Shown: piece by piece, positions 1-64,000 of the stretch
How the letters are laid out: the number at the start of each line of letters is the position of its first letter
Numbering within the stretch: the first letter of the stretch is position 1
Virus record (IMG/VR): IMGVR_UViG_3300037010_002844
Coordinates: 62,001 to 126,000 of that record
Reading direction: 5' to 3' (one strand)
DNA length: 64,000 nt
Notes under the pieces: generated by a model
What the model was told of the DNA's origin: nothing
The model's database searches: none
What the model saw: only the letters and a program-made list of their open reading frames with translations
Program-made: the position numbers and the translations under genes

Positions 1-37
1 AAACGGTGAAGGAAGGGTTCTGCATCTCTCTCCTGTG

Positions 38-583
38 TCAGAGGCTCAAAAAGGCGAAGGGTCCTCGAACGCCCGCGCTGTACTCTGCTGCGGCCTCGAG
101 GGCCACGCGGAGACGATCTTGGGGTTGCATGTTGCTGTTCCTCGTAGCGTACAGGGCGCCCAGAGCGATCTGGGCGCCGCAGCCCACGGCCGCGTAGTTC
201 TCACGGGGTCGACCCACCTGGTAGTCCTCTTCAACCACGTAAATCTTACCCTTGAAGCCAACGATGAAGGACGACTCATGCTCTTCCAGCTCGTTCTCCT
301 TCTTCGCCGCGCCCTTCTCATTCAGGAGTTCTCTGACAGCATCAACAAAGTCATTGACCAGGTACTCCATGTCGTCGGTCTGCTTCACCGATTGCTCGGG
401 GACCTCGAGCGAGTAGCGTAGCAACTGACCGATGCGGAAGGACCCGCAGAACCCCATGATGAGGTTCTCGTTGATAAAGACCTTCTCATCGGCCCGGTTG
501 CAGATGCTCAAACCATCGATGCCTGCAGAGTCACCACCGACCCAGACAGTACCCTCGTGTTCCAGTGCGACAATGCAGGTCAT
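38..583 (-). CDS. HslV/ClpQ-like Ntn-hydrolase protease (proteasome beta-type subunit), paralog 1
   Basis: N-terminal M-T-C-I (Thr1 nucleophile after Met removal), GGDS, EKVF lysine, MGFCGS, AVGCG, ALGAL and closing AAxE..AGVRGPF match the HslV fold pattern. Confidence 0.8.
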   Translation of the reverse strand: MTCIVALEHEGTVWVGGDSAGIDGLSICNRADEKVFINENLIMGFCGSFRIGQLLRYSLEVPEQSVKQTDDMEYLVNDFVDAVRELLNEKGAAKKENELEEHESSFIVGFKGKIYVVEEDYQVGRPRENYAAVGCGAQIALGALYATRNSNMQPQDRLRVALEAAAEYSAGVRGPFAFLSL

Positions 584-586
584 GGT

Positions 587-1132
587 TCAACCTTTCACCA
601 TCAGGGTGTCAAACGGTGGTGCGACGCCGGCATTGTTTTCTGCAGAAACCTTGAGCGCCTCGAGGATCCTCTTCTTCGGCCCCTCATTTCGCGTGGCACG
701 GAGGCTACCCAGTGCTGGCTCGGCGCCGCTGCCGATCGCGTCAAACTCCCGTGCACTCTCAATGAGCTGGAAGTTGCCCTCGACCATGTGCAGTTCGCCT
801 CTGTACCCGATCAACAAGGCACCGTGAAAATACCACTGCCCGTGGTGTTCAACGAGGCAGTCGAGCTTCTTCAGACCCTCGCGGAAGGCCGGGATCAGAT
901 CATTAACGAGGAACGTCTTAGTCGCCACGCCTTCCTCGTGCTTCGGGAACTCGATGGCGTGTTGGATGGCATCCATGACCTTGGACGAGCCGCTGACGCC
1001 GATGCCAATACCGCTCTTCGTGAAGATCTTGGGATGCTTGATGAGGGTGCGACCTAGATTGCCGCCCGTCGCGGCACGATCGCCGCCGAGCCACACGTTC
1101 TTACCGTCCACCAAACCAATGATACAGGTCAT
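587..1132 (-). CDS. HslV/ClpQ-like Ntn-hydrolase protease, paralog 2
   Basis: Start reassigned to the ATG at 1132 (MTCIIG) with AGGAG just upstream. Motifs GGDR, PKIF, GVSGS, AIGSG and AENNAGVAPPF. Confidence 0.8.
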   Translation of the reverse strand: MTCIIGLVDGKNVWLGGDRAATGGNLGRTLIKHPKIFTKSGIGIGVSGSSKVMDAIQHAIEFPKHEEGVATKTFLVNDLIPAFREGLKKLDCLVEHHGQWYFHGALLIGYRGELHMVEGNFQLIESAREFDAIGSGAEPALGSLRATRNEGPKKRILEALKVSAENNAGVAPPFDTLMVKG

Positions 1133-1134
1133 TG

Positions 1135-1314
1135 CTATTTCTCCTTGCCTTCTTGGGTTTCTTTCGACATACGTTCCGCATCGACCTGCCAAGCACCTTC
1201 CACAAGGGCCATGAACTGGTCGTGCGACAACTTGAGGAGGTGCGCTGCCTCAAGCGACGATTGAATCGCCGCCACGAAGAGGTCCTCAATGTTAGGTACG
1301 GGCTTGCGCTTCAT
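1135..1314 (-). CDS. Small hypothetical protein (59 aa, MKRKPVPNIEDLF...)
   Basis: Manually translated ATG-to-TAG ORF directly upstream of paralog 2; below the ORF-track length cutoff. Confidence 0.45.
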   Translation of the reverse strand: MKRKPVPNIEDLFVAAIQSSLEAAHLLKLSHDQFMALVEGAWQVDAERMSKETQEGKEK

Positions 1315-1339
1315 TTGCCGTATGTAGAATCCTGGTAGA

Positions 1340-1560
1340 GTTCACGGTACTTTTGCAATTTATCAAGTGGTATCGCAACATCGTAGGTCCTCTTCACGTT
1401 AATGAGCAATGTGGACATACAATGTTATGTGCACATCGTGTACGATGATTCTTGAAGCGAAACGATGCTTGTATGCAATGCCGACGTAACCATCGTCACC
1501 CTGATGCATGCACAAGTCATCATAGATTCAATAAATGGCTGCCAAGCGATGATTATCGCT
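1340..1560 (-). pseudogene. Degenerate GIY-YIG homing endonuclease remnant
   Basis: Minus-strand translation AIY*IYDDLCMHQGDDGYVGIAYKHRF resembles the IYWI...GYVGI GIY-YIG signature, with TGA at the Trp position. AT-richer than its neighbours. Confidence 0.4.
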
Positions 1561-1594
1561 TGAAGGCAAGACGTATCGTACTAATCGATCGTGA

Positions 1595-2254
1595 TCAATC
1601 AATGAGATTCCAATGTCGTTCATAGACATGAAGTGACCCAGCGTGCCAGATCATTGGACCCACGGGTAGACCCAAATCTGCCGCCAACTGCTGGTGAACA
1701 TAATCCTGCCAGGCTTTGTCGTTCTTGTATCCAAAGACGACGTCGTTCGACCTCATGCGAACGTCAGCAATGACTTGACCGTTGCGAATGAAATACTGAA
1801 CTGAGTCCGTGCAGATGAAATCACTCATCCCATCGCGGTTATATTCCTTCCAGATTGAGGGCCGCGTATAGATCATCTCGGCACGCCGGCTCTCCGGAGC
1901 ACGCTTCAGCTCTGCTAGCACGTGGTCATATTGCTTGTAGTTGTCCTCGCTCCAGATGAGGTAACCATAATTGGAGTTGATCTCGCCTCTCTTCGATGAA
2001 CAAGCCTTCCAGACCGCTGGTGCTCCACCGGGGATGTCATTGACGTTCCGTGACATGGAGCGATACCATTCAATCTCACGAGCCACGTAGTCCTGATTGA
2101 CCGTTCCGAAGATCGATGTTTCGTTAGCGATGAACGTAGCACCGACGACCTCGATCATCTTGCAACCAGACTTGTCAGTAACGTGTTCCTGGCGTTCCTT
2201 GAGGTCCTTAAACAAGGAGCGAACATCGGCAACCTTGTATTGAATTTGAATCAA
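1595..2254 (-). CDS. gp42: dCMP hydroxymethylase (T4 gp42-like, thymidylate synthase fold)
   Basis: Near-colinear with T4 gp42 as recalled: DKSG, REIEWY (Glu60), GEINSNYG, SRR, YTRPS, GMSDFICT (Cys148), MRSNDVVFGYKND (Asp179, cytosine specificity) and GSLHVYERH. Confidence 0.92.
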   Translation of the reverse strand: MIQIQYKVADVRSLFKDLKERQEHVTDKSGCKMIEVVGATFIANETSIFGTVNQDYVAREIEWYRSMSRNVNDIPGGAPAVWKACSSKRGEINSNYGYLIWSEDNYKQYDHVLAELKRAPESRRAEMIYTRPSIWKEYNRDGMSDFICTDSVQYFIRNGQVIADVRMRSNDVVFGYKNDKAWQDYVHQQLAADLGLPVGPMIWHAGSLHVYERHWNLID

Positions 2255-2443
2255 CTATTCCTCCACGCTTCTCGATGTTTTGATTACCAGCGATCCATTC
2301 TTTAGACTCACAAGCTCCAAGAGCACCGGTTCTTGTTGGGAAGGTAGAAACCCAGCAAACTTCGCAGTGTCGACATGTTCTCTTAGAGCAGTGCGTAGAT
2401 CATTACTGCTTGTAACAGCGTGTGTTGTTTCGATGATTTTCAT
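2255..2443 (-). CDS. Small hypothetical protein (MKIIETTH...)
   Basis: ATG at 2443 overlaps the epimerase stop (ATGA), and the ORF abuts gp42. Confidence 0.5.
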   Translation of the reverse strand: MKIIETTHAVTSSNDLRTALREHVDTAKFAGFLPSQQEPVLLELVSLKNGSLVIKTSRSVEE

Positions 2444-3399
2444 GTGTGCAGCTTCAATACCTTGGTCCACGACCAGTTGTCCTCGTACCACTTGATGGTG
2501 CGGTCCAAGCCGTCCCAGAATCGTACCACGGGGATGTACCCGAGTACACGCTCAGCTTTCGAAACGTCGGCCTGCGTGTGCATCACATCACCCGGGCGCC
2601 AAGGGGCATCGACATAGGAAGCGCCCGGATAACGACGCTTGAGCTCCTCAAGGATCTCTTTGTTCGTCGTTCGATCACCGCACGCCACGTTGAATGTTTC
2701 GGCTCCAAGCTTTCCAGAATACGTGGCTGCCTTCATGCAGGCTGACACCACGTTGTCCACGTAACACATGTCACGGGACTGTGAGCCGTCACCGTCGGAG
2801 CGCATAGGCACGCCTTTCTTGATCGCCGTCAACCACGCAGAAACCGCAGTAGCGTACGGTGAATCGCCGAGTTGATTGGGTCCGAAGACGTTGAAGAACC
2901 GCATGCAGGCTGAGTCGAGACCGTAAAGCTCGCTGTACAACCGCAGATAGTCCTCAATGATCGCCTTCTGCAGAGCATAAGGCGACTTGGGATTCCGTGG
3001 AAAAGTCTCAGGGGTCGGCAGCACATCAGCGCCTCCGTACACAGATGAGCTGGAGGCGAAGACGACGTGATTGACATTGCCCTTGCAAGCCTCCAGGAGG
3101 AGCAATGTCTTGTCGACGTTGACCTCATGCGTTCTCAAGGGATAGAGGACTGAGTAAGAGACCCGCGGGACCGCCGCCAGGTGAATGACCGTGTCAAACT
3201 CCTGACGCCTGATCCGATCGAGGACCGTGGAGTTCGCAAAGTCGTTGGGTTGAAAGCGCACTGCGATGGGCGATGGCAAGAATTCGCGGTGACCGTTGCT
3301 CAGGTCATCGACGCAGGTGACGTGCCACCCAGCATCTAGACACGCCTTCGTCAGGTTCGAACCTATAAAACCCGCGGCACCCGTAATCAAAACTCTCAT
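2440..3399 (-). CDS. NAD-dependent NDP-sugar epimerase/dehydratase (extended SDR, GalE/WbpP-like)
   Basis: GAAGFIGSNL Rossmann motif, HLAA, ASSSSVYG, YALQK (YxxxK), RFFNVFGP and RDMCYVDNVV. Confidence 0.9.
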   Translation of the reverse strand: MRVLITGAAGFIGSNLTKACLDAGWHVTCVDDLSNGHREFLPSPIAVRFQPNDFANSTVLDRIRRQEFDTVIHLAAVPRVSYSVLYPLRTHEVNVDKTLLLLEACKGNVNHVVFASSSSVYGGADVLPTPETFPRNPKSPYALQKAIIEDYLRLYSELYGLDSACMRFFNVFGPNQLGDSPYATAVSAWLTAIKKGVPMRSDGDGSQSRDMCYVDNVVSACMKAATYSGKLGAETFNVACGDRTTNKEILEELKRRYPGASYVDAPWRPGDVMHTQADVSKAERVLGYIPVVRFWDGLDRTIKWYEDNWSWTKVLKLHT

Positions 3400-3411
3400 G
3401 AGGTCATTATA
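3400..3411 (-). promoter_or_regulatory. Representative -10 box (TATAAT) 6 nt before ATG, leaderless-type promoter
   Basis: Same TAnnnT-N6-start geometry at starts 27585, 33098, 36526, 57209 and 58452. Confidence 0.55.
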
Positions 3412-3431
3412 TGCCTCACAGAGTCCTTAGT

Positions 3432-4226
3432 TCAACGGGTCGTGTTTAGCGACAAAAAGATGGTACCCCGGACAGGGTCAGCATCCAAGACACCACGAAT
3501 TGACGGGCTGGTGTAGTCGGCAAACAAACCCTCATCGGAAGTGTCTGCTAGGATCGCAGCAGGATCCTCGATCGAGGACTCAAATCCAAGCTTTATCATG
3601 ACCTCATCAAGATATATTGACACTTTCATGCACTGCTCGGGCGGAACCATCATACTGCACTTCGTCTTCAACGTCTTTGCATCCGGCATGGGCGAACAGG
3701 TGACCTTCGTCCCCTTGAGGCGTATGGCCTCACGCACAGCATTGACGACCTCAGTCAGCGTCTTCGGAGCCTTCTTGATGAGAGCAGTTGTCTTCGAACC
3801 CGACATCACGGAAACGACGGCCGTTGCCAGTGCCTTCGGATCGAACTTTGCGGGCCTGTGACCTGGGGCATAGTTCATGGCGTTGAAGTAACTGTCCGCC
3901 ATGTCAAGAACTGCATCGTGAACGTAGAACTCGACCATATCGAGCCACGTATCATGGCGTTCTGCAGGATCACGGATGCCAGACATCTCGGCCTCGATAT
4001 TGGTCCACGCCTCGTAAATCGCGCCGAAGATGGGCCCACCTTCGTAATCCTCATCGAGGGCCTCGTCGACGAGATCATCCGGCGCACCGGCCTGTTCGAG
4101 CGCCATGGCAAATGCCTTGCGAAACTCGGAAAATGACTTCGGAGGCGCTGCAGCGGCCTCCATGAGGTTGGCTACGACGGCGAGTACCTCTTCACGGATC
4201 ATTTGAACAAGCTCTGACTTCTTCAT
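3432..4226 (-). CDS. Hypothetical protein with an N-terminal LxxxIREE leader (probable virion-internal protein)
   Basis: 264-aa ORF starting MKKSELVQMIREEV, with an ATAATTA box upstream. Confidence 0.6.
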   Translation of the reverse strand: MKKSELVQMIREEVLAVVANLMEAAAAPPKSFSEFRKAFAMALEQAGAPDDLVDEALDEDYEGGPIFGAIYEAWTNIEAEMSGIRDPAERHDTWLDMVEFYVHDAVLDMADSYFNAMNYAPGHRPAKFDPKALATAVVSVMSGSKTTALIKKAPKTLTEVVNAVREAIRLKGTKVTCSPMPDAKTLKTKCSMMVPPEQCMKVSIYLDEVMIKLGFESSIEDPAAILADTSDEGLFADYTSPSIRGVLDADPVRGTIFLSLNTTR

Positions 4227-4269
4227 CGGCGGAGTCTCCCTGGCAGGTAATTATTACCTTAGGCGGAGG

Positions 4270-4557
4270 GGGCCTATAACTAGGCCTACACTTCTCGCAA
4301 GAGTGCCCTTGAAATTGCCAGACGACCACCGAAATTGATGTTTTTGAACTCAGCACTAACGAGTCCCCCACAGAATACGCAAGAATCCGTGGGTCTGACG
4401 GGCACTTTCTTTAGCTCTTCGATGCGCTTCTTTTCTTTCTCACGGGCAGCCTCAGCAACCTCTTTGAAGCGCTTTTCTCTTTATTTGCAGGTAGACTGTC
4501 GAGCCACCTCGCGAAAATGAATTGATCCATGTGATCGGGATCTTTATCGTTCTTCAC
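4270..4557 (-). pseudogene. Frameshifted small zinc-ribbon protein
   Basis: GTG overlaps the glycosyltransferase stop. The reading MKNDKDPDH...NKEK continues as KRFKEVAE...CVFCGG after a 1-nt slip in an A run, and a second slip gives GHSCEKC. Confidence 0.4.
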
Positions 4558-5891
4558 AGCAGGTCCATGCGCTTCATCGCCATCGGCGTCGTGGCCTCGT
4601 ACGAACATCGAGCTCGGACGACCGTCCGCAGACGATCGAGCCAGTCCTTCATGTACGCAGGTCGTTCCTTGATGTTATGAATCAAAGCTGAAGCAATGTG
4701 ATGCAGATCCTTGAAGTCCGGCGACGCCAAGAAGGGCCACTTACTGGCCTCCTGAGCGATGCTCGAATATTCGAAGTTATCGATCCACAGAGGCATACAC
4801 CCGAGCTCAATGCATTCTCGAGCGGCGGTGCCCCCATAGGTGTCCTGATCATAGAGGCTGACAGCGATGTCAGCCTGACGACAGATGACCTTGAACTCGT
4901 CGCGGTTAAAGGCATCCGGGACCAATGAAACGTAGCCATTAGGCCCGCACTCCTTCTCGAGCTCGTGGTTGAAGAACTTCTGGCTGGGGTTGCCCGCTAG
5001 CACAACGAAGTCCTGGCGCAGTTCACGGAGTTTCGGCAAGATGTCAAACATGAACTTGCCACAGTTGGTGTAGTCCGACGAACGACCGCGCCCGCCGACA
5101 CGGTTCGGGACGAAGAGGATGACCTTGCCTTCGGCGTGCCAGCGATTCAACAGGTCGGGATCAAACCTGACGTTGCTCATGTCGGGCTTAGAGTTGATCT
5201 CCTCGGCTGAGTAACCATCGTCCCAGGGATCCGACTTCATCAAGATGTCATTGACAATGTCCCGCTTCAGGACATTGTCAGCCTCGCGCTCGAACTCCTT
5301 CAAGGCCGAGGGACACTGCCAGAAGTTCCAGTCAGCCTTTATGGCTGCCTCAAGCTGGCCGAACCAGAGCGAGGCCTCTTCCGGAAACTTGGGACAAGAA
5401 GGTACGTCGACGAAGTGACTGTGCACGTAAAACCTGGGCCTATAACCACCAGTCACGTGGAACAACGCCTTGAAGTTGCGAAGGTGCATTGGGTCGTTGA
5501 TGTAGACCGCGTCCCACTTGGGCTTTTTGCCGATCTTCTGCATTCCGAGATCAAGGGCACTGGCGAGTGCCGACCAGTTGAAGTCGTACCGTGTCACCAA
5601 CGCGTTGGCGATGATCTCGTGCTCGATGAAATTCAGACGGCGCTCGCCATCCTCACCGTACTTGGCCCACAGGTCAGCATTGACATCCCGGGGATCTGTG
5701 ATAACCTGACGACCAGCGGGATCACCCGTCTTGGGGCACATCACGTCAATGTGAAGGTCAGGATTGAGCTTCAGCATTTCACGGACGCGGCCCATCACCA
5801 TCTGCCATCCTGAGTCACATTCGAGCAGAAACTTACCGTAGGTATTGTAATTGCTCAACTGTGTCTCGATCAAGAGCCTCTTGTGTTCCAT
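4554..5891 (-). CDS. GT-B fold glycosyltransferase, probable DNA (hmC) glycosyltransferase
   Basis: C-terminal LFVPNR...RDEFKVICRQADIAVSLY..DTYGGTAARECIELGCMPL resembles the GT4 donor-binding segment. Located in the gp42 cluster. Confidence 0.72.
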   Translation of the reverse strand: MEHKRLLIETQLSNYNTYGKFLLECDSGWQMVMGRVREMLKLNPDLHIDVMCPKTGDPAGRQVITDPRDVNADLWAKYGEDGERRLNFIEHEIIANALVTRYDFNWSALASALDLGMQKIGKKPKWDAVYINDPMHLRNFKALFHVTGGYRPRFYVHSHFVDVPSCPKFPEEASLWFGQLEAAIKADWNFWQCPSALKEFEREADNVLKRDIVNDILMKSDPWDDGYSAEEINSKPDMSNVRFDPDLLNRWHAEGKVILFVPNRVGGRGRSSDYTNCGKFMFDILPKLRELRQDFVVLAGNPSQKFFNHELEKECGPNGYVSLVPDAFNRDEFKVICRQADIAVSLYDQDTYGGTAARECIELGCMPLWIDNFEYSSIAQEASKWPFLASPDFKDLHHIASALIHNIKERPAYMKDWLDRLRTVVRARCSYEATTPMAMKRMDLL

Positions 5892-6169
5892 GAAGCAGTA
5901 TCTACTACTTGTTTATCAAGTTGTATTGGGTTGAAGGAAAAGGCAAGCGATCAGGCCAAGCGACAAACGTCGATCAATCGCTATGGCGTCAAATGCTATG
6001 CAAGCACCTGAAGCTCTAGAAAAAAGACATGTCTCGAACACAGACTATAGGCAACACATTGGGTGCAATAATCTTGCCTCCACACTTTTTGCTTCCATGA
6101 GAAGACACTCCATACCATAGTGGTTCTTGTAGTCAGAAGTGTCTTTCCCATAGTAGCAACAGGGGTGCA

Positions 6170-6853
6170 TCAGGTCGCCTTCTTGTAGACACGAGTGTTC
6201 TTGCGGTAGAAGCTCGCAAAGGCACACTTCAGGCGATTGCCCTTACCTGGCACCTTGAGGTTGGCAAATGCAGCTGACAACGCGGGATCGACCACGTACC
6301 CGCGGGTCGCCATCTTCTTGATGACCTCGTCGACCGGTTGGCAGTTGACATGGTGACGCCCCCACTGTGGGTGCCAATCTGGCCCTCCCGGCAGGCGCTC
6401 GCCCAACCGATTGACCTTCAACGTCAAGTTGGCATCATAGGTACCCCAGCCCGAGGCCACGCCGAAGACTACGAGCCTCGGATCCGGCGACAACAGGCAG
6501 TCCAAAAAGTTCGACTCTTTGTCATGAGTCACGTGTTCCATCGCCTCGAGCGACATGCAGACATCGCGTGAGCCCACCGTCAGGTTCTGAGGCGACACAG
6601 TCCCAATGTCGATCTTTTGGAAGTTCTTGACATCGATCCTCAGCTGATTGACGTCAGCGAAGCCATCGCAGCCCCAGACCGGGATGCTGCCCTCGAGCGG
6701 CTCCAACCAATCACCTTGACCGCAGCCGAAGTCGGCAATCGACTCAGCCTTCAGAACATTCAAAACGAAATCCTTCCACGCCGGTAGCCCGTGAGCGAAA
6801 TACTGCCGACCATCGTCAAAGAAGCCACTGTCGTAATTGATGGGTTTTGCCAT
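6170..6853 (-). CDS. Class I SAM-dependent methyltransferase (glycan-associated type)
   Basis: IADFGCGQG motif I, WGCDG and SLEAMEH post-II. Start reassigned to MAKPINYD (6853), next to the kinase stop. Confidence 0.8.
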   Translation of the reverse strand: MAKPINYDSGFFDDGRQYFAHGLPAWKDFVLNVLKAESIADFGCGQGDWLEPLEGSIPVWGCDGFADVNQLRIDVKNFQKIDIGTVSPQNLTVGSRDVCMSLEAMEHVTHDKESNFLDCLLSPDPRLVVFGVASGWGTYDANLTLKVNRLGERLPGGPDWHPQWGRHHVNCQPVDEVIKKMATRGYVVDPALSAAFANLKVPGKGNRLKCAFASFYRKNTRVYKKAT

Positions 6854-6854
6854 G

Positions 6855-7394
6855 TCAGTCCTTGTTAAGGAAGTCGATGATTTCCTCGGTCTCGCGGGCG
6901 AGGTTCTCGTCGTCAACGTTCAACCTCAAGATCCTGCACTTCGACCAACTTGCAAATTCCTCATAGGCGCTGTGAAGGCTGGTCAGCAGCTCTTCTCCAA
7001 TGCTAGGGTCGAGGTCGTCCTTGATACCCGCGTAATTGGAGCGTTGCGCAAAGATCACGCGAGCGCCCAATGATGCCCATGCCTCGTCCATGTGTCGCAG
7101 CATCATCAAGTCGGTCTCACGGCCAAATACCTTTGCATATGCATACTCACACGGAAAGCCTCGGTCGAAGATGACACTGTAGCCCGTTTGCTTCAACAGG
7201 TCATATACACGGGGATCTGCGAAACGCAGTTGATTCAAGAATTTGTCGTTCTTGGTGACCCGCGAGCTTAGAAATGAGGTGTATTCTGAGGTCGCCTTGA
7301 AATACGGAATGCCAGTTACCCGCGAAAGCTCGCGGGCCATCTCGGTCTTACCACAACGATCTGGTCCGACAAAAAACGTTAGTGATTGTTTCAT
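6855..7394 (-). CDS. dNMP kinase (thymidylate-kinase-like), probable hm-dCMP kinase
   Basis: P-loop VGPDRCGKT, IFDR motif, context in the gp42 cluster, and GGAAGG upstream. Confidence 0.8.
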   Translation of the reverse strand: MKQSLTFFVGPDRCGKTEMARELSRVTGIPYFKATSEYTSFLSSRVTKNDKFLNQLRFADPRVYDLLKQTGYSVIFDRGFPCEYAYAKVFGRETDLMMLRHMDEAWASLGARVIFAQRSNYAGIKDDLDPSIGEELLTSLHSAYEEFASWSKCRILRLNVDDENLARETEEIIDFLNKD

Positions 7395-7509
7395 TTACTT
7401 CCTTCCAGATTACGTCTGGATCTTGACGGGCAAGATCAAATACAATCTTGGGAAATCAACATCTGTTACTACACGAAACTCTATCCCGCGTTACGCCATG
7501 CCGATTATC

Positions 7510-8079
7510 TTAAACCGTGGGAATCGGCGTGTTCAGCTCGGGCGCATCTTGCACGTTTTCATAGTTCACGTAGAGCCCGTGACTGCCCACGCCCTTGCGC
7601 ACGTGTCCCAGGGACTCGCAGAAGACCACGTACTGCGCCAGCTGTTCCTCAACCTTCGACACCTCACCCACCTGGTCCTTGCCACGGTGCTTAAAGGTCA
7701 CACGTTGGCCCACAGAATATTTGGGAGTAACCCCATGGTGGTTTACCCATTCCGCGATCAGAGAATTGTGAGCCTTGATTCGCATGTAAGCTACATCCTC
7801 CAAGAGGTGGAGGAGCTCGTGATCAACCTCCCAGTAGTGAATGTTGTCCAACATCTTGGCAATGTCGTACGCATCGTCGTCGAACCTGACGGCACTTCTC
7901 AGGTCATCATGGATCTCCTTCAGGTAGGATTTCTCAAACTTGTCGGTGTCATCGCCCGCGGACTTCATCCACTGAATGACGCGTGGCATCAGGGCATCGA
8001 GCAGGCGCTCGAGCACCTCGGGATCCGTGCGATTCGGGCGAGGCGGCCAACCGCAGCCGAAGAGGACCTGCTGCTTCAT
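7510..8079 (-). CDS. Hypothetical protein
   Basis: 189-aa ORF with start/stop overlap to its upstream neighbour. Confidence 0.6.
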   Translation of the reverse strand: MKQQVLFGCGWPPRPNRTDPEVLERLLDALMPRVIQWMKSAGDDTDKFEKSYLKEIHDDLRSAVRFDDDAYDIAKMLDNIHYWEVDHELLHLLEDVAYMRIKAHNSLIAEWVNHHGVTPKYSVGQRVTFKHRGKDQVGEVSKVEEQLAQYVVFCESLGHVRKGVGSHGLYVNYENVQDAPELNTPIPTV

Positions 8080-8267
8080 GGTTTGCTACTGTCGTAGAGT
8101 TCCTGTAGGGAGTTTGTGATCGTTTGGATGATTCCTGGTCGAATTCGGACCCAACACGGACTGCACAGCAACCCACGATTGGTGTGCCACTTTTGTGGGT
8201 CGAACGCCCAGTGAGGTGCCCCGCACTCAGGACAGGTGACCTTGACAATATCATCATTCGACGACAT
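8076..8267 (-). CDS. Small zinc-ribbon protein
   Basis: CPEC and CSPC pairs in a 63-aa ORF; ATGA overlap with the next gene. Confidence 0.55.
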   Translation of the reverse strand: MSSNDDIVKVTCPECGAPHWAFDPQKWHTNRGLLCSPCWVRIRPGIIQTITNSLQELYDSSKP

Positions 8268-8344
8268 GACATGAAAGTACTTTAGTACGCCCTCGGTTTA
8301 CACTTAGGCGTGCACCCGCACGATGGAGGGAATAATTACCATGC

Positions 8345-11300
8345 ATGAAGGTCACCCTGGGCACATTGCGCGAGTCAATCCTAGAAAGCTACGTTGAGAT
8401 TCTCGTCGAAGGCCGCATAGAAGACGCCCGTGAACGGTACCCTGACATTTCCGACGAGGACTTCGATGACCTAGTCGAGAATCAGCCGCAAGGGTCCAAC
8501 AACAAGTACCTGATGTGGTGTGCCAAGCAGGTCGACGATGGCTTTTCAGTCAACGTCGTCGTCCAGAACATGCGATTGTTCGACGGCAACAAGCAGCGAC
8601 TCGAGAAGAAGGACATCAACCAGTATGAAGATCCCAGCGCCATCGAGACCGCTGTCCAGGCCTTGGGTGGCAAGTCGAAGAGCCAGGAGTCCAAGCAGGC
8701 CAAGGCTGATTCTGACGTGATCTACAATGATGATCACTGGTTGGTCATCCGTCCTCACACCATGGGAGCCTCCTGCAAGTACGGCATCGGAACCAAGTGG
8801 TGCATTGCAGCGACCACGAGCCACAACTACTTCTCGACGTATTCAACCAGCAACAACAAGTTCTACTTCGTCATTGACAAGACGCAGTTGCAGACCACAC
8901 CCCCGCCTCCGAGTTCCAAGTACGCCATCGTCATTCGTGACGAGGCGGGCCGCAATAATGAGGCCTACGATGCCTCTGACAAACGAGTCCCGGTATCGAC
9001 AGTTGCTAAACACGTGGGCGTCGAGTGGCCGGCAATCTGGTCAAAGATTGAGGCTCACGTCAAGAAGGTCCCACTGACCCGTGAGGTTGAGGACGAACAA
9101 CGCGCGGTTGAGGAGCATGTCAATGACCTGATGGCGGGCAAAGACGTGTCTTCGCAGGCGCTACAAAAAATCGCCAAGAGTGCCAAGATGACGTTGCGGG
9201 TGGTGCAGAAGGTCTATGATCTCGCGGCGAAGAAGGTCGAGACCGGAGAAGACAAGTACATGCTTTCATTCTTGATGTATGCGCTCAGCGACAACATCGG
9301 CAACTTGACGCCCGATGCGGCGATGTTCTTCATTCAGAAGATCGGCGATGGCGGCAACAGCTACTACATCAAGCGGGCCATCGAACATGCCAACCTGACA
9401 GAAGAGAACTTCACGCAGTTGGTGAAGAGCGGCAACGAGGCCGTCATCGCGGCCATCATGGAGAATCCACGCGCTCCTGACGCATTGAAGGACGAGATCG
9501 TTAAGGTCATTCCGAACTTCAAGAATGACATGGCAAAACACGATGCATGGTGGGCCTTGATCAAAAGCGGGCGCTACACGCTTGAGCAGTTCAAGGAAGC
9601 CGTGGAAAGCAGCTCTGCTTCACATTACCACGTCGTCGCAGGTCAGGTGTTGAGACACATTGACGAACTGAACTTGACGCCCGAGCAGCTCATGTTGATC
9701 CCCGTCACTGACGAATACGACCTGAAGAACATCATGAAGGCACCCAACCTGCCACCGGCTCACCTAGGTGCCTTGATCGTTAAGCTCCGTGACAAGTTGT
9801 CGACGCAGTTCTTGATCAAGTTGTTGAAGCAGTCGAACATCGACTCTGACACTGTCGAGTTGTTGTGGAAGTCGGTCACGCCCGACATCAGGACGGCGCT
9901 ATTGCAGAACCCGTCGATCGGAGCGTCAAATGCCAGCAAGTTCGCCCTCAGCAAGAATCACGCCTACCGCTTTGCGGTGGCCCACAATCCGGTCACGCCC
10001 AAGGAGGACCTAGCTGTCCTCGCAGGTGATGAGTCGACTTCTACGCGGGCCGCGGTGGCTGCTAACCCCAACACGCCCGTTAATGTTCTGAAACAGCTAT
10101 CCCGCGATGAGGCCGTCGCCATCCGCGCGGCTGCCGCGTCAAATGCCGCTGTCGGCAACGATGTCCTGCAGGCCTTGACCAAAGACAGCGACAACTTCGT
10201 CAGGAGGGTCGCTCGCAAGACTCTGAAGTCCCTAAAGGTCGCTGAGGCCTATGTCAAGGCTGCGATGGGCATGCGTAGGATCTTGTTGGAAGAGCTCAGC
10301 GACGAAAACGAGAACCAGGACATCATGAATCCCTCCTGGCGCGACATCTCGACAAAGTCTCTCAAGTCTGACGAGTTCATTGTCATCTTCTTGCTGCAGA
10401 ACAACGGCCACGCCACCCGCGAAGAAATCGAGTCAGCATGGTTTGACTGGATGGGTCGCCTGGTTCGACGCCACGATTTGTGGAAGAGCACTCAACACGG
10501 CAAGGAACCCGTGCGAGGCATCAATGCCAGCGGCTCAGCTTGGTACTGGGCACCGCCGGGTATCGACAAGGGCGCGCTGTTCCAGCTGACGCCCGCGGGC
10601 GCGGCTGCTGCCATGCATGCCCTGAACAAGGTTCGTGGCAGCGTTGAGCCAAGGCGCTCTGAGGTCGGCTCGGCCGGCGCACGCCCGGGCAGGACGTACT
10701 ACATCAGCAATGATGTCTCGGCTTTTGACATCACCGGCCGCGAAAATGACGAGATCGAAAGTGAAGAGATCGAGGTCAATCGTTACTCTTCCGAGCCCGT
10801 CATCCGCGGTGGCAAGTACACGAAGTTGTCACCGAATCGCAGCCGTGCGTCCAGGATGCGCACCAAGGGCGCGGTCTACTGGAAGTTCACGAGCCCGAAT
10901 GGCCGTGAGACGTACACCAAGAACCTACCTCAGGTTGCCTTGAAGCGCGGTGCCGAGGTCACATACGTCAAGGCTGTCCATGCTCCGGGTAGCGGTGGTC
11001 ACCCGTACAACATGGCGATGGTCAAGTATGGCGACAGGTACCTGTTGACCGCATTCCCGTTGATGACGACGGCCTCGGGCGCCCGTGAGGAAAATGCACC
11101 AGAAAACGTGGCGCCGCCGATTAAGAAGTCGCCGCCGTCGAAGGCAACAGCTGCCGCGCCCGCCGCAGCTGCAGCGATTGAGCCCACGGCAGCCAAGGGT
11201 CCGAAGACGACCTACAAAATCTACGGCCGATTCAAAGGTCACCCGGCCGCGACGCGATTGAAAGGTCAAGCCTACGTGGCCGGACAAGACACGCAGTTCT

Positions 11301-11404
11301 CGGCCGGTGAGCAGGCAGTCATTTCCAAGACGGACGACGGCAAGCTCAAGGTCAAGAAGGCTGACTCGGATCACAGCCAGATCTGGGAGCCGATTGACGG
11401 CTAA
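8345..11404 (+). CDS. Large multidomain protein: LxxxILE leader, PcfJ-like N-terminal domain, HEAT/LRV-type repeats, Ala/Pro/Lys linker and small C-terminal domain
   Basis: 1019 aa. YLMW, KKDINQY, ASCKYGIGTKWCIAA and FYFVIDK; repeats like AVAHNPVTPKEDLAVLAGDESTSTRAAVAANPNTP. ATAATTA box 6 nt upstream. Confidence 0.75.
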   Translation: MKVTLGTLRESILESYVEILVEGRIEDARERYPDISDEDFDDLVENQPQGSNNKYLMWCAKQVDDGFSVNVVVQNMRLFDGNKQRLEKKDINQYEDPSAIETAVQALGGKSKSQESKQAKADSDVIYNDDHWLVIRPHTMGASCKYGIGTKWCIAATTSHNYFSTYSTSNNKFYFVIDKTQLQTTPPPPSSKYAIVIRDEAGRNNEAYDASDKRVPVSTVAKHVGVEWPAIWSKIEAHVKKVPLTREVEDEQRAVEEHVNDLMAGKDVSSQALQKIAKSAKMTLRVVQKVYDLAAKKVETGEDKYMLSFLMYALSDNIGNLTPDAAMFFIQKIGDGGNSYYIKRAIEHANLTEENFTQLVKSGNEAVIAAIMENPRAPDALKDEIVKVIPNFKNDMAKHDAWWALIKSGRYTLEQFKEAVESSSASHYHVVAGQVLRHIDELNLTPEQLMLIPVTDEYDLKNIMKAPNLPPAHLGALIVKLRDKLSTQFLIKLLKQSNIDSDTVELLWKSVTPDIRTALLQNPSIGASNASKFALSKNHAYRFAVAHNPVTPKEDLAVLAGDESTSTRAAVAANPNTPVNVLKQLSRDEAVAIRAAAASNAAVGNDVLQALTKDSDNFVRRVARKTLKSLKVAEAYVKAAMGMRRILLEELSDENENQDIMNPSWRDISTKSLKSDEFIVIFLLQNNGHATREEIESAWFDWMGRLVRRHDLWKSTQHGKEPVRGINASGSAWYWAPPGIDKGALFQLTPAGAAAAMHALNKVRGSVEPRRSEVGSAGARPGRTYYISNDVSAFDITGRENDEIESEEIEVNRYSSEPVIRGGKYTKLSPNRSRASRMRTKGAVYWKFTSPNGRETYTKNLPQVALKRGAEVTYVKAVHAPGSGGHPYNMAMVKYGDRYLLTAFPLMTTASGAREENAPENVAPPIKKSPPSKATAAAPAAAAAIEPTAAKGPKTTYKIYGRFKGHPAATRLKGQAYVAGQDTQFSAGEQAVISKTDDGKLKVKKADSDHSQIWEPIDG

Positions 11405-11739
11405 ACGTCGTCCTTGCGGTTGCCGATGCCCGGGGAGATGTTGCTAAATCTAGCACGTCGCTCGTGACCCTCGCGATCATAGTCACGAACTCGCTCGATG
11501 ATCCCGCGGAAAAATCCACTCCACTCATCAAGCGTGACTTCTTTCTTGAAGTCCTCAGCTAGCTGGACGGCATACGCCTCGATCTCTTCCTCCGAGGCTT
11601 CTGTCATGTCATTGCTGAGGGCCATGCGTAGCTTCCGCGCCAGCTTAACGCTGGGAGGAGGCAACATCCACTGGTTCTTTTCTTTATCCCAAGTTGGGAG
11701 AGAGACCTGTAGCGTTATCACGATGCCGCGTCGACTCAT
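11401..11739 (-). CDS. Hypothetical protein (MSRRGIVIT...)
   Basis: ATG at 11739 inside the track ORF 11401..11874; stop overlaps the convergent gene. Confidence 0.45.
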   Translation of the reverse strand: MSRRGIVITLQVSLPTWDKEKNQWMLPPPSVKLARKLRMALSNDMTEASEEEIEAYAVQLAEDFKKEVTLDEWSGFFRGIIERVRDYDREGHERRARFSNISPGIGNRKDDV

Positions 11740-11878
11740 CTGCGATCCTTTCTTCCTCGAGGCACCTGTTGTCGCGCTCCGTCCTCTCCATCGTCTCTTC
11801 CCACTGTTGTTCAGCGGCTTCCCAAGCCTCGGCCCACTGTCGGAGTGCGTCCGCGTTGGGCACGCCCTCGTCATTCAT
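11684..11878 (-). CDS. Small acidic hypothetical protein
   Basis: MNDEGVPNAD..., 64 aa, helical composition. Confidence 0.35.
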   Translation of the reverse strand: MNDEGVPNADALRQWAEAWEAAEQQWEETMERTERDNRCLEEERIADESTRHRDNATGLSPNLG

Positions 11879-11882
11879 AGCT

Positions 11883-12056
11883 TCAGGTCCTCCAAAGACG
11901 CAGAGATATGACTGTTGTGTGCCGTGGCCCCACAGTTGCACGGAGCGTAGCCCTCGTGATCGCATTCAGCTGGGCACGAGTCCGAGTGCCCGCGGTGGTT
12001 GCCAGCGAGACCTTGGCACGGACTATCTTCTCGATCAACTGTTCGTAGGTGTACAT
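11883..12056 (-). CDS. Small hypothetical protein
   Basis: MYTYEQLIEKI..., directly downstream of dnaE fragment 8. Confidence 0.35.
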   Translation of the reverse strand: MYTYEQLIEKIVRAKVSLATTAGTRTRAQLNAITRATLRATVGPRHTTVISLRLWRT

Positions 12057-12067
12057 GGGTTTTATGT

Positions 12068-13198
12068 TTACGTGATTTCCCTCAACTTCCAGACCGTCGT
12101 CGACGCGCCAAAGTCGTCCCTCTTGACCTCGGCACAACACAGGATGAAGGGGTCAGGAAGCTCCTTGCCGCCCCAGACAGAAATCTTCGTGGCCTTGCCA
12201 GTGGGTCCAACCGCAAAGATTTGCACATATTCCTTGCCATTGCGGGTCTTCTTCTTGATGCCCGTCACCGGCTTGCCACCCTTCTTTGCAGCAACAGGGG
12301 CCGTGACAAACCAGACGACCGCCGTGTCACCGTGCTCCAGGTCGTCAATGCTATTGACGCCCTTCTTCTCCAAGGCAGCCAAGATTTCGATGTCAATCAT
12401 GGCGGTGACGTCCAAAGCACCGAAGACGTCGACCATATTTTGAGCACGTTCAGAAGACGACCAGTCCTCGATGTCAGCGTAGTCCCTGACCAACTGGTAG
12501 AAGTTCTTAAGGCCCTCGTGCGGGTCAGACTTCGGGTGTCGCTTGATCAACGCCCCGTGATCGATGTCGACCTCTTCGGTGACCTCGACGCCCTTGCGCT
12601 TCTTGGTCACGGTCTCCACGTGAGAACCGAAGAGGACCTCGTGCATGTGATGATAGTTGTTGAAGACCTTGCCTTCGCCCACGATGTCCATACTGCCGAA
12701 GGCACCGATCTTGACCAGGGCCTCCATCGCCTTCTTGTTGAACTTGCTGTGTTTCCACTCGAAGTTGTCATCCCACAGCAACTCCTCGATAGTGTTGTAG
12801 GGACGGTTGGCCATGATCTCTTCGACCGCCGAGTCGCCGACACCCTTGCAGGACGTCATCGACGGCATCAACTTCTTGCCGGGCAGCGCGGTCCACCCGA
12901 GCCCCGCCAGGTTGATGTCGATCGGGACGATCTGATAGCCCAAGGCCTTTACCTCGCTGAACGCCTTAGCACGTTGAGCAGGAGTGTGCGACATGCTTTC
13001 GAGATAGGCACACAGCCATTCCTCCTCGTGATATGTCATCAGCCAGGCGCACCAGAAGCTGTCAATGGCGTATGCCACTGCATGGCTGTTAGACGTCAGT
13101 ATCCCGTTAGCGAGATAGAACTGGTGATCCGGGTGATCGACTTCGAGGTCATAGGTCTGGTGTCGACCCACGGGTGTGATAGACTTGATGTTACTCAT
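12068..13198 (-). CDS. dnaE: DNA polymerase III alpha fragment 8: split-intein C-part 6 (37 aa, 13088-13198) plus C-terminal extein
   Basis: YDLEV..HQFYLANGILTSN|SHAVAYA. The extein completes the DnaE motif GYGFNK|SHA and includes VPIDIN, KGVGDSAV (HhH) and an OB-like tail. Confidence 0.92.
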   Translation of the reverse strand: MSNIKSITPVGRHQTYDLEVDHPDHQFYLANGILTSNSHAVAYAIDSFWCAWLMTYHEEEWLCAYLESMSHTPAQRAKAFSEVKALGYQIVPIDINLAGLGWTALPGKKLMPSMTSCKGVGDSAVEEIMANRPYNTIEELLWDDNFEWKHSKFNKKAMEALVKIGAFGSMDIVGEGKVFNNYHHMHEVLFGSHVETVTKKRKGVEVTEEVDIDHGALIKRHPKSDPHEGLKNFYQLVRDYADIEDWSSSERAQNMVDVFGALDVTAMIDIEILAALEKKGVNSIDDLEHGDTAVVWFVTAPVAAKKGGKPVTGIKKKTRNGKEYVQIFAVGPTGKATKISVWGGKELPDPFILCCAEVKRDDFGASTTVWKLREIT

Positions 13199-13419
13199 GT
13201 GAGCAGGTCCTTCAACAGGTCTTCGATCGCTCCTGCGTTCGGTTCATCAAGCATTGCTTTAGCATACTCTTCTTCAATGTACTCGTCAGTCGGCTGGAGT
13301 TCAACCTTCGTTTCGCTTTTGCGTCGGTAACGTGCCGCGGCCCGTAACAGTTCGATCGGACTCAGACCCATGCGTTGGGCAATGTCATTCAGTGCGATTT
13401 CAAACGGCGGTCTTTTCAT
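13195..13419 (-). CDS. Small hypothetical passenger gene between the halves of intein 6
   Basis: 74-aa ORF; ATGA overlap with the start of dnaE fragment 8. Confidence 0.55.
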   Translation of the reverse strand: MKRPPFEIALNDIAQRMGLSPIELLRAAARYRRKSETKVELQPTDEYIEEEYAKAMLDEPNAGAIEDLLKDLLT

Positions 13420-14449
13420 ACGCTTTTCCTATCCGATGAACGCCAGGTCGAGGATCTTTCAGGATCTCAAAAAGCTTTTTCAAGCAATCAGGTTCGAAGC
13501 GACCGCCATCCTTGTATGAGAACTGATCGTAAGAAATTCGAATGAGTGTCCAATCATGTTTAGTGATGTAATCATCAAGCATTGCATCCATGCACTTCAC
13601 TCGTTCAAAATTATCCTCGCCTTTAATACGTGCATTAAAATGGATGATTCCATCAAATTCAACATAAATGTGTCTTGATCGATCGGCAATGTCAACTTGC
13701 TTTCTTTTAGATTTGTTTGGAAAAGCAACTGACTTGACGACCTGATTATGAACAAAATCATAACCTTCAACGTTTTTCAACAAATCAAACAACGCTAATT
13801 CCGGAATGCTATGCCAAATAGCATGTGCAGCTTTTGTGCACTTTTCGTAGAACTCATCGGGGTTCAACTCACGCCAACGGGCCAGGCGCTCAGCACGTGC
13901 CTTGAGTATCTCAGGCCGGGTTGACGTTAGTCTTGCAACGTCTGATGAACGTTTACGGGCTTCAGGTCGTCGATTAAGTTCTCCCATTAGTTCAGAGCGA
14001 CGTTTCCTCTCGCCCGGATTGCTCGTGATGGCCTCACTGACCGCACGGCCCATCTTTTCCTTGTAGGCAGTCAAATCATCACCGCGTGCCTTCGCTCGTT
14101 TGAGCCAGGCGAAATTCTGCCCACGATGCTTGAAACGCGCTGTCGAGACTTTCGATGTGATTGCGGCAGTCGGGTACGCTTTCAGGTATTCTTCTTTGCT
14201 CATACCATGCGTCCCCGACAAGTGCTTTGCCAGTGCCTTACCCGTGAAGCCACAGACTTGGCATGTGACACTCTCACTGTCACCGAGTATGAATCCTTGG
14301 CACCTAGCTTGGTGTTTTTCGTAGGCCTTCAGGTAGACGAAGAGCCTGCTACATCGGTCACAACGATGCTGAGGCCCCGTTCGGCAATCATCCACAGGGG
14401 CAACATCTCGTTTGTCTCCTTCGTCCTGAACTTGTGATCCCACGTGCAC
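13400..14449 (-). mobile_element. Free-standing homing endonuclease (C2H2 zinc fingers plus Vsr/DUF559-like nuclease); true start uncertain
   Basis: CDRC, CQVCG..HLSGTH and VDIADRSRHIYVEFDGIIHF...WTLIRI. AT-richer, and sits between IntN6 and IntC6. Confidence 0.8.
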
Positions 14450-15030
14450 TTTACCTTCTCTCCGGTCACCAACTCCACTTCTACCAAGTCTAGCTCACCG
14501 TGGTCGTGTTTTGCAACAACAGGGACGAGGATGTTTTTACCTGAATTCTCATCACGAGACATGACCAGGTCGCCGGGTTCGATGTGTTGAAGCTGCTTTG
14601 TCTCTTTGAACGTGCCGTCTGAAAAAAAGGTATTTACTGGTTCCGAAAAGTACAAACTTTTATTGAAGCCGTAGCCCGCGAAGTACAGAATCTTGTCGTA
14701 GAGGTTGTTGGCCACCTTCTCGGTATAACCGTTGGCGATGCAACCCTTGACGAACCCGTCACGGGTCTCTTGGGCTGCCTTCTTTGCCGCCTCACCGCCC
14801 GAGATGCTGCGCTTCATGATTGCGCGACGGACCTCGTCACACTTGTCCTTCGGGAAGCCGGCAGCCTTCTCGGCGAGTTCCATCACCTGTTCCTGAAAAA
14901 TTATGCAGTTATGCACGAGAAGGCCATTTGCGAAGAAGTTGTTGTTCTTCTTGACCTGGATGTCGTACACAGGCTGTGCAGGAACACGCTTGATCGCACG
15001 GATCTTGACGGGAACTACGTCAGGCATCAC
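14329..15030 (-). CDS. dnaE: DNA polymerase III alpha fragment 7: IntC5 (14908-15030) + 83-aa extein + IntN6 (14332-14658)
   Basis: VYDIQV..NNFFANGLLVHN|CIIFQEQVM...FAGYGFNK|SLYFSEPV...CTWDHKF. Confidence 0.93.
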   Translation of the reverse strand: MMPDVVPVKIRAIKRVPAQPVYDIQVKKNNNFFANGLLVHNCIIFQEQVMELAEKAAGFPKDKCDEVRRAIMKRSISGGEAAKKAAQETRDGFVKGCIANGYTEKVANNLYDKILYFAGYGFNKSLYFSEPVNTFFSDGTFKETKQLQHIEPGDLVMSRDENSGKNILVPVVAKHDHGELDLVEVELVTGEKVKCTWDHKFRTKETNEMLPLWMIAERGLSIVVTDVAGSSST

Positions 15031-15344
15031 TTACGCTCCGTTTCACGATGAGTCTGACAAACAATGTGTAATGACATTGAGCGCGACAAAGCATCACTGC
15101 CTAGAACGACTCGGCAAGGGTTGAGATTTTCCCCCACATGACGCATCCATTCTTGCAAAGCGTTGATCAATCGTTGGGCTTCGTTGAAACCCTCATGCGA
15201 GGGTGGAAACTGACAGCAACCTACCAAATCTCTAGTCCCAGGATCATATGCAATGATTCGCAAATTCCCATGAACGTTCATCTCTAGCGTTAGAGATCCA
15301 TAAACATCGTCATCGATCTCGCTAGTGTAAAGATCTGCGCTCAT
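15027..15344 (-). CDS. Hypothetical passenger gene between the halves of intein 5
   Basis: 105-aa ORF; stop overlaps the fragment 7 start. Confidence 0.55.
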   Translation of the reverse strand: MSADLYTSEIDDDVYGSLTLEMNVHGNLRIIAYDPGTRDLVGCCQFPPSHEGFNEAQRLINALQEWMRHVGENLNPCRVVLGSDALSRSMSLHIVCQTHRETERK

Positions 15345-15345
15345 A

Positions 15346-15591
15346 TCATTTTTCTTTCATGTTCAATGATGATGCGCAGAGTTGGCACACTGGTCCATCA
15401 ACACTCAAAACACGTTGACCATGGTATTCGAGCTCCATATCATTTCCGACCTCTTCATAAGCTCGAAATGTGTCGAACCAGTCGGCATACGTGAGATCAT
15501 CACGCTTTCCAAATGCCGTATGTGACTTCATCGTGTTGATAAAGTTCTTGAACGACGTAAGCAACTCCTCTTCAAAATCATCAATCTTCAT
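15346..15591 (-). CDS. Hypothetical passenger gene between the halves of intein 5
   Basis: 81-aa ORF, tightly packed with its neighbour. Confidence 0.55.
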   Translation of the reverse strand: MKIDDFEEELLTSFKNFINTMKSHTAFGKRDDLTYADWFDTFRAYEEVGNDMELEYHGQRVLSVDGPVCQLCASSLNMKEK

Positions 15592-15595
15592 GTCT

Positions 15596-15810
15596 AAATT
15601 GTCCTCAATTTGAGGTGATAGTTCAAGGCATCAGACTCCCAGACGCGGTACACCGTGAAGCCTCAAGTTCTTGTGGCAAGCGTCCATAATTGATCAAGCC
15701 TAAATTGCTTCTTCATCGCAGGTGTTAGTTCATGCTTCGCTGGGTTACTGTGCCAATAGTCGCCGTCGTACTCGATGATGAGGTTGAGTGATGGCACGAC
15801 GAAGTAGCCT
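15596..15810 (-). pseudogene. Truncated Vsr/DUF559-like homing endonuclease remnant
   Basis: Translation FVVPSLNLIIEYDGDYWHSNP...TRT*GFTVYRVWESD; N-terminus missing, in-frame TGA. Confidence 0.65.
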
Positions 15811-15814
15811 GGTT

Positions 15815-16414
15815 TCAGTACTTCATTCCCAAAATCTCGTCTTCAGACGTCAGTTCACCTGCTTGCACCCAACCACGAGGCGTCATGACAAGGTGATCTT
15901 CAGTCAAAGACAAAGTTTCTCCACCCTCCAGCTCAACCTCGATGATGTCACGTACGCCGTTTGAGGCGACAGCGACAACTTCGTCCATCTCGACGGTCTT
16001 CGTCATTTCATTGTATGACGGAAGCTTAGTTCCCACCATTCCTTGTTCAACGATTTGTCTAATGGGAACCTCACCTTGCTCAGTAAGGATATGTGTGTCA
16101 CCCGTCAAACACGAGTATGTCTTCTTCAGGATGTCGTTGACGCGGTGATCGCCCCACTCCAACTCCTTGCCGTCATTCTTCGCCTCCAAGTACAGTCGAT
16201 CGACTTTGGCGGCCAAGGGACCCGGGCGATAGATGCTGGTCAGCGTCGCGATGTCGATGATGCTCTTGGGCTTGCCTTTGACAAAGAGTCGCTGAGCGCC
16301 CTGGCCCGTGCAATTGTGAACAACGACGTCGTTAGCGACGAAATTATGATGATTTCGCACCTCGATGTCGTAGACGTGGCGCTTACCCACGCTGCGTGAT
16401 GACACAAGCTTCAA
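15815..16414 (-). CDS. dnaE: DNA polymerase III alpha fragment 6: IntC4 (16313-16414) + 67-aa extein + IntN5 (15818-16111)
   Basis: VYDIEV.NHHNFVANDVVVHN|CTGQGAQ...SIYRPGP...KKTYS|CLTGDT...LTEDHLVMTPRGW. Confidence 0.93.
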   Translation of the reverse strand: MKLVSSRSVGKRHVYDIEVRNHHNFVANDVVVHNCTGQGAQRLFVKGKPKSIIDIATLTSIYRPGPLAAKVDRLYLEAKNDGKELEWGDHRVNDILKKTYSCLTGDTHILTEQGEVPIRQIVEQGMVGTKLPSYNEMTKTVEMDEVVAVASNGVRDIIEVELEGGETLSLTEDHLVMTPRGWVQAGELTSEDEILGMKY

Positions 16415-16800
16415 GCGTCGTCTCCTTCTTTTCTAGCAACTGTAGGTCATATCCACTGACAAGTGCACACTTGAGCGTCGGATGCAACGTTACGAATGCG
16501 TCAAACTTCTCCCTAGCATCATCACGCCACCAGCCCTTGACTTCCACGTACACCCGCTTAAAGAGCTCCAACGTCGGTCATTGACGATGGAAGATCATGT
16601 ACGCCTCTCTTGTGAGCTGGATCCTGATCTCCTCCTCGCTGAAGCCCTCGTCCATGCAATGACGCCAGTTGTCATACAGGTCGACGACGCCATTCTTTCC
16701 GTTCCCGTTGCCCGCTGAGTGCAGAAAGTACAAAGGGGCGCTACGATGAGCGGAGCGCGTCCGTACAATCACATGTTGCGGAGTCGTGGGCCTGTTGCGT
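16383..16800 (-). pseudogene. Fragmented PD-(D/E)xK homing endonuclease remnant between IntN4 and IntC4
   Basis: Two short ORFs (16578..16772 and 16383..16571). The second reads VYVEVKGWWRDDAREKF, a nuclease motif III segment. Confidence 0.55.
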
Positions 16801-16856
16801 CTCTGTAAGGCGACATGGCCACGGTCGCGGCGAAACCTGCGACCAAAACGCCCGCC

Positions 16857-17333
16857 TCACGTCAATCCACGAGCTTCGTAACCACTGCTAGACCCAATCA
16901 ACTCGTCGTCTTCGGTTAGGTGCTGTGCCTCAACCCACCCGCGATTCTTCGTCAAGATGGGATGATCAGCGGTGCAGACAAGCTTCTTGCCGTCGTCGAA
17001 CACGAGCTCGATGCACTCCTTGGGTCCTTGGTCGTAAACGACGTCGACGACTGATGTGGTGAACTGCTGCTTGACTTCATCGAAGACCGTCACCTCGTCA
17101 CCGACATGGACGTCCTTGATCAACTTGTACGAGTCATCGCCCATCAGCACTGCCGTGTCCTGGTCGACGCACTGGAAGATGCCTGCCCACTTGCCTTTCT
17201 CGTAGACCTCGTAAGGTTTGGGATCGGTGAAATCAATGACGGCCGGGTGCATGTGCTGCTCGAACCAGGTCTTGATGTCATTGAATGATACCGCATTTGT
17301 ATGTGCGTCAACGTTAGCAACGACTTTTGCCAT
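16857..17333 (-). CDS. dnaE: DNA polymerase III alpha fragment 5: 54-aa extein (no IntC) + IntN4 (16860-17171)
   Basis: IDFTDPKPYEVYEKGKWAGIFQ (DnaE DDxxVY...GVFQ)|CVDQDT...CTADHPILTKNRGW. Confidence 0.9.
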   Translation of the reverse strand: MAKVVANVDAHTNAVSFNDIKTWFEQHMHPAVIDFTDPKPYEVYEKGKWAGIFQCVDQDTAVLMGDDSYKLIKDVHVGDEVTVFDEVKQQFTTSVVDVVYDQGPKECIELVFDDGKKLVCTADHPILTKNRGWVEAQHLTEDDELIGSSSGYEARGLT

Positions 17334-17351
17334 GTCTTTGTAAAGGTACTT

Positions 17352-19031
17352 TCACAGGTCCATAACGTACACCGCGTTGGAGCAACCAAAGATCTTAAAA
17401 AGCCTGTGTTCCATCGCCATCTCTTCTTGTGATGCGATCCCCGGAATCGCCCTGACAGCAAATCTATCGATACGATTTTGTCCGTCCGTCCACCAAAACC
17501 TAGGCTGCGTCATGTGATCAAATCTAAAACCAGATAGTTCATACGCCCGGCCAGTGCCACCCAACCTCATGTCACGGTATGTGATCATTTTTTGGTAACC
17601 ATGCTCACGTGACCAATCCCTGGCAGCGTTGATCAACCGCGACATGCCTCCAACGACGATGGTATCGCGGGCCGTTGAAACCCGCGCCAATTCAATTGTC
17701 TTAGATCCCCACTTAGTCTGCTGGTGCGGTTTTCGCAATGTCAATGCACAAATAATGTTTCCAGCAATGTCCTCTAGCCAGAACGAATGCGACGAAGGAG
17801 TGTTTCCATCGAGGTGATTGTTCGCCATGAACTGAGCGGTGATGGCTGGACGACCGCTGCGAAGATGTAGCTTTCGTGCCATCACGCGAGTAGCAAGACC
17901 AAGCTTTACCCTGATCATGCTTTTGATGATGTTTTTCTTTACATCATGGTGCCATTCATCGTCGAAGATATGTAGCAACGACACACCACGCTCAAGAGCG
18001 CGAGTCGACTTGTCTTGGTGATACGATGGTGGAGTACCGGTCGCCTCACTGTGCCAATAGACACCGTTGCACTCGATGGCAATCCTTCCGTTACCTGACA
18101 CGATGTCCAGCTCATAAGGCGCGATTGACTGTCTGTCGTTGGCGATGGCGTTCGAATCGAGCTTGACGAAGAAATCGAACACCTCACGATGCCAGCGAGA
18201 GAAATTAGCCGGGTAGCACGTTGAACACACCTTTCCCTTGTAAAGGACGTTAAAGGGAACAATATCAGGTACGTTACAACTGACGCATGTCACATGCACC
18301 GGTGTTGAGTATCCAGCAAACTCAAATTTTTCGATGTTCCACCTCGACCGCAGTGCATCAACTCGCCGTTCGACCTCTTCGAGAGACAACCGAAAAGGAG
18401 AGTTAGTGCCGTTCTCGATAAGGCGTTTTCTAGTCTCGATGATCGAACGTTTGATATCTTCAGAATTAGCGTTCCGAGACCAATGATTCAAGCGAACGCC
18501 TTCGCCGATCCGTTCTGATCGCCGTTTGATCCTATCGTCAGTTTCTGACGTCTGACCGTGCTGCGTCCAGTGTTTTTCTACTTGCCATTTTTCAGTCAAT
18601 GCTCGAGAGATGTTATGCGCAGCTCTTGTGATAGATTCATTATTTTCTTTAGTTTGTCCTGTTCTCCAGTGCCCGTGTTTTTTGATGAAATCACGACAAC
18701 CTTGTGCGGCCCTTCGAACCGATTCAGACGTTGTTTCTGACAGCCCCTTGTTCCATGCAGGCAATGATTTTGATTTCCGGCTAAGCGCACCTCTTACTTG
18801 AGAGTTCTTCTTGCTACAAACTCCACAGAGACGTTCATATCCCGTTTGAAAGGTCATGAACTTGACCGGCCCTGAACACTGAACGCACGGTCCAGGGTGC
18901 TCTCGAAAAAGAAGGTACGCAGCCTCCGCATTGAGCCCGTGCTTTTTAAGGAGATGTGCGCGGAGCGAATTTAGGCTAGCTTTTCGCAATGGATCATTGC
19001 ACTGTGGGCACCTCGAAGGACACGATGTCAT
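17352..19031 (-). mobile_element. Homing endonuclease: zinc finger, NUMOD3-like repeats, Vsr-like nuclease and C-terminal GNAT-like domain
   Basis: CPQC..HLLKKH, WNKGL, ELDI..IAIECNGVYWHSE, HIFDDEWH, ELARVS..VVGGMSRL..TYRD and YELSGF. Start placed at ATG 19031 (track ORF begins at 19151). Confidence 0.8.
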
Positions 19032-19851
19032 CGCCGGGCCCGAGCTCCCTCGCAAGGATGGTGCCCCTGTTGCTGGTGACGATTCGTTGGTCGCCGTAGA
19101 CGCCTCGTGTCGTTCCATCGTCGAGTTGGATCTCAAACCACCCTCTTTCATGTCGTTCCTTTTTGATGATGAGCTCGATGGCGCGCTCGATGAGCCGCAT
19201 CGTTTCTAGACCTAGGAGGTCGTACTTGATGAACTCTCCGATCTTCTCAAGGTGTTTATAATTTACGCCCTCGACCCAAGGTGACTGTGGCTCGCGGACG
19301 CCGGCCTTGCCTTTGGACGTCACCAAAGGCATCTTGTTGGGCAAATCGTCTGCAATCAGCACACCACCCGCGTGACGACCGAGACTACGATTCTGCTTGA
19401 AGAGGATCTTGATCGACTCGGCGACGACCGGGTACTTCTCAATGAAGCCGCGAAACGACGGGCTGACCGGCTGCTTACACTCTGGGCTACAGCCCTGGCA
19501 GATGGACTTCGACTCCGGGCCCTTAGGAGCCCTGCAGTGGAAGGCCATGGCCTCATCGTAGGTCAAGACGAACAGATTCTTGTCGTCGCCTTCCTTCATC
19601 GTCGCCTTACGGACCTCGTCCTCGACGGTCCGCGTGGCAGCGTTGGTCTCCTCGAATGGGATGCCGTAGAACTTGCCGATATCCTTTACAAGCGTTTTTA
19701 GTTTGAAACAGTTATAATTGCTGATGGGAACGACGTTTTCCCACCCAAAAAAGTTTCGAAGTTCATCAAGAACCTCATCTCGCCTGGCAAGATCGGTGTT
19801 GTGAACAACGACGCTCTTGTTGGACGCCAAAAATGAATGAACGACCATCAC
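18994..19851 (-). CDS. dnaE: DNA polymerase III alpha fragment 4: very short IntC3 (19798-19851) + palm extein + truncated Hint-like tail
   Basis: HSFLASNKSVVVHN|TDLARRDEV, RSLGRHAGGV and IKYDLLGL (third catalytic Asp). Ends in EIQLDDG..GDQRIVTSNRG..ARELGPGDDI. Confidence 0.9.
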   Translation of the reverse strand: MMVVHSFLASNKSVVVHNTDLARRDEVLDELRNFFGWENVVPISNYNCFKLKTLVKDIGKFYGIPFEETNAATRTVEDEVRKATMKEGDDKNLFVLTYDEAMAFHCRAPKGPESKSICQGCSPECKQPVSPSFRGFIEKYPVVAESIKILFKQNRSLGRHAGGVLIADDLPNKMPLVTSKGKAGVREPQSPWVEGVNYKHLEKIGEFIKYDLLGLETMRLIERAIELIIKKERHERGWFEIQLDDGTTRGVYGDQRIVTSNRGTILARELGPGDDIVSFEVPTVQ

Positions 19852-21570
19852 ATGAATCCTAACTCAACTACAGTTGAATTTACATGCGCTCGTTGTGGTC
19901 GAAACCACGAAACGCTACGAGCATTGAAGATCCACGAGGCACGACACAGGCGAGAAGACGCCAGGCCTCCCAAACAGGTGTCAACTTACGCGTGTCCGTG
20001 GTGTGAGGCGTCATATGACAGCGGGCGTAAGTTGACATTGCACTGCACAAAAACGCACCAAAAATCACCCGTCGTTGTGTATGAAACAAGGTACCCAGGG
20101 TGCAGGAAGACGTGCATCGATTGTTGCGACTGGGTCAGGTTCATCGATCAAGAAAAAGGATACCCCGAACGGTGTCCACGTTGTAGCCGAAAACACGCAT
20201 ACGCGTCCAAGGGCACCTCGTCATGGAACAAAGGCCTGACGAAAGACAATGACGAACGCATGTCAGCCAGTGCTGCAAACATGCGAGCTCACTACAAGGA
20301 ACACGGTCACCACAACTCCGACAAGACAAAGGAAAACAACGAAAGCCTTAAACAAAAGGCGGCAAAAATCAGCGACAGCCTGCGGAGGTATTATGCAACG
20401 CACAGCGGCTGGTCACTTGGCCTGACAAAGGATACGTCTAGCATCATTGAATCTCGCAGTAAGAAGATCAGCGCTTCGTTGAAAGGACGATTCTTTAGCG
20501 ACGTAACGCTTGAAAAAATGCGCAAGGCAAAGTTGCTGACGCACGACGAGGTACAAAAACGCCTCAAAGAAAAGCAGCTTAAACTCATTGACGAATATGT
20601 CGATACTGTCACCAAAGCGCGCATCGAATGCACGATATGTTCAACAATATTTGAGCGTTGCGTTGGCGCAGTGTTCAACAACGAGGCCAAGTGTCCCACC
20701 TGCTTTCCGCCTTGGTCAGACAAAACGAGCAGGTGGCAACAGGACGTCTACGCATTTATCCAGACGCTGGCACCTGACGCAGTCCTTAGCGATCGTAAGA
20801 CGCTCGGCGGAATGGAGCTCGACATACTCATTCCATCGCGCATGTTTGCCATCGAGTGCAATGGCCTATACTGGCACAGCGAGGCCGCCAATAGATTTGA
20901 GCACGATCACGCGGAAAAGAAGAGATTGCTGTCCCTCAAAGCCGGCGTATCGCTTTTCACGTTATTTGAGGATGAGTGGCGCGACAAACGACCGATAATC
21001 GAAAGCATGTTGCGCCATCGCCTTGGGTTTTCTACCAAAGTCGATGCGCGTAAGTTGAAAGCAGAACGCTGCGAGCCCGAAGAAGTTCGAGAATTCATCA
21101 ATCAGTGCCACCTCGACGGTCACGTGAGGGCCCAATTTGCCGTGCGATTGGTAACCTCATCGGGCGAAATCGTAGGCGCCTGCAGCCTTAGGTGGGCACG
21201 AAATGGGGCAGACAGAACGACGATTGAGATCGCTCGCCTGTGCTTCAAGCTTGGCACACATGTACGAGGCGGGGTGTCAAAATTGCTATCAAAGGCAAAA
21301 GCTATAGCAAGAGAAAACAATGCAGCGAGGTTGATGTCTTACTCAGACAATCGCTTGGGAGGAAACGGTTATGCCACCTCAGGCATGAAGTTCAACGGTA
21401 CCACAGTCGCTCGCTTCTGGTGGACTGACTTCATGCATCGTTACGACAGGTTCAAGTACCGAGCCAACAAGAAGCAAGGTCTAACAGAAAAACAGGTAGC
21501 GGAGGCTGCCGGCGTTTATCGCATCTATGGCTGTAGCAACTCTCGCTACGTCTTAGACGTCACAGCGTGA
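19837..21570 (+). mobile_element. Homing endonuclease paralogous to 17352-19031, on the opposite strand
   Basis: Two C2H2 fingers, WNKGLTK, ELDILIP..AIECNGLYWHSE, FEDEW, EIARLC..GGVSKLL and SYSDNR. Confidence 0.82.
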
Positions 21571-21872
21571 CGCTAATGTCATCGTCAAACTTTGAGGACG
21601 CATTTTCTTTGAGCCAGAAGATGGCGTCAATTGTGCGCTCGTCGGCGTCGGCGTCATCGCACGACGTAGCCCCATAGTATGGGGGCCAAATCGTGCTCAA
21701 ACCCTTTAACGCGCAGTTTGACCTGACAATCTTGAAATTCAGGATTTTCTGCAGCTCTCGTCTGAGCTATTCTTTCCAGGCCAGACACTATCACATCATC
21801 TGCTCGGCAGAATCGCCGTTGTCTGTAAGCTGCACCGCATCAACGTTGCTCGGACACGGTCCCAACTCCAGC

Positions 21873-22610
21873 TCAAATTTCATAGTTGCGCTCGCTGTGG
21901 TCTGTTCTTCTCTTAGACGCGCACCAATCGCTGCAAAAATTGTCTCCTTCGCCACACGCAAGGAACGTGCCAGGAATGACGCCCATGCAATAACCGACGT
22001 CATGTGATGGATCACCTCCACTTAGAATGGACGTATTGAACGGTACCACGTGGAATCTGTGATCGTCTTCAACAGTCAGGTCGACGTATCTAGCGTTGGA
22101 AGAGCCCCAACCACCGTGCTCGATCGATACGACCTCAACGCTGCCGCATGATGCCATCAATTCATCTCCGACCTTAAGGTCGCGGCAGTACACGATGACG
22201 CCGTCAGCTCTGACAAATTTGTGACCGGGCACCACCAAAATGTGGCCCAACGTACCATCATTGGCCCTAACTCTGACCCAGACAGCGTCCTCGAATGGCC
22301 GCAAATTTCTAGCATAGGTCGCAGTTACTGCGTGTGGCATTCCATCGCCTCCCAGGACGACGTCGCCGACAATGATGTCAACAGCTCGCTTATGAGTGCC
22401 GTCTGTCATGACGACAAGATGGTCCTCGTGGACGCAGTCGATATCAGGAGCACCAGAGTTATGTGTCAGCACCCAATCGCTATCGTTGTTGGACACCCAA
22501 AACGTATGCTGGCCTTCGACCTCGATGTCGATGAGTTCTACACTTTCATCGACAACCTCGATAGCTTCAATTTTGGCCGTGCTTGCTGATGAGATGTTGG
22601 GTTCCTGCAT
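21873..22610 (-). CDS. dnaE: DNA polymerase III alpha fragment 3: IntC2 (22458-22610) + 7-aa extein SGAPDID (22437-22457) + long IntN3
   Basis: LIDIEVEGQHTFWV..VLTHN|SGAPDID|CVHEDH...VPGHKF...DLKVGD...YVDLTVEDDHRF. Confidence 0.9.
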   Translation of the reverse strand: MQEPNISSASTAKIEAIEVVDESVELIDIEVEGQHTFWVSNNDSDWVLTHNSGAPDIDCVHEDHLVVMTDGTHKRAVDIIVGDVVLGGDGMPHAVTATYARNLRPFEDAVWVRVRANDGTLGHILVVPGHKFVRADGVIVYCRDLKVGDELMASCGSVEVVSIEHGGWGSSNARYVDLTVEDDHRFHVVPFNTSILSGGDPSHDVGYCMGVIPGTFLACGEGDNFCSDWCASKRRTDHSERNYEI

Positions 22611-23508
22611 AGTCCCTGTGCTCTAGATTGGCAATCGTATGGTACAAACCTTGTCGACGAAGTTCACCATAGAAGTCATTCATGTACACGACGTCGATGC
22701 GCTGACCAGACGCCACAACGACTTCCCGTGAACGTGCGTTTGAGTTAAGCAACTTTGAGAAACGCGATTTGCCTTCTCGCACACCTTTCAACTCCACGTA
22801 TCGGTCCTCATCACTGAACCAAAAGTCTGGAGTGTAACACTTCTCTTTGCCATCGATGACAACATGGAAAGACCTATGTTCATAGAATGGCATCTTACCG
22901 AGGTGCAAGCAATATCTGTAGTAGTCGGCTTCGAACGAGCTCTTGAAGTACGGGCTGTTTAGGATGTCGGAACGAAAACACGAGCGTCCGTTCACATGTG
23001 AAGCAACCATATCACGTGACTGTGCCTCGCGGGTGCACCGTTTGGAACAGAACCGCGGCACGTAGCTCTTCTTGGTGACGATCGGTTCGCTACAAACTTC
23101 GCATACCAACGTGTGGCGGTCAAACCTCGATGCAGCGAAACATTTGGGTGAACAGAACCTGCGATTGACGTTCTTCGTTGAGAAAGTGCCTAGACACTGT
23201 ACACATGTCAGTGTACGGAGCTCATTCTTTGTCAGCGCTTTCGCAGTGTACTTGTGCCTGCACGCATTCGAACATAGTTTTCTGTTGTTGTGACACTTTG
23301 GAACGTAGAACTCATCGCCGTACTCGACGCACGTCTTCACAAGCCTCGAGGGCATGGGAGCGTGTGACATCAGCTTCCTGTGAGCGACGGCACACTCATC
23401 AGTGCAGTACGGGCGATGGAGCCTACTACCAGAACCCTTGCAGTTGGGCTCATAGTTGAACTGAAACATAATACCACAGTGTTTACACTGTTTCTCAATG
23501 ATGCTCAT
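22567..23508 (-). mobile_element. Homing endonuclease with tandem CxxC...CSxxC zinc repeats and a PD-(D/E)xK nuclease
   Basis: At least four CxxC...CSxxC units, SSFEADY and YTPDF..RYVELKG. ATG at 23508 overlaps the fragment 2 tail. Confidence 0.82.
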
Positions 23509-23992
23509 AGTGGTACGTGTACAGCTCGTCACTCGTCGACAGCTCAGATGTATACTTCTTCACAGGTTGTCCATCAGGACCCACTGTCAACCACACATGA
23601 TTTTCAGAACACGTGAACGTAGTACCATTCACCTTCACGCGGTACGTCTTCTCATGTTTTGTGGTCATGGTGAACGTAACTTTACGGTGTGAGCCATCCT
23701 GTGAGACAACGCTGTCACCGACTTTCACGTCTCGAAGCGCGGACGACGAACCATCTGACATCAATACCTTTGTGTCTGGCGACAGACACCTGTGAACGCT
23801 AAGGAATCGCGCGAAAGGCAGGTCCCAGAACAACGGGTCCAAGTCGGTGATGTATAGGACGTAGGCGACCAGAGAGCCACCGCCCGAATTGTGGACTGCA
23901 ATACCTTCCACGTTGTAAGTGTGGCTGTTTTCCACACACAGGTCTACGACCTCACCCTTATACGGTACGACAGTCTTACTTCTGAGCTTCAT
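23495..23992 (-). CDS. dnaE: DNA polymerase III alpha fragment 2: IntC1 (23888-23992) + 33-aa extein + IntN2 (23498-23788)
   Basis: [21 protein letters not shown]|[27 protein letters not shown]|CLSPDT...CSENHVW. Confidence 0.93.
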
Positions 23993-24076
23993 GATATGCG
24001 TTCGCTCTCTTCATGTAAGCCTTGAGATCCCTGTCTAATAGACATTTGACGAGGATCAGGTAAACTTAGTTGAGTT

Positions 24077-25762
24077 TCATTCAACCTCGATTAGGTCATC
24101 ATCTTCAGTCAAGTGTTGTGCTTCAATCCACCCACGATTCTTCGTCAGAAACTTATGCTCCTTGGTGCACCTGATCTTCTTACCGTCATCAAACTCGAGT
24201 TCTAGCAGCTCCTCATCAACCTGATACCTGAAGATCTGAGTCACCATCTGATCAACACCATATGCATCCTTGATAACGTCGCCCACCTTGATGGTGCCAA
24301 TGGGAGCATGCATGCCGTCAGCCATTAGAACCCGCGTCTCAGGAACGAAACAACCGCGGGCTGGGCCGGTAAGGCACACATTGCGTGCCAGCTCCATGAT
24401 CTTCTGGTAGGAAATGAAGTAGTCAGAGTTTTTCATCACCTTAATGACGCCGAGTTCCTCCTTGAGGCGCGCGATATACTCTGGCTTGTCTTGAAGACCA
24501 CGCTTCACCATGCCCACCTTACAAAGCGAGATGAGGTGATTGAACGAGGTCGTGCCTTCGGGCACCAACAACCTCGTCGGAAACTTGGGCGAACGATCGG
24601 GTGGAATCTCCCCGATGACACTGTGTGCGATATCGTGAGTCCGCTCAATGGCGTCACAGACGACTTCATCGTCATACCAGTCGGTGCCTTCCTTGGAGCG
24701 CTGGTACTCATCCCACATCTGTTGGGCGTTCTTCGGATAGAGCTCACACTTCAGCTCATCCTTCGACTTCGGAATCGCGTCAGGATTGATCTCCTGGTAG
24801 TTCATCCAACCCAGGCGCTTGTAGAGCTCACGGTCCTTCCAACGATCGGGATTATAGTAGTGAGCATCGCCGGTGACGATCAGCTGCTTGTTGAGCCCAT
24901 TGCGACGAGCGAACTCCAGGATCGCGCGGTTGACGAGGTTCTGCGCCGGTAGGCGATTGAACTGCAGCTCGAGGAAGTAGTTTCCTTCGCCGACTGCATC
25001 GACCATGTGCTGGTAGGTATTGCCCACCGCGACAACGCATTTCTCGAGCAGCACAGGGTCACTGAGCAACCGTGCGTCGAGCTCGTCAAACTTGTACTGT
25101 TGGATTTCCTGGAATATGGAGTACGCCGGCATGCCGCCGATACAAGCGCTGCTGACGATGATGTCGCCGCCTTTGGCTGCCTCTTTGAGGACAGCATGGT
25201 CAATGCGCGGGAACTTGTAGAAGCCCTTCAAGAATCCCTTCGAACATGCTGCGAAGATCGCCAACAGGCCCTTCTGGTTCTTGGGCAGAATGACTAGGTG
25301 ATGCCGTCGGTTGACGGGATTGAAGTGTTTGGTCGATTTGGACTCTTCCTCGTTTTCGACAGTCAAGGCGTTGGACATCTCAATGTCCTCAGTCTCATCA
25401 TTTTCATCGATGGTGGCGATGATCTTGGTCTGCAGCTTTTCCTGCTCCTTAGCAAGCTTGGCCGCAACCCTCCTGTCTCCCTTCGCCTGCTCTGCGAGTT
25501 CGACGTCCTTCTTCCATTGCTCCAGGTCGGGATGGTAGTACGCCTCGACGCCGGGAATGTACTTGAACGACTTTCCCTTATTGGCCTTGGCCCACTCCTC
25601 GACCCACAGTTGAGCGTGGGCATAGGAGTTCATGTTCCCGTGCTCGGTGATGGCATGGCCATCGAGCCCGTTCTCCATGCACCACTTGAAGTGTTCATCG
25701 GGATAGCCCAAACCATCGAAGGGCGCATTACGAGAAGCCCGTGTGGTTGTGCAAACCGACAA
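24077..25762 (-). CDS. dnaE: DNA polymerase III alpha fragment 1: PHP domain to GPARG + IntN1 (24080-24352)
   Basis: PFDG, AITEHGNM, PGVEAY, HLVILPKN, SACIGG, YFLELQ, TGDAHY, RLKEEL..I, DYF and TGPARG|CFVPET...CTKEHKFLTKNRGW. The first 13 aa of the track ORF are probably off-frame. Confidence 0.92.
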   Translation of the reverse strand: MSVCTTTRASRNAPFDGLGYPDEHFKWCMENGLDGHAITEHGNMNSYAHAQLWVEEWAKANKGKSFKYIPGVEAYYHPDLEQWKKDVELAEQAKGDRRVAAKLAKEQEKLQTKIIATIDENDETEDIEMSNALTVENEEESKSTKHFNPVNRRHHLVILPKNQKGLLAIFAACSKGFLKGFYKFPRIDHAVLKEAAKGGDIIVSSACIGGMPAYSIFQEIQQYKFDELDARLLSDPVLLEKCVVAVGNTYQHMVDAVGEGNYFLELQFNRLPAQNLVNRAILEFARRNGLNKQLIVTGDAHYYNPDRWKDRELYKRLGWMNYQEINPDAIPKSKDELKCELYPKNAQQMWDEYQRSKEGTDWYDDEVVCDAIERTHDIAHSVIGEIPPDRSPKFPTRLLVPEGTTSFNHLISLCKVGMVKRGLQDKPEYIARLKEELGVIKVMKNSDYFISYQKIMELARNVCLTGPARGCFVPETRVLMADGMHAPIGTIKVGDVIKDAYGVDQMVTQIFRYQVDEELLELEFDDGKKIRCTKEHKFLTKNRGWIEAQHLTEDDDLIEVE

Positions 25763-25820
25763 ATCGTCGGGGCACTCGCACCGAGCTTCCCTTGGCGTCC
25801 TCCTTTCCTTGCTGCGTCAT
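25728..25820 (-). CDS. dnaE: True N-terminal 30 aa of DnaE (FVGLHNHTGFS), cut off from fragment 1 by a 7-nt insertion containing TAA
   Basis: ATG 25820 overlaps the upstream stop. Removing TAATGCG (25724-25730) restores the canonical PHP motif HxHTxFSxxDG. Confidence 0.8.
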   Translation of the reverse strand: MTQQGKEDAKGSSVRVPRRFVGLHNHTGFS

Positions 25821-26175
25821 TTACCTTCCCACCTTACCTTGTCACGGTACTGTAGACCCAATTGACGGTACTGGACACCGTCAATGACCACGATAGTCAC
25901 TTCAGGAAACTTGATTCGCATCAGTGCAAGCTGATAGCACGCCTTGTCAGACCACCTTCCCTTAATTTCGTAGTACACGCTTTCATCGTGAACGAAAATC
26001 TGGTGTGTACCAAGCCGGCCATGTCGGCGATCTGCGGCAACGTGGCCATACCAATGGGTATCAGCACGCGGAGCCACTTGGGCAGCTTGTTCCAGGTGGG
26101 CTTCAGCTGGGTGACGAGCTATGAAACAACGATGCAACCAGCGGCAACCTCGGCAGCAATGTCTGCAAGAACCAT
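25817..26175 (-). pseudogene. Decayed segment: membrane-protein remnant followed by a frameshifted PD-(D/E)xK endonuclease remnant
   Basis: MVLADIAAEVAAGCIVVS*LVTQLKPTWNKLPKWLRVL, and YTPDF slipping in a T run into VHDESVYYEIKG. Confidence 0.5.
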
Positions 26176-26211
26176 GTCGTCATGGTAAACCGGAAGCGAT
26201 CAGTTTTACAT

Positions 26212-27234
26212 CTAGGCGATGACCTTCCGGAAGTAATCGATGGAACGTTTGAGGCCTTCTGCGAGCTGCACCTTGGGCTCCCACCCTAGACGATTCTGGG
26301 CTTGGGTGATGTCGGGCCGACGCTGCGTCGGGTCATCGACAGGCAGCGGTTTGTAGTCAAACCAACGGGCCACATCGCGGTGAGGTGCCTCGCGCCCACC
26401 GTAGATTTGGTGAATGACCTCCTTCGCCAACTGATTCATCGTGAACTCGTGCGGGTTGCCGAGGTTGATGGGCATCCGCGGGTTGTTGCCCAGATCGCCC
26501 AAGGTCACAATGCCTTTGATCAGGTCGTCCACGTAACAAAAGCTACGTGTCTGTTGACCGTCACCGTAGATCGTCAACTTCTCGCCCTTCAAGGCCTGGA
26601 CGATGAAATTGCTGACGACCCGGCCATCGTATGGGTCCATGTGCGGACCGTAGGTGTTGAAGATCCGGACCATGCGAGCGTCGACACCGTGGGTATGTAG
26701 GTAGTCATAGCACAGGGCCTCTGCCGCACGTTTTCCCTCGTCGTAACAGGCTCTGGGCCCGTAGGAGTTGACGCGACCTCGGTATGACTCGACCTGCGGC
26801 GAACTCTCGGGATCACCATAGACCTCAGAAGTCGAAGCGTGGACCACGATCGATCCATGCGATGCCGCCAGTTCCAGGACGTTCTGGACGCCTAGCGTAC
26901 AGGTCATCATGGTCTCCACGGGCATGCGCTGGTAGATGGGCGGCGATGCTGGGCAGGCGAAGTTGTAGATGATGTCGAAGCGTACCGAGTGCATCGACCC
27001 GGTGTCGTAATCGTGAATCACGCGACTAAAGCGACTGTCTCCATGGACGTCAGCGATATCGCAGTACATCAACGTCGCCAGCGGAAACTTCTTGATCTCA
27101 TCGACCTGAATCGACTCCGGCTTCGACGAACAGAAATTGTCGAGGCCGAGGACCTTGTCACCCGCCCTCAAGTGATGTAGCATCAAGTGCGAACCCAGAA
27201 AACCAGCGGCTCCCGTGACGAGGACAGTCTTCAT
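26212..27234 (-). CDS. uxs: UDP-glucuronate decarboxylase (UDP-xylose synthase, UXS-like SDR)
   Basis: GAAGFLGSHL, NFACPASP, ASTSEVYGDP, VNSYGPRACYDEGKRAAE, RIFNTYGP, DGRVVSNFIVQAL, QTRSFCYVDDL and DDPTQRRPDI. Confidence 0.9.
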   Translation of the reverse strand: MKTVLVTGAAGFLGSHLMLHHLRAGDKVLGLDNFCSSKPESIQVDEIKKFPLATLMYCDIADVHGDSRFSRVIHDYDTGSMHSVRFDIIYNFACPASPPIYQRMPVETMMTCTLGVQNVLELAASHGSIVVHASTSEVYGDPESSPQVESYRGRVNSYGPRACYDEGKRAAEALCYDYLHTHGVDARMVRIFNTYGPHMDPYDGRVVSNFIVQALKGEKLTIYGDGQQTRSFCYVDDLIKGIVTLGDLGNNPRMPINLGNPHEFTMNQLAKEVIHQIYGGREAPHRDVARWFDYKPLPVDDPTQRRPDITQAQNRLGWEPKVQLAEGLKRSIDYFRKVIA

Positions 27235-27243
27235 GCGTCCATT

Positions 27244-27585
27244 CTATCCAATCGTCACGTGCTCTACACTGCCTTTACGCGGGTAGCTTTCGAGATACGC
27301 AATCAACAAGCGTCTTGACACGGGCTCCCAATCAATGCCGGCGCTTCCGCGAGACATTTCGTCGAACCAAAACTGAAAGACGTCGGAGACCATTTGAACC
27401 GCAATGGGCGTTGCTTCCTCGGCATCTGCGAGTTGAAAACCCGCCTCGTTGAAGCGCGCCAGGATTGACAACGCCTCACTCTCGTACTCGTCATCGTGCG
27501 GAGAGTGAAGACCCATCGGATCGACCTCGTAGAGGATTGTAGCCATCTCAATGAGGAGTTCTGCTTTGCTCTTCGCCTTGTCCAT
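27244..27585 (-). CDS. Hypothetical protein
   Basis: 113-aa ORF with DPMGL..DDEYESEA; -10-like TACATT 6 nt upstream. Confidence 0.6.
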   Translation of the reverse strand: MDKAKSKAELLIEMATILYEVDPMGLHSPHDDEYESEALSILARFNEAGFQLADAEEATPIAVQMVSDVFQFWFDEMSRGSAGIDWEPVSRRLLIAYLESYPRKGSVEHVTIG

Positions 27586-27621
27586 GCCCTCAATGTAACA
27601 CAGGAAGCGATATTTAGTTCA

Positions 27622-28038
27622 ATGAAGAAGCAACAGTTCGATGAGACAGCGCGCCGCATGTTCAAAATCCTAGTTGAACGCTTCGGCGAGCCCATCGGTG
27701 ATGCGCCCGCAGTCCCAGGCGTCCCAGACGAGAGAAACGAGGCGCTCGAGGCCGGCGGTTTCCCGACCTGTCCTGAGTGTGGAGGTCAGTACGCAATTGA
27801 GACCGACGTGCCGGGCGAGTTGCTGTGCCACGATTGCGGCGCAACTTATACGCCTGATGTGAACGAGGCCAAGAAGCGCAATGGCCCATCAAAGAAGGCC
27901 GCAAAGTCTTGGATCAATGGAACCAAGAAGTTCAAGGACAAGGTCACCAAGGCGAAGAAGGCTGGCGCCAAAAATCCTGAGGGACTCGCGGCCTGGATGC
28001 AACACAAGGCAACCGGCAAATGGCCTTCGGCCAAGTGA
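27622..28038 (+). CDS. Zinc-ribbon protein with a Lys-rich C-terminus
   Basis: Start MKKQQF after an ATATTTA box; CPECGG, CHDCG and AKNPEGLAAWM. Confidence 0.6.
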   Translation: MKKQQFDETARRMFKILVERFGEPIGDAPAVPGVPDERNEALEAGGFPTCPECGGQYAIETDVPGELLCHDCGATYTPDVNEAKKRNGPSKKAAKSWINGTKKFKDKVTKAKKAGAKNPEGLAAWMQHKATGKWPSAK

Positions 28039-28091
28039 TGGCCACAGCCACGACATTCTTTTGAATATTCTACGGGCCTTTGAATGACCGC

Positions 28092-28319
28092 TCAGTGACG
28101 GCGGAAGCCACTGTGAGGATGTCCATACCCAGGATGCGGGTACCAGCGCCTGTAACCCGAATGCCAAGTGTAGTAGACGCCCATATGATAGTAGACGCCA
28201 GGACTCACGTAAATCGCGCCGGGCGGATAATCGTAGTACGCAACTGGATAGCCACCGTGGCCCACCACGCAACCGCTGAGTCCGAGCGCCAGGATCAGCG
28301 CTGCCAACAACTTCTTCAT
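28092..28319 (-). CDS. Small lipoprotein (Tyr/Gly/His/Pro-rich)
   Basis: MKK, hydrophobic stretch and lipobox LSG-C. Confidence 0.7.
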   Translation of the reverse strand: MKKLLAALILALGLSGCVVGHGGYPVAYYDYPPGAIYVSPGVYYHMGVYYTWHSGYRRWYPHPGYGHPHSGFRRH

Positions 28320-28320
28320 G

Positions 28321-28875
28321 TTAGACTCCGGTGGCGATTCGCTGTTTCAGCAGGTAAACGTGGCCCTCGTGCTTGTCCTCGATGCCAGCGATCAAATTGT
28401 CGAGGCCACGCGTCAAGGTGCCAGCCTCCTTCATGGAGTCGACCAGATTCTTGACGACAACGAGAAAGTTCATTTCAGCCAGTAGGCTGCGCTTGGCCAG
28501 CTCCGTCGGCTGTGGGATCATTTGCGACATCCCGTAACCCTGCACGAGTCGCATGATCTGCGACGTCTGCAACGCCAAGTTGACATTCTCCGTCGTGCCC
28601 AGGCCAACTGCCTTTTCAGCGATCGAGTCGACCTCTTCAACGACGGCAGTGTACAGCCTGTCGAACAACAGATGATCACCGTAGAACAAATCACCCTTCG
28701 AGGTCCAGTGATGATTCTGGTGAACCATCGCTAGAAACTTCAGGTGGACCAGCAACACCGAAAGCTGCGGGTAGGGCAGCGCGCCCCACTCTGAACACAT
28801 GTTGTCGAGGACGATTGAGACGTTCGGGTCTGAGACGACCACCTGCACCTCAAGTGTTTCTGCGAGGCGCCTCAT
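28321..28875 (-). CDS. Dps/ferritin-like four-helix protein
   Basis: HQNHHW..KG..FYGDHLLFDRLY..EEVDSIAEK ferroxidase-type motif, and DNLIAGIEDKHEGHVYLL. Confidence 0.8.
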   Translation of the reverse strand: MRRLAETLEVQVVVSDPNVSIVLDNMCSEWGALPYPQLSVLLVHLKFLAMVHQNHHWTSKGDLFYGDHLLFDRLYTAVVEEVDSIAEKAVGLGTTENVNLALQTSQIMRLVQGYGMSQMIPQPTELAKRSLLAEMNFLVVVKNLVDSMKEAGTLTRGLDNLIAGIEDKHEGHVYLLKQRIATGV

Positions 28876-28879
28876 CGTC

Positions 28880-30031
28880 TCACCTCAACTCAGCGTTGAA
28901 CGAAATCATTCCTGCCTTAGTAGGATTTGTCGACCAGTTGATCCTGACGGGCTCGCCGTTCATCGCTTGAAGCATGTTCCAGTTCTTGACGTAGAGGTCG
29001 AGGGCACGTTCCGCCAACCGCGAGACGTTGCCGTTGCCAGGCACTCGGGCCAAGCATGGGATCTTGATATCACCCGAGAGTCCTTCCGTAACGCGAAACT
29101 TGCGTAGCGACTTGGGCATCACTGACTCGCGGACATTGAACAGCTTGTTGGCCTGCTTGACGTACTCTGCGGCCGAGACGTCTGAGTGCAGCAGCGTTTC
29201 CAACGGGTCAACCGCTTCTGAGAAGAGCTGCGGCAGCTCAGGCTCGAGGCCTTCACGAAGTGACTGGGCGATCTCCTTCAACGCATAGCGTTCCAGAGTC
29301 CGATCGTCCTTCTCCTTAAGCTGCTTCATGATCTCTTTGTAGAGCTTCTTCTCGTCGATTTCCACGCCTGACGTGGCTTTCGACGAAGCACAGAACCTGT
29401 GAACGACAGGCTCTTCCCATTGTCCTTCGATATTGCCGCCATAGTCCTGAATGAACTTGTGTGCCGTTGTCTCGTACCAGGCGTCGCTCAGGCCCTCGTC
29501 AGTGGCCGCGCCGTCCTGTTTGACGGTGTCGCCCAACGGTTCTTCGCCGTACATGTCAAACGGTTCGTCTTTCTTGTCGGGAGTGGCCAGGCCGGCCTCT
29601 GTCAACTTCTTGTCGTGGAAGATGACACGAAGTGCATCGTCATTGGGCGTGCGCTTCAGCATCTCCTTGACCAGGCTCGCAGGCAACCGGCGAGCGACTG
29701 CGTGACGAACAGCGGCGCTCTTGTCACCGCGCATCCGAGCAACGTACCGCTCCGGCAGCGTCCTGGCCGCAAGCACGCGGGCCTCGACTGACGCGCTATC
29801 AGCGAACTTCAACATCACAGCAGGTTTGAAGTTGATCTGTGACTCACGGCCAGTTCGCTCCAGCACGCTGATCCGATCGTTGGCGCCCTCGGCCAGCTGG
29901 TCCAACTTGACGTTCGTCAGAACGGATGGACCTAGCACCCGGGACACTTCCTGACGGAGGGCATCGACAGCCTTTTCTTCGGCCAAGGTCCGATCGACGA
30001 CCCTCTGTAGCTCTTGCAGCCTCAATCGCAT
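28880..30031 (-). CDS. Protein with an LxxxV..EE leader and HEAT/LRV-like repeats (probable virion protein)
   Basis: MRLRLQELQRVV; repeat DKSAAVRHAVARRLP; ATACTTA box upstream. Confidence 0.6.
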   Translation of the reverse strand: MRLRLQELQRVVDRTLAEEKAVDALRQEVSRVLGPSVLTNVKLDQLAEGANDRISVLERTGRESQINFKPAVMLKFADSASVEARVLAARTLPERYVARMRGDKSAAVRHAVARRLPASLVKEMLKRTPNDDALRVIFHDKKLTEAGLATPDKKDEPFDMYGEEPLGDTVKQDGAATDEGLSDAWYETTAHKFIQDYGGNIEGQWEEPVVHRFCASSKATSGVEIDEKKLYKEIMKQLKEKDDRTLERYALKEIAQSLREGLEPELPQLFSEAVDPLETLLHSDVSAAEYVKQANKLFNVRESVMPKSLRKFRVTEGLSGDIKIPCLARVPGNGNVSRLAERALDLYVKNWNMLQAMNGEPVRINWSTNPTKAGMISFNAELR

Positions 30032-30067
30032 GAAGTGACTCCTACGCTCTAAGTATTGTACACAATC

Positions 30068-30319
30068 TCAACGCGAGCGTTTGCGGCCATCGAGCCCCAT
30101 GGCCACCATCCACTTTTTGATGGCGTCCTTGATATCATCAGGCACGTATACGCTGCGCTCGGCGTAAACAGGATCGTCGACCAGCAACTGGTCGTACGTC
30201 TCCTCAGGCTGCGAGCCTCCCCAACAGTCACGTGCTTCGCACAACCGCTTAAACTCCTCGCGGATCGACCGCCGGAGTTGTCCGACAGTGATCCGCGAGA
30301 TTCGCTTGTCGTTACTCAC
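30068..30319 (-). CDS. Small protein with a QLRRSIREE leader
   Basis: 83 aa, GTG start, ATAGTTA box upstream. Confidence 0.55.
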   Translation of the reverse strand: MSNDKRISRITVGQLRRSIREEFKRLCEARDCWGGSQPEETYDQLLVDDPVYAERSVYVPDDIKDAIKKWMVAMGLDGRKRSR

Positions 30320-30332
30320 GAAGAGTAACTAT

Positions 30333-30860
30333 TCAGCCTTGAGGAAGGAACATCTCCCAATCGGGATGCCAATCATTGCCCTTTGCGACGTCCCAGAAGT
30401 GCAATGGAGACGGCTCCATTGGAGCCTTTCGCAAAGGCATGCCGGCCTCGACGGGCGTCTTGTTGGCCTTCTTCTTGTTGCATGGTTTACAAGAAGCCAC
30501 GCAATTCTTCCAACTCGTCCCGCCGCCACGCGACTTGGGCTGCACGTGGTCGATCGTCACATTGCTCCAGTGAAGCGGCGCATGACAGTACTGACACTGC
30601 CAATTGTCGCGGTTGAAGAGGACCTTCTTCCGGAAACGCGGAACCTTCCAGCGCTTGTGAACGCGCTCAAGAACGCGGATCGTGGCAGGCACGTCCCAAG
30701 TACGTCCAGGACTCGTCAGCTGTTCACCTTCCCAGATGGAAGGCTTACCACTGAGATCGACGATCTCGGCGATGCCCTTGTAGACCATGATAAATGCTTC
30801 CACGTCCGATAGGAAATGGAGCGGCGAGTAGTCGGCGTTGAGTAGAAGGGCTCTCTTCAT
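30333..30860 (-). CDS. HNH endonuclease (McrA-like HNH)
   Basis: RDNWQCQYC, TIDHVQPKSRGG, SWKNCVASCKPCNKKK. Start MKRALLL at 30860. Confidence 0.88.
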   Translation of the reverse strand: MKRALLLNADYSPLHFLSDVEAFIMVYKGIAEIVDLSGKPSIWEGEQLTSPGRTWDVPATIRVLERVHKRWKVPRFRKKVLFNRDNWQCQYCHAPLHWSNVTIDHVQPKSRGGGTSWKNCVASCKPCNKKKANKTPVEAGMPLRKAPMEPSPLHFWDVAKGNDWHPDWEMFLPQG

Positions 30861-30961
30861 GAGAAACCTCGTAGGACCACTATAACTAGTCGTGACCAAG
30901 AATTGCATCGTCCGTGCTCTTTGTTGAGCACTGAACGATTCAACAGCGATTTACGCAGGCC

Positions 30962-31915
30962 TTAGCGCGCCATCGCAAAGTCGAAGCTGACGTGTCCAAC
31001 GTCAGCATCAATCTCACACTGCGCGCCGATCGGTACCGGCCCGGTCAGCGGCCCATGTGAGAATGGGTAACCATACGTGCAGGGAGGACCATTTCGAAAG
31101 TACTCCTCGATCGAGTTTTCAATGGACGGTTCACGTTCCTCAGTCCGCTTAGGGACCTCGGCAAATTCTCCGATGACGATGCCATTGACCATGTTCAACA
31201 TGCCCGAAAGACGCATGTGAAGGAACTCGCGGCCGAGAATCTCACCGCTCTTGTGGACGTCTTCGATGAAAAGGATCGTGCCCGTAAGTTCAGGCATGTA
31301 CGGCGTCCCGAGCAGGTGCACGAAGGTGTCAGCGTTTCCACCAATCACGTTACCAGTGGCCTTGCCAGGGCACACGGTCCTCGGAAAATATTCAGAAAAA
31401 TCAAAGGGTTGAGTTCCCCAAGGCTCGTCAGACATCATCAGGCGCAACGTCAATCGAAACGAGTCGGAATCGGCTCGGCGAATGGCCTCGCCCTTATCGA
31501 GACGAATCGACGGCGATTGACCGTTGATAGAGATGAGCCCGGCACGGGCCAGGATGCCCGCATTCAACGCCGTGATGTCAGACATGCCCAACAGGGCCTT
31601 TCTCGAGGCTCGAATCATTCGATAGTCGAGATAGGGAAGGATTGCAGCTGAACCCATGCCGCCGCAAACGGCGAGCACGCCGTTGATGCTTGGGTCCGAA
31701 AATGCCCAATTGAGCTCTGCGGCGCGATCTGCAAGACTGCCCGCGTGGATGTTGTCGCTGCGTAGGTTGCGAACGCAGGGACCCAAGACAGGAACGAGTC
31801 CCATCTCACGCATGATATCCATGCCCTCCGTCACCTCATCCGTCTTGAACGGCGAGGCCGGAGCCACTAGCGCGATCTTGGCGCCTCTACGCAGTTTCCG
31901 GGGCGTCAGGTACAT
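30962..31915 (-). CDS. LD-carboxypeptidase, peptidase S66 family (LdcA/MccF-like)
   Basis: IALVAPAS, RAAELNWAF.DP, GMSDITAL (Ser), ILFIEDV (Glu) and FSHG (His). Start reassigned to ATG 31915. Confidence 0.88.
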   Translation of the reverse strand: MYLTPRKLRRGAKIALVAPASPFKTDEVTEGMDIMREMGLVPVLGPCVRNLRSDNIHAGSLADRAAELNWAFSDPSINGVLAVCGGMGSAAILPYLDYRMIRASRKALLGMSDITALNAGILARAGLISINGQSPSIRLDKGEAIRRADSDSFRLTLRLMMSDEPWGTQPFDFSEYFPRTVCPGKATGNVIGGNADTFVHLLGTPYMPELTGTILFIEDVHKSGEILGREFLHMRLSGMLNMVNGIVIGEFAEVPKRTEEREPSIENSIEEYFRNGPPCTYGYPFSHGPLTGPVPIGAQCEIDADVGHVSFDFAMAR

Positions 31916-31937
31916 CGACTTTAAGTATGTCAAAACA

Positions 31938-33098
31938 TCAATTCAAATCCGTCTCGACCTGTGACTTGGGATTCGTAAGCTTCTCAATTGTCGGCTGCAG
32001 CGACGCCGAGGTCCGCCTGTACAATTCCTTCATCGGGTAATTGTAGGCCTCAGGCGGGTAGTACATGCTGAGTTTCATCAGGTTTTCAGACGAGAAGCAT
32101 CGCATGATCGGATGCAGGTAGTTGAAGATGAAATCGTATGGCTTCCGCGGCGGTGCATTCTCACGGTAAACCGGAGCATAACCGCCGGCCTCGATATCCT
32201 GGATCACCTGATCGATGTTGTCGTTCAACATCTGCAGGCTAGCGGGCGTCAGGCCGTTGTCGTACCCGTGCTTCTTGACCCACTTGGCCAACCGTGACAT
32301 CATGTAGTTTTGCTTCCAGGTGTGAATGTGAATCATCTTGTTCTGGAAGAGCCACTCCCACCCCTCGGGAATGAAAAGTTGGTCATTGACGATGTAACAG
32401 GCGGCGTTGTAAATGTCAAAGCCGTCCACGATCTCTTCTGGAGATCCGAGGAACTTGGTAATCGTCTGCACCAACTGCCCATCCAATCCGCCCTGAGCAA
32501 AGCAGATGAACTCTTCACCAAAGCCGGCTGGGGTGATGTTGTTGACGATGCGTGCAGGCTCGAGGTATTGCGGCGACTGCTTGACCTCGAACAGGAATGT
32601 CTCCAGGCAGTAGCGATTCCGGAACCAGACATCGATGTCACCCATGTTCTTCTTCCAGAAGTGCCTTGTCTGGTGAATGTTGTTGAAGTCGAGCCCGGCT
32701 GAGCCCATCCCGATGCCCATGTAACGCTTCAACTCATTGATGACTGGTCGCTCGGACATCTCGTATGTCTCGATGGGTCGATCGTACCATTGGCACGAAG
32801 ACACTAGGGACTTCTCGCTTGCCGCGACCTTGAGGTAACTGAACGGATCATCTGTACCAAGGTGGACTGCGGCCCGCTTAATGCCCGCCGCGATCAACTC
32901 TTTGTTGGTCTTCAACCAGTGCTCTGGTCCACCATGAACCAGCTGCATCGAGGCGATCTTAGTCGCAAATCCACCAGCAATGAAGCCACCGTGCTCGTGC
33001 ACCTTGCCCAACAGCCAACTCGTGCGTTCATTCAGAACGCCTGCGTTATAGAGCAGTTCGACGATCGGCGCTTTGAACGTCAAGGCATGGTGTTGCAT
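31938..33098 (-). CDS. Hypothetical protein, possible nucleotidyltransferase-fold domain
   Basis: GGFIAGGF...GDIDVWF...FDI pattern resembles the CCA/PAP head DxD; otherwise unrecognised. Confidence 0.45.
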   Translation of the reverse strand: MQHHALTFKAPIVELLYNAGVLNERTSWLLGKVHEHGGFIAGGFATKIASMQLVHGGPEHWLKTNKELIAAGIKRAAVHLGTDDPFSYLKVAASEKSLVSSCQWYDRPIETYEMSERPVINELKRYMGIGMGSAGLDFNNIHQTRHFWKKNMGDIDVWFRNRYCLETFLFEVKQSPQYLEPARIVNNITPAGFGEEFICFAQGGLDGQLVQTITKFLGSPEEIVDGFDIYNAACYIVNDQLFIPEGWEWLFQNKMIHIHTWKQNYMMSRLAKWVKKHGYDNGLTPASLQMLNDNIDQVIQDIEAGGYAPVYRENAPPRKPYDFIFNYLHPIMRCFSSENLMKLSMYYPPEAYNYPMKELYRRTSASLQPTIEKLTNPKSQVETDLN

Positions 33099-33124
33099 GC
33101 CTACATACTACCAAGCTTTATACT

Positions 33125-33907
33125 TTAAGTACAAATATAGTGGACACTCAACGCATCTAGCCGAGCCTTTGTTATTGCGATTGCCTGCGGGTTGGCATCA
33201 CCTACTACGAACTGACGACCAAGACCCGCGCTCGCCACGGCAGTTGTTCCCGATCCGCAGAAAGGATCGAGGACTGTTCCTTCCGGCGGTGAAGACGCCA
33301 GAATCGCTCGCTCGATCAACTTGACGGGTTTCTGATTTGGATAACCCGTGCGTTCCTTGGACGCGGTTCCCACGATCGACATCCACCACACGTCGGTCGG
33401 CACCTTTCCAGCAGCGGCCCGTGCCGGGTCCTTCTGAAGCCCCGGTGCCATGTACGGAATGCGATCGATGTCGTTCCAATTGAAGACGTGCTTGCCACGT
33501 TCCTTGGCATAGACCAGGATCGTATCATGTTTAGCGGGCCAGCGATCCTTGCCGCGGCCTCCGAAATCATAGGCCCAGATGACCTCGTTCAGGAAGTTAT
33601 CCCGCGTGAAGATCTTATCGAGCTCCACCTTGGCATAATGAACCCAACGAGGGTCCAGGTGCAAGTAGAGAGTTCCTGTCGGTTTCAAGACCCTGTGTAG
33701 GGCCGCCAGATGAGGCACGAGAAAACCCACGTAATCCTCAAACCTGTCACTATAGCCCATTTCCGGGAATACTTGATCGCCCACGCGTCTTTGAGCCCGC
33801 TGGACGGTGCCGGTTCCAAAAGGTGGATCGGTATAGACCAGATCGATGCTCTCCTCGGGCAGCGACTGGATCACAGAAAAGGCATCGGCCAGATGAACAC
33901 TGTTCAC
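33125..33907 (-). CDS. DNA methyltransferase, N4-C/N6-A beta class
   Basis: DLVYTDPPF, HDTILVYAK, PTDVW, YPNQKP and VLDPFCGSGTT. Confidence 0.9.
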   Translation of the reverse strand: MNSVHLADAFSVIQSLPEESIDLVYTDPPFGTGTVQRAQRRVGDQVFPEMGYSDRFEDYVGFLVPHLAALHRVLKPTGTLYLHLDPRWVHYAKVELDKIFTRDNFLNEVIWAYDFGGRGKDRWPAKHDTILVYAKERGKHVFNWNDIDRIPYMAPGLQKDPARAAAGKVPTDVWWMSIVGTASKERTGYPNQKPVKLIERAILASSPPEGTVLDPFCGSGTTAVASAGLGRQFVVGDANPQAIAITKARLDALSVHYICT

Positions 33908-33909
33908 TG

Positions 33910-34340
33910 GCCGATCTTACTACGATGACGTCGCCATGATAGGTCGCATTGAGAGTAGCATCACCCTCTATCGTAGCCCCAGCGACTTTGGTCTTTGCCA
34001 TCGAGAGCATCGAGCAGCATGTCGACCTTTTCAGTTCGGCCTCAAGGACCCGCAATGGCTTCAGTCGCTCGAGCAGATCCTTCTTTTGGCGAGGAGGAAG
34101 TCCCTGGTTGATATTGGATCCACGTTGGCATCAGCGATATTGATCGCCTTCGCGGTCGTAGGGTTGACCGGCGGCTTCCGGGAAGGTGACGGTGATCTGT
34201 TTAGCTTCGTACACCTGGTTGGGGTTTGACTTGATGATCACCGTCACCTCAACTTCGCATGTGACCTCTAGCTTGTGATGGTTGGCGGCCCACTCTCAGT
34301 GGGCCTCGACCACCTCATCGCGAGTCAGCTTCACGATCAC
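33910..34340 (-). pseudogene. Two decayed small genes
   Basis: MIVKLTRDEVVEAH*EWAANH...QYR* has an in-frame TGA. The downstream MPTWIQ... gene needs two frameshifts to reach a stop. Confidence 0.4.
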
Positions 34341-34623
34341 TGCGCCCCAGCTGCTCCAGGCGGTGCTTGATGTGATCAATGGCGTTCACGGCCTGCTCAT
34401 CATCGCGGCCAGCTGCGATCAAACGTCTGACCATCTTCGCCGTCTTCTCGGGCTTCCACTTGCGAGTGATCTTGCGCTTCATCAGCGCCTCCAATCGAGC
34501 TCGACGTGGGCCAGCGTAGGCGTGCTGGTTCTCGAACGTCTTGAGAACCTTCTTGAGGTGCTCAGCATTCTCTTCGATTTCCTTGACTTCTTCTTCCGTG
34601 ACGGGTGCTGTCTTGGTATCCAT
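34315..34623 (-). CDS. Hypothetical protein
   Basis: 102-aa basic ORF with GAGG upstream. Confidence 0.55.
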   Translation of the reverse strand: MDTKTAPVTEEEVKEIEENAEHLKKVLKTFENQHAYAGPRRARLEALMKRKITRKWKPEKTAKMVRRLIAAGRDDEQAVNAIDHIKHRLEQLGRSDREADSR

Positions 34624-34635
34624 GTGTCCTCTGCT

Positions 34636-35427
34636 TCAGGATACAACGGGCGGTGGCTCGTTTACACGGAGGCGTTTCACCATGTCATCAAAGATCGTTG
34701 GGTCACTTTCGACCAACGCGAACCTACGACCGAGCTTTCGCGCCGCGAAGCCCGTGACGCCTGAGCCCGCGAAGGGATCGATGATCCACTCGCCTGGGTC
34801 TGTGTGAACCTCAATCATGACCTCGTGAAGGCGTTGAACCTTCTCCGTCGGGTGGACCTTGCCCCGCATCAATTCTGTGATGTCAGTCCAGACGTTGGAG
34901 CGTCGATAGAACTCGCTTTTGGCCGGATACTTCGCATTGTAGCCCGCATAACCACGCTTCTCATCCAAGAGAGGCACATGGAACTTTCTAGGCTTCTTCA
35001 TGGGACCCTTGACGAAGTAAGCAAGCTCCTCGCGAGTAAAAAGGTAGTTCCACTGCACGCCGTAGGCACGGCGCTTCTTCCAGGTGATCAGGTTCGCCAG
35101 CTCAAATTGGTCCTTGATCTCCACGTCGCACAGGTAGCGCATGAACGGCCTGAAGCTCGGCTGCCCAATGCCACCCCAGACGTAGAACGCGCCCCCATCG
35201 TGAAGTGCGTGGGTCGTCCAACGCAGCGTCCAATCGATCATCCACGATGCAAATGCCTTATCGGATTGTTGAACGCGGTCCCACTTTTCACGGACCACGT
35301 TTCCGTATGGCGGATCCGCAATGATCAAACCGACCTTCCCGGTGGCCTCGACCGTCGCCAGGACGGTCACGAGGTCGGTACAGTCGGCTTGAATTGCTAG
35401 GCCGTCCGTGAACTTTTCGATTTTCAT
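34636..35427 (-). CDS. DNA methyltransferase, N4-C/N6-A beta class
   Basis: LIIADPPY, ITWKK, REELAYF, SNVWTDI, HPTEK and IIDPFAGSG. Confidence 0.9.
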   Translation of the reverse strand: MKIEKFTDGLAIQADCTDLVTVLATVEATGKVGLIIADPPYGNVVREKWDRVQQSDKAFASWMIDWTLRWTTHALHDGGAFYVWGGIGQPSFRPFMRYLCDVEIKDQFELANLITWKKRRAYGVQWNYLFTREELAYFVKGPMKKPRKFHVPLLDEKRGYAGYNAKYPAKSEFYRRSNVWTDITELMRGKVHPTEKVQRLHEVMIEVHTDPGEWIIDPFAGSGVTGFAARKLGRRFALVESDPTIFDDMVKRLRVNEPPPVVS

Positions 35428-35681
35428 TTCATGATCCTCAATGTCTCTCTAATCTCGAACCGGGCCACCTCACGGCCGGCCTCGTAAGCATGGTCCAACA
35501 TGTGACAGATGACGTCCGCCGCAAGATCATGACGATCCTTATCGTCGTTCAGGCACTTGATAGCCCATTCGTTGTTGTGTTGTTGCAGATGAACGCTCGA
35601 ACCGTGCTGACTCAGTCCTGGGCCTTGGAAGACGTGCTGCTTCCCCGAGGCCGTGTGACTGTGCCTGAAGGTGTAGCTCAC
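35424..35681 (-). CDS. Hypothetical protein
   Basis: 85 aa, start/stop overlaps on both sides. Confidence 0.55.
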   Translation of the reverse strand: MSYTFRHSHTASGKQHVFQGPGLSQHGSSVHLQQHNNEWAIKCLNDDKDRHDLAADVICHMLDHAYEAGREVARFEIRETLRIMK

Positions 35682-36526
35682 GGGACGTTGATGACCGTCT
35701 GAAGCTGCGGTTGGTAGTATTCAGCGCCGCCCACGTGAACAAACATGTTGTTCGTAATCTGCAGATCTGCTTTCCCGTGGGTGTGACCCGCGAAGACCTC
35801 AAAGCGAACCTTCGGGTAGGCCTGCGCGGCCTGCCTCAACATGTCGCCCATCATCTTCGACGTGTACCAAGGCTGGTGCGCCGCGTCGCCCTTCTGCCCC
35901 TCGAAGATATGCGATTCCTCGAAAGGTGGGAAGTGCGTTGCCACCAGGATGACCGTGTGGTAGCGAGCAGCTGCCTTGATGCCGTTCATCACGTGGGTCA
36001 CCCCCTCGTGAGCCAACTTCCGCGAGACCGAGATGATCTTGCTATAGTTGGGTGAACGGCCGCCGTACATCGACGCTGCGCCCATCGCGCCCTCGCTGAC
36101 GAAGTCACCGATCCGGTGCCAGTCCATCATGATGAACCGCGAGTTTCGAGCATCGCCGTAGAGGGCATCGTACCATCCATCGTGGCCCACCAATGCCGTC
36201 GCCGGCGAGAGCGCCACGTAAGGCGTGGTCGGCAGGTATCGCAGAAACTGCGACATATTGCTGACATCCTTCATCTCCTTGCGGACTGTCTCGGTAGTGC
36301 CACCGTAGTAATCGTGATTGCCCAAAACGTAGTAAACCGGACGGCCGACGACCTTCTCCACGGCCGACAAGTGATACGTCAGATCACGAGCGATCGAGAT
36401 GTCACCCGTCAGGAGGACGGCGTCAGGATTGTCCTTGATCAGCGCCTGGCCAAAAGCCACAAGAGCCCCCGGTCTTTCAGCGATGAAATCAAGGTGAACG
36501 TCAGTGGCCCATGCAAGCTTCGGCAT
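35678..36526 (-). CDS. Calcineurin-like metallophosphoesterase (CpdA/Icc-like)
   Basis: TDVHL, LTGDI, GNHDYY, THFPP and AGHTH. Confidence 0.88.
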   Translation of the reverse strand: MPKLAWATDVHLDFIAERPGALVAFGQALIKDNPDAVLLTGDISIARDLTYHLSAVEKVVGRPVYYVLGNHDYYGGTTETVRKEMKDVSNMSQFLRYLPTTPYVALSPATALVGHDGWYDALYGDARNSRFIMMDWHRIGDFVSEGAMGAASMYGGRSPNYSKIISVSRKLAHEGVTHVMNGIKAAARYHTVILVATHFPPFEESHIFEGQKGDAAHQPWYTSKMMGDMLRQAAQAYPKVRFEVFAGHTHGKADLQITNNMFVHVGGAEYYQPQLQTVINVP

Positions 36527-36558
36527 GATCTTATTTTACTTCAAAGTGGGTTGTTGGA

Positions 36559-37104
36559 TCAGAGCTTGAAGCGACAGACATTGGCCACGTACTGTCGCAC
36601 GTCGTCGAACGTCTTTCCGTTCCCGTAACGTCTGCACAGGTGCGTCAGATACTGCGGGTACTTGCCGTTCTCCCACTTCTCCGCGTTCCAGGCGATGGCC
36701 CGATCAAGTTCCTCGAGGTCAGCCACGAGCAACAGCGAATAGTCAGCCGACTCGCAGACGTACTGCGCGACGGGGCCGGGGAGCAGTGCAAGCATCGACA
36801 GGTAGCAATCGCGGTAGTGCCGCGCATCGAACATGTAACACTCGTCGATGAATTGTTGGTCAGGGTCGCCAGTGTGCCCCGTCTTCAACCAACGTTCTGT
36901 GACGAGAGCTTGATCAGCCAACGTGCAGTAGATTCGAATGTCTGCGAACTTGACCTTGTGCTGGTAGACCATAATGGTCGACGTCCACGGTTGCGTCCCG
37001 TCAGTGTACCACGAGCCATTGCACCGCGGCACGGGATACCGCAGCGCGGCTCCGATGAACCGGGCCACATCGTTGAGGTTGGGTTCCTGCTTGTTCTTCA
37101 TCAC
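36559..37104 (-). CDS. Hypothetical protein
   Basis: 181-aa ORF coupled to the RNA ligase stop. Confidence 0.6.
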   Translation of the reverse strand: MMKNKQEPNLNDVARFIGAALRYPVPRCNGSWYTDGTQPWTSTIMVYQHKVKFADIRIYCTLADQALVTERWLKTGHTGDPDQQFIDECYMFDARHYRDCYLSMLALLPGPVAQYVCESADYSLLLVADLEELDRAIAWNAEKWENGKYPQYLTHLCRRYGNGKTFDDVRQYVANVCRFKL

Positions 37105-37988
37105 GTGTCGCTCCTGAACATGTGCTCCAGCGCACCTGGAATCAGGCCGTTCTGCAAGATGGGTCTGTCGTGCCAGTGTTCGTCTTGCCCCGCGATGTGG
37201 CTGACGAAGTCGTCACGCACGAACTTGTAGCGGCCCTTCACGATACCGTCCTTCTCCCACTTGACGTAGAGGCCCTCCATCGTGGGACCGACGTAGTACT
37301 TCTTTCGCAGCTCTTCACATCTGGCGATCCACTCGTCCTGCTGGAACACGTAGTGTCCCCTCTTACCCAGGACGTTACACACAACAACAGCATCGTACCA
37401 CGAAGACTCGCACGACAGCAACGAGTCGTTGTGACGTGACTTTCCCTCGCTCACAAACGCAGACGGGCCGATCATAGACTTCAGCTCTTCGACGCCCGAC
37501 ACAAGGCCAGTTGCGATCACCCGCACAGGCACGATCCTGACGGGTGCAGACGTGCGTCTCAGCAACTCGTCACGGGCGGGTGTCGACAGGAACGTGTCGG
37601 TCTCCCTGTCGAAGACGTCGAACTCCATGAAGTAGTGTGGTAGCCTGTCGTACCAGATCGTGTGACAGGCGAACATCCACTCACCGTACATCACGTAGCG
37701 TTCGCCAAGCATCTCGTACAAACCCATCTCATGTGTCGCTGCCCACTGTTTCAACAGTTCGAACTGCTTTTCACGGGGACCTCCATGAAGGTAGTGCCCA
37801 CGCGACTGTAGCTTCATCTCACCGTCGACGAAGGAAATGCCGACGTTAGCACCGTCGATCTTCTCCTCGATGAGGAGGTGTTTGCCGGCGAGCTCCTCCC
37901 ACGGGACGGCCTCGAGGTCGTCGTCCCCATGTTGGAACCGCGAACCACGAATGTGTCTTGTGCGCGGGAACTTTTTCATCTCGCTCAT
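37101..37988 (-). CDS. ATP-dependent RNA ligase family protein
   Basis: EEKIDGAN (motif I Lys), LQSRGH, MYGEW, EFDVFD, EGLYVK and RYKFVR. Confidence 0.85.
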   Translation of the reverse strand: MSEMKKFPRTRHIRGSRFQHGDDDLEAVPWEELAGKHLLIEEKIDGANVGISFVDGEMKLQSRGHYLHGGPREKQFELLKQWAATHEMGLYEMLGERYVMYGEWMFACHTIWYDRLPHYFMEFDVFDRETDTFLSTPARDELLRRTSAPVRIVPVRVIATGLVSGVEELKSMIGPSAFVSEGKSRHNDSLLSCESSWYDAVVVCNVLGKRGHYVFQQDEWIARCEELRKKYYVGPTMEGLYVKWEKDGIVKGRYKFVRDDFVSHIAGQDEHWHDRPILQNGLIPGALEHMFRSDT

Positions 37989-38269
37989 AGCTTCACCAGA
38001 TGTTTCTGTTCGTATCCGTAGCGCAGGCCGCTGGATTGCAAGCGAACGTCAACGAAGTCTTTCGCATCCTCATACGTAAAGTCACCGACGATGCCAAGAC
38101 ACTCGCCGAACTCATCTACGCGTGAGGTCGAGCAGGAAATGCAGCCCTCGTCGGGCAGCTCTGAATCGGCAGGACCTCGAAGTCCCTTGTGATTTCACGG
38201 AGTGCACTGCCCACGAAGAATCACCTTGAACTCCTCGGTCATCTTGACCTGGTCACCGCACTTCAACAT
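37985..38269 (-). pseudogene. 94-codon gene with one in-frame TGA (38195-38197)
   Basis: MLKCGDQVKM...CTP*NHKG...HLVKL*, with an ATGA overlap onto the RNA ligase start. Confidence 0.55.
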
Positions 38270-38295
38270 GTTACAATTCTATTCCACTGAATCGT

Positions 38296-38600
38296 GAAGT
38301 TACATACCCGCGCACTCTTTTGCCCAACGTAGTTCATCCTCGAGGAATGCCACGCGTTGAGCATCCTCAAACTGCCGGAGCTTCTGCCGATAGGCATTGC
38401 GTGTCGCCTCGGCATTTCGATAGCGAAAGCGATTCTTTGCCAGCCTCTCGGAGACGTCGATCGTCTGGACGTGGGTGATCTCGAACTCGTGGATCTCCGG
38501 CCAGGGTCCCTAGTCGTCACAGGTGCTCGCAGCCATTCCAAGGTGACGCTTGTATTCTTGCTCTGTCGTATAGAGCCAAGCGCGCTTGTGATCAGACATC
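38296..38600 (-). pseudogene. About 100-codon gene with one in-frame TAG
   Basis: MSDHKRAWLY...TCDD*GPWPEIHEFE...ECAGM*. Confidence 0.5.
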
Positions 38601-38727
38601 CACGCGAGGCCGCCACCCGACCAGGAACTGCGTGCTTCCTACACGTATTGTCCCTAGCAGAAGATCGCGAAGAGCCTCATCCTCGATTTCACTTGTAGGG
38701 ATCGTAGCCGCTGCCGTAGCACGTGGT

Positions 38728-39057
38728 CTACGAGCTACCGAGACCCAGGTCGACGCTGACCTGCAGTTGTGCATTACCCAACTGTCTGACCTCGAAAAAG
38801 AAAAAGTTCTTCTTGTCCCTGGCCGCACGTAGGACCCACTCACCGAGCGTTTCCTTGTCAGGGAAGGCAAAGTAGTGAATGTCAGGCACCGTCGACGATG
38901 AATCGCTATCGTGAGAATCGTAGGCCGGCATCCACTCCGTCCGGGTGTCGAACAGGACGGCAGCGAAATGCGGACCCTTGGGCTTCTTCTCAGGACGATC
39001 GACCATGAACTGCGTCCAGTCGTGGTAGTTGTAATCGTCCATGTACTTCTTCGGCAT
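38728..39057 (-). CDS. Hypothetical protein
   Basis: 109-aa ORF with GAGG upstream. Confidence 0.55.
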   Translation of the reverse strand: MPKKYMDDYNYHDWTQFMVDRPEKKPKGPHFAAVLFDTRTEWMPAYDSHDSDSSSTVPDIHYFAFPDKETLGEWVLRAARDKKNFFFFEVRQLGNAQLQVSVDLGLGSS

Positions 39058-39064
39058 GGCATCC

Positions 39065-39289
39065 TCAGCAGGGGTTGTCGCGGTAATGCTTCACAATGGT
39101 GAGGATCTCATCGACCTCATCGTCTCCGCAGTCCTTGTAGCTCTTCCCCTTCGTTGACTTGATGCGTTCCCAGAGGTGAGCATAAGAGTTACGCTTCGCG
39201 AGTCCGGGATGAAGCGGAAGCTTCCCGTCGAGGTGGGCTCCCGCCTCCTTCACGGCTTCCTGGATGCGCTTGCAGTTTTCAGGACTCAT
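39065..39289 (-). CDS. Hypothetical protein
   Basis: 74-aa ORF with RNSYAHLW..IK. Confidence 0.55.
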   Translation of the reverse strand: MSPENCKRIQEAVKEAGAHLDGKLPLHPGLAKRNSYAHLWERIKSTKGKSYKDCGDDEVDEILTIVKHYRDNPC

Positions 39290-39409
39290 CGATGTCGCCA
39301 GTCTTCAAGCGAAGCAAGTCGTTCTTCGAGATCTCGAACTTTTGCCGCCAACAATTTGGTGCAAGTTGATCCACAGTGACCGGCGCCGGTTTCGTGATCA
39401 GCGTGAAGG

Positions 39410-39670
39410 TTGTCAGTGTAGCGAGGAAACCCGCAAAATCAGTGAGAGTCGGAAAGGAAAGACTCAGTGGAACAAAGGCATGCGCGGTCTGACATACAAT
39501 TTTAGCGAAGAAGATCGACAGAAAGCACGTGAACAACGCATTACTTTCAGCAAGTTACGGCCCATGTTAGGAAAACGACACAGCGATAAAACTCGCGCAA
39601 AGATGCGAAAATCTCATCGCTGTTCGAAGTACGGTGAACCCAGCCACCAGAAGATGACCCGTAAATCCTC
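39410..39670 (+). pseudogene. NUMOD3-type DNA-binding repeat remnant of a lost homing endonuclease
   Basis: SEETRKISESRKGKTQWNKG and PMLGKRHSDKTRAKM, antisense to neighbouring genes, no nuclease domain. Confidence 0.55.
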
Positions 39671-40675
39671 CTAGAACGCACCTGGGGCTACTTGAAAACA
39701 GGTCAGGCCGATGCTGCGCCAGAAGTCGACGACCTGATTGCGATCATCGAGGACGAAGTCCACGTGGTACTTACCGGCCACGAACTTGTCGAACAGCTCC
39801 TGCTTGATGACGGCGTCCTTGCGCTGGTCGAGCTTTCCCGGATCGGGCGCAGTCTCGCCACGCATGTGCAGCTCGTACGGGATAGGCATGGTCGCAGATG
39901 TCTCCACCATGTCCTGCGTGAATGCTGGGTTGGCGACGCGGCAGTACTTCTCAATGAAGCGCTGCGTCTCGGGACGGTACTTCTGGTCGCGGCCCGACAT
40001 GAACATGATCTTGTAGCCCTGAGCGTGCATCGCCAGGACTGTTCGGATCACCGGCCAATTGGGCTTGTCGATCTCGTCGCAGTTCGACGCATCGTATGGC
40101 GTGCGGTTGCCGATGATGGCCAACGTCCCATCGAGGTCACACATGATCGCCTTCGGCAGGCTCTCGTCCTGGATGATGACTCGGAACGAGTCCGGCCGCG
40201 GTTCGTAGTAGCACTCCTTGTCGGAGAGCTTGCGCCCCTTGTCGAGGCCAGCGCCACGGGCCATGTCAAGGATGATCTTCTCACCCACATGAGCGAACCC
40301 GGTGCGCTGTGCATCGCGAGCGATGCAGGTCTTGACATCAACATTGACACCCTTCTCGATGACCTTGACGTCGCCATAGCTCGCAGCCGCAGCGTGCAGC
40401 TTCTTGACGGTCATCGGCACCAGGTGCGTGTCATCCAGGATGACATCGTAACCCGCGTCGAAGGCCTGACGCATCAGCGCTTCCTTCATTGAGCGAACAA
40501 GGTCCTCACGAGAGTTGTCACGAGCGTGTGGGTTGTTGCCAGGGCCCACGCACATGCCGCGCAAATCATCGCGGTTGATGCGCACCCAACGCTTGGGCTC
40601 GCGCTTCACCAGCGCCGCGGCTTCGGTCGACTTACCGGAACCCGGCAGGCCCTTGAAAATCACGAGAGTACGCAT
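39671..40675 (-). CDS. pseT: Polynucleotide 5'-kinase/3'-phosphatase (T4 PseT-like)
   Basis: GLPGSGKST, RINRDDLR, ILDDT, CDLDGTL (HAD DxD), FMSGR and LDDRNQVVDFWRSIGLTCFQV. Confidence 0.92.
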   Translation of the reverse strand: MRTLVIFKGLPGSGKSTEAAALVKREPKRWVRINRDDLRGMCVGPGNNPHARDNSREDLVRSMKEALMRQAFDAGYDVILDDTHLVPMTVKKLHAAAASYGDVKVIEKGVNVDVKTCIARDAQRTGFAHVGEKIILDMARGAGLDKGRKLSDKECYYEPRPDSFRVIIQDESLPKAIMCDLDGTLAIIGNRTPYDASNCDEIDKPNWPVIRTVLAMHAQGYKIMFMSGRDQKYRPETQRFIEKYCRVANPAFTQDMVETSATMPIPYELHMRGETAPDPGKLDQRKDAVIKQELFDKFVAGKYHVDFVLDDRNQVVDFWRSIGLTCFQVAPGAF

Positions 40676-40714
40676 ACCTTGACTCTATTCTCTGTGATGG
40701 TTGTTTTGCACAAC

Positions 40715-40746
40715 ATCAATGCGGGCCGTCTCTGACCCGCATTGAT
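40715..40746. terminator. Intergenic inverted repeat (11-bp stem, 10-nt loop), possible terminator or RNA hairpin
   Basis: ATCAATGCGGG ... CCCGCATTGAT between the nucleotidyltransferase and pseT; no clear U tract. Confidence 0.4.
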
Positions 40747-40761
40747 TCGCTGCGTTTGTTG

Positions 40762-41718
40762 TCAGCCGTGGAGCGTCAGGTACCGCTCCGTCATCGACAC
40801 CACGAATTTGTCGATGAGCTTACGGTCGGGCTCTCGACGCAGGGTTGAGGTCTCATAGAGCTCGTTGGCACGTTTCTCCAGTGCATCGGCACGCTCAATC
40901 AGGGCATCGTAGTCGTGCTCGCCCCGGCGATACGCCAGGATCTCTTCGCGGTCGCCACGTTCCTGACGGTCCACGTAGACCTTATGGTCTTCGAGGATTT
41001 CAACGGCCATGGTCTTGAGGCGAATCAGGTGCATGCCATGTTTCACGTCAAAACCCCACTTGGCCTCAAGCTCGGCACGAGCTGGGTTCCGAGTCTTGAG
41101 CCAGTTGACGTACTGGTCGTAGTGCGTCTTCGCAGCCTGATACTGCTTCTCCCGCGTGAACAGGGTCAGCACGTCCTTGGGCAGGTCCAGCTCAATCCCG
41201 TCGGCGACTGCCGCATCGTAGGCACCCAACTCCGACTTCGAGACCTTGCTCGTCTCGGAAAGTCCGAATGACTTCCTCGAAGGAGCTTCCTTGGGCGGGT
41301 TGAGCAACCACGAGCGATGCGTCTTGATGCGCTGCAGCTGGGCATGGGCATAGCCCGAGAAGGTGAACTTCGCCTTCTTGGACAAGAACTCGTCCTTGAT
41401 GCTGCGCAACTCTTCGCCGAACTCGTCGATCTTCAACACGTGCCTGTCGGCCACGTGGAGGATCTCGATGATGTTCGGGTTGCAGTCGGCAGCGAGCCTA
41501 GCAAACTTGTTGAGGGCATAGGTTACCGAGTCGACGCCGTCGCTCTTGGAACCCATGTGTTCCGCCTGCTCGAACGTCTTCATGAAGCCCAAGTAGTACT
41601 CCTTGGGAGCGATGGCAACGCCCTTGAAGTCCTCGTCAGAGGTGGCGACGTTCAGGCCATAGGCGTGAGAACCGTGCCGAACGTAGAGGATTGTGCGCTT
41701 TTTGACGTCAAAGTCCAT
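40762..41718 (-). CDS. Nucleotidyltransferase (Pol beta superfamily, T4 NrdC.11/YcgL-like)
   Basis: HGSHAYGLNVATSDEDFKG, NPNIIEIL, FSGYA and KHGMHLIRL. Confidence 0.85.
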   Translation of the reverse strand: MDFDVKKRTILYVRHGSHAYGLNVATSDEDFKGVAIAPKEYYLGFMKTFEQAEHMGSKSDGVDSVTYALNKFARLAADCNPNIIEILHVADRHVLKIDEFGEELRSIKDEFLSKKAKFTFSGYAHAQLQRIKTHRSWLLNPPKEAPSRKSFGLSETSKVSKSELGAYDAAVADGIELDLPKDVLTLFTREKQYQAAKTHYDQYVNWLKTRNPARAELEAKWGFDVKHGMHLIRLKTMAVEILEDHKVYVDRQERGDREEILAYRRGEHDYDALIERADALEKRANELYETSTLRREPDRKLIDKFVVSMTERYLTLHG

Positions 41719-41810
41719 GTCTTCACCTCCCGTAAGGGTACTTTCATCCTACCCCAACGAGTAACGATTGTGCACAGGCACTCGCGGGCCCGAAAGGCCT
41801 ACTTATAGTC

Positions 41811-42080
41811 ATGTCGAAATCCACCCTCGCGCTACTTCGTGAGTTCATCAGCGAAATCATGCTGAGCGAGGCGCCTGTCAACCTGCAGGTCCCCAAGGAC
41901 AAGAAGCAGGCCGACGCATTCATCGACATGTTGCTATGGGCAGGCGAGAAGATGCAGGCCACTCAGGAAGAGGTCGACACTGCCGTCGAAAAGGCCAAAG
42001 ACAAAAACGACTGGTCTGACGCGCTTGACTTGATCTCAACCTACTTTGTGATGAAGGGCATCAAGTTCAAGCGTCAGTGA
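41811..42080 (+). CDS. Small protein with an LLREFISE leader
   Basis: 89 aa; CTACTTA box upstream. Confidence 0.55.
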   Translation: MSKSTLALLREFISEIMLSEAPVNLQVPKDKKQADAFIDMLLWAGEKMQATQEEVDTAVEKAKDKNDWSDALDLISTYFVMKGIKFKRQ

Positions 42081-42528
42081 CTTCGACGCGAATGTTCTCG
42101 ACCTGCATCACCACCTCAGTGATAACGGGAGACGGGTCGCCGTAGTCAAGAAACTGCGGTGTGGCGTGCAGTGGCTTGACTGTCATGGTCCATACTTCAG
42201 TCGCGCTGCCGGCGGCATTGATGAACTTGAAGACGGCTTGGCGCGACTTCTTCTCTTGACACCACTCCTGAAACTGTGAGTAGATCGATTGCCCTTCGAT
42301 CTCGTAAAACTGCGCTGTCAAGAATGACTGGCGGTCTGCTGCGGCCCAAAGCATCGGCAGCTGAGCGCTCTTAACGAGGAACGTGTCCAGACCTTCGATT
42401 GCAAGGACCCATCGATTTCTGCGCTGCGGGCGAAACTTCTCATCCTCTGGCTTGACTTCGATGACTCGAGCCTGAGGTTTGGGTGACCAGAAGGTCCGCT
42501 TGAAAAATTCGAGAAATTGAGAGAGCAT
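42067..42528 (-). CDS. Tail-tube (T4 gp19)-like protein
   Basis: RNRWVLAIEGLDTFLVKSAQLP...EW...EVWTM..LDY pattern typical of tube-fold proteins. Confidence 0.5.
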   Translation of the reverse strand: MLSQFLEFFKRTFWSPKPQARVIEVKPEDEKFRPQRRNRWVLAIEGLDTFLVKSAQLPMLWAAADRQSFLTAQFYEIEGQSIYSQFQEWCQEKKSRQAVFKFINAAGSATEVWTMTVKPLHATPQFLDYGDPSPVITEVVMQVENIRVEVTDA

Positions 42529-42543
42529 GATAAACCGTATCAG

Positions 42544-42912
42544 TCAATAGCCATTTTCGATGCGCTCCACGTTGGTGCGACCCTTTTCGAGGTAAGCCTC
42601 GAACAGTTCATCCAATGTGATACCTGAGGCGATGACGAGCTCGAGGTAGAGATGCAGAGCATCGACTAGCTCTTCTTTGTATTCCTCGCGGTCCACGTGA
42701 GGAAGTTCAGTCGCCCGGTGTGACTTTGCATTCTTGAGATGCTGCCCGGCCTCAAACAGTTCCTCCATGATGTGATTGCGAATGTCCTTCAGGAACTTCT
42801 GCCCTTGCTTCGACGTAATGTCAGTCGGGAAGTCCGGGAAACCGCGCTTCTTCTGCAGGAGCCTCATGAACGACTCCTGTTGGTCCCAAAGCATCTGCAA
42901 ACGATCGGTCAT
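42544..42912 (-). CDS. All-alpha NTP pyrophosphatase (dimeric dUTPase/dCTPase, MazG-like)
   Basis: IMEELFEA...YKEELVDALHL ExxE/EExxD metal motifs, and AYLEK..N..R..NGY terminus. Confidence 0.8.
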   Translation of the reverse strand: MTDRLQMLWDQQESFMRLLQKKRGFPDFPTDITSKQGQKFLKDIRNHIMEELFEAGQHLKNAKSHRATELPHVDREEYKEELVDALHLYLELVIASGITLDELFEAYLEKGRTNVERIENGY

Positions 42913-43307
42913 CCGTACACCCTCACGCATTCGCGCATCGTGTTATCGTGTTATCGTGTTATCGTGGATCTCGAGCACCTTTGGGATGCTACCATCCTTC
43001 TCAGTCTGATAGCCGCCTGCGAGGTCCAGGCCACTGGAGTGCGACTTTTGGCTAGGTCATCGAAGACCATTGCGTCTCGGAGTCGCAACTGTTCCGTTGT
43101 CATCCACCCGCCATACGGGTCATTGATGTGTGGATCAGCGCCGGCCTGGAACAGGACGATGTCAGTGTAACTCATCCAGTCGAGGACGTCACTGAGCTCT
43201 CGGAAGAGATCATTGACCTGACTGTGATGCATGTAGCGTTGGCCGGCCGTGAAGTGTTGAATCCAAGAACCGGCGTTGAGGCGCTTGATGATCTCGGGAT
43301 CACTCAT
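42909..43307 (-). pseudogene. Histone deacetylase-family (HDAC/AcuC-like) C-terminal remnant
   Basis: DIVLFQAGADPHINDPYGG..TEQLRLRD, then W(N)LAGGYQ after a 1-nt deletion; N-terminal part absent. Confidence 0.75.
42937..42966. repeat. Tandem 8-mer repeat (TTATCGTG x3.75) inside the HDAC remnant
   Basis: atcgtg ttatcgtg ttatcgtg ttatcgtg. Removing two units restores IHDNTMRECVRVYG*. Confidence 0.85.
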
Positions 43308-43394
43308 CGGGTAGGTCATCCTCTCTGAACATCATGCACGGGAAGAGCATCACTCCGATGAACAGGATCTGCCACCAAGACAACTCTTCCACGA

Positions 43395-43643
43395 TCAACT
43401 CTTGAAGATGACGCTCGAACCCTGACGGGCCTGCTGATGCTCCTGCGCTTCCGCGAGCAACTTCTCGTGCATCTGCTTGATGGATGCCACGTAGGCGGGG
43501 GTCAAGGTCAACGTCTCGCCATCGCCGGCAGGTTCAACCTCGATCTGGCGCATCAGATCGACGACGTCAATGCCAAGGATCATGCCCTCCTGGACGATCT
43601 GGGCAATACGCGCGATAACGGTGTCATTCAGTTTGTGGCTCAT
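43395..43643 (-). CDS. Hypothetical protein
   Basis: MSHKLNDTVIARIAQIVQE..., TATGAT 7 nt upstream. Confidence 0.55.
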   Translation of the reverse strand: MSHKLNDTVIARIAQIVQEGMILGIDVVDLMRQIEVEPAGDGETLTLTPAYVASIKQMHEKLLAEAQEHQQARQGSSVIFKS

Positions 43644-43676
43644 GGTTCGTATCATACTCCTTCATCTGACGGGTGA

Positions 43677-44258
43677 TCAAAGAAGGCCGTGCTTCTTGAC
43701 CTGTTCAATGACTCGCTCATGAACATTGACGCGAGTGCCCTCACAAGACACTAGCACCGTGTCGGGATCATGCTTCCCGTGATCTGCGTAAAGGACTCGA
43801 ACACGAGCCTGGAGGGTGTCATCCTTCTCATAGACGTCATCCTTGCGATCGATGTGAGATCGACCGTGCAATACGATTGTCAGGTCGGGCTTACGGAGGC
43901 GTGAACACAGTTCACGGGTCCATTGGGGATTTGCCCCGCCTGCACAACCGTAGACGATGGCCGACAGCGCCCAACGATCGAGCACGACAAAGTCATTGTC
44001 GGCCTCGAGTTCGGGCAGCTGATAGGTTTGAAAGATTCGCTTGTTGATGTACTGCGTCCACTGAAAGAGATTGGGCATCGACTTGGCAATACCTTTTCTC
44101 AACATCCAGTAGATGGCCTTGTGCGTAAAGTTGTCGTTGAATGGTACTTCAACGAGAGTTGCGCGGTGACCATTGTGCTTCAAATATGCAGTCAACAGCT
44201 TTGACTGCGTCTCCTTGCCCACCTTGTCAGGGCCCTCAATGACGATCAACTTGGCCAT
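43677..44258 (-). CDS. tmk: Thymidylate kinase
   Basis: IEGPDKVGKETQ, LDRWALS..YG and PDLTIVL. Confidence 0.88.
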   Translation of the reverse strand: MAKLIVIEGPDKVGKETQSKLLTAYLKHNGHRATLVEVPFNDNFTHKAIYWMLRKGIAKSMPNLFQWTQYINKRIFQTYQLPELEADNDFVVLDRWALSAIVYGCAGGANPQWTRELCSRLRKPDLTIVLHGRSHIDRKDDVYEKDDTLQARVRVLYADHGKHDPDTVLVSCEGTRVNVHERVIEQVKKHGLL

Positions 44259-44266
44259 GTGTTTCC

Positions 44267-45031
44267 TCAGACGTACAGTGCGCGGAGATTGCCGTCAGGC
44301 ATCACCAGCTCGAACGCCTCGAGGCTGGCCTGAAATTGTCCGGTCATCTGGGCGAGCTTCAGCATCGCTTCCGCGATGTGCCGCACTTCGACCTGAGCGT
44401 GCTTCGAGTAGCGCAGCCTCAGGAAGTGGACGAAGCTTCGAAAGTTGAACATCACGTCAGCCGTGATCTGATTGCCGTAAGGTAGATAGAACCTCGCGGT
44501 CTCCTTGGCGCGCTTGCGTGGCACTCCCTTGGTCACGAGTCGCTCCAACGTTTCATGGTAGCGTTCCATCGCCTGTTCCATGTGATCGATGTAACGAGCA
44601 CGTTCTTCATCGTCCCAATCGAATGGCACGTAGTACTTGTCGTCCTTCAGCTCCTTATATCGAGCCGATTCTGCATTGACAGAAACGCCGATGCGGTGCT
44701 TGATCAGGTGGATGTGCGTGGCAATGTCAGTCGTCACCAGGAAGTGCAGAGACGACTTCTCGAAAGGCGTCTCGTGACCAGCAGAAGCGAGGTCCTTCAA
44801 CAACTTCGGAAGTCGGGCACGCTTCTCGTCGGTCAGATCCCGCGAGGTACTGGTCCAGGCTGACATGGCATGGCTCTGATCGCCACCGTAGATGCCGACC
44901 AGCTCGACGGTGTTGGGACCAGCGCCTTTGCCCTTGATCTTGATGGGCTCCGGAGGAGGCGAAGAAATAGTCGGCACCTCAACTTGGGGCTGAGAACCTT
45001 TGCTGGTTTTTGCGGATTTCTTCTGCTTCAT
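44267..45031 (-). CDS. thyX: FAD-dependent thymidylate synthase
   Basis: GHETPFE, HLIKHR, SVNAESARY, AKETARFYLP, NFRSFVHF..LR and AQVEVR. Confidence 0.92.
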   Translation of the reverse strand: MKQKKSAKTSKGSQPQVEVPTISSPPPEPIKIKGKGAGPNTVELVGIYGGDQSHAMSAWTSTSRDLTDEKRARLPKLLKDLASAGHETPFEKSSLHFLVTTDIATHIHLIKHRIGVSVNAESARYKELKDDKYYVPFDWDDEERARYIDHMEQAMERYHETLERLVTKGVPRKRAKETARFYLPYGNQITADVMFNFRSFVHFLRLRYSKHAQVEVRHIAEAMLKLAQMTGQFQASLEAFELVMPDGNLRALYV

Positions 45032-45069
45032 TCTGTGTCCTCTTTCTTGGCATCGATGATGGCCTCAGA

Positions 45070-45309
45070 TCACTCGAACAGATTGTGGAGACATGGGTAA
45101 TCCACGGGCTGCAGCAGAACGGCGCCAAAGGCGCCCGACTTGCTCTGAAAGCCGAAAACATACTTCACCGCAATCCAAAGGCAACGATACCACGGATGAT
45201 AGTGCGACAGAAAGACCTCGGTCGTCACGAGGCCGTCTTCAGTGTCAACTGCAATACATAACGTGTGTTCAGCACAACCGCACTGGCACTCGTAGTATTC
45301 CCTCTCCAC
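45070..45309 (-). CDS. Small hypothetical protein
   Basis: CQCGCAEH and W.R.W.AVKYVFG. Confidence 0.5.
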   Translation of the reverse strand: MEREYYECQCGCAEHTLCIAVDTEDGLVTTEVFLSHYHPWYRCLWIAVKYVFGFQSKSGAFGAVLLQPVDYPCLHNLFE

Positions 45310-45349
45310 GAGAAAGAAGTATAACCTACGTTAGGTCGACTGTTTCAAC

Positions 45350-45613
45350 TCACGTCTGCTGGATGAATTGCCAGAGGGCGTCTTCAGCCACAGCGTACAT
45401 CTTCTCGTCGAGCTCAGCCAGTGTCTTGTTGGCGATCTGCATCAACTCACGGGCCTGTGACGGATTCTCAGCGCGAAGCTGGATGAACCGCTTGACGTGC
45501 TGGCGGATCCGATCAGTGCAGTCGTCCGTCGCCTGACGCACCATGAACTCTGGGACGCCGCGCATGAACTCCTCGCAGATGATCTGCCTCAGATCTCCCA
45601 GACGAACCTTCAT
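45350..45613 (-). CDS. Small protein with a DLRQIICEE leader
   Basis: 87 aa, third gene of a coupled triplet. Confidence 0.6.
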   Translation of the reverse strand: MKVRLGDLRQIICEEFMRGVPEFMVRQATDDCTDRIRQHVKRFIQLRAENPSQARELMQIANKTLAELDEKMYAVAEDALWQFIQQT

Positions 45614-45972
45614 CAGGACTCCGACTTGCCCTTCAGAGCACGAGCCCAGGCGCCCTTGACCGCGCTACCGACCTGCGACATCATGGTCTCAGTCGCGCCC
45701 TCGGCGGCCTGCTTCAACTGCTCGTAGGTCGCATCGTCAAATTCACGTGAGCCCTCGTCGTACTTGTCGGCGTGTGCCAACAGCAGTGCATGCATCACAG
45801 AATTACTGAAGTGGCGCTCGAGGTTGCCCAAGGCCTGCGAAATGTTCTGCGACTCGAGAGGATCCTTGACGGCAGTGTTGCCGGCACGAAAGAGCGCCGG
45901 CGACAGTCCGACTTCGGAGATGACACTTTCGCGGATCAGGCGACGTAGGGTTCCCAACTTGATCTTCATCAC
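45613..45972 (-). CDS. Small protein with a TLRRLIRES leader
   Basis: 119 aa, coupled start/stop. Confidence 0.6.
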   Translation of the reverse strand: MMKIKLGTLRRLIRESVISEVGLSPALFRAGNTAVKDPLESQNISQALGNLERHFSNSVMHALLLAHADKYDEGSREFDDATYEQLKQAAEGATETMMSQVGSAVKGAWARALKGKSES

Positions 45973-46391
45973 AGTTCCTCTGAATCGTTGTGGTCAATGA
46001 CAGAAGCCACGGCCTCGTAGATGCCGTCTGACAGGTCGTTCAACCGCGAGCTGATCTCAACGGTAATATTTGCGCGGAGATCTTCGAGATCATCAACGTA
46101 CTCCAGCGATTCCTTGAGGGTCCGAGGAGTGATGCGGTTCAACCCATCAGACTTCCGGTAGGTCTCCTCCGCGATGATTGCGTAGGCCTTCTTTTGGAAA
46201 TTCTCGACCGCCGAGGTCGCCTCTTCGAAGACAAGCTGCGAAAGACGTTCCTGGATGACCAACTGCGTGTCGGTGTCAAATCCACTGACCATTTCCTTGA
46301 ACGAGGGCTCACGGCGCTTTTCCAGCGCCGTTTGCACTTCTTCCTGAATGATCTCGTTGATTCGGACGGCCTGCCGAGGCGTGATTCTCAT
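45969..46391 (-). CDS. Protein with an INEIIQEE leader
   Basis: 140 aa; ATACTTA box upstream. Confidence 0.6.
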   Translation of the reverse strand: MRITPRQAVRINEIIQEEVQTALEKRREPSFKEMVSGFDTDTQLVIQERLSQLVFEEATSAVENFQKKAYAIIAEETYRKSDGLNRITPRTLKESLEYVDDLEDLRANITVEISSRLNDLSDGIYEAVASVIDHNDSEEL

Positions 46392-46396
46392 GCAGG

Positions 46397-46403
46397 TAAG
46401 TAT
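46397..46403 (-). promoter_or_regulatory. Representative ATAnTTA box, candidate late promoter
   Basis: Also at 4248, 8332, 27610, 30050, 30326, 31922 and 56568 (CTACTTA at 41799), each just upstream of a start codon. Confidence 0.6.
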
Positions 46404-46404
46404 C

Positions 46405-49400
46405 TCACCCGCATTTGCTGTTTCCGCAGTTCATGCAAGTAACGCATCCCTGCTGATAGGCGAGCGACGTCGAGGCACAGATCGGGCAACACTTTTCCTG
46501 CGTTGCCTTGGTCCCATCCACGATGTAGTGCTTGCTCAACGTTCGCGCGATAACCGTCGAGAACGAGAACAGATCGCTGTGCTTGTCCTTGCGGAGCTGC
46601 TCGACGACAAGGTGAACTGGTACTCCATGTCGAAGTGTCATCGACAAGGTTCGAGTGTGCGCTCCGTACAACGGATTGTCGAAGAGGTTGACAATGTCCT
46701 TATAGAGAAGGAAATTGTCGTCCAGGTCGACGCGGAGGTTGTACGTGGACACCCCGTCAGCGTTCTTGCCGTTCTTGATGAGGACGCCCTTCTTGGCCTT
46801 CCTCGGGACTTCAACCTGTTCTGACAGTCCGGCGAACAGCTCGTAAGGCTTGCCGTTCATGAGGCCCACGAAGACCAGGTACTTCTCACCCTTGATCGAA
46901 ACGTGGTGAATGTCACACTCCAGCTCCTTCGGACGCTTCAGAGAGTGAGACTCGGCGATATTCTTGGGTTGGTCCGCCGCTGTCTTCTTCTCGTCCTTGA
47001 TGAGGACGCCATCACGAGAACCATCTCGATAGATGGTGACGCCCTTGCAACCAGTCTCCCAACCGCGCATGTAGATCTGCTTCACCACATCGACCGGCGT
47101 GTCACTCGGAATGTTGGTGGTGTTCGAGATGGAGTGACAGACCCACTTCTGAGCTGCGGCCTGGACGTCGATCTTCTTGACCCAGTCGATGTCATTCGAC
47201 GTGGCACCGAAGTAAGGCGACTTTTCCACGTCGGTCTCACCAGTGACGTCCATCCACTTCTTGAATCCGTGGTGATAGACCGTGTACTCCTGCCACTTGT
47301 CGCCCATGGCGTCAACGAAGTCGACACGAGCATCCAAGTCATTCGGATTGATCTTCTTCCTTCGCTTGTAGCTCAGGAGGAAGGCGGGCTCGCAGCCAGA
47401 TGTAGTCTGGGTCAAGATGGAGACAGAGCCAGCTGGCGCTGTCGTCGTCAAGGCGATGTTGCGACGTCCATAGAGACGATACTGATCACGGAGCTCATGA
47501 TCAGCGTCCATCACTTGTTCAATGAAAGGATGTCCCTCTTCCACCTTGTGGGAAAAAATCGGGAAGGGACCACGATCACGTGCCATCTCAACAGTCGAGC
47601 GGTAGGCACCCAACGCGAGGCCCTTATAGATCTGCTCAGTGACGTTGATAGACTCGTCCGAACCGTACTTGATGTTGAGGTAGGCCAAGGCATCGCCCAA
47701 GGCAGTGATGCCCAAGCCGGTGCGACGACCATTGATTGCAGTGTTGCGGATCTTGGTCCATAGCTCGATTTCGGGCCGCTTCACGTCAGCGGGCTCAGGG
47801 TCATTCTCGATCTTCTGCATGATTCGATCAATGGCCTCGAGCTCCAGGTCGACGAGATCGTCCATCAACTTCTGCGCCTTCTTAACAACATCGTTGAAGC
47901 GCACGAAGTCAAAACTGGCGTGAGGAGTAAATGGATCTCTGACGAAGCGAGCGAGGTTGACGAGAAGCAAACGACATGAATCGTAAGGCGACAGCGTAAT
48001 CTCACCGCATTGTTCGCTAGCGATTATTACGTTTGCTTGATTTTGGAACTGTACAAGCTTTTCGTCACCAACATACATGCACAGTGTGTGCTCTCCGTCG
48101 ACAGTGCCGTTGTACACGTCTTCGACACCCGCGGGTTCAACGCTGATCACGCGGTGATTGTGCAATGCCGCGGCCTCTTTCAGGGCAGACCAGGACGCAA
48201 AACCGTTTTTGGTACCGATTCGTGCCGGCACATCCAAGCGTCGACATTCGGCAACCCACTCTCTTCCCAAGGGCTCTCTACCCAACGTAAACCTAAGTGA
48301 GGTAAAGGCGTCAAGTTGCTGTTTTCGCGTTACTTCTGCACGATCAGCGTGAAGCTTCTTCAGGTTCTCTGCCCGTGCAACGTTCTTATTGGCCTTCCTG
48401 TTTGCGTAGAGGTTGGAACACGAATGTGAGCAGAATGCCTGTTCACGTCGGCAGTACGGCAGCGCGAACATTTCGTTGCACCACTCACACGTCCGGTTGA
48501 CGTACAGCTCACCGTCGATCACATCGACATCATAACCTTCTTCAAGGGCCTGAACGTACGTACGTTGAATCCTCGTGTCGAGTTCTGGTGTTGAGATGTC
48601 GACCTCTCGAGCCGCCCAGCACGACAGGTCGTAGAAGCTTCCCAGCTCGCTGCGACGCCAGGCCGAAAACGACATCGGCAGCGACCGTTGTTTAGCGTAA
48701 GCGTACCACTCGTTCAGTGAAACGCGGCGGCCGAGCGACCGGGTCAACCCCAGCACGTGTTGGCGGATGTCATCATTGGTGACGTTGTCATAGGCACGCG
48801 GATTGTTGGCCCCACCGACGCTCTCGCTCATCTTCGCCGAATATTCAGCAAACTTGCCAGCGACTTTATGAGCAACCCAAAGTTGATCGCCATTCAACAG
48901 CTCGTCGACTCGCTTCCGGGATCCGTCACGCATGATCATCGTGTGGTTTCCGGTGGCCTTAAAAGTGTGACCTCCCTCAATGGTCACCTTGAACACAGGA
49001 ACTCCCTTACCGGTAAGCCTAGGATTCCTCATCAGGCGGATGCCAATTTTTCCTGTGGCCTCCTGGTAACAATAGACCGGCAAGTCCTTGCCTTCGTCAG
49101 CTAGCTGCTTGATGGGCACGTAACCCCTTCCGTCAGCGACGGCGATAAGAGTTTCTCCCGTAATGCACGGGTTGGTGCTCGTCGAGCCGTAACCAAACGC
49201 AGCGTAGGCATCTGCTGGCCCGCGGCGCAGGACAGTGTCCCAGAACAGCAAACCGGGTTCAGCAGATTCCCATGCTGCCTGGATGATCTCATGCCACAGT
49301 TGGCGAGCGTCTACCTGTTCCTCGACGATGTGAGGAACGTCTTTGTCAACTGGAAACCGCAGTTGAACCTGCGTACCCGCCTTAACGGCGTTCATGAACT

Positions 49401-50046
49401 CGTCTGTCAAACGAATCGATATGTTGGCGCCCGTGACCTTCTTCTTGTTCTTCTTGATGTTGATGAAGGTGCGAATCTCCGGGTGGTGCACCGACACTGT
49501 CAACATCAGCGCGCCTCGGCGGCCGCCTTGGGCCACCTCGCGACAGGTATTACTGTAGCGCTCCATGAAGATGCCCAGGCCATCGGTGGTGCGGGCAGCG
49601 TTGGCAGTCTCGATACCCTTCGGGCGAATCGTCGAGATGTCAAAACCCACGCCGCCGCGACGCTTCATGATCTGCGCCTGTTCCTGGTCAGTCTTTAGGA
49701 TGCCGCCATAGGAATCATAAGGGCTCTCGATAACGAAGCAGTTGCTCAACGACTGAAACTGGTACGGATTGCCAACTGCCGACATGGGTGATCCCTGTGG
49801 GACCACGTCCCATGAAGAGAAGAGCTCATAGATCTCTTGCTCTGACATGGCGTTCGGATACCGTGTCTCGATGCGAGCAAACTCCCGCGCCTCGCGCCGG
49901 TGCATGTCGTCAGGGGTAGCCTCGTAAATGTTTCCCTTAAGATCCTGCAGCGCATACTTGCCTGCAAAGACCTCACCCGCCAGCTCATCTCCACGAAAAT
50001 ACTCGATCGACGCATCGCGAACGTGCTGATACGTGAAAGTCCTCAT
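46405..50046 (-). CDS. nrdJ: Class II (B12-dependent) ribonucleotide reductase with a cis-intein
   Basis: SNCFVI, GGVGFD, RRGALM, EPGLLFWD, STNP|intein|CGE, RRTGLG, TTAPAGS, SNTTN, KGVTIYRDGSR and C-terminal CPIC..GCVTCMNCG. Confidence 0.92.
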   Translation of the reverse strand: MRTFTYQHVRDASIEYFRGDELAGEVFAGKYALQDLKGNIYEATPDDMHRREAREFARIETRYPNAMSEQEIYELFSSWDVVPQGSPMSAVGNPYQFQSLSNCFVIESPYDSYGGILKTDQEQAQIMKRRGGVGFDISTIRPKGIETANAARTTDGLGIFMERYSNTCREVAQGGRRGALMLTVSVHHPEIRTFINIKKNKKKVTGANISIRLTDEFMNAVKAGTQVQLRFPVDKDVPHIVEEQVDARQLWHEIIQAAWESAEPGLLFWDTVLRRGPADAYAAFGYGSTSTNPCITGETLIAVADGRGYVPIKQLADEGKDLPVYCYQEATGKIGIRLMRNPRLTGKGVPVFKVTIEGGHTFKATGNHTMIMRDGSRKRVDELLNGDQLWVAHKVAGKFAEYSAKMSESVGGANNPRAYDNVTNDDIRQHVLGLTRSLGRRVSLNEWYAYAKQRSLPMSFSAWRRSELGSFYDLSCWAAREVDISTPELDTRIQRTYVQALEEGYDVDVIDGELYVNRTCEWCNEMFALPYCRREQAFCSHSCSNLYANRKANKNVARAENLKKLHADRAEVTRKQQLDAFTSLRFTLGREPLGREWVAECRRLDVPARIGTKNGFASWSALKEAAALHNHRVISVEPAGVEDVYNGTVDGEHTLCMYVGDEKLVQFQNQANVIIASEQCGEITLSPYDSCRLLLVNLARFVRDPFTPHASFDFVRFNDVVKKAQKLMDDLVDLELEAIDRIMQKIENDPEPADVKRPEIELWTKIRNTAINGRRTGLGITALGDALAYLNIKYGSDESINVTEQIYKGLALGAYRSTVEMARDRGPFPIFSHKVEEGHPFIEQVMDADHELRDQYRLYGRRNIALTTTAPAGSVSILTQTTSGCEPAFLLSYKRRKKINPNDLDARVDFVDAMGDKWQEYTVYHHGFKKWMDVTGETDVEKSPYFGATSNDIDWVKKIDVQAAAQKWVCHSISNTTNIPSDTPVDVVKQIYMRGWETGCKGVTIYRDGSRDGVLIKDEKKTAADQPKNIAESHSLKRPKELECDIHHVSIKGEKYLVFVGLMNGKPYELFAGLSEQVEVPRKAKKGVLIKNGKNADGVSTYNLRVDLDDNFLLYKDIVNLFDNPLYGAHTRTLSMTLRHGVPVHLVVEQLRKDKHSDLFSFSTVIARTLSKHYIVDGTKATQEKCCPICASTSLAYQQGCVTCMNCGNSKCG
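48010..49167 (-). mobile_element. Cis-intein (386 aa) in NrdJ ending in Gln
   Basis: CITGETLIAV, KATGNH (block B), VYNGTVDGEHTL (block F) and terminal ASEQ|C; internal CEWC/CSHSC zinc motif. Confidence 0.88.
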
Positions 50047-50128
50047 TCAGTTATTCTCCATGGCATTGAAGATGGTTTTCGCCGGCCAAGCGAAGCAGCC
50101 CATTGAGCAGACATAACTATACCGAGAT

Positions 50129-51592
50129 TCAGCTCAGCCCTGAACTGCCCGAACCTTCGCTCCCTCCGTCGCCAAAGCCGGACTTTTTCATCTTGTCGCC
50201 GAGCAGGGGGTCATTGCGAAGCTCCTTCCACTTCACGCGAAGGGCGCGCTTCACTTCATCCTCGTCTTCCTTGACGGCTGCGTCCAACGAACCGGCGTTG
50301 CCAACGATCTCGAACTTGCTTTTCGAGGTATCGATTTTTACCGAATAGACGAGGCCATCACGGCCCGCACGGTTCTTGGCGACGTAGAGGCGACCAAATC
50401 CCGTAGCCTTCTCGTGAGCGCGTCTCGAGATGCTCAACACCACGTCAGCGACCATCGCCTTGCCATAGGCCTCACTCATGTTGCCAAGGTCAACAATGTC
50501 GCTGTTGGAGCCTTCCTTGTTGGACTGCGATGCGGTCCAGATTGGGATGCTCTTCTCCGCTGAGAAACCGCGAAGTTCCTCGTAGATCAGCTTCAACTCA
50601 TGACGCAGCGAATCGTACTGCCGCGTCGATCGCATGATGTCAGCGTAGTCGATGATGATGAGGCCAGGCCTGAAGCCCTTGACGTCCAACCGCTCGATGT
50701 GATTGCGAAGGGTGTAGATACTGGCCGTGTTGGTCGGGAACTCCTTGATGATGAGGCGACCCAACTTCATGCCTTTGTAGTTGTCGAGGACTTTCTCTTT
50801 GTTGTCAATGACGTGGTTAGAGTCGATGTCACAGAGGTTTGAATCATAGCGGCGGCCGACGGCCGCCTCAGAGAGCTCAAACGTGTAGTGAAGAACGTCG
50901 ACCTGATTGCGCAGTGCGTTGGCGCCCAGGAACGTCAACATGTGGCTCTTGCCCACGCCGGTGGGAGCAACGATGACGCCGATCTCGCCGCTACCCAGGC
51001 CACCGTTGAGAATGTCCTTCTTGTCGAGCTCGTCTAGTCCCGTGGCCACGCAGTTGCGTTGAAGTTGGGTGAAGCGCGCCTCGAAGTCATTAAAGAAATC
51101 ATGGCCCAATTGTGGGGCAGTGCCCACCATCACTGCCTTCTTGATGCCTTCGACAATTGACTCGTATTTCTCGGCCTGCATGTCATCGACCGCACTCTCC
51201 AGCGCGGCCTTGAGGGCCTGCTTGCGACAGAAGTCCAGCGACTTTTCCTTGACGTACTGGAGGTCACCCGGGTCAGGGTTAGCCCGCATACGCTGCAGGT
51301 AGTCGATGATCTGATCACGGAGCACCGTGTCTGTGCCCACCTTCAACTCATCACGGATGATGGTGATGAGTAGTTGCAGGGTCGGAAAGACCTTGTATTT
51401 CTTTGCGTAACCGAAATAACGATCAGCCAAGAAGGCGAGGTACTTCAGTTCTAGATACCCATTGTCAAAAACCTCGAGCATCTGCTCGGCAAACTGCCTG
51501 TCGACCAACAAGGCCTGGACGAACTTCTCCTGAAATGACTTTCCGTACGTTCCGAATGTTGCCTTGGTGGTGATCCTGTCGTCGCTCATCAT
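50129..51592 (-). CDS. dnaB: Replicative DnaB/gp41-like helicase
   Basis: APTGVGKS, YTFELSE, IIIDYAD, PIWTASQ and KNRAG. Confidence 0.92.
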   Translation of the reverse strand: MMSDDRITTKATFGTYGKSFQEKFVQALLVDRQFAEQMLEVFDNGYLELKYLAFLADRYFGYAKKYKVFPTLQLLITIIRDELKVGTDTVLRDQIIDYLQRMRANPDPGDLQYVKEKSLDFCRKQALKAALESAVDDMQAEKYESIVEGIKKAVMVGTAPQLGHDFFNDFEARFTQLQRNCVATGLDELDKKDILNGGLGSGEIGVIVAPTGVGKSHMLTFLGANALRNQVDVLHYTFELSEAAVGRRYDSNLCDIDSNHVIDNKEKVLDNYKGMKLGRLIIKEFPTNTASIYTLRNHIERLDVKGFRPGLIIIDYADIMRSTRQYDSLRHELKLIYEELRGFSAEKSIPIWTASQSNKEGSNSDIVDLGNMSEAYGKAMVADVVLSISRRAHEKATGFGRLYVAKNRAGRDGLVYSVKIDTSKSKFEIVGNAGSLDAAVKEDEDEVKRALRVKWKELRNDPLLGDKMKKSGFGDGGSEGSGSSGLS

Positions 51593-52566
51593 TCCTCTGA
51601 TTTGTTGCCTAGGTTGTCGATGCCGTTGAACGCGTAGAAGAAACCTTCTGCATCAAAGTCATTGACGCCCTCTTTGATAAGGGCCTTGATCAGCCCCATC
51701 CTATCGATGCGGGGTCTAAATGTACTGATCAGGTGGTCAACCTTCGAAGCCTGGTGCGCTGATAGCATTGAACCATCGAGGAACACCAACTTCCAGTTAC
51801 GCTTGACCTCTTCCTCATGATCAACGATACGTTGATAGAGCACGCTCTCGTCAGCATGAGAGTGACAAAACTTGAGCACGTCCTCGAGCAACACTTCCTC
51901 TTCTAGAGACAAGAAAGGCAGCACGCGAGCGACAGTCTTGAAGCCTAAACCTTTGACGCCCGGAATGTTGTCGCTCGGGTCACCACACAGTGCCTTGGCC
52001 AAGGCGAAGTTGTGAGGCTGCACTCGGAAGTCCTTGACAACGTCTTCCGGGACGATGTAGGTCTTCTTGTGCAAATTGTAGACTCGAGTGTTCTCGTCTA
52101 GCAACTGGTACATGTCCTTGTCGCTGGAAGCGATGACCTTGGGGACAGCCTTGAAGGGACCACGAGCTAGGTAGGCGATGACATCGTCACCCTCACAGTC
52201 CGAAACGTAGATCTGACAAACCGGGCAACACTTCAGCATGCCGAGCAACGCGATGATCTGGTGCTGACGATTCTCTTCTGTGTCTGGGATGTCGTCCTCA
52301 TAGAAGCGGTTTAGCTTCCCGGGTTTTCGGTTGAGCTTGTACTCGGAATAGAGGGCTCGACGCCTCTGTGAGCCTCCGCCCTCCCAAGCGATGTAGACCG
52401 CCGAAGGTCCGATCTCGTTGACGAGACGTTGAAGCGTCTTCAGGAATCCGATGCAACCGCCCATTTGGTAGCCATGGGCGCTCATCGAGGGGTACGCACT
52501 GTAGCTACGTACGAAGAGGTTCATACTATCCACAATAAGGACAGGTCTTTGTACGTTATTTTGCAT
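51589..52566 (-). CDS. 5'-3' exonuclease/flap nuclease (T4 RNase H or PolA N-terminal-like)
   Basis: LIVDSMN, EGDDVIA, SSDKDMYQL and GDPSDNIPGVKGLG. Confidence 0.92.
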   Translation of the reverse strand: MQNNVQRPVLIVDSMNLFVRSYSAYPSMSAHGYQMGGCIGFLKTLQRLVNEIGPSAVYIAWEGGGSQRRRALYSEYKLNRKPGKLNRFYEDDIPDTEENRQHQIIALLGMLKCCPVCQIYVSDCEGDDVIAYLARGPFKAVPKVIASSDKDMYQLLDENTRVYNLHKKTYIVPEDVVKDFRVQPHNFALAKALCGDPSDNIPGVKGLGFKTVARVLPFLSLEEEVLLEDVLKFCHSHADESVLYQRIVDHEEEVKRNWKLVFLDGSMLSAHQASKVDHLISTFRPRIDRMGLIKALIKEGVNDFDAEGFFYAFNGIDNLGNKSEE

Positions 52567-52600
52567 TTCAATACCGCCTACCCAATACAGGATCTATACC

Positions 52601-53520
52601 ATGCCTACCAAGATCGTCATACCGCCAGAGAACATCAATGAGATGCGTAATTTGTTCTGTTCTGGCGCCAGCATCCCAGAGCTCATGCTAAAGTACGGTC
52701 TCTCACGGAACAAGGTCACTGCTACCCTTCAAAACGCTCTGGGCGAGGAATACACGACATATGCTCAGAAGATCATCGCCGGTTGTGCTGTAAAATCTGC
52801 TGACAAACGGCGTGGGCGCAAACAAAACCGAACTCCGAAGTGGAACGCTAAAATCGCTGATGCAAATCGAGGAAAGAAACGATTAGAAGAGACAAAAGCT
52901 AAGATCAGCGAAGCATCACGCACACGCTTCGAGCGTGGCACCTGGTCGAAAGAAAAACACATTGAGGCTATGAAGAAGGCCGTACAAACCAAGCGTAAGA
53001 ACGGCTACTTTCAGTTTCATTCACAGCGTCATTCTGAGTAGACGAAGGAACACACACCGATGCGTGGTAAGAAAATGTCAGATGAGGCGTGGCAAAAGAT
53101 GCGTAAAGCAAAAACGCTTTTTTGAACTGGGTGGTGAGCCCTCGCACTTAGATCGCATCATTCCTGCACATGAATGTCAAAAACATAGTGAAAATACCAA
53201 GCGCATGTGTGCAAATGGCAAATTTTCATACGGCGACGGTTCTGTAATGCGTAGTAAGCTCGAAAAACGTATCTACGATCAAGCGCTCACCGTCTTTCCA
53301 GACGCTCAACACTCACGTTGGCTCACTGTCAATGACACCACGTACGTCTTCGACATCTTCATCCCATCGATCAAGACGTTCATCGAAGTCAATGGGAACT
53401 ATTGGCACCTTAACTCACGGATCTACGAGGCCACACACACCACGACGCATACCGTGATGTGATGGCTTCAGAGATCTGGGAACGAGACGCTGTAAAACGT
53501 CACGTCGCTGAATCTCAAGG
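52601..53520 (+). pseudogene. Disrupted homing endonuclease (HTH + NUMOD3-like + Vsr/DUF559)
   Basis: TAG at 53039-41, then PMRGKKMS and a slip in an A run; downstream SKLEKR, FDIFIP..FIEVNGNYWH and a further frameshift before RD..K..GY. Confidence 0.7.
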
Positions 53521-53563
53521 CTATCGTGTCATCAATCTTCCACTGCAGCCTGACGTCCATCCG

Positions 53564-54013
53564 TCACTGCCTCCCCGTGCTACCGAAGCCGCCCTGTCCG
53601 CGATCAGTCAACGATAGCTCTTCCGAGCCCTCGAAGACCGCCTGAATAACTGGCGCAATCACCAATTGGGCAATCCTGTCGCCTTTTCGAACATAGAAGT
53701 GAGTGTTCGAAGAATTGCGCAGGATGACCTTCACCTCGCCTCGGTAGTCAGAATCAATGGTTCCTGGTGAGTTCAACACGGAGATTCCATGCTTTGCAGC
53801 CAGACCTGACCGCGATCGAACCTGTCCCTCGTACCCAGGCGGAATTTCGAGGAACAATCCCGTCGAGATCAGTGCCTGGCCATGCGCCCTGACTTCCTTG
53901 TCCTCGTCAGCAATGATGTCACAGCCCGCCGCGCCGGCCGTTTGATAGGCCGGCGCATTGGGACCGCGAAACTTGATGGTGACCTTGGTGACGAAGTAGT
54001 CCTTGTCAGTCAT
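53564..54013 (-). CDS. dut: Trimeric dUTPase
   Basis: AGCDI, RSRSGLA, GTIDSDYRGE, RIAQLV and RGQGGFGSTG. Start at MTDKD overlapping the recA end. Confidence 0.93.
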   Translation of the reverse strand: MTDKDYFVTKVTIKFRGPNAPAYQTAGAAGCDIIADEDKEVRAHGQALISTGLFLEIPPGYEGQVRSRSGLAAKHGISVLNSPGTIDSDYRGEVKVILRNSSNTHFYVRKGDRIAQLVIAPVIQAVFEGSEELSLTDRGQGGFGSTGRQ

Positions 54014-55250
54014 CGCCCACGACCTCATCGTCATCAGAGTCAGGCGTTTCGCCTTCTCCCGCCACCTCGCCACCGTGAACGGTCAATGCTGCGTCAATGA
54101 CCTTGTCGATGAAAGGCTTGAAGACCTCGTCCTTCATCAAATCACCGAAGTCGTCCTTGTAGAACTTCTTCTCGATCAGGACTTCACCCGTCTCAGCATC
54201 GCTGACGAGCAGTTCCTTCCAGGCCTGGGTACCTGAAATCTTGATCTCCACCTTCTTCACGTTCCCCTTGGAGTCCGTGTAATCGGCAAAGACCTTGTTC
54301 TTATCGCACCATGAGCGACACTCATCGAAGATGAAGGTGTGTTCCACAATGCCTTTGCCGAAGTGAATGTCGAACTCACACTTTCGGAAAGGCGCCGCGA
54401 CCTTGTTCTTCTTGATAGAGACGGTCACGTGAATGCCGATGATGTTGCCTGCCTTGTCCTTGATGGGGCTGCCTGAGCCCAATCGAATCCGCAGCGAGGC
54501 GTGGAACGGAATGGCCTTGCCACCCGGGGTCGTCATCGGATCACCGTGCATCACCCCGATCTTTTCGCGGAGCTGGTTGATGCAGATGAACGTCACGTTA
54601 TTCTGACCGATGACGCCAGTGATCTTGCGCATACCCTTGCTGATGACGCGGGCCTGCAGACCGACCGTGTTCTGGTCGTAGTCGCCGTCGAGCTCTGCCT
54701 TCGGCGAGGTGGCAGCGACGGAGTCCCAAATCACGAGGATCGGGATGTTTTTGTCGACGATCTGCTTCGCCTTGTTGATCGTGGACTCCACGATGGCGAA
54801 GACCTCCTCGGTGCAGTGGGTATCGCAATAGACGAATTTCTTCGCCACGTTGATGCCCATGTGCCGCAGCTTATCAAGCGGCGTCGCGTTCTCAGTGTCT
54901 ACGTAAACAACGAGACCGCCCATCGACTGGACGACTGCTGCTGCATGGTATGCAAGGTGTGACTTGCCCGATGAAGGCAGGCCAGAGATCTCGATGATGC
55001 GTCCCTCGGGATAACCGCCCCCGAGAGCATTTCGAATCGCGTAGTTCAGTTGGATCGACCCTGTGTCGATCCACCGCTTAACAACCGTCGGTGCTTCGTC
55101 CTCACTCAGATTGTACGCCACCCGGACGCCGAACTCCTTGTTGAGCGCCTTGATGAGGTCGGAGGTGAGATCATCGATCTCATCCCCCGGCTTCTTCTTA
55201 GACGTCTTCTCGGAATCGACGTTGGGGGCTGCCTTAGCTGCCCTCGCCAT
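54006..55250 (-). CDS. recA: RecA/UvsX recombinase
   Basis: TGSIQL, EISGLPSSGKS, YVDTENA, IWDSVAA, INQLR, TPGGKA.PFHASLRI and KNKVAAPF. Confidence 0.93.
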   Translation of the reverse strand: MARAAKAAPNVDSEKTSKKKPGDEIDDLTSDLIKALNKEFGVRVAYNLSEDEAPTVVKRWIDTGSIQLNYAIRNALGGGYPEGRIIEISGLPSSGKSHLAYHAAAVVQSMGGLVVYVDTENATPLDKLRHMGINVAKKFVYCDTHCTEEVFAIVESTINKAKQIVDKNIPILVIWDSVAATSPKAELDGDYDQNTVGLQARVISKGMRKITGVIGQNNVTFICINQLREKIGVMHGDPMTTPGGKAIPFHASLRIRLGSGSPIKDKAGNIIGIHVTVSIKKNKVAAPFRKCEFDIHFGKGIVEHTFIFDECRSWCDKNKVFADYTDSKGNVKKVEIKISGTQAWKELLVSDAETGEVLIEKKFYKDDFGDLMKDEVFKPFIDKVIDAALTVHGGEVAGEGETPDSDDDEVVGDD

Positions 55251-55260
55251 GTCGCCTCAC

Positions 55261-56163
55261 TTATTCGTTGTCCATCAACTCGTCGAACGCCTCGTCAAGC
55301 GTCTGCTTCTTCACCGGTGCGGCCGAAGCATCGTCATCATCAACCTTGGGCTTGCGAGGCGAAGCCTTCGCCGGCTTCACTGCCTCAGCCTTGGGAGCCG
55401 CAGGTTCATCATGGGCTTTGGCGCCGCGCACGTCCTTCACCAGCTCGTCGAGCTGGTCCTTAGGAGCGGCAGAACCACGCTGAGTGCCCTCGTCACCCGA
55501 GGAGCTCTCGCCGCCCGAGAGCCAGGTGCTAAGGATCGACTCGATCTCTTCCTTGGACTTCAGGCGATACATGTCATCAAGGTTGGGGACTGCGTCGAGC
55601 CAGGACTGCGCCTGCTTCGAATCATCATGCAGCTTGCTGGCCTTCGGCTTGCAAGAGACGGCGGTGTCCTGGAACTGCTTGCCAGGCGCCTGGGAGATAA
55701 CGACCTTGAGGTCGAACCCTTCGTTCGGGTCCAGGATGTCGCCATAGTCCTCATCGAGGAAAAAACCCAGTAGCTGCTGATAGACGATCTTGCCGAAGCT
55801 CCAAACCATCACGCCCTTGTCTTCCTGACCGCGAACGATGACCGGAGCATAGGCACGCATCTTTGGGAGCAACTTCTTTGCCAAGAGCCTGTCGTCAGGC
55901 TTACCGCTGCTGAAGAGCTTCTTGATCAGATCGTCAATCGGATCGGGCTTGTTGAACTGCTTGGGAGACAGAATGCCGGCGTTGGTGCCGATGTAGTAGA
56001 ACCAACGCTCCATGAACGGATTCTCTGAAGAGTTGTTCTTCCATGGAAGACAACGGATCCTGTACTCACCGACGCCCGGCTTCCAGAGTTGGACCGACGA
56101 CGTCTTCTTCGTGCCATTGAGTTCTGCCATGCGGCGACGAATCGCCTCGAGATCTACTGCCAT
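55261..56163 (-). CDS. Single-stranded DNA-binding protein (T4 gp32-like)
   Basis: LWKP..RIRCLP, DPID, PKMRAY..VIVRG, WSFGK.VY, DYGDILDP..GFD and an acidic C-terminal tail. Confidence 0.85.
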   Translation of the reverse strand: MAVDLEAIRRRMAELNGTKKTSSVQLWKPGVGEYRIRCLPWKNNSSENPFMERWFYYIGTNAGILSPKQFNKPDPIDDLIKKLFSSGKPDDRLLAKKLLPKMRAYAPVIVRGQEDKGVMVWSFGKIVYQQLLGFFLDEDYGDILDPNEGFDLKVVISQAPGKQFQDTAVSCKPKASKLHDDSKQAQSWLDAVPNLDDMYRLKSKEEIESILSTWLSGGESSSGDEGTQRGSAAPKDQLDELVKDVRGAKAHDEPAAPKAEAVKPAKASPRKPKVDDDDASAAPVKKQTLDEAFDELMDNE

Positions 56164-56319
56164 GATTTCCTCTACCTTTTCCGTATTCCATGAATCGACG
56201 GAATGGACCGCACCATGCGGCTCATACCATCTTACAGATCAAGCTTTCACAAGTTCAAGAGACAAAACGTCCTACCATCACAATCGATGTGGTGGCCAGA
56301 TTTCGTCGGTGGAGCGCTG

Positions 56320-56562
56320 TCACTTCCGGCGCTTTTTGCCGGCGTTCTTCCTGCGACCCATGGCGTCAGGGTTCGCACCCAGCGGCGCGGTGTACCCAGC
56401 GACGGCTCCAACACCCGAAAACTCATTGACGTCTTCAACCTCATCACGCTTCTTTCCGTCTTCCGATCCCGTGTCCGGTTCAATGAGCTGGTTTGGAACG
56501 CGAGCATCCCTGGCCGACTCGAGGACCATCCTAACATACCGCACGAGCAATGTCTTGCCCAT
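56320..56562 (-). CDS. Small protein with an LVRYVRMVLE leader
   Basis: ATACTTA box upstream of ATG 56562; GAVAGYTAPLG. Confidence 0.55.
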   Translation of the reverse strand: MGKTLLVRYVRMVLESARDARVPNQLIEPDTGSEDGKKRDEVEDVNEFSGVGAVAGYTAPLGANPDAMGRRKNAGKKRRK

Positions 56563-56621
56563 ACTAATAAGTATGACCACGAGCCGGATTTGTTGAACTC
56601 AGCGACGCAGCGGGTCACTTT

Positions 56622-57209
56622 TCAGGGAAAGCGACCCTTCTCCTGCATCGTCGAGACGTAGTCTGCGGTCATGACAACGTGAGCCAGCAACGGTTCCTTG
56701 AGGCAGTACTGTTTGTTCTCTTCGACGACCCAACCGTCGTTCAAGAGGATGGCCAGCGTCTCATCCCGCGTCAACTTCAGACCGTAGTGATTGCAGAGGA
56801 AGACGCCGCGATGAGGCACCGACATGTGATCGATCTCGCGGTTGTACGAATAGAGCTCACCGCGCTTCGCCTGCCAGTCTTCGGCAAGGACGTAGTAGTC
56901 CTTCTCATGGTCGCCGACCTTGCCCAGATCGTGGAAAAGGCAGCTGATGATGAGCGAGTCCTTCGGGACCGTCCACCCCATCGACTTCACATACGTCATG
57001 GCATTGCCAAGGACGCGCAACGAATGGTCCACCAACCCGCCCGGAAAGGCGTTGTGATAATCCTTCTTACCCGAGGCAGGACACAGTGCTAGGCGCTCAC
57101 CCAGGCCGTCAACCAAGGCTAGGGCATCAGTGGAGCGCGGGCCGAGCTTTTCGCACAATGCGCGGTACTTGTTGAAGCTCTTCTCAATCTCTTCTGCTGT
57201 CAGCGACAT
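56622..57209 (-). CDS. HD-domain phosphohydrolase
   Basis: YHNAFPGGLVDHSL, LFHDLGK and ADY. Confidence 0.85.
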   Translation of the reverse strand: MSLTAEEIEKSFNKYRALCEKLGPRSTDALALVDGLGERLALCPASGKKDYHNAFPGGLVDHSLRVLGNAMTYVKSMGWTVPKDSLIISCLFHDLGKVGDHEKDYYVLAEDWQAKRGELYSYNREIDHMSVPHRGVFLCNHYGLKLTRDETLAILLNDGWVVEENKQYCLKEPLLAHVVMTADYVSTMQEKGRFP

Positions 57210-57231
57210 GTAAGAATCGTACCCTTCACGT

Positions 57232-58452
57232 TCACCGTGTACAAGTAATGAACTCGCACTTCAATGGAAAATAATTGACGTAGCCCGGAACTCGCACCTT
57301 GTCAATTGATTTGACGATGTCAATGCAATCAGGCGCCACATCGAGCAGTAGCGCATCGTGCAGCACAAAGATGGGCCTGACGCCGGGCAATCCCGAGAAC
57401 TGGTTGACGAGCTCTGAAAACCCGAGGAGGCTAACGTCAACACCGGTCGACTGGGCATACGTATTGATGAGGATGTGATCAAGCGGTTCCTCGATCAACA
57501 GCGACCTGCCATAGCGATTGGTGACGTGGCCTGTCTTGATGAACTCGTCCTTGACACGCTTCAACAGTTCCTTGGTACGAAAGAATCGCTTGACCTTGCC
57601 AACGAAGTCGTTGAGTTCCTTGCCTTCGATCCCGAGCACCTCACCCAATGAATGCTTGCCAGATCCGTAGAGCTCAGAGATAACGGCCTGCTTGATGGCG
57701 TTCCGTGAGGCGGTCCCAGCAAACAACTCACGGGAAATGAACGTGTACATGTCAGCGTCTTCGCAACGACCACCGGCCTCGTACAGCAGGACACGGGCCT
57801 CCAATGCCGCGAAGTCAACGTAGGCAATGGCACCACCTTCCTCGACGGGTACTACCATGTCGCGGAACTCTCGCTTCAAGCTAAGGATCGCGGGCCCGCT
57901 TGCGGTCGTCAAGCGCCCAGTGCGTGTTCCGAAGCGATCATAGTCAACGATGGTTGCCATGCCGTCGCTGTCAGGTTGAAAGCTCTCAATCACCTTAGCA
58001 TTGTTTCCCGCGGACGCCCGCAGCTCTAGGTACCGAGCCTTGTCAACACGTGCAGGTTGCAACGACCTGAGGACGGCCGATTGGGGAACCCACGTGTTCA
58101 CGTAATAATCTCGTGATAGGGTGTCCAAGGCAACAGTGGCCTCATTTATGAGGCTTTTTACGAGGCCGCGGTGTTCCCTTTCTGGCATCACCTGTGACCA
58201 CGGCGGCTGCACGTTAGAACCCGACATCAACAGGTTCATTGCATTGATGAATCTCTCGGGTGGTCGAGAGGAAATCTCCTTGCCCGCTAGACGCATCACA
58301 GTGTCCAGGCACCTGTCAGAACGCAGCTTCACCTGGCCCGACAGGTGCCAGACGCCCAAAGGCACATCGTCGACCCAGCGGTAACCCGTGTCGACGTACA
58401 GGTGACGTTCCGTGCCCATCAACCGCGAGTCAATGCAAAAAGGTTCTGTCAC
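57232..58452 (-). CDS. Family A DNA polymerase-like protein (polymerase domain only)
   Basis: RTGRLT, DFAALEARV (motif A), RNAIK..LYG (motif B), NTYAQST and LHDA (motif C). GTG start inferred. Confidence 0.78.
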   Translation of the reverse strand: MTEPFCIDSRLMGTERHLYVDTGYRWVDDVPLGVWHLSGQVKLRSDRCLDTVMRLAGKEISSRPPERFINAMNLLMSGSNVQPPWSQVMPEREHRGLVKSLINEATVALDTLSRDYYVNTWVPQSAVLRSLQPARVDKARYLELRASAGNNAKVIESFQPDSDGMATIVDYDRFGTRTGRLTTASGPAILSLKREFRDMVVPVEEGGAIAYVDFAALEARVLLYEAGGRCEDADMYTFISRELFAGTASRNAIKQAVISELYGSGKHSLGEVLGIEGKELNDFVGKVKRFFRTKELLKRVKDEFIKTGHVTNRYGRSLLIEEPLDHILINTYAQSTGVDVSLLGFSELVNQFSGLPGVRPIFVLHDALLLDVAPDCIDIVKSIDKVRVPGYVNYFPLKCEFITCTR

Positions 58453-58490
58453 GAGCAAATCGTAACTCGCAAAAGGCCACGATTACACGG

Positions 58491-61400
58491 TCACTTATCG
58501 AGGACCAAGGGATGTGACTTAATCTTGTCAACGAGCTGCGGCGCGCCTTCATATTTGCCATAGGCATCATAGAAGGCCATTGTTAGGCTCGATTCGAACT
58601 TGCCCGGTGCCAGAGTGTGCGTCAAACCAGAGATGCCGTAGATGTTGTCCAACGTGGTGCCGGTGTTGAAGTCAATAAAGAACAGTTGCGAGTAGTTCAA
58701 CAACGGACAACCTATCGTCCGCAGCGTCAATGCTGCAGGAATCACCTTCAAAGGCAGTCCACCCATGCCGCCGCCCTGTGGAGTCGCCTGGACCTTCTTG
58801 CCCGAATTGAGGCCCAACAGCTGCGCTGCGGTCAGGTTAGCATCGTGCTTCGTCTGAACCGATGCATCGATGATTCCCGAGGCATTCATGCCATAGACGA
58901 GGCTGGGCACCATCTTGGAGACCAGGTGCTTGATGCTCTGGTTGCTAGAGACCTCAGTGACCTCGATCAGCTTCACGTGAATCGGGCTGTCATTTGAGTC
59001 GCTCGCTGTCGCAGTCTTAGATGCAATCTTGGTCTTCAGCGGTCCCGCCGTGGTGACCGTCTTCTCGTCATCCCCGTGGTATGCCTTAACCCAGGAATTT
59101 GCATCGACTTCATAGATCGACGAGGCAGAGCCCAAAGGCGTGTCGGCCCGCAGCAGCGCGCCGGCAGCGCGGTACGGGTTAACGGTCTTGTCATAGATGT
59201 GAACGCGGACGATCTTCTTGATCTTTGAGAAACCCGCTGAGCCCGGCTTTGACGGTGAACCCTCGTAGTAACGCAGTAGGTCAGTCGGCACGTCCTTGGT
59301 GGCATCACTAGATGACGCCTTGGCGTGCGTCGTCTCAATGTAGACCTCGATCTGTGGCATCTGAAATGCGCCGCGCTGGCCGTTGACCGACCAGATCAAC
59401 TGGTCGTACTGTGATGCCGTTGCATTGTCCTTGAATGCTGGATCGCGGCCTTTAGGATCCCAAGGTTTGAAGACCTGCGCTGACTTGAATCCATACCCGA
59501 TGGCGCGAGGATCCTGCAGCTGAGCGTCGATGGCCAACTTGACAAACTGTTCAATCGTCATCGTCGTGGTGCCACGGGATTCGATAACTTCCTTGTACTG
59601 TCGCAAAAAGACGGGAAGGTCGATTGGAAACTCGGCGATGCTGATGGCTGAGGCCGGACCGCACTTGTCGTTCAAGGTGTAGAACAACAGTTGAAATTCG
59701 TCGACGCTCTTGACGGTGAACAAGGCCGGGCCCATAAAGACGCTGAAGAGCTTGCCGAACGAGCAGTAGCCTTTCTTCAGGCCGTCCTTCTTCAGATCGT
59801 CGCTCAAGGGATCTGATTTCAGGTACGTCTCCATCTCCTTCAGCAGCGGATGCGAATCATCGGGTCCCGCCTCAGCCTTACGCTTGTCATCCTTGACCCT
59901 GAAAGGCAAGAATGGATCTGGCCCCCTCGACAGTTCCTCAAACTTCCGCGCTACGTATGAAGACGCAATGTTCTTGTACTGCTGCTGGTAATCAAAGACG
60001 TCCTTATTGGCACCGCCCGCTGAAGCGTACAGTTGCTTCAGCTTGGCGATCAATGGATCTGATGTACCTGCGCCAATCTTGCCTGAGTTTCGCAGTGCCG
60101 TCTCGAGCGCAGTGATCGCGTCCAACACCTCGTTGGGCTTCAGATTTGGAAATCCGCCTTGTTCAGCGGTATCGAGGACCATGAACCCGCGGATCTCCTT
60201 GTTGAGACCAGTAGGTGGATTGAGGTTGTAGGCACGGCGAAGTTCACCGATCTGTCGAGCAAGGTCCTCAATCTTCTGCGAGATCTGCTTGAAACCTTCC
60301 TCTGGATCATCAGTGACCTTGATGTCGCGCATCTCAGAGACTGACTTGGTGAACAACTCCAAGGTGATCGTCACTTGACCGACCTGGTCGAACGCAAAGC
60401 CTGCGTTCATGACGCCGTACGCCTCGCGGATCAACATGTTGTTGTTGATGAAGTCAGCGTACGTCTGCGTCGACTTTGTGTCAGATGCTGGCTCGTATGG
60501 ATGTCGCCAGCCGTACGTCAGCCACACTGTGGTGCGTGTGTAGGTCGTGGGCTGAATCAGGTCGGCCAACTCAGCTAGCCTAGAGCGATCGTGCAGCTTG
60601 ATGACCGCCGTGGCCTTCTTGTAGGACATGATGCCCACGGTGGGTGCCACGTTGATGGTGACGTTCTCCAGGGACGCAAAAGGCCGTGTTGGATCGATGA
60701 CGTCAACGTAGCGCTTGCCTTGCTTGGCGGTCACCGGGTCCATGTTGATCAACGTCTGAGGAGCTGTGAACAGTTCCATTCCCGCCGTCGACTTCATGCG
60801 CTGTGAGTCTTTGTCCTCGCCGACCGTCGTCCTAGCGCCGAACATTGCCGCGTTAGGCGTGTCAGCCTGTAGCTTGTCGCCGCCCAATAGGAACTTGAGC
60901 ATGCCAGCGGTGGTCAACGTCAAGGCCTTGTCGTCGCCTTTACTGATACCGCGGTCGAACTCAAACTCGAGCTCTAGGTACGGAACGCACCGCGAGATCA
61001 CCGTCGTCGGCAGGAAATTCAAGAACAGTTCGACCTTCTGCGCATCACGGGCCATTGGCGTGATGAAGGGCGACCGCGAGACGAAGATGCTCAAATCGCG
61101 ATCACCGCGAATCTTGTCGGGATCTTTAAATCCGACGATCTTGTCAACGCTGATGTCATCCTTGACCGTCTTACCGTCAGCGTCTTGATAGATGTACGGA
61201 TATGTCACGTCCGACAGCTTGCCAGCGCCTGCAGTCGTGTAAAAGTTGATCAACCGATTGAACAACTTAAGGTCTTCCGCACCCGTCGACTTGGTCGACA
61301 GTTCTTGCATTTTGGCCAACATCGTGGCAGCATCATAGACGCCACCATTGCCACCTTCGAGCATCAGCCTTTGCAGCTGACGTAGGACAGAATTACGGTT

Positions 61401-61499
61401 CGTGGCATCACTACCTAGACTGACCTTCTGCGCAGCCAACAGATCTGCGGGCTGCAGCATTTGAAAGATACTCTCGAGGCTACCAAAATCACCTGTCAT
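58491..61499 (-). CDS. Large structural protein, probable baseplate hub/tail-associated
   Basis: 1002 aa, downstream of the LysM and tube-like genes; terminal IY.ISGLTHTL.PGKFES resembles hub beta-barrel ends. Confidence 0.55.
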   Translation of the reverse strand: MTGDFGSLESIFQMLQPADLLAAQKVSLGSDATNRNSVLRQLQRLMLEGGNGGVYDAATMLAKMQELSTKSTGAEDLKLFNRLINFYTTAGAGKLSDVTYPYIYQDADGKTVKDDISVDKIVGFKDPDKIRGDRDLSIFVSRSPFITPMARDAQKVELFLNFLPTTVISRCVPYLELEFEFDRGISKGDDKALTLTTAGMLKFLLGGDKLQADTPNAAMFGARTTVGEDKDSQRMKSTAGMELFTAPQTLINMDPVTAKQGKRYVDVIDPTRPFASLENVTINVAPTVGIMSYKKATAVIKLHDRSRLAELADLIQPTTYTRTTVWLTYGWRHPYEPASDTKSTQTYADFINNNMLIREAYGVMNAGFAFDQVGQVTITLELFTKSVSEMRDIKVTDDPEEGFKQISQKIEDLARQIGELRRAYNLNPPTGLNKEIRGFMVLDTAEQGGFPNLKPNEVLDAITALETALRNSGKIGAGTSDPLIAKLKQLYASAGGANKDVFDYQQQYKNIASSYVARKFEELSRGPDPFLPFRVKDDKRKAEAGPDDSHPLLKEMETYLKSDPLSDDLKKDGLKKGYCSFGKLFSVFMGPALFTVKSVDEFQLLFYTLNDKCGPASAISIAEFPIDLPVFLRQYKEVIESRGTTTMTIEQFVKLAIDAQLQDPRAIGYGFKSAQVFKPWDPKGRDPAFKDNATASQYDQLIWSVNGQRGAFQMPQIEVYIETTHAKASSSDATKDVPTDLLRYYEGSPSKPGSAGFSKIKKIVRVHIYDKTVNPYRAAGALLRADTPLGSASSIYEVDANSWVKAYHGDDEKTVTTAGPLKTKIASKTATASDSNDSPIHVKLIEVTEVSSNQSIKHLVSKMVPSLVYGMNASGIIDASVQTKHDANLTAAQLLGLNSGKKVQATPQGGGMGGLPLKVIPAALTLRTIGCPLLNYSQLFFIDFNTGTTLDNIYGISGLTHTLAPGKFESSLTMAFYDAYGKYEGAPQLVDKIKSHPLVLDK

Positions 61500-61502
61500 G
61501 CA

Positions 61503-61796
61503 TCACCCCGTGATTCCTACGACAGCGCCTAGATCCGGGATCCGGATGACGGTCCCAGCGGGAACCTGCATTCCCCAGCCAATGTCGCTGGCAGCAGCCA
61601 AGACCCACCAGTACCGTGAGTCGCCGTAGATAGTTCCGGCCAGCGTATCAAGTCGCTCGACACCGCGTAGCAACAGGGTCTTGGTCGGCACCGTGCCTGC
61701 CTTGATCGCAGCACGCAGGTTATTGATCGACTCAGTCGTACCGTACTGTCGACCAAAATCAAGGATGGGTGTGCGAGCGTATCGAGATGCTGCCAT
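61503..61796 (-). CDS. LysM/tail-X-like baseplate protein
   Basis: ERLDTLAGTIYGDSRYWWVLAAAS..VPAGTVIRIP. Confidence 0.85.
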   Translation of the reverse strand: MAASRYARTPILDFGRQYGTTESINNLRAAIKAGTVPTKTLLLRGVERLDTLAGTIYGDSRYWWVLAAASDIGWGMQVPAGTVIRIPDLGAVVGITG

Positions 61797-61799
61797 GGC

Positions 61800-63986
61800 T
61801 CACTTCTTGTCGTCAGTATCAGTCGATGGAGCAAAGTAACCCACCGGATAAATGGGAGCCCGATTGTACCCCTGCGAATCGAGACCAGGCGAGATGTCGT
61901 GGATGGGCGTGAATGAGATGGTGACCTTGCACATCATCGGTGCCTTGTGACCAGGCCTGTCGTCCCAATTGACCTTGTCGTACCAGTCAAAGTTCATGGA
62001 ATCGATGAAACCCGCCAAGCCCCGGCCGCCTGCTGACTTGAACGACTTGACAAGTGCGTTCTTCTCAGGATCAAGGAAGTTGCTCAACGAATCGAGCGAT
62101 GTGACCTTGGCGCCTGAAGCCTGGTTGATTGCCTTCAATGTGCTCTGCGTCGGACGCAATTCCGAAGACTTGACGAGGAACTTCTGATTGATGATCTTGT
62201 TCAGAGGATCTTTGTCATTATTGTACAAATTTGTGATGGCCCGAGTAAGCGCGGCCTGTCGAGCAGGATCAGTGATTCCTTGCGAGTTGAAGAACGCAGC
62301 GTCGGGCATCTTGACCTGGACTGCTACAACATCTGCATCGTCTGTCGTTGAGACAACATTGACAGGAATCATGTCAGCATAGGCATCGACCTTCCACCGA
62401 GGGGCCGACGGCACCTGATTGCTAGGCAGCGGATTGCTCTTGCCTGCGTCGGACGCGGAATCGTAGATCTGACCCGGAGTCACGAACCAAGTCTTTTCTG
62501 ACGGCGTGGTTCGTGACTTGATGATCTCCGGCGGTACCTTAAACTGGTTACCTGCATCAAAGTCAAGGCCAGAACTATCACCGAACTGTGCCACCGAATC
62601 ACCACCCAACGTGGCTCCAAAGAGCCTGGCCAACGCGAATCGTGAGTAGTTGGTCGACAACAGGTTGCCCAGCCTCAATCGAACCAACGGTGATGCTGCA
62701 ATCATCTGGCTAAACGGTTGGGTGAAGGCGTAGTTGTTGTCCTTGTCTGACAACCAACGACCTTCGCTGTACTGTGGATAGATGAGAGTCGTCAGCTTGT
62801 TGATTTTGACCCACATGTCCTTGAAATCAGCCGGGCTCGTGGCGGCCACGTAGAAGCTGAGGCCGATCTTGCGGACGGTGCTCTTGTAGATCTTGACGGG
62901 CTCTACACGCCCGAAGCCATCAGATGATTCATAGTTGGCCGTGTAATCGTCAGACAATGACGACAGGAAGGCGTGGAAGGCAATAATCTCGTTGGTCCTC
63001 ACATCGTGAAAATAGAACGGGATGTACTCAGCATCGAGAGCACGTTCCATGTTCCGCAACGTGACATCGTTGTCGTTATCAGAGCCCTTGCCGACCGGGA
63101 TACGATTGCCGTTCTTCTTGCTGGCATCGTTCGACAACAGGTAGTACTGCGCTCGAGTGTCTGCGTCTTCTGAGGCAATGCCTGATTGGAAGCTACCCAA
63201 GTTATCAGTCGTGGCCTGCAGCGCTAGCGTGGCATTCGGCAGCAGGTACAACGCAGGTGCTCTGTTAGAGCTCCACGCCAGCTTGAGATTCTTGCCATCG
63301 CCCATTCGGTTCTTGCCGATGACATTTGACGGAACGTCATCGGGCAGCTTGTCGATGCTCGAGCGCCTGACGGGCTCACCCGGGGCGCTGATGTTGTCAA
63401 AGTCACTGTCGGTCAAGATCTTGTCGCCCAACGTTGAAAACACGTTCAAGGCTGAGACCAACTTTGAATGCCTCAACACATCGAGCATCGACAGCAGGTT
63501 CTTAACGCCAGACACCAGGTTGTTGCTCTGAAAGATCTTCTTGATTGACTCGATGATGCTAGAGATTGAACGGATGACAGCACGTGCAACGACAGAGTTG
63601 TAGCCCGGCGCAGACGTGATGGCTGTGGCATCGATCGTGACCAGGGCACCAGCGGTGCCATCACTAGAAATGCCAAAGAATGCCAGCGTCCCGACCTTGA
63701 GGCAGTCCGAAAACCTATGCAATGTGGGCCTGATTCCCAAGAGGGCGCCGATGTCCAACGGAAAGTTCGGTGGGAATGCATTGGGATCAGCCAGCTTAGC
63801 CTTTGTTGAAGATCCCAAGATGAAGCGACCGTCTCTCGTCTTCTTGTCTTCTGGCGTTCCTTTGATCAATGACAACAATGAGGCCAGGCCCTCGAACAGC
63901 AACTGAACTCCTGCTGTCAAGGCAGTCGACAGGGCGATCATGCCCAATGACGTGATTCCTGAGTAGGTATCGTATGTGTTGTTCAT
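61800..63986 (-). CDS. Baseplate/tube-initiator-like structural protein (may extend beyond the window)
   Basis: YIPFYFHD..AFLSSLSDDY...GRVEPV.IYKST.RKIGLSF...SPLVRLRLG...PM.C.VTISFTPIH tube-like domain. Confidence 0.6.
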   Translation of the reverse strand: MNNTYDTYSGITSLGMIALSTALTAGVQLLFEGLASLLSLIKGTPEDKKTRDGRFILGSSTKAKLADPNAFPPNFPLDIGALLGIRPTLHRFSDCLKVGTLAFFGISSDGTAGALVTIDATAITSAPGYNSVVARAVIRSISSIIESIKKIFQSNNLVSGVKNLLSMLDVLRHSKLVSALNVFSTLGDKILTDSDFDNISAPGEPVRRSSIDKLPDDVPSNVIGKNRMGDGKNLKLAWSSNRAPALYLLPNATLALQATTDNLGSFQSGIASEDADTRAQYYLLSNDASKKNGNRIPVGKGSDNDNDVTLRNMERALDAEYIPFYFHDVRTNEIIAFHAFLSSLSDDYTANYESSDGFGRVEPVKIYKSTVRKIGLSFYVAATSPADFKDMWVKINKLTTLIYPQYSEGRWLSDKDNNYAFTQPFSQMIAASPLVRLRLGNLLSTNYSRFALARLFGATLGGDSVAQFGDSSGLDFDAGNQFKVPPEIIKSRTTPSEKTWFVTPGQIYDSASDAGKSNPLPSNQVPSAPRWKVDAYADMIPVNVVSTTDDADVVAVQVKMPDAAFFNSQGITDPARQAALTRAITNLYNNDKDPLNKIINQKFLVKSSELRPTQSTLKAINQASGAKVTSLDSLSNFLDPEKNALVKSFKSAGGRGLAGFIDSMNFDWYDKVNWDDRPGHKAPMMCKVTISFTPIHDISPGLDSQGYNRAPIYPVGYFAPSTDTDDKK

Positions 63987-64000
63987 AGATCCCCACGAGC

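What the first reader, a model, noticed from the sequence alone, without database searches (positions are those of the whole stretch)
19798..22436. Intein 3 is atypically split: near-complete IntN and a 17-18 aa IntC
Seen: IntN3 (187 aa) runs through block F (YVDLTVEDDHRF) plus a tail. IntC3 is only (M)MVVHSFLASNKSVVVHN, with an in-frame stop five codons upstream and AGGA before the start. Its GTG (19851) sits back to back with an in-frame ATG (19852) of the antisense endonuclease. Established: natural split inteins usually have a 30-50 aa IntC; known atypical natural splits have a short IntN, and very short IntCs are mainly engineered. Inference: a natural C-terminally split intein that must work, because it joins the catalytic DxD.
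Basis: partly seen in the sequence, partly recalled or inferred. Interest (0 to 1): 0.76.

Follow-up and report, generated by a model that had tools for sequence, protein, structure and literature searches.

The report
Natural split intein, 17-residue C-piece
A large uncultured phage encodes its DNA polymerase III alpha subunit in pieces, and one joint uses a split intein whose C-terminal half is only about 17 residues, a layout so far reported only for engineered inteins; it recurs in dozens of related metagenomic phages.

Summary
IntN3 (22436-21876, minus strand, 187 aa) holds blocks A, B and F. Its AlphaFold model superposes on solved inteins (Z about 15) up to, but not including, their last 5-6 residues. 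IntC3 (19851/19848-19798) is 17-18 aa. An in-frame TGA at 19866-19864 caps it at 21 aa. It supplies the missing last strand, SVVVHN, followed by Thr+1.

This is a family trait. Forty-three protein clusters from metagenomes begin with a 16-27 aa IntC (mode 17) at this site. In all of them the terminal His-Asn is kept and +1 is Thr, Ser or Cys. About 40 IntN partners keep Cys1, the block B His and the block F Asp. Synonymous codon changes show selection on the peptide. The DNA between the two halves differs between loci, and no intron model matches.

The intein sits just after the catalytic DxD (E. coli D401/D403), not inside it.

Best reading: an active, naturally C-terminally split class 1 intein. 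It resembles the engineered IntC15/16 and S11 splits. I found no report of a natural one. Splicing itself and the docking geometry were not tested.

The parts
22458..22610 (-). IntC2: canonical 51-aa C-half of the preceding split intein, ending THN before Ser+1.
   Evidence: (matches the gp41-1 intein C-terminus).
22437..22457 (-). Seven-residue extein SGAPDID. It carries both catalytic aspartates (equivalent to E. coli D401/D403 and Taq D463/D465).
   Evidence: Intein-less alleles read GAPDID directly followed by T, S or C and then D.
22041..22436 (-). IntN3 HINT core, Cys59 to Pro190 (132 aa). It holds block A Cys1 (22436-22434), the block B His (22223-22221), the block F Asp (22082-22080) and His (22061-22059), and the penultimate strand FHVVP.
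   Evidence: The AlphaFold model has mean pLDDT 85.7. VIA-align gives Z 13-15.7 to solved inteins, with model residues 7-138 aligned to all but their last 5-6 residues. Invariant columns are listed.
21876..22040 (-). IntN3 tail, Phe191 to Ile245. It begins with the conserved PF(N/D) motif, has a predicted beta-hairpin up to about residue 203, and a conserved Tyr207. A Cys-rich extension follows (four Cys, 21989-21876); among the sequences aligned it is found only in the window, P0002-P0004 and L006.
   Evidence: mean pLDDT about 88-91 for model residues 131-150, 36-71 beyond.
21873..21875 (-). TGA stop of the IntN3 gene.
19837..21570 (+). Antisense free-standing homing-endonuclease-like gene (577 aa): zinc fingers, a Vsr/PD-(D/E)xK-like nuclease region and a GNAT/Mom-like C-terminus. 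A second in-frame ATG lies at 19852.
   Evidence: phrog_3339 'homing endonuclease', E 3.5e-59. Weak Pfam MTES_1575 and GNAT matches. Weak match to 3r3p, E 0.8. Homologous antisense genes occupy the same place in L003, L009 and L010.
19857..19866 (-). In-frame TGA (19866-19864) and AGGA (19860-19857) upstream of the IntC3 start.
19798..19851 (-). IntC3: 18 codons from GTG 19851 (17 from ATG 19848), (M)MVVHSFLASNKSVVVHN. It has the invariant HSF motif and the block G strand SVVVHN.
18994..19797 (-). C-extein of intein 3. Thr+1 (19797-19795) is followed by the Pol III alpha palm segment. The piece ends in a short intein-N-like module that lacks Cys1.
   Evidence: Pfam DNA_pol3_alpha, E 7.9e-13. 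Alignment with L001, L003 and L004.

Best explanation
Intein 3 is a functional class 1 split intein of a phage dnaE gene, broken in nature just before its last beta-strand.

The upstream gene makes IntC2, a 7-residue extein (SGAPDID) and IntN3. IntN3 is a folded, almost complete HINT domain of 132 aa, followed by a conserved tail. The downstream gene is separated by an antisense homing-endonuclease gene. It starts with its own ribosome-binding site and makes a 17-18-residue IntC3 fused to the rest of the palm domain.

Proposed action: IntC3 binds IntN3. Its last six residues (SVVVHN) fill the vacant block G position next to Cys1. Its first part, with the invariant HSF(L), most likely pairs with the conserved strand that begins the IntN3 tail. 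The usual steps then follow: N-S acyl shift at Cys1, transesterification to Thr+1, cyclisation of the terminal Asn, and O-N shift. This joins ...PDID to TDLARRD... and restores the PDxDxD active-site motif.

Shown here: the anatomy, the fold, the position of the break, conservation of the catalytic residues and of the short IntC in many diverged loci, and the absence of any intron signal.

Inferred: that splicing occurs, and how the first 11 residues of IntC3 dock.
For: (1) Fold and break point. The AlphaFold model of IntN3 has mean pLDDT 85.7. It aligns to solved inteins at Z 13-15.7 over model residues 7-138. That range corresponds to NpuDnaE 0-131 of 137, Mtu RecA 1-435 of 440 and gp41-1 up to 120 of 125. 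Only the last strand is missing. Pfam PT-HINT covers profile positions 13-123 of 137.

(2) IntC3 aligns with the C-terminal 14-15 residues of the canonical IntCs in the same window, from the block F His to HN.

(3) The length is bounded. In the window, L001, L004, L006 and L010, in-frame stops lie 1-6 codons upstream of the Met; in the distant locus L012 a stop lies 4 codons upstream of the called start.

(4) It is a family. Among hits to piece 4, 43 clusters start with a 16-27 aa IntC (mode 17). HN is present in all 43, +1 is T in 34, S in 7 and C in 2, and a His 13-14 residues before the end is present in 41 of 43. Ten close IntN3 homologues (43-87% identity) and 28 more distant ones all run through block F and stop 6-64 aa after F-x-I-V-P-F. 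Cys1, the block B His and the block F Asp are invariant in 43 sequences.

(5) Selection acts on the peptide. The invariant IntC3 residues are encoded by differing codons in 7 loci, for example Leu by TTG/CTG/TTA/CTA and Ser by AGC/TCT/AGT/TCA.

(6) The site is real. Thirty-seven intein-less alleles read PDID followed directly by T, S or C and then D. Three unsplit relatives (P0155, P0087, P0060) carry a contiguous intein at the same site.

(7) The spacer is not conserved. It is an antisense phrog_3339 gene in the window, L003, L009 and L010; 15 small genes over 5.6 kb in L001; four genes in L004; and a same-strand DUF7487 gene in L011 and L012. There is no Rfam match at E up to 1 over 12000-26000.

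(8) This is the only dnaE in the genome.
Against: - No splicing assay, RNA data or proteome data exist. No RNA run was listed.
- The complex could not be modelled, because the tools take only unchanged natural sequences. The model of an unsplit relative has pLDDT below 50 over its C-terminal end. The docking of IntC3 is therefore unverified.
- IntN3 keeps its own penultimate strand (FHVVP), while IntC3 also looks like a penultimate strand plus a last strand. The fragments seem to overlap by one strand, and one copy must lie elsewhere in the complex.
- The block B Thr is Val in the window (it varies in the family).
- Piece 1 of this dnaE carries a stop plus a 7-nt insertion. 'Intein 4' lacks splicing nucleophiles. 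The genome also has a PolA-like ORF. Whether this particular genome makes an active Pol III alpha is not proven.
Confidence: 0.75

Rival explanations
1. The two halves only associate and do not splice. On this view intein 3 is a dead intein that serves as a non-covalent dimerisation module holding the polymerase pieces together, as in the fragmented NrdA of an Aeromonas phage (PMC3045599, seen in the list).
For: The neighbouring 'intein 4' module in the same gene lacks Cys1 and a +1 nucleophile, yet is conserved. Non-splicing association modules therefore do seem to exist in this dnaE. No splicing data are available.
Against: Cys1, the block B His, the block F Asp, the terminal His-Asn and a nucleophilic +1 residue are kept in all 43 sequences examined on each side. 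Mere association would not require them. The 7-residue extein carrying both catalytic aspartates would stay locked between two intein domains.
Confidence: 0.1
2. The family trait is real, but this copy is decaying. On this view the dnaE of this genome is a pseudogene in the making, and intein 3 no longer matters here.
For: Piece 1 has a TAA stop plus a 7-nt frameshifting insertion after HNHTGFS. The gene is broken at seven places. A PolA-like ORF is present.
Against: All eight pieces keep open frames and conserved motifs. All catalytic intein residues are intact in the window. The interruption in piece 1 recurs at the same codon in four other loci, three of them with matching serine codons on both sides, and the downstream residues stay conserved. 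That looks like a programmed event, not decay.
Confidence: 0.08
3. The intervening 2 kb is removed at the RNA or DNA level (an intron, or an excising element), so the intein is in fact contiguous when expressed.
For: None found. The idea cannot be fully excluded, because no RNA run was listed.
Against: No Rfam family matches at E up to 1. The spacer differs completely between loci and holds up to 15 genes. IntN3 ends in a stop after a conserved tail. IntC3 has its own start, preceded in the window by AGGA. Joining the two frames would not give a canonical intein, because the tail would lie inside it. The contigs of four DNA runs show only the spacer-containing form.
Confidence: 0.02
4. IntC3 is longer than it looks because translation starts further upstream or is recoded.
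For: In L003 and L009 the frame is open far upstream. Three gene calls give 27-62 aa before the junction.
Against: In the window, a TGA four codons before the GTG limits IntC3 to 21 aa. Stops lie 1-6 codons upstream in L001, L004, L006 and L010, and 4 codons upstream of the called start in L012. The long upstream extensions are read through the antisense gene and are not intein-like. A Met lies 16-17 residues before the Asn in 32 of 43 clusters. Nothing is missing from the fold that a longer IntC would need to supply.
Confidence: 0.03

Closest known systems
Engineered NpuDnaE IntN123/IntC15 and SspDnaE IntN144/IntC16 (Aranko et al. 2009, PMC2664965)
   Same: The IntC is 15-16 residues and starts at the block F His, so it holds the last two strands. 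IntC3 aligns to exactly this segment of canonical IntCs.
   Different: Those inteins are man-made by moving the split site of a canonical split intein. Here the split is natural and conserved. Here the IntN also keeps its own copy of the penultimate strand plus a conserved tail, so the two fragments overlap.
Engineered S11 split inteins (Ssp GyrB S11 150/6, Ssp DnaX S11 127/6, TerDnaE3 S11; PMC3620165, PMC2794532, table in PMC11766414)
   Same: The IntN holds the whole HINT fold except the last strand, which is what the model of IntN3 shows.
   Different: S11 IntCs are 6 residues, synthetic and slow. IntC3 has 11 further residues with an invariant HSF motif, probably for capture.
'Fractured genes': split inteins flanking a free-standing homing endonuclease gene in phage-like metagenomic DNA, including three DnaE loci (Dassa et al. 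2009, PMC2677866)
   Same: The same overall arrangement and the same kind of host gene. Endonuclease genes lie between the halves, with a weak likeness to the Vsr-like family.
   Different: The paper reports IntN of 88-105 aa and IntC of 33-54 aa, with all three genes on one strand. Here the halves are 187 aa and 17 aa and the endonuclease gene is antisense. In other loci the spacer holds unrelated genes. I could not check whether one of their DnaE loci is this insertion site, because the supplement is not held.
Natural atypically split inteins AceL-TerL, GOS-TerL, VidaL and PolB16 OarG (PMC10189870, PMC13014065)
   Same: Natural split inteins broken away from the endonuclease insertion site, with one very short fragment.
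   Different: In all of them the short fragment is the IntN (15-37 aa). Here it is the IntC.
Cyanobacterial split DnaE intein (Ssp/Npu DnaE)
   Same: A split intein in Pol III alpha, with Cys1.
   Different: It has a different insertion site (in GYGFNKS of the fingers, where this window's intein 7 sits), a canonical 102-123/36 split, and its halves lie at distant loci.

Membership tests
Class 1 intein (HINT domain) | HINT fold | tested here: met
   AlphaFold model with mean pLDDT 85.7. Z 13-15.7 to about 50 solved inteins and Hedgehog HINT. Pfam PT-HINT, E 1.2e-8.
Class 1 intein (HINT domain) | Nucleophile at intein position 1 (block A) | tested here: met
   Cys59 follows PDID directly and is invariant in 43 sequences.
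Class 1 intein (HINT domain) | Block B TxxH | tested here: met
   The His (His130 of piece 3) is invariant in 43 sequences. The Thr position is Val in the window and variable in the family.
Class 1 intein (HINT domain) | Block F Asp and block G His-Asn, followed by Cys, Ser or Thr at +1 | tested here: met
   Asp177 is invariant. IntC3 ends VVVHN and is followed by Thr. HN is present in 43 of 43 clusters and +1 is T, S or C in 43 of 43.
Class 1 intein (HINT domain) | In-frame insertion at a conserved host site, with intein-free alleles | tested here: met
   Thirty-seven intein-less alleles read PDID followed directly by T, S or C and then D. The site lies after E. coli D403.
Class 1 intein (HINT domain) | Protein splicing activity | not testable with these tools
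   Needs an assay or junction peptides.
Canonical natural split intein (break at the endonuclease insertion site, IntN about 100-130 aa, IntC about 35-50 aa) | Position of the break and fragment sizes | tested here: not met
   IntN3 includes block F and the penultimate strand. IntC3 is 17-18 aa and at most 21 aa. Size ranges are from PMC13014065.
Natural atypically split inteins (S1/S2 sites) | Short IntN of 15-37 aa and a long IntC | tested here: not met
   IntN3 is 187 aa. The short fragment is the IntC.
Fractured gene (Dassa 2009) | Host gene split by split-intein halves, with a free-standing endonuclease gene between them on the same strand | tested here: inconclusive
   The halves and an endonuclease-like gene are present, but the gene is antisense here. 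The same-strand form occurs in L011 and L012. In L001 there is no endonuclease gene next to the halves.
Group I or group II intron | Match to an intron RNA model; conserved spacer | tested here: not met
   No Rfam match at E up to 1. The spacer is unrelated between loci.

The most novel reading that the evidence does not exclude
These phage DnaE inteins would be the first natural class of split inteins whose C-fragment is a peptide of 16-17 residues, and the two fragments would overlap. The IntN is a self-folding, nearly whole HINT domain that keeps its own penultimate strand and a conserved tail. The incoming IntC hairpin would then have to zip onto or displace part of that tail (a strand-exchange style of assembly) before splicing. 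In the same protein, a 7-residue extein carrying both catalytic aspartates would be spliced on both sides by two different split inteins.
Probability: 0.3. Interest if true: 0.85.

Novelty: new variant of a known kind. Interest (0 to 1): 0.74.

Why it matters
Split inteins with one fragment short enough for peptide synthesis are sought for protein semisynthesis and labelling. All natural examples reported in the papers I could read have a short N-fragment. Short C-fragments exist only as engineered splits (IntC15/16 and the 6-residue S11), and the S11 versions are slow.

A natural family with a 16-17-residue IntC, shaped by selection and with many diverged and possibly orthogonal members, would give starting points for C-terminal labelling. 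It would also provide a natural test of how a near-complete HINT domain captures its last strand.

For phage biology, it shows how far an essential replicase gene can be broken up by mobile elements and still be kept. The gene here is in eight pieces, and the catalytic DxD sits on a 7-residue extein.

Tried and rejected
(1) The IntN tail as a dead relic of block G plus the start of the C-extein. A MAFFT alignment suggested this. Profile-profile comparison then gave only a trivial match (probability 15.6%, driven by the shared F-x-V-L-P stretch) or none (E 0.11 over one column). My ungapped profile test against shuffled columns gave p = 0.86. The idea is not supported. MAFFT also aligned VVPFN of IntN3 with VVVHN. 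But unsplit relatives have both LPFN and a true VVSHN, so I do not read PFN as a relic either.

(2) A structure model of an unsplit relative (P0087 956-1131), made to see the linker and the last strand. pLDDT is below 50 over almost all of residues 155-176, so it is uninformative.

(3) A model of the IntN3-IntC3 complex.

(4) RNA evidence. No RNA run was listed. The DNA runs only confirm the arrangement.

(5) Rfam over 12000-26000 gave nothing.

(6) Deposited phage genomes. There is no DNA match, and protein matches are all below 32% identity. Source names for relatives were absent.

(7) The Dassa 2009 supplement is not held, so I could not compare with their DnaE loci.

(8) The direct repeats with equal spacing of 2669 nt (D2 and D3). 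D2 reflects the shared H-x-F..SN motif of IntC2 and IntC3. I judged D3 to be chance after comparing the proteins by eye.

(9) Promoter and terminator scans gave no more sites than shuffles.
Full report
**Setting.** The window is positions 62001-126000 of a single 309,433-bp virus record (CheckV completeness 91%). Contigs of sediment and microbial-mat metagenome runs hold the region. On the minus strand between about 12068 and 25820 lies one dnaE gene (DNA polymerase III alpha) in eight pieces. It is the only dnaE in the genome. Between the pieces lie endonuclease-like ORFs or remnants of them. A PolA-like ORF also exists.

**The observation.** Piece 3 (21873-22610) reads IntC2, then the extein SGAPDID, then Cys59 at 22436, followed by 187 residues to a TGA stop. 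Piece 4 starts GTG 19851 / ATG 19848 and reads (M)MVVHSFLASNKSVVVHN followed by TDLARRD.
- An in-frame TGA lies at 19866-19864, so IntC3 cannot exceed 21 residues.
- AGGA lies at 19860-19857.
- On the plus strand, ATG 19852 is in frame with the 577-aa ORF 19837-21570.
- The stretch 18900-22700 is identical in contigs of three runs, and a fourth holds it in pieces. No joined form was seen.

**Where the intein is broken.** Pfam's PT-HINT model covers residues 78-189 of piece 3, matching profile positions 13-123 of 137. I built a 43-sequence alignment of relatives (A4) and used it for an AlphaFold model of GAPDID plus IntN3. The model has mean pLDDT 85.7, and block means of 87-98 for residues 11-150. 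VIA-align superposes model residues 7-138 (Cys1 to Pro190 of piece 3) on about 50 solved inteins at Z 12.5-15.7. In every case the match stops 5-6 residues before the end of the solved intein: NpuDnaE 131 of 137, Mtu RecA 435 of 440, gp41-1 120 of 125, Ssp DnaB mini-intein 149 of 154. IntN3 therefore contains blocks A, B and F and the penultimate strand, and lacks only the block G strand. The last six residues of IntC3 (SVVVHN) are that strand.

Aligned with the five canonical IntCs of the same gene, IntC3 matches their last 14-15 residues, from the block F His onward. By length, IntC3 equals the engineered NpuDnaE IntC15 and SspDnaE IntC16 (PMC2664965). By what the IntN holds, the split equals the engineered S11 splits (PMC11766414). 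The two fragments thus seem to overlap by about one strand (HRFHVVP in IntN3, HSFLASN in IntC3).

**It is a family trait.** A search with piece 3 found ten homologues at 43-87% identity. All end 14-62 residues after the conserved F-H-I-V-P-F. Contigs for six of them show the next dnaE piece beginning M-x(1-3)-H-S-(F/C)-L-x4-S-V-V-V-H-N, then T-D. In five of the seven loci a stop lies 1-6 codons upstream of that Met. The invariant residues are written with different codons in different loci, which shows selection on the peptide.

A search with piece 4 found 43 clusters (at 90% identity) that begin with a 16-27-residue IntC.
- The mode is 17 residues. Two further gene calls read upstream through antisense DNA, and both have a Met at the usual place.
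- All 43 end in His-Asn.
- The +1 residue is Thr in 34, Ser in 7 and Cys in 2.
- A His lies 13-14 residues before the end in 41 of 43.

There are two sequence types. Type A reads HSFLxxxxSVVVHN. Type B reads IHSFKKKNFWVGSHN.

A profile search of 1.8 billion representatives found many Pol III alpha N-fragments that end in an IntN at PD(I/V)D followed by Cys. All 28 that I read run through block F and stop 6-64 residues later. Loci L011 and L012 show that type B IntCs pair with these more distant IntNs. Cys1, the block B His and the block F Asp are invariant across the 43 aligned IntN sequences. Thirty-seven intein-less alleles read PDID followed directly by T, S or C and then D. Three unsplit relatives (P0155, P0087, P0060) carry a contiguous intein at the same site, with 12-25 residues between F-x-V-L-P-F and the true ..VVSHN. 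The break in the split forms falls inside that linker.

**The insertion site.** phmmer aligns GAPDID-x-D with Taq S460-D467 and with E. coli from residue 399. The catalytic aspartates are E. coli D401, D403 and D555, and D405 is a further conserved Asp (PMC3919608). Both D401 and D403 therefore lie in PDID, on the N-extein. The intein follows D403. In the window these two aspartates sit on a 7-residue extein between IntC2 and IntN3, so both neighbouring inteins must act to place them in the palm domain.

**Against removal of the spacer as RNA or DNA.**
- No Rfam family matches at E up to 1.
- The spacer differs between loci. It is a homologous antisense phrog_3339 'homing endonuclease' gene in the window, L003, L009 and L010. 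It is 15 small genes over 5.6 kb in L001, four genes in L004, a DnaJ-like gene in the P0005 contig, and a same-strand DUF7487 gene in L011 and L012.
- No RNA run was listed, so this point rests on comparative evidence.

**Mechanism.** The best-supported account is ordinary class 1 trans-splicing after IntC3 completes the HINT fold. How the first 11 residues of IntC3 bind is inferred. The model shows the IntN3 chain continuing from the penultimate strand into a further strand (FNTSI, model residues 139-143), a turn, and a short return strand (149-151), with mean pLDDT about 88-91 for residues 131-150. The motif P-F-(N/D) is nearly invariant in 43 sequences. I propose that HSFL of IntC3 pairs with this extension, as the two arms of the long hairpin would in the unsplit relatives, and that the return strand of the tail has to move aside.

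I tested a stronger idea, that the tail is a dead copy of block G plus extein, and found no support. The model of an unsplit relative was too uncertain at its C-terminus to help.

**What is known.** Phage-like 'fractured genes' with split inteins and free-standing endonuclease genes, including three DnaE loci, were described by Dassa et al. (2009). That paper reports IntC lengths of 33-54 residues and all genes on one strand. Papers from 2023-2026 state that naturally occurring atypical split inteins have short IntN fragments of 15-37 aa. The 2025 review lists the C-terminal S11 splits as synthetic. Seven full-text searches found no natural short-IntC split intein. The search library is incomplete, so an earlier report cannot be excluded. 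No deposited phage genome is close.

**Verdict.** It is a new natural variant of a known kind of element. Activity and docking remain to be shown.

Noticed in passing
window 25721-25736 (minus strand); also L001 about 6712-6760, L004/L005 about 7364-7410, L009 about 4952-5000, L012 about 5936-5980: Piece 1 of dnaE is interrupted right after the PHP motif HNHTGFS by a stop codon plus a short insertion, compared with uninterrupted relatives (L003, L006, L010: GFS-PFDG). The window has TCG|TAATGCG|CCC (7 nt), L001 TCC|TAGTTGAATCT|CCT (11 nt), L004 TCT|TGAAGTGGGTCT|CCA (12 nt), L009 TCG|TAGGAATCA|CCT (9 nt) and L012 TCC|TAATGGTCT|ACG (9 nt). In four of the five, the insertion ends in a Ser codon that matches the Ser codon before the stop. 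The residues downstream stay conserved. The stop codons and the frames differ between loci. This looks like a conserved short translational bypass (a hop, compare T4 gene 60) and not decay.
   Followed up: partly
window 22437-22457 (minus strand): The extein between IntC2 and IntN3 is only 7 residues (SGAPDID) and carries both catalytic aspartates. The same three-part protein occurs in P0005, P0006, P0008, P0009 and P0018.
   Followed up: partly
window about 18997-19160 and 17295-17333 (minus strand): The junction the scan numbered 'intein 4' is not a canonical intein. The N-part (GWFEIQLDDGT..., about 50 aa) has no Cys, Ser or Thr at position 1. The C-part is 13 aa (MAKVVANVDAHTN) followed by Ala. 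It is conserved in L001, L004 and L007, while L003 has uninterrupted extein there. It is probably an intein-derived association module that does not splice.
   Followed up: partly
window 21876-21989 (minus strand): In the window, P0002-P0004 and L006, the IntN3 tail carries an extra Cys-rich segment after the conserved Tyr (C-x11-C-x7-C-x3-C in the window, with a conserved IPxTF..CGEG.N.C motif). Most relatives stop at the Tyr. It could be a zinc knuckle. Model confidence there is low, with block-mean pLDDT 36-71.
   Followed up: no
window 12068-25820 (minus strand): dnaE is in eight pieces. Between them lie endonuclease-like ORFs (22567-23532, 19837-21570 on the plus strand, 17352-19151, 13400-14449) and short remnants with nuclease motifs (15663-15797, 16383-16571). 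ORFs 19837-21570 and 17352-19151 are paralogues (both phrog_3339) with a GNAT/Mom-like C-terminal region.
   Followed up: partly
window 19817-19839 and 22486-22508: The DNA encoding HSFLASN of IntC3 is 83% identical over 23 nt to the DNA encoding HTFWVSN of IntC2 (repeat D2). This fits IntC3 starting at a block F-end motif, but it could be chance.
   Followed up: partly
window 19979-19991 and 20025-20037: A perfect 13-nt inverted repeat (TGTCAACTTACGC / GCGTAAGTTGACA) lies inside the 5' part of the antisense endonuclease ORF, 130-190 nt upstream of the IntC3 start. A third copy of 12 nt lies at 21047-21058. It could be a regulatory or endonuclease site.
   Followed up: no
window about 57304-57945 (minus strand): A PolA-family match (E 2e-11) in a 416-aa open frame. 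dnaE is therefore not the only polymerase gene in this genome.
   Followed up: no

What the first reader, a model, noticed from the sequence alone, without database searches (positions are those of the whole stretch)
22437..22457. A 245-aa gene product donates only 7 residues, and they are in the polymerase active site
Seen: fragment 3 is IntC2-SGAPDID-IntN3, and the mature motif reads PDID|TD. Established: this corresponds to E. coli alpha D401/D403. Inference: the two metal-binding Asp residues are encoded on different genes about 2.6 kb apart, so activity strictly requires double ligation of a heptapeptide. This could act as a post-translational switch on replication timing. Steric limits with two inteins 7 aa apart may impose a reaction order.
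Basis: partly seen in the sequence, partly recalled or inferred. Interest (0 to 1): 0.74.

Follow-up and report, generated by a model that had tools for sequence, protein, structure and literature searches.

The report
Seven-residue active-site piece between two split inteins
In a 309-kb phage genome the replicative polymerase gene (dnaE) is cut into eight separate genes, and one 245-residue product appears to contribute only the seven residues SGAPDID, which hold two of the three catalytic aspartates, by being spliced in at both ends by two different split inteins.

Summary
Window 22437-22457 (minus strand) encodes SGAPDID inside a 245-aa ORF (21873-22610). That ORF is the C-half of split intein 2, then 7 extein residues, then the N-part of split intein 3.

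Natural relatives fix both boundaries:
- Alleles without intein 2 read ..FLSVYRKGAPDID|C.
- Alleles without intein 3 read THN|SGAPDIDTDLADRD.
- Some relatives carry inteins 1 and 2 unsplit.
- Five diverged relatives keep the same double-split piece.

Aligned to E. coli alpha, both metal-binding Asp (D401, D403) lie inside the heptapeptide. The "TD" Asp is D405. The third catalytic Asp (D555) is on fragment 4, 2.6 kb away.

Most likely two different split inteins graft the heptapeptide between fragments 2 and 4. They probably do not cross-react. Intein 2 is gp41-1-like and canonical. Intein 3 is split in every member found, with a ~130-150-aa N-part and a 17-20-aa C-part. No natural split of that type turned up in the literature searched.

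The layout fits the known "fractured gene" pattern (split inteins plus free-standing homing endonuclease genes). I rate it a new, extreme variant of a known kind. A regulatory switch or a forced reaction order has no support. No splicing was tested.

Caveat: a 7-nt insertion breaks the 5' end of fragment 1 in this genome.

The parts
21873..22610 (-). Fragment 3 (F3), 245-aa ORF: IntC2 + 7-aa extein + IntN3
22458..22610 (-). IntC2, residues 1-51: the C-half of canonical, gp41-1-like split intein 2. Block F is ELIDIEVEGQHTF and block G is WVLTHN.
   Evidence: The motif is conserved in 11 homologues. This segment is contiguous with IntN2 in P0018 and P0025. dN/dS is 0.13 against L015.
22437..22457 (-). 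Extein 3, SGAPDID. Ser52 is the +1 nucleophile of intein 2. Asp56 and Asp58 correspond to E. coli D401 and D403. Asp58 is also the -1 residue of intein 3.
22041..22436 (-). IntN3 core, residues 59-190. It holds Cys1, the block B His130 and block F (YVDLTVEDDHRFHVVP). This is the whole Hint fold except the last strand.
   Evidence: AF2 pLDDT is above 90. VIA-align gives Z 15-16, with the solved inteins covered up to 5-6 residues from their C-termini. Invariant residues are C59, H130, D177, F186 and P190. dN/dS is 0.25.
21876..22040 (-). IntN3 tail, residues 191-245. It has a conserved ..GY hairpin, then a Cys-rich motif (GVIPGTF.ACGEG.N.CS..C) that also occurs as small stand-alone proteins.
23495..23992 (-). 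Fragment 2 (F2): IntC1 (23888-23992), extein 2 of 33 aa SGGGSL..FLSVHR (23789-23887), and IntN2 (23498-23788, starting CLSPDTKV)
22567..23532 (-). Free-standing endonuclease-like gene (321 aa) between the halves of intein 2. Its 3' end overlaps the start of F3 by 44 nt.
   Evidence: PHROG hits annotated 'HNH endonuclease' and 'endonuclease'. Orthologues sit at the same place in L004 and L006.
19837..21570 (+). Homing-endonuclease-like gene (577 aa) between IntN3 and IntC3, on the opposite strand
   Evidence: phrog_3339 'homing endonuclease', E=3.5e-59. The L008 orthologue has the same position and orientation.
18994..19851 (-). Fragment 4 (F4). IntC3 is 17-18 aa (19798-19851, ..HSFLASNKSVVVHN). 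Extein 4 (19156-19797) starts TDLARRDEV and holds the D555 equivalent (KYDLLGL; Asp codon 19219-19221). A 53-aa non-extein tail follows (18997-19155).
24077..25762 (-). Fragment 1 (F1): PHP domain and start of the palm (extein 1 down to 24353, ending ..GPARG) plus IntN1 (24080-24352). The true 5' end lies upstream in another frame; see the 7-nt insertion at about 25724-25730.
12068..17333 (-). Fragments 5-8: F5 16857-17333, F6 15815-16414, F7 14329-15030, F8 12068-13198. They carry split inteins 5, 6 and 7. An endonuclease-like ORF lies at 13400-14449.
   Evidence: All junctions were checked against the contiguous relative L008:6098-8293.
17352..19151 (-). Homing-endonuclease-like gene (599 aa) at the F4/F5 break
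   Evidence: phrog_3339, E=1e-59

Best explanation
F3 is the bridging piece of a multiply fractured dnaE gene of a roughly 309-kb phage.

What is shown:
- The gene is in eight co-oriented ORFs.
- F3 is IntC of intein 2, then SGAPDID, then IntN of intein 3.
- The heptapeptide corresponds to E. coli alpha residues 397-403 and carries both D401 and D403 equivalents.
- The partner halves lie on F2 (IntN2) and F4 (IntC3).
- All class-1 splicing residues are present and conserved: Cys1 in both IntN parts, the block B His, the terminal His-Asn, and Ser+1 or Thr+1.
- Both inteins are under purifying selection.
- Intein-less, cis-intein and split versions of both sites exist in relatives.

What is inferred: after translation IntN2 binds IntC2, and IntN3 binds the 17-18-aa IntC3. 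Two independent protein trans-splicing reactions then join ..FLSVHR-SGAPDID-TDLARR... This rebuilds the palm motif, so the two Asp of F3 and the D555-equivalent Asp of F4 sit in one chain.

The two inteins are unlikely to cross-react. They are unrelated in sequence and are cut at different places in the Hint fold. Intein 2 is cut at the usual endonuclease-insertion site (97 + 51 aa). Intein 3 is cut just before the last strand (about 132-aa core + 17-18 aa). This should also keep F3's own two intein parts from reacting with each other.

The layout is best explained as the outcome of selfish inteins and homing endonuclease genes invading two neighbouring, highly conserved target sequences of an essential gene. 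It does not look like a dedicated control device.
For: Translation and ORF.

Domains.

E. coli numbering and alignment. D401/D403/D555 are named as the Mg ligands in PMC3919608.

Natural boundary controls and conservation.

The contiguous relative L008 defines every junction.

Short IntC3: it is bounded by in-frame stops 1-5 codons upstream of the start in four of the six genomes examined (window, L004, L011, L012), and the called start gives 17-20 aa in all six.

IntN3 is a near-complete Hint fold.

Purifying selection: dN/dS 0.25, 0.13 and 0.06.

Endonuclease genes lie between the halves.

The same DNA is in contigs from further runs.

No group I intron signal.

Dissimilarity of the intein halves.

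The pattern matches fractured genes, including three dnaE loci, in Dassa et al. 2009, PMC2677866.
Against: - No splicing, peptide or polymerase activity was measured.
- The only complex prediction gave no answer.
- Block B Thr is replaced: Ser in intein 2 and Val-Pro in intein 3.
- Asp at position -1 of intein 3 is not a typical favourable flank. This point is from my own knowledge.
- In this genome a 7-nt insertion with a TAA separates the first ~20-30 codons of dnaE (PHP motif HNH) from the rest. The enzyme may be N-terminally truncated, need recoding, or be damaged.
- The F4/F5 break has no functional intein. The final enzyme would then be two chains at best.
- The genome also has a small family-A polymerase gene.
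Confidence: 0.8

Rival explanations
1. Regulatory device. The separately encoded heptapeptide makes polymerase activation depend on a three-component double splicing. This step times or gates phage DNA replication, possibly with an enforced reaction order.
For: - The two catalytic Asp are physically absent from every other fragment.
- F4 lies beyond a convergent gene, so it probably needs its own promoter.
- In relatives F3 and F4 are separated by 2-5.6 kb of other genes.
- Intein 3 stays split even where no endonuclease gene lies between the halves (L013).
Against: - Both inteins are absent in close relatives with otherwise similar dnaE genes.
- Inteins 1 and 2 occur as ordinary cis inteins elsewhere.
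- Endonuclease genes sit in the gaps.
- Synonymous divergence of IntN3 is much lower than that of the flanking extein (0.32 against 2.06). This suggests recent transfer, though the flank sample is small.
- No redox-sensitive or condition-sensing feature was identified.
- Promoter and terminator scans are at chance level.
Confidence: 0.1
2. Decay. The dnaE locus of this phage is a dying gene overrun by mobile elements. F3 no longer yields a functional product.
For: - The 7-nt insertion and stop near the 5' end of F1, found in two independently assembled contigs.
- A degenerate intein remnant at F4/F5.
- A family-A polymerase gene elsewhere in the genome.
Against: - All eight extein segments are open. 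Excluding the 7-residue piece, which tblastn could not detect, six of the seven matched segments are 71-82% identical to L008 and the C-terminal one is 46%.
- All catalytic Asp and all splicing residues are intact.
- dN/dS is well below 1 for the intein parts.
- The same F3 architecture persists in lineages only 50-60% identical.
- The genome is at 13-16x assembler depth in several samples.
Confidence: 0.07
3. Non-covalent assembly only. The intein halves act as docking domains, and the heptapeptide is held in the active site without peptide-bond formation.
For: - The F4/F5 break appears to work this way at best, since it has no nucleophiles.
- A phage RNR fragmented by a mobile element is reported to assemble through interaction domains (title and abstract of PMC3045599).
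Against: - At both F3 junctions Cys1, the block B His, His-Asn and Ser/Thr/Cys+1 are conserved, including in distant relatives.
- Residue 52 is Ser or Cys exactly in those alleles that carry intein 2. It is Lys, Ile, Glu or Ala where intein 2 is absent.
- About 290 residues of intein, in two assembled Hint domains, would remain attached at the palm active site.
Confidence: 0.05
4. Side product or other product. F3's own IntC2 and IntN3 react with each other and cyclise or release the heptapeptide, as in a SICLOPPS construct. In that case F3 has a role other than donating residues to the polymerase.
For: F3 has the SICLOPPS topology IntC-peptide-IntN (my own knowledge of that method). IntN3 lacks only the last strand, and IntC2 also ends in a ..LTHN strand.
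Against: - IntC2 belongs to intein 2. It is contiguous with IntN2 in P0018 and P0025.
- The dedicated partner IntC3 is conserved at the head of F4 in six genomes.
- The heptapeptide is the invariant polymerase motif.
Confidence: 0.02

Closest known systems
Fractured genes: split inteins with free-standing homing endonuclease genes (Dassa et al. 2009, PMC2677866). The paper includes three environmental dnaE loci, one of which has part of a second intein.
   Same: - An essential DNA-metabolism gene is cut into adjacent co-oriented ORFs that end and start with intein halves.
- An endonuclease gene sits in the gap, and its 3' end overlaps the next piece.
- The source is aquatic or phage-like.
- That paper also describes an intein-less fracture with short inserted tails, like F4/F5 here.
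   Different: - Here one gene carries six split inteins plus one intein-less break, giving eight pieces.
- Two breaks lie 7 codons apart, so a whole ORF contributes only 7 residues.
- One endonuclease gene is on the opposite strand.
- I could not check whether the 2009 dnaE sites coincide with these, because the supplements are not held.
gp41-1 naturally split intein (PDB 6riz, 6qaz)
   Same: Intein 2 has the same canonical split position and a similar IntC (..ELIDIEV..H.F....LTHN|S). F2 hits 6riz by sequence.
   Different: The host protein and insertion site differ. Here it sits between the R396 and V397 equivalents of DnaE. Activity is untested.
Engineered short-IntC split inteins: Ssp/Npu DnaE with a 15-residue IntC (Aranko et al. 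2009, PMC2664965) and S11-type splits (Lin et al. 2013, PMC3620165)
   Same: Intein 3 has a near-complete N-part and a 17-20-aa C-part that supplies the last strand and His-Asn.
   Different: - Intein 3 is natural.
- It is split in every DnaE member recovered.
- IntC3 carries a conserved extra HS(F/S) strand, and IntN3 carries a conserved tail, both of unknown role.
- The review read here lists only a short-IntN natural atypical intein, AceL-TerL.
Cyanobacterial split DnaE intein (Ssp, Npu)
   Same: A trans-spliced DnaE.
   Different: It has a single split in the fingers region, with the halves at distant loci. The inteins here are at other sites, several of them in the palm active site.
Engineered tandem or multi-piece trans-splicing with orthogonal split inteins. 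Examples are Shi & Muir 2005 (seen only in the reference list) and Pinto et al. 2020, PMC7090010 (abstract). SICLOPPS constructs are a further comparison, from my own knowledge.
   Same: A middle piece of the form IntC(a)-peptide-IntN(b) is ligated at both ends. Short peptides between intein halves are tolerated in SICLOPPS.
   Different: This arrangement is natural, with a 7-aa middle extein that is the catalytic motif of the product.

Membership tests
Class 1 split intein (intein 2: IntN2 on F2, IntC2 on F3) | Cys or Ser at intein position 1 | tested here: met
   F2 residue 69 is Cys (CLSPDTKV). It is conserved in L004, L006 and P0018.
Class 1 split intein (intein 2) | Block B TxxH | tested here: met
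   The motif is CSENH, with Ser in place of Thr and the His kept. It is conserved as CS..H in relatives.
Class 1 split intein (intein 2) | C-terminal His-Asn followed by Ser, Thr or Cys | tested here: met
   ..LTHN|S. The THN is invariant in 11 sequences, and the +1 residue is Ser or Cys.
Class 1 split intein (intein 3: IntN3 on F3, IntC3 on F4) | Cys1, block B His, block F, and C-terminal His-Asn plus a nucleophile | tested here: met
   C59, H130 and D177 are invariant. IntC3 reads ..VVVHN|T in the window and ..HN|T, S or C in six genomes. The block B Thr is not kept (Val-Pro-Gly-His).
Class 1 split intein (both inteins) | Hint fold | tested here: met
   For IntN3, AF2 pLDDT is above 90 and Z is 15-16 against solved inteins. 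For intein 2, the cis version in P0018 is modelled confidently.
Class 1 split intein (both inteins) | Protein trans-splicing activity | not testable with these tools
   The complex prediction was inconclusive. An expression assay is needed.
Fractured gene (Dassa 2009) | Adjacent ORFs of one host gene carrying intein halves, with a free-standing endonuclease gene between them | tested here: met
   The endonuclease gene between F3 and F4 is on the opposite strand.
DnaE / Pol III alpha | PHP domain, palm with three catalytic Asp, fingers and HhH | tested here: met
   Pfam and NCBIfam hits cover the pieces. The D401, D403 and D555 equivalents are present. PHP motif I is separated from the rest by a frameshift.
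Atypical split intein with short IntC (S11- or C15-like) | The C-fragment holds only the final strand or strands, and the N-fragment is a near-complete fold | tested here: met
   IntC3 is 17-20 aa as called. In-frame stops 1-5 codons upstream bound it in four of the six genomes. IntN3 residues 59-190 cover the solved inteins up to 5-6 residues before their C-termini.
SICLOPPS-like cyclising unit | The IntC and IntN that flank the peptide are halves of the same intein | tested here: not met
   IntC2 is contiguous with IntN2 in P0018 and P0025. The partner of IntN3 is IntC3.
Group I intron-interrupted gene | Intron RNA structure between exons | tested here: not met
   No Rfam match at E<=1 in 11500-26500 on either strand.

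The most novel reading that the evidence does not exclude
The double trans-splicing of a separately encoded 7-residue active-site cassette is a domesticated, rate-limiting checkpoint that controls when the phage replicase becomes active. In this reading intein 3 is no longer a selfish passenger. It is split in every member found, has a short C-part, and keeps conserved extra strands on both halves that could exchange on docking.
Probability: 0.1. Interest if true: 0.85.

Novelty: new variant of a known kind. Interest (0 to 1): 0.68.

Why it matters
- It would be a natural case of tandem, multi-piece protein trans-splicing in which a whole gene exists to deliver seven residues. Those residues include two of the three catalytic aspartates of a replicase. 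This is an extreme of how far selfish elements can dismantle an essential gene without killing it.
- One gene would offer six split inteins that natural selection must have kept from cross-reacting. That is directly useful for multi-fragment protein ligation.
- Intein 3 would be a natural split intein with a peptide-sized (17-20 aa) C-part. So far this has been obtained by engineering, and it is wanted for semisynthesis.
- The allelic series in relatives (intein-less, cis intein, split with endonuclease gene, split without it) gives a ready-made series for testing the intein-to-split-intein fracturing model.

Tried and rejected
- **Group I introns as the joining mechanism.** No Rfam hit.
- **Assembly chimera.** Rejected. 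The stretch is identical in contigs of other runs. Some of these samples may be sister samples of the source.
Rejected.
- **Three-chain complex prediction (F3 + F2 part + F4 head).** The result was 'no answer', so it is not used as evidence.
- **Promoter and terminator scan.** Counts were at chance level.
- **'Self-capping' of IntN3 by its own tail.** The NCBIfam intein_Cterm model matches F3 177-197. But structural alignments stop at residue 190-192, so the idea is not supported and is left open.
- **A contiguous (unsplit) relative of intein 3.** None found among the DnaE hits. The longer hits P0069 and P0049 are unrelated Hint-bearing proteins.
- **Whether the 2009 dnaE sites are the same as these.** Supplements are not held.
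- **Literature search for this arrangement.** Searches covered jumbo phages, multiple inteins, adjacent inteins and atypical natural splits. Nothing was found. The library is incomplete, so this does not prove priority.

Full report
**Where the window lies.** The window is bases 62001-126000 of a 309,433-base IMG/VR virus record estimated 91% complete. Runs holding this DNA are sediment and microbial-mat metagenomes. The nearest phage DnaE genes in GenBank are only about 25% identical.

**The observation.** Window 22437-22457 on the minus strand translates to SGAPDID. It lies in the 245-aa ORF 21873-22610.
- Residues 1-51 end in ..ELIDIEVEGQHTFWVS..DWVLTHN, which are intein blocks F and G, followed by Ser.
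- Residues 59 onward begin CVHEDH and match Hint models.

The whole dnaE gene lies on the minus strand in eight ORFs, checked:

| Piece | Window coordinates |
|---|---|
| F1 | 24077-25762 |
| F2 | 23495-23992 |
| F3 | 21873-22610 |
| F4 | 18994-19851 |
| F5 | 16857-17333 |
| F6 | 15815-16414 |
| F7 | 14329-15030 |
| F8 | 12068-13198 |

Endonuclease-like genes lie in four of the gaps: 22567-23532, 19837-21570 (plus strand), 17352-19151 and 13400-14449. Two of them match a PHROG annotated as homing endonuclease at E about 1e-59.

**Natural controls for the boundaries.** A search with F3 found 17 related proteins.
- Six lack intein 2 and read ..FLSVYRKGAPDID|CVHEDH...
- Six lack intein 3 and read ..THN|SGAPDIDTDLADRD.. 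(or SDLA).
- Four, plus one more, keep the same IntC2-heptapeptide-IntN3 piece at 50-60% identity.

A library-wide HMMER search added DnaE proteins in which inteins 1 and 2 are ordinary contiguous mini-inteins. In these the heptapeptide (CGSPDID or SDAPDID) and IntN3 follow in the same chain (P0018, P0025).

One relative, L008, has dnaE in only three pieces. Its last piece is contiguous from the head of F4 to the end of the protein. This fixed every junction in the window.

Residue 52 is Ser or Cys exactly where intein 2 is present. It is Lys, Ile, Glu or Ala where intein 2 is absent, as expected for a +1 nucleophile.

**Which aspartates.** The PDB alignment of F2 gives E. coli numbering: residues 397-403 are VSMPDFD. 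A MAFFT alignment of E. coli DnaE (locus L009), the joined window exteins and L008 puts SGAPDID on 397-403.
- Both D401 and D403 equivalents are therefore in the heptapeptide.
- The Asp of 'TD' is D405.
- KYDLLGL on F4 holds the D555 equivalent.

PMC3919608 names D401, D403 and D555 as the Mg-coordinating residues and D405 as an additional conserved Asp of DnaE. Two are on F3 and the third is on F4.

Intein 1 also sits in the active-site region, at GPARG|SGGGS, which corresponds to E. coli 362-364.

**Intein 2.** IntN2 is 97 aa and IntC2 is 51 aa. This is the usual split position, with gp41-1-like motifs. F2 hits the gp41-1 intein structure by sequence.

**Intein 3.** Intein 3 is unusual in several ways.
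- In every DnaE hit the IntN3-like domain ends the protein.
- The partner at the head of the next piece is 17-20 aa in six genomes, including very distant ones. It is bounded by in-frame stops 1-5 codons upstream in four of them. The consensus is ..HS(F/S)......(V/S)HN followed by Thr, Ser or Cys, then Asp.
- An AF2 model of F3 has pLDDT above 90 for residues 60-200.
- VIA-align superposes residues 59-190 on solved inteins at Z 15-16. It covers those inteins up to 5-6 residues before their C-termini.

IntN3 is therefore the whole Hint fold minus the last strand. This resembles the engineered 15-residue-IntC and S11-type splits.

The block F His of IntN3 is not conserved in distant members, while the His of IntC3 is. 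IntN3 also has an invariant F...PF motif and a tail of unknown role.

**Evidence of function.**
- dN/dS is 0.25 for IntN3 (window against L014, dS 0.32).
- dN/dS is 0.13 for IntC2 (window against L015).
- dN/dS is 0.06 for IntN2 (window against L006, dS saturated).
- The extein segments are all open. Six of the seven that tblastn matched are 71-82% identical to L008, and the C-terminal one is 46%.
- The stretch 18900-24100 is identical, or differs at one base, in single contigs of other runs.

**Sterics and order.** In an AF2 model of the natural precursor segment of P0018 (extein 2, complete intein 2, heptapeptide, IntN3), both Hint domains are confident. The heptapeptide is a low-confidence linker. 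This is weak evidence that two folded inteins 7 aa apart are compatible.

The allelic series is stronger evidence:
- Intein 3 functions where the heptapeptide is already joined to extein 2.
- Intein 2 functions where the heptapeptide is already joined to extein 4.
- A complete intein 2 adjacent to IntN3 exists in nature.

No order is therefore required by chemistry. Whether one order is preferred is unknown. The three-chain complex prediction gave no answer.

**Mechanism proposed.** Two orthogonal trans-splicing reactions insert SGAPDID between F2 and F4. Orthogonality is inferred from two observations. The halves are dissimilar in sequence. The two inteins are cut at different positions in the fold.

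The arrangement fits the fractured-gene model of Dassa et al. 2009, in which an intein invades, an endonuclease gene then invades the intein, and the gene breaks. Relatives show each of these stages.

**Caveats specific to this genome.**
- Relative to L008, L006 and L015, a 7-nt insertion (TAATGCG, about 25724-25730) follows ..RFVGLHNHTGFS. It puts a TAA and a frame change between PHP motif I and the rest of F1. The same sequence is in an independently assembled contig. A +1 shift at the stop would restore the frame with two extra residues. I cannot tell whether this is a lesion, a tolerated truncation or recoding.
- The F4/F5 break has no nucleophiles. Its tail is homologous to the second half of IntN1 and IntN5, with TxxH replaced by YGDQ, and its 13-aa head lacks His-Asn. 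It looks like a degenerate intein used at most for docking.
- The genome also encodes a 408-aa family-A polymerase domain protein, RecA, DnaB and an RNR with a cis intein.

**Comparison and novelty.** Fractured genes, split DnaE inteins, inteins at active sites and engineered tandem trans-splicing are all known. I could not find the following described in the searches:
- a natural middle piece that contributes only seven residues, which carry two catalytic Asp;
- an eight-piece dnaE;
- a natural family of split inteins with a peptide-sized C-part.

I rate it a new variant of a known kind. It is of real interest to intein and phage-replication specialists and to protein engineers. The functional claims are all still to be tested.

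Noticed in passing
window 25724-25730 (minus strand), 5' end of F1: A 7-nt insertion (TAATGCG) relative to three relatives puts a TAA and a frame change between the PHP motif ..HNHTGFS and ..PFDGLGY. The same sequence is in an independently assembled contig. A +1 shift would restore the frame with two extra residues. It could be a lesion, a truncation or recoding.
   Followed up: partly
window 18997-19155 (F4 tail) and 17295-17333 (F5 head): The F4/F5 break is not a working intein. The 53-aa tail is homologous to the second half of IntN1 and IntN5 but has lost Cys1 and TxxH. The 13-aa head lacks His-Asn, and the next residue is Ala. It is probably a degenerate intein used for docking, so the mature enzyme would be two chains. 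Relatives carry a second tail variant.
   Followed up: partly
window 19798-19851 (IntC3) and 22041-22436 (IntN3); L004, L008, L011, L012, L013: Intein 3 is a family found only in split form, with a 17-20-aa C-part, at the same DnaE site in very diverged genomes. In L013 no endonuclease gene lies between the halves. In L004 and L015, 2-5.6 kb of unrelated genes, including a DnaJ gene, lie between them.
   Followed up: yes
window 21918-21989 (F3 residues 208-231): A Cys-rich motif (GVIPGTF.ACGEG.N.CS..C) at the end of F3 also occurs as small stand-alone proteins of 37-147 aa (P0052, P0057, P0065, P0068). It is missing from F3 of several relatives, so it may be a fused small gene.
   Followed up: partly
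window 24080-24352 (IntN1) and 16860-17171 (IntN5): IntN1 and IntN5 are 48% identical (44 of 92), while their IntC partners are much less alike. This raises the question of how cross-splicing within one gene is avoided.
   Followed up: no
window 21876-22436 compared with L014: Synonymous divergence of IntN3 (0.32) is far lower than that of the adjacent IntC1 + extein 2 (2.06; only 68 codons). This hints at recent lateral transfer of the intein between lineages.
   Followed up: no
window 46405-50046; G000:C1:173834-176803: Other intein-bearing genes in the same genome: an RNR large subunit with a contiguous intein, and a 1509-aa ORF outside the window with several intein matches.
   Followed up: no
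window 57232-58458, 54006-55250, 50129-51592: A small family-A DNA polymerase domain protein (408 aa), RecA and a DnaB-like helicase. The phage therefore has a second polymerase-like gene besides dnaE.
   Followed up: partly
window 38-583 and 587-1192; 1595-2254: A proteasome-subunit-like gene with a similar neighbouring ORF that has no Pfam hit, and a thymidylate-synthase-family gene. These are unusual cargo upstream of the replication module.
   Followed up: no
L010 (Bacillus phage vB_BauM_KLEB27-3, OM634661.1): Its annotated DnaE is also in two CDSs separated by an HNH endonuclease gene.
   Followed up: no

What the first reader, a model, noticed from the sequence alone, without database searches (positions are those of the whole stretch)
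26212..27234. Phage UDP-xylose synthase may supply a pentose for DNA glycosylation
Seen: intact UXS motifs, placed next to dnaE rather than among structural genes. Established: UXS converts UDP-glucuronate to UDP-xylose, and a C4-epimerase converts that to UDP-L-arabinopyranose. Inference: with the epimerase at 2440-3399 this gives xylosyl- or L-arabinosyl-hmC by a route distinct from the arabinose-5-phosphate-isomerase route reported for arabinosylated T4-like phages.
Basis: inference. Interest (0 to 1): 0.6.

Follow-up and report, generated by a model that had tools for sequence, protein, structure and literature searches.

The report
Jumbo-phage UDP-xylose synthase, sugar destination unresolved
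A 309-kb phage carries a genuine UDP-xylose synthase beside its DNA polymerase and near a hydroxymethylcytosine, glycosyltransferase and epimerase gene set, so it may put a pentose on its DNA, but the sugar could about as well feed the phage's large glycan-building gene cluster.

Summary
Window 26212-27234 (-) is an intact 340-aa UDP-glucuronate decarboxylase (UXS). It matches human UXS1 at E=4.5e-83, against 2e-32 for the next SDR, and keeps all six UXS active-site residues. It lies upstream of the first dnaE fragment.

A T4 gp42-like dCMP hydroxymethylase (1595-2254) sits next to the 4-epimerase (2440-3399), a GT-B glycosyltransferase (4554-5891) and a dNMP-kinase-like gene. This block is conserved in dozens of uncultivated jumbo phages.

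Three results link UXS to it:
- One relative has a tight run of UXS, UDP-galactopyranose mutase, kinase, GT, epimerase and ThyA-like genes.
- UXS and a GalE-like SDR that sits beside the epimerase never co-occur (26 records versus about 20, none with both).
- The cultured Pseudomonas phage QdP_Psa3 carries UXS and Ugd inside a ThyA/nucleotidase/kinase block.

Against it:
- Relatives with no ThyA-family gene still keep the epimerase.
- One complete relative keeps UXS and the epimerase with no GT in the block.
- All near-complete relatives carry a multi-GT glycan cluster holding a Ugd-like gene, which is an equally good sink.
- The epimerase most resembles UDP-HexNAc 4-epimerases.

The sugar and its acceptor remain untested. 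I put DNA pentosylation at about 0.42 and glycan-only use at about 0.40.

The parts
26212..27234 (-). UDP-glucuronate decarboxylase (UDP-xylose synthase, UXS), 340 aa
   Evidence: Human UXS1 E=4.5e-83 against 2e-32 for the next SDR. Active-site residues T135, S136, E137, Y164, K168 and R305 are kept here and in all 80 viral homologues.
27244..27585 (-). 113-aa ORF of unknown function. Its stop lies 9 nt before the UXS start, so it is probably co-translated with UXS.
   Evidence: No Pfam, NCBIfam or PHROG hit. Homologues lie directly upstream of UXS in 15 related loci. Junction read.
12068..25762 (-). dnaE (Pol III alpha) split into several ORFs by intein and homing-element insertions. It separates UXS from the hmC block.
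   Evidence: PHP, Pol III alpha, Hint/intein, finger and HHH_6 domains lie on separate ORFs. The same pieces form one 1069-1304-aa ORF in relatives, where UXS lies only 7-10 kb from the block.
6855..7394 (-). dNMP/thymidylate-kinase-like P-loop protein, 179 aa
   Evidence: PHROG 761 thymidylate kinase 9.6e-10. AAA_28 2.6e-5, below Pfam's cut-off. It is syntenic at the head of the block in most relatives.
6170..6853 (-). 227-aa ORF with a weak methyltransferase-like hit, present in a subset of relatives
   Evidence: Methyltransf_23 E=0.0037, below cut-off. Synteny.
4554..5891 (-). GT-B fold (GT4-like, retaining type) glycosyltransferase, 445 aa. Candidate DNA glycosyltransferase.
   Evidence: No Pfam, NCBIfam or PHROG hit. 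ESM Atlas places it in viral-only clusters next to GT1/GT4 families. AF2 model pLDDT 86. Foldseek hits BshA, MshA, HepE and GlgM at E about 1e-12. No homologue in 50,697 deposited phage records.
3432..4226 (-). 264-aa ORF of unknown function. Only its N-terminal 80-160 residues are conserved, and only in a few relatives.
   Evidence: No family hit. No usable Atlas hit. Homologues are of variable length.
2440..3399 (-). NAD-dependent nucleotide-sugar 4-epimerase-type SDR (EPI), 319 aa
   Evidence: Epimerase 6e-51. Nearest solved relatives are a capsular biosynthesis protein, WbgU, WbpP and archaeal UDP-GlcNAc 4-epimerases. It has Ser and Thr where UXS has Glu120 and Arg277, so it is not a decarboxylase. 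It lies directly downstream of dnaE, or of the transferase, in more than 70 related loci.
1595..2254 (-). dCMP hydroxymethylase (T4 gp42 type), 219 aa, TTG start
   Evidence: T4 gp42 E=8.3e-76, against 3.6e-13 for ThyA. It is the only ThyA-family gene in the genome. Cys148 is kept. It has Asp at the ThyA-D169 position, so it lacks the D169N signature of 5hoC synthases, and Asp at the ThyA-N177 position.

Best explanation
The ORF encodes a working UDP-xylose synthase. It converts UDP-glucuronate, from the host or from the phage's own Ugd-like enzyme, into UDP-xylose, a sugar nucleotide that most bacteria do not make.

It belongs to the same sugar pathway as the 4-epimerase at 2440-3399, which would turn UDP-xylose into UDP-L-arabinose. 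In this phage the most likely consumer is the GT-B glycosyltransferase at 4554-5891. That enzyme would transfer the pentose (xylose, or L-arabinose after epimerisation) onto 5-hydroxymethylcytosine in phage DNA. The hmC would be made before replication by the gp42-like hydroxymethylase and the kinase-like gene. The late glycan cluster may draw on the same pool.

Shown at sequence level: the identity and intact active sites of UXS and the hydroxymethylase, the GT-B fold, the epimerase type, the conserved gene order, the UXS/SDR2 exclusivity and the L171 gene run.

Inferred: every enzyme activity, the donor sugar of the GT, DNA as the acceptor, and UDP-xylose as the epimerase's substrate.
For: 1. 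UXS identity.
2. A complete-looking hmC block, kinase-GT-(u264)-EPI-hydroxymethylase, lies on the same strand as UXS. It is conserved in the clade. UXS is 7-10 kb from it wherever dnaE is uninterrupted.
3. In L171 the genes form one tight same-strand run: UXS 6317-7309, a UDP-galactopyranose mutase homologue 7299-8393 (E. coli Glf E=5e-131), kinase, GT, EPI and a ThyA-like gene. In L032 UXS has moved to about 1 kb upstream of a Glyco_trans_1_2 GT, inside the block.
4. UXS and SDR2, a 329-aa GalE-like SDR directly upstream of EPI, are mutually exclusive. None of 26 UXS-bearing records has SDR2. About 20 SDR2-bearing records lack UXS. The EPI tree needs at least 7 switches, of which starred branches force at least 3. 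Each transferase type (GT-B445, GT12, carbamoyltransferase) occurs with either partner.
5. An unrelated cultured lineage, Pseudomonas phage QdP_Psa3, has UXS (hUXS1 E=4e-79) four genes after a ThyA-family gene, an HD nucleotidase and a dNMP kinase. A full-length Ugd lies 3.5 kb further on. A GT-B-like ORF and an SDR sit next to its DNA polymerase. The whole record has no GT2 hit and only that one weak GT1 hit.
6. The nucleotide-sugar enzymes of the glycan cluster (PseB-like, PseC-like, acetyltransferase, Ugd-like) are encoded inside that cluster. UXS and EPI are not.
Against: 1. EPI, with or without SDR2, sits right after dnaE in at least 12 relatives with no ThyA-family gene anywhere in the record, including a 100% and a 93% complete genome. 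So EPI does not depend on hydroxymethyl-pyrimidine DNA.
2. The complete relative G009 keeps UXS and EPI but has a carbamoyltransferase and no GT in the block. G070, a fragment, has UXS and EPI but no ThyA gene. G005 has UXS but no EPI.
3. Multi-GT glycan clusters are present in every near-complete relative. In this genome the cluster runs on into a baseplate gene and holds the Ugd-like gene. In G040 SDR2 lies inside the glycan cluster.
4. Seven large unrelated phages with UXS have no ThyA-family gene. One has UXS next to a WavE/FkbM LPS-type protein.
5. EPI's nearest solved relatives act on UDP-HexNAc, not on pentoses.
6. QdP_Psa3's ThyA-family enzyme has Asn at the N177 position, the uracil type, so it could be an ordinary thymidylate synthase.
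7. There is no chemical or expression evidence of any kind.
Confidence: 0.42

Rival explanations
1. Glycan-only sink. UXS, with EPI, supplies UDP-xylose or UDP-L-arabinose to the phage's late glycan system. That system has at least 7 glycosyltransferases, a methyltransferase, PseB/PseC-like enzymes, an acetyltransferase and a Ugd-like dehydrogenase, at genome positions 208.9-233.5 kb. It would decorate virion (tail or baseplate) proteins or a host surface polymer. On this reading the hmC block uses another donor, and the position of UXS beside dnaE is historical.
For: - The cluster's composition, and its position just before a baseplate wedge gene.
- The Ugd-like gene, the only phage-encoded candidate source of UDP-GlcA (the host may also supply it), lies in this cluster in both UXS-bearing and SDR2-bearing genomes.
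- Clusters of this kind occur in all near-complete relatives, including those without a ThyA gene that still keep EPI with or without SDR2.
- SDR2 lies inside the cluster in G040.
- UXS occurs in ThyA-less phages of other lineages, once beside a WavE/FkbM protein.
- G009 keeps UXS and EPI without a GT in the block.
Against: - UXS and EPI are never encoded inside the glycan cluster in UXS-bearing genomes. They are about 120 kb away here.
- The L171 run UXS-mutase-kinase-GT-EPI-ThyA and the L032 rearrangement put UXS inside the base-modification block.
- QdP_Psa3 has UXS and Ugd but no glycan cluster.
Confidence: 0.4
2. Host takeover. The phage UXS drains host UDP-glucuronate and/or makes UDP-xylose as a feedback inhibitor of host UDP-glucose dehydrogenase. 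That would shut down capsule, EPS or lipid A sugar pathways and spare uridine nucleotides for replication. The xylose itself would not be transferred anywhere.
For: - UXS sits with replication and nucleotide-metabolism genes in four lineages: dnaE here, helicases in QdP_Psa3 and LR756500, and Pol B in L087.
- Loss of UXS1 depletes pyrimidines in human cells (abstract of PMC12666321).
- That UDP-xylose feedback-inhibits Ugd is established biochemistry, cited from my own knowledge.
Against: - The phage and QdP_Psa3 themselves encode Ugd-type enzymes, which works against shutting that step down.
- The exclusivity with an epimerase-type SDR and the L171 run with a mutase and a GT point to a biosynthetic product.
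Confidence: 0.08
3. UXS feeds DNA modification but EPI does not act on its product. Xylose would be transferred directly to hmC. EPI would make a different sugar, such as UDP-GalNAc, UDP-Gal or UDP-GalA, for a second addition or for the glycan cluster.
For: - G005 has UXS, a GT, a kinase and a gp42-like hydroxymethylase but no EPI.
- EPI most resembles UDP-HexNAc 4-epimerases.
- EPI is present in phages without UXS.
Against: - UXS and EPI occur together in 25 of the 26 UXS-bearing records that were checked (G005 lacks EPI), and in one gene run in L171.
- The UXS/SDR2 exclusivity suggests a shared pathway with EPI.
Confidence: 0.1

Closest known systems
T4 glucosyl-hmC system (gp42 dCMP hydroxymethylase, gp1 dNMP kinase, alpha- and beta-glucosyltransferases)
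   Same: - A gp42 orthologue, about 60% identical over 200 residues by eye from the alignment, with the catalytic Cys and the cytosine-specifying Asp.
- A kinase-like gene.
- A GT-B fold transferase beside them.
   Different: - The GT has no sequence similarity to any deposited phage protein.
- Two nucleotide-sugar SDRs, UXS and EPI, accompany the block, whereas T4 simply uses host UDP-glucose.
- A dCTPase was not looked for.
Arabinosylated 5-hydroxycytosine of RB69, DLP3 and HY126-type phages (PMC13326640, PMC6024577)
   Same: A pentose on a C5-oxygenated cytosine, installed by phage GTs, with phage-encoded synthesis of the sugar donor.
   Different: - Those phages start from ribulose-5-P through arabinose-5-P isomerase to NDP-arabinofuranose. 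Their ThyA homologue makes 5-hydroxy-dCMP and carries a D169N signature.
- Here the hydroxymethylase keeps Asp at that position.
- Here the donor would come from UDP-GlcA by decarboxylation, giving D-xylose or L-arabinose.
- The Uxs/Uxe route was only floated as a possibility for RB69 in 2018.
Sinorhizobium meliloti Uxs/Uxe pathway (UDP-GlcA to UDP-Xyl to UDP-L-Ara). Gu et al. 2011, as cited in PMC6024577; the paper itself was not held.
   Same: A UXS plus a 4-epimerase-type SDR in one genome, and in one gene run in relative L171.
   Different: - The phage EPI could not be compared with SmUxe because no sequence was available through the tools.
- The phage genes are 23 kb apart in this window.
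- The cellular pathway feeds polysaccharide.
Shewanella phage Thanatos pentose-modified cytosine (PMC12838424)
   Same: A pentose-type adduct on cytosine, and a phage enzyme able to make UDP-xylose.
   Different: Thanatos makes UDP-xylose with a pyrophosphorylase from xylose-1-P, has RB69-like genes, and its adduct is a deoxypentose of unsettled identity. No UXS is involved.
Rhizobium phage RL38J1 (Pootjesviridae) glycosylated cytosine with a phage NDP-sugar mutase (PMC13326640)
   Same: A UDP-galactopyranose-mutase-type gene inside a DNA glycosylation cluster, as in relative L171.
   Different: - RL38J1 uses hexoses (galactose and glucose) on 5hoC.
- L171 adds UXS and a 4-epimerase, which would allow UDP-L-arabinofuranose.
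- The window's own genome has no mutase.
Human UXS1 and bacterial UXS enzymes
   Same: The same extended-SDR fold and all six active-site residues.
   Different: A roughly 26-residue insertion after the first beta-alpha-beta unit (query residues 43-68 are unaligned), and a viral, replication-module context.

Membership tests
UDP-glucuronate decarboxylase / UDP-xylose synthase (extended SDR) | N-terminal GxxGxxG NAD-binding motif | tested here: met
   G8-A-A-G-F-L-G14. Aligned to the hUXS1 N-terminus.
UDP-glucuronate decarboxylase / UDP-xylose synthase (extended SDR) | SDR catalytic triad Thr118/Tyr147/Lys151 (hUXS1 numbering, PMC3438964) | tested here: met
   T135, Y164 and K168.
UDP-glucuronate decarboxylase / UDP-xylose synthase (extended SDR) | UXS-specific Ser119, Glu120 and Arg277, which are replaced in non-decarboxylating epimerases | tested here: met
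   S136, E137 and R305, kept in 80 of 80 viral homologues. The neighbouring EPI has S and T at the Glu120 and Arg277 positions.
UDP-glucuronate decarboxylase / UDP-xylose synthase (extended SDR) | Closer to characterised UXS than to any other SDR subfamily | tested here: met
   282 bits to hUXS1 against 116 bits to the next chain.
UDP-glucuronate decarboxylase / UDP-xylose synthase (extended SDR) | Passes a curated family model | tested here: inconclusive
   All NCBIfam equivalogs hit are far below their cut-offs: dTDP-glucose dehydratase 117 against 365, and bifunctional UDP-4-keto-pentose/UDP-xylose synthase 84 against 294. No plain UXS model appeared in the list.
UDP-glucuronate decarboxylase / UDP-xylose synthase (extended SDR) | Converts UDP-GlcA to UDP-Xyl | not testable with these tools
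   Needs an enzyme assay.
hmC-based DNA glycosylation system (T4 type) | dCMP hydroxymethylase | tested here: met
   E=8.3e-76 to T4 gp42. Cys148 and both Asp residues are kept.
hmC-based DNA glycosylation system (T4 type) | Kinase for hm-dCMP | tested here: inconclusive
   A 179-aa P-loop protein. PHROG thymidylate kinase 9.6e-10. The Pfam hit is below cut-off.
hmC-based DNA glycosylation system (T4 type) | dCTPase that excludes dCTP from DNA | not tested
hmC-based DNA glycosylation system (T4 type) | Glycosyltransferase acting on hmC in DNA | tested here: inconclusive
   A GT-B fold protein lies between the kinase-like gene and EPI. It has no similarity to known DNA GTs or to any deposited phage protein. 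The acceptor is unknown.
hmC-based DNA glycosylation system (T4 type) | Glycosylated base in virion DNA | not testable with these tools
   Needs nucleoside mass spectrometry.
Uxs/Uxe UDP-L-arabinose pathway | UDP-xylose 4-epimerase | tested here: inconclusive
   EPI is a 4-epimerase-type SDR, but its nearest solved relatives are UDP-HexNAc enzymes. The link to UXS rests on co-occurrence, exclusivity with SDR2 and the L171 run.
Uxs/Uxe UDP-L-arabinose pathway | Source of UDP-glucuronate (Ugd) | tested here: inconclusive
   The Ugd-like gene has only the N-terminal and central domains (319 aa). The next 131-aa ORF shows no similarity to anything. The host may supply UDP-GlcA.

The most novel reading that the evidence does not exclude
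A widespread, so far uncultivated group of jumbo phages, and independently the cultured QdP_Psa3-like Pseudomonas phages, decorate hydroxymethylated pyrimidines in their DNA with D-xylose or L-arabinose. The sugar would be made from UDP-glucuronate by a phage UXS plus a 4-epimerase, and in one lineage also a pyranose-furanose mutase. This DNA sugar and donor route have not been described. The phages would diversify the modification by swapping cassette parts: UXS against a GalE-like SDR, three transferase types, and gp42-type against MilA-type hydroxymethylase.
Probability: 0.35. Interest if true: 0.8.

Novelty: new variant of a known kind. Interest (0 to 1): 0.55.

Why it matters
Sugars on phage cytosines decide which restriction, type IV and CRISPR defences a phage escapes, and they hamper sequencing and engineering. 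So far glucose, arabinose made from ribulose-5-P, and galactose/glucose chains are established, and Thanatos carries a deoxypentose of unsettled identity.

A UXS-based pentose route would add a new donor pathway and probably a new adduct (xylosyl- or L-arabinosyl-hmC). It would show modular swapping of sugar-donor enzymes within one hypermodification cassette. It is directly testable, because QdP_Psa3-like phages are in culture.

If the sugar instead goes to virion glycans, the finding is an ordinary auxiliary nucleotide-sugar gene.

Tried and rejected
- **Deposited phage records.** A nucleotide search of 20000-34000 found nothing. GT-B445 has no protein match there either.
- **EPI substrate by bacterial gene neighbourhood.** The genome-contig scan returned only 27-38% relatives, which is uninformative. 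The 120 best word-search hits are all clade members named only 'nucleoside-diphosphate-sugar epimerase' or similar.
- **Unknown ORF u264.** No family hit and no Atlas hit, and only a short N-terminal stretch is conserved. I dropped it.
- **g133 (28880-30031), always near UXS.** I folded it in case it was a hidden GT. It is an all-helical repeat-like protein (pLDDT 80, pTM 0.40), not a GT. I ran no fold search on it.
- **Promoter and terminator scans** around UXS and the hmC block gave nothing above shuffled expectation.
- **Co-occurrence of UXS with the glycan cluster or the Ugd-like gene.** Both occur across UXS-bearing and UXS-lacking relatives, so they do not discriminate.
- **The gene after EPI in ThyA-less relatives.** I checked whether it was a hidden base-modifying enzyme. 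It is an IMPDH/GMP-reductase family protein.
- **The 'Aphanizomenon/Planktothrix phage' UXS hits** lie in a Wzy/export polysaccharide locus on an identical 42.6-kb circular record. I did not use them as phage evidence.
- **The Gu et al. 2011 Uxs/Uxe paper was not held**.
Full report
**1. The object**

The window is positions 62001-126000 of a single-contig 309,433-bp virus record (GC 55.6%, CheckV 91% complete). The ORF at 26212-27234 (-) is intact, starts with ATG and encodes 340 aa.
- It carries extended-SDR domains.
- Among solved proteins it matches human UDP-xylose synthase far better than anything else: E=4.5e-83 and 282 bits, against 2e-32 and 116 bits for the next chain.
- The hUXS1 mechanism paper names six active-site residues: the SDR triad Thr118/Tyr147/Lys151, and Ser119/Glu120/Arg277, which are peculiar to UXS and replaced in 4-epimerases (PMC3438964).
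- The phage protein has T135, S136, E137, Y164, K168 and R305 at these positions. So do all 80 viral homologues I fetched.
- NCBIfam has no model that it passes.

I accept it as a UXS at sequence level. Activity is untested.

**2. Its surroundings in the window**

- UXS is preceded by a conserved 113-aa ORF whose stop lies 9 nt before the UXS start.
- It is followed, 450 nt downstream, by the first piece of dnaE.
- Further upstream lie a Dps-like DNA-binding protein, an HNH endonuclease and two DNA methyltransferases.
- dnaE is broken by intein and homing insertions into pieces spread over 12068-25762.
- Beyond dnaE, on the same strand, comes a block:
  - a thymidylate-kinase-like P-loop gene (6855-7394);
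  - a 227-aa ORF;
  - a 445-aa protein with no family hit that is a GT-B, GT4-like glycosyltransferase by language-model and structure neighbours and by an AF2 model (pLDDT 86; Foldseek hits BshA, MshA, HepE and GlgM);
  - a 264-aa unknown;
  - the 4-epimerase-type SDR (2440-3399);
  - a 219-aa protein that matches T4 dCMP hydroxymethylase at E=8e-76.
- The hydroxymethylase is the only ThyA-family gene in the genome. It keeps the catalytic Cys and has Asp at the position of ThyA Asn177, which specifies cytosine; that this residue specifies cytosine is established knowledge of gp42 Asp179. It also has Asp at the ThyA-D169 position, not the Asn that marks 5-hydroxy-dCMP synthases (PMC13326640).

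The phage therefore very probably makes hmC, and it has a candidate DNA glycosyltransferase and an epimerase wedged into the same block. Both strengthen its idea.

**3. The epimerase**

EPI has Ser and Thr where UXS has Glu120 and Arg277, so it is an epimerase type and not a second decarboxylase. Its nearest solved relatives are a capsular biosynthesis protein, WbgU, WbpP and archaeal or Pseudomonas UDP-GlcNAc 4-epimerases (E 1e-54 to 1e-44). UDP-GlcA 4-epimerase and GalE are more distant. Nothing shows that it accepts UDP-xylose, and nothing excludes it.

**4. A second glycosylation system**

At genome positions 208.9-233.5 kb a plus-strand cluster encodes:
- two GT2 and five GT1/GT4-type transferases;
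- a SAM methyltransferase;
- PseB-like and PseC-like enzymes;
- a hexapeptide acetyltransferase;
- a Ugd-like dehydrogenase.

A baseplate wedge gene follows it. The Ugd-like protein has only the N-terminal and central domains. This cluster is an obvious alternative consumer of UDP-xylose.

**5. Relatives**

UXS homologues (50-62% identity) occur in 80 IMG/VR loci. About 23 of them belong to a syntenic jumbo-phage group with the order u383, Dps, g129, UXS, dnaE, kinase, GT-B445, (u264), EPI, ThyA-family gene, HslV. Where dnaE is one ORF, UXS is 7-10 kb from the block.

The parts are exchangeable:
- The ThyA-family gene is gp42-like in some records and MilA-like (CMP hydroxymethylase, E=9e-42) in others.
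- GT-B445 is replaced by Glyco_trans_1_2 GTs in some records and by a NodU/CmcH-type carbamoyltransferase in others.

A profile search with EPI brought 80 loci, most of them new. EPI sits immediately after dnaE, or after the transferase, throughout.

**6. Links between UXS and the block**

- **(a) The L171 gene run.** In L171 (52-kb contig, GC 41%) the genes are one tight run with abutting or overlapping ends. In order they are UXS, a UDP-galactopyranose mutase homologue (E. coli Glf E=5e-131), kinase, GT, EPI and a ThyA-like gene. UXS to 4-epimerase to mutase is a chemically coherent route from UDP-xylose through UDP-L-arabinopyranose to UDP-L-arabinofuranose. That bacterial mutases accept UDP-L-arabinose is my own knowledge. 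EPI plus the mutase could also make UDP-galactofuranose.
- **(b) The L032 rearrangement.** UXS has moved to the far side of dnaE and lies about 1 kb upstream of the replacement GT.
- **(c) Exclusivity with SDR2.** Many relatives carry a 329-aa GalE-like SDR ('SDR2'; best hit the UDP-glucose 4-epimerase of PDB entry 4zrm, 2e-47) directly upstream of EPI.
  - None of 26 UXS-bearing records has SDR2.
  - About 20 SDR2-bearing records, plus 3 with a more distant SDR2-like gene, lack UXS. None has both.
  - On a quick ML tree of EPI (49 rows) the two states need at least 7 switches, at least 3 of them forced by well-supported branches.
  - Each transferase type occurs with either partner.
  - This looks like two alternative occupants of one pathway slot next to EPI.
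  - Caveats: it is a single-gene tree with weak resolution, the sequences are related, and many records are fragments.
- **(d) An unrelated cultured phage.** Pseudomonas phage QdP_Psa3 (PV055685.1) has a ThyA-family gene, an HD 5'-deoxynucleotidase, a dNMP kinase, UXS (hUXS1 E=4e-79), a helicase and a full-length Ugd within 11 kb. A GT-B-like ORF plus an SDR sit next to its DNA polymerase. The whole genome has no GT2 hit and only that one weak GT1 hit. Its GT and second SDR are not orthologous to those here, so the kit was assembled independently. Its ThyA-family enzyme has Asn at the N177 position, so it acts on dUMP and could even be a plain thymidylate synthase.

**7. Evidence against a DNA role**

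- At least 12 relatives with EPI (with or without SDR2) have no ThyA-family gene in the whole record, including genomes estimated 100% and 93% complete. They do have GT clusters. The gene after EPI there is an IMPDH/GMP-reductase family protein.
- G009 (complete) keeps UXS and EPI with a carbamoyltransferase and no GT in the block.
- G070 (a fragment) has UXS and EPI but no ThyA gene.
- G005 has UXS without EPI.
- In G040 the SDR2 orthologue lies among the glycan-cluster GTs.
- The Ugd-like gene belongs to the glycan cluster in UXS-bearing and SDR2-bearing genomes alike.
- Seven large phages of other lineages carry UXS with no ThyA-family gene. One has it beside a WavE/FkbM protein.

EPI, and by association UXS, may therefore be core nucleotide-sugar genes of this phage group that primarily serve glycans. 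On that reading the base-modification genes merely inserted around EPI.

**8. Weighing**

The L171 run, the L032 move, QdP_Psa3 and the placement outside the glycan cluster favour DNA. The ThyA-less relatives, G009 and the base rate in other phages favour glycans. I cannot separate the two with sequence data.
- UXS feeds DNA pentosylation, alone or together with glycans: about 0.42.
- Glycan-only use: about 0.40.
- The remainder goes to host takeover or something else.
- Within the DNA reading, xylose against L-arabinose is open. It depends on EPI's untested specificity.

**9. Literature**

In the held library I found no report of a UXS-based donor for phage DNA.
- The Uxs/Uxe route was mentioned only as a hypothetical for RB69 (PMC6024577).
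- RB69, DLP3 and HY126-type phages are now shown or proposed to use ribulose-5-P, arabinose-5-P and then NDP-arabinofuranose, on 5-hydroxycytosine (PMC13326640).
- Thanatos makes UDP-xylose with a pyrophosphorylase (PMC12838424).

If the DNA reading is right, this is a new variant of a known kind of system.

**10. Limits**

- No read or expression data could be obtained.
- Gene calls outside the listed ORFs come from my own simple ORF picker.

Noticed in passing
window 12068-25762 (- strand): dnaE (Pol III alpha) is split into at least six separate ORFs, with Hint/intein pieces and other inserted ORFs (among them two paralogous ORFs of about 380-436 aa, one on each strand) between them. In relatives the same pieces form a single 1069-1304-aa ORF (L019:11616-14825, L024:12478-16392). 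Whether the pieces are joined by protein splicing, split inteins or introns was not examined.
   Followed up: partly
G000:C1:222383-223734 (outside the window; L008:14383-15734): The Ugd-like dehydrogenase has only the NAD-binding and central domains (319 aa, matching residues 1-294 of enzymes of about 420 aa). The overlapping 131-aa ORF after it has no detectable similarity. The same short form (298-359 aa) recurs in at least 10 relatives, so it is not an assembly error. How it binds UDP-sugar is unclear.
   Followed up: partly
L024:16934-18700 (G009); also L126, L127, L135, L187: In some relatives a NodU/CmcH-type carbamoyltransferase (588 aa) takes the place of the glycosyltransferase beside the MilA-like cytosine hydroxymethylase. 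This suggests an O-carbamoylated hydroxymethyl-pyrimidine, or a carbamoylated sugar, in DNA.
   Followed up: no
L171:6317-11904 (IMGVR_UViG_3300035199_000755): A tight run of UXS, UDP-galactopyranose mutase, kinase, Glyco_trans_1_2 GT, 4-epimerase and a ThyA-like gene. It is the most compact candidate cassette for a furanosyl pentose (or Galf) DNA modification.
   Followed up: partly
PV055685.1 (Pseudomonas phage QdP_Psa3) 1-13517 and 108748-112633: This cultured 115-kb phage has a ThyA-family gene, an HD nucleotidase, a dNMP kinase, UXS and a full-length Ugd. A GT-B-like ORF, an SDR and a 467-aa unknown sit next to its DNA polymerase. An Acb3-like CBASS inhibitor is also in the block. No DNA modification has been reported for it in the papers held.
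   Followed up: partly
window 38-583 and 587-1132 (- strand): Two tandem HslV/proteasome-like peptidase genes lie directly downstream of the hydroxymethylase and are conserved in most relatives.
   Followed up: no
window 33125-33907 and 34636-35427 (- strand): Two DNA methyltransferase genes (PHROG 67 type) lie 6-8 kb upstream of UXS, so the phage probably also methylates its DNA.
   Followed up: no
window 8345-11404 (+ strand): A 1019-aa protein with leucine-rich-repeat-variant (LRV) repeats is the only long plus-strand gene in this stretch. It sits between the hmC block and the last dnaE piece.
   Followed up: no
G000:C1:223873-226800 (L008:15873-18800): A NadR-like NMN adenylyltransferase-Nudix fusion, a NAMPT and a dual-specificity phosphatase follow the glycan cluster. 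This is a phage NAD salvage set.
   Followed up: no
LR756500.1:229370-260311 (L116): In a 462-kb uncultured phage the UXS homologue (47% identity) sits directly before a DnaB-like helicase. The genome's ThyA-family gene is 93 kb away.
   Followed up: partly
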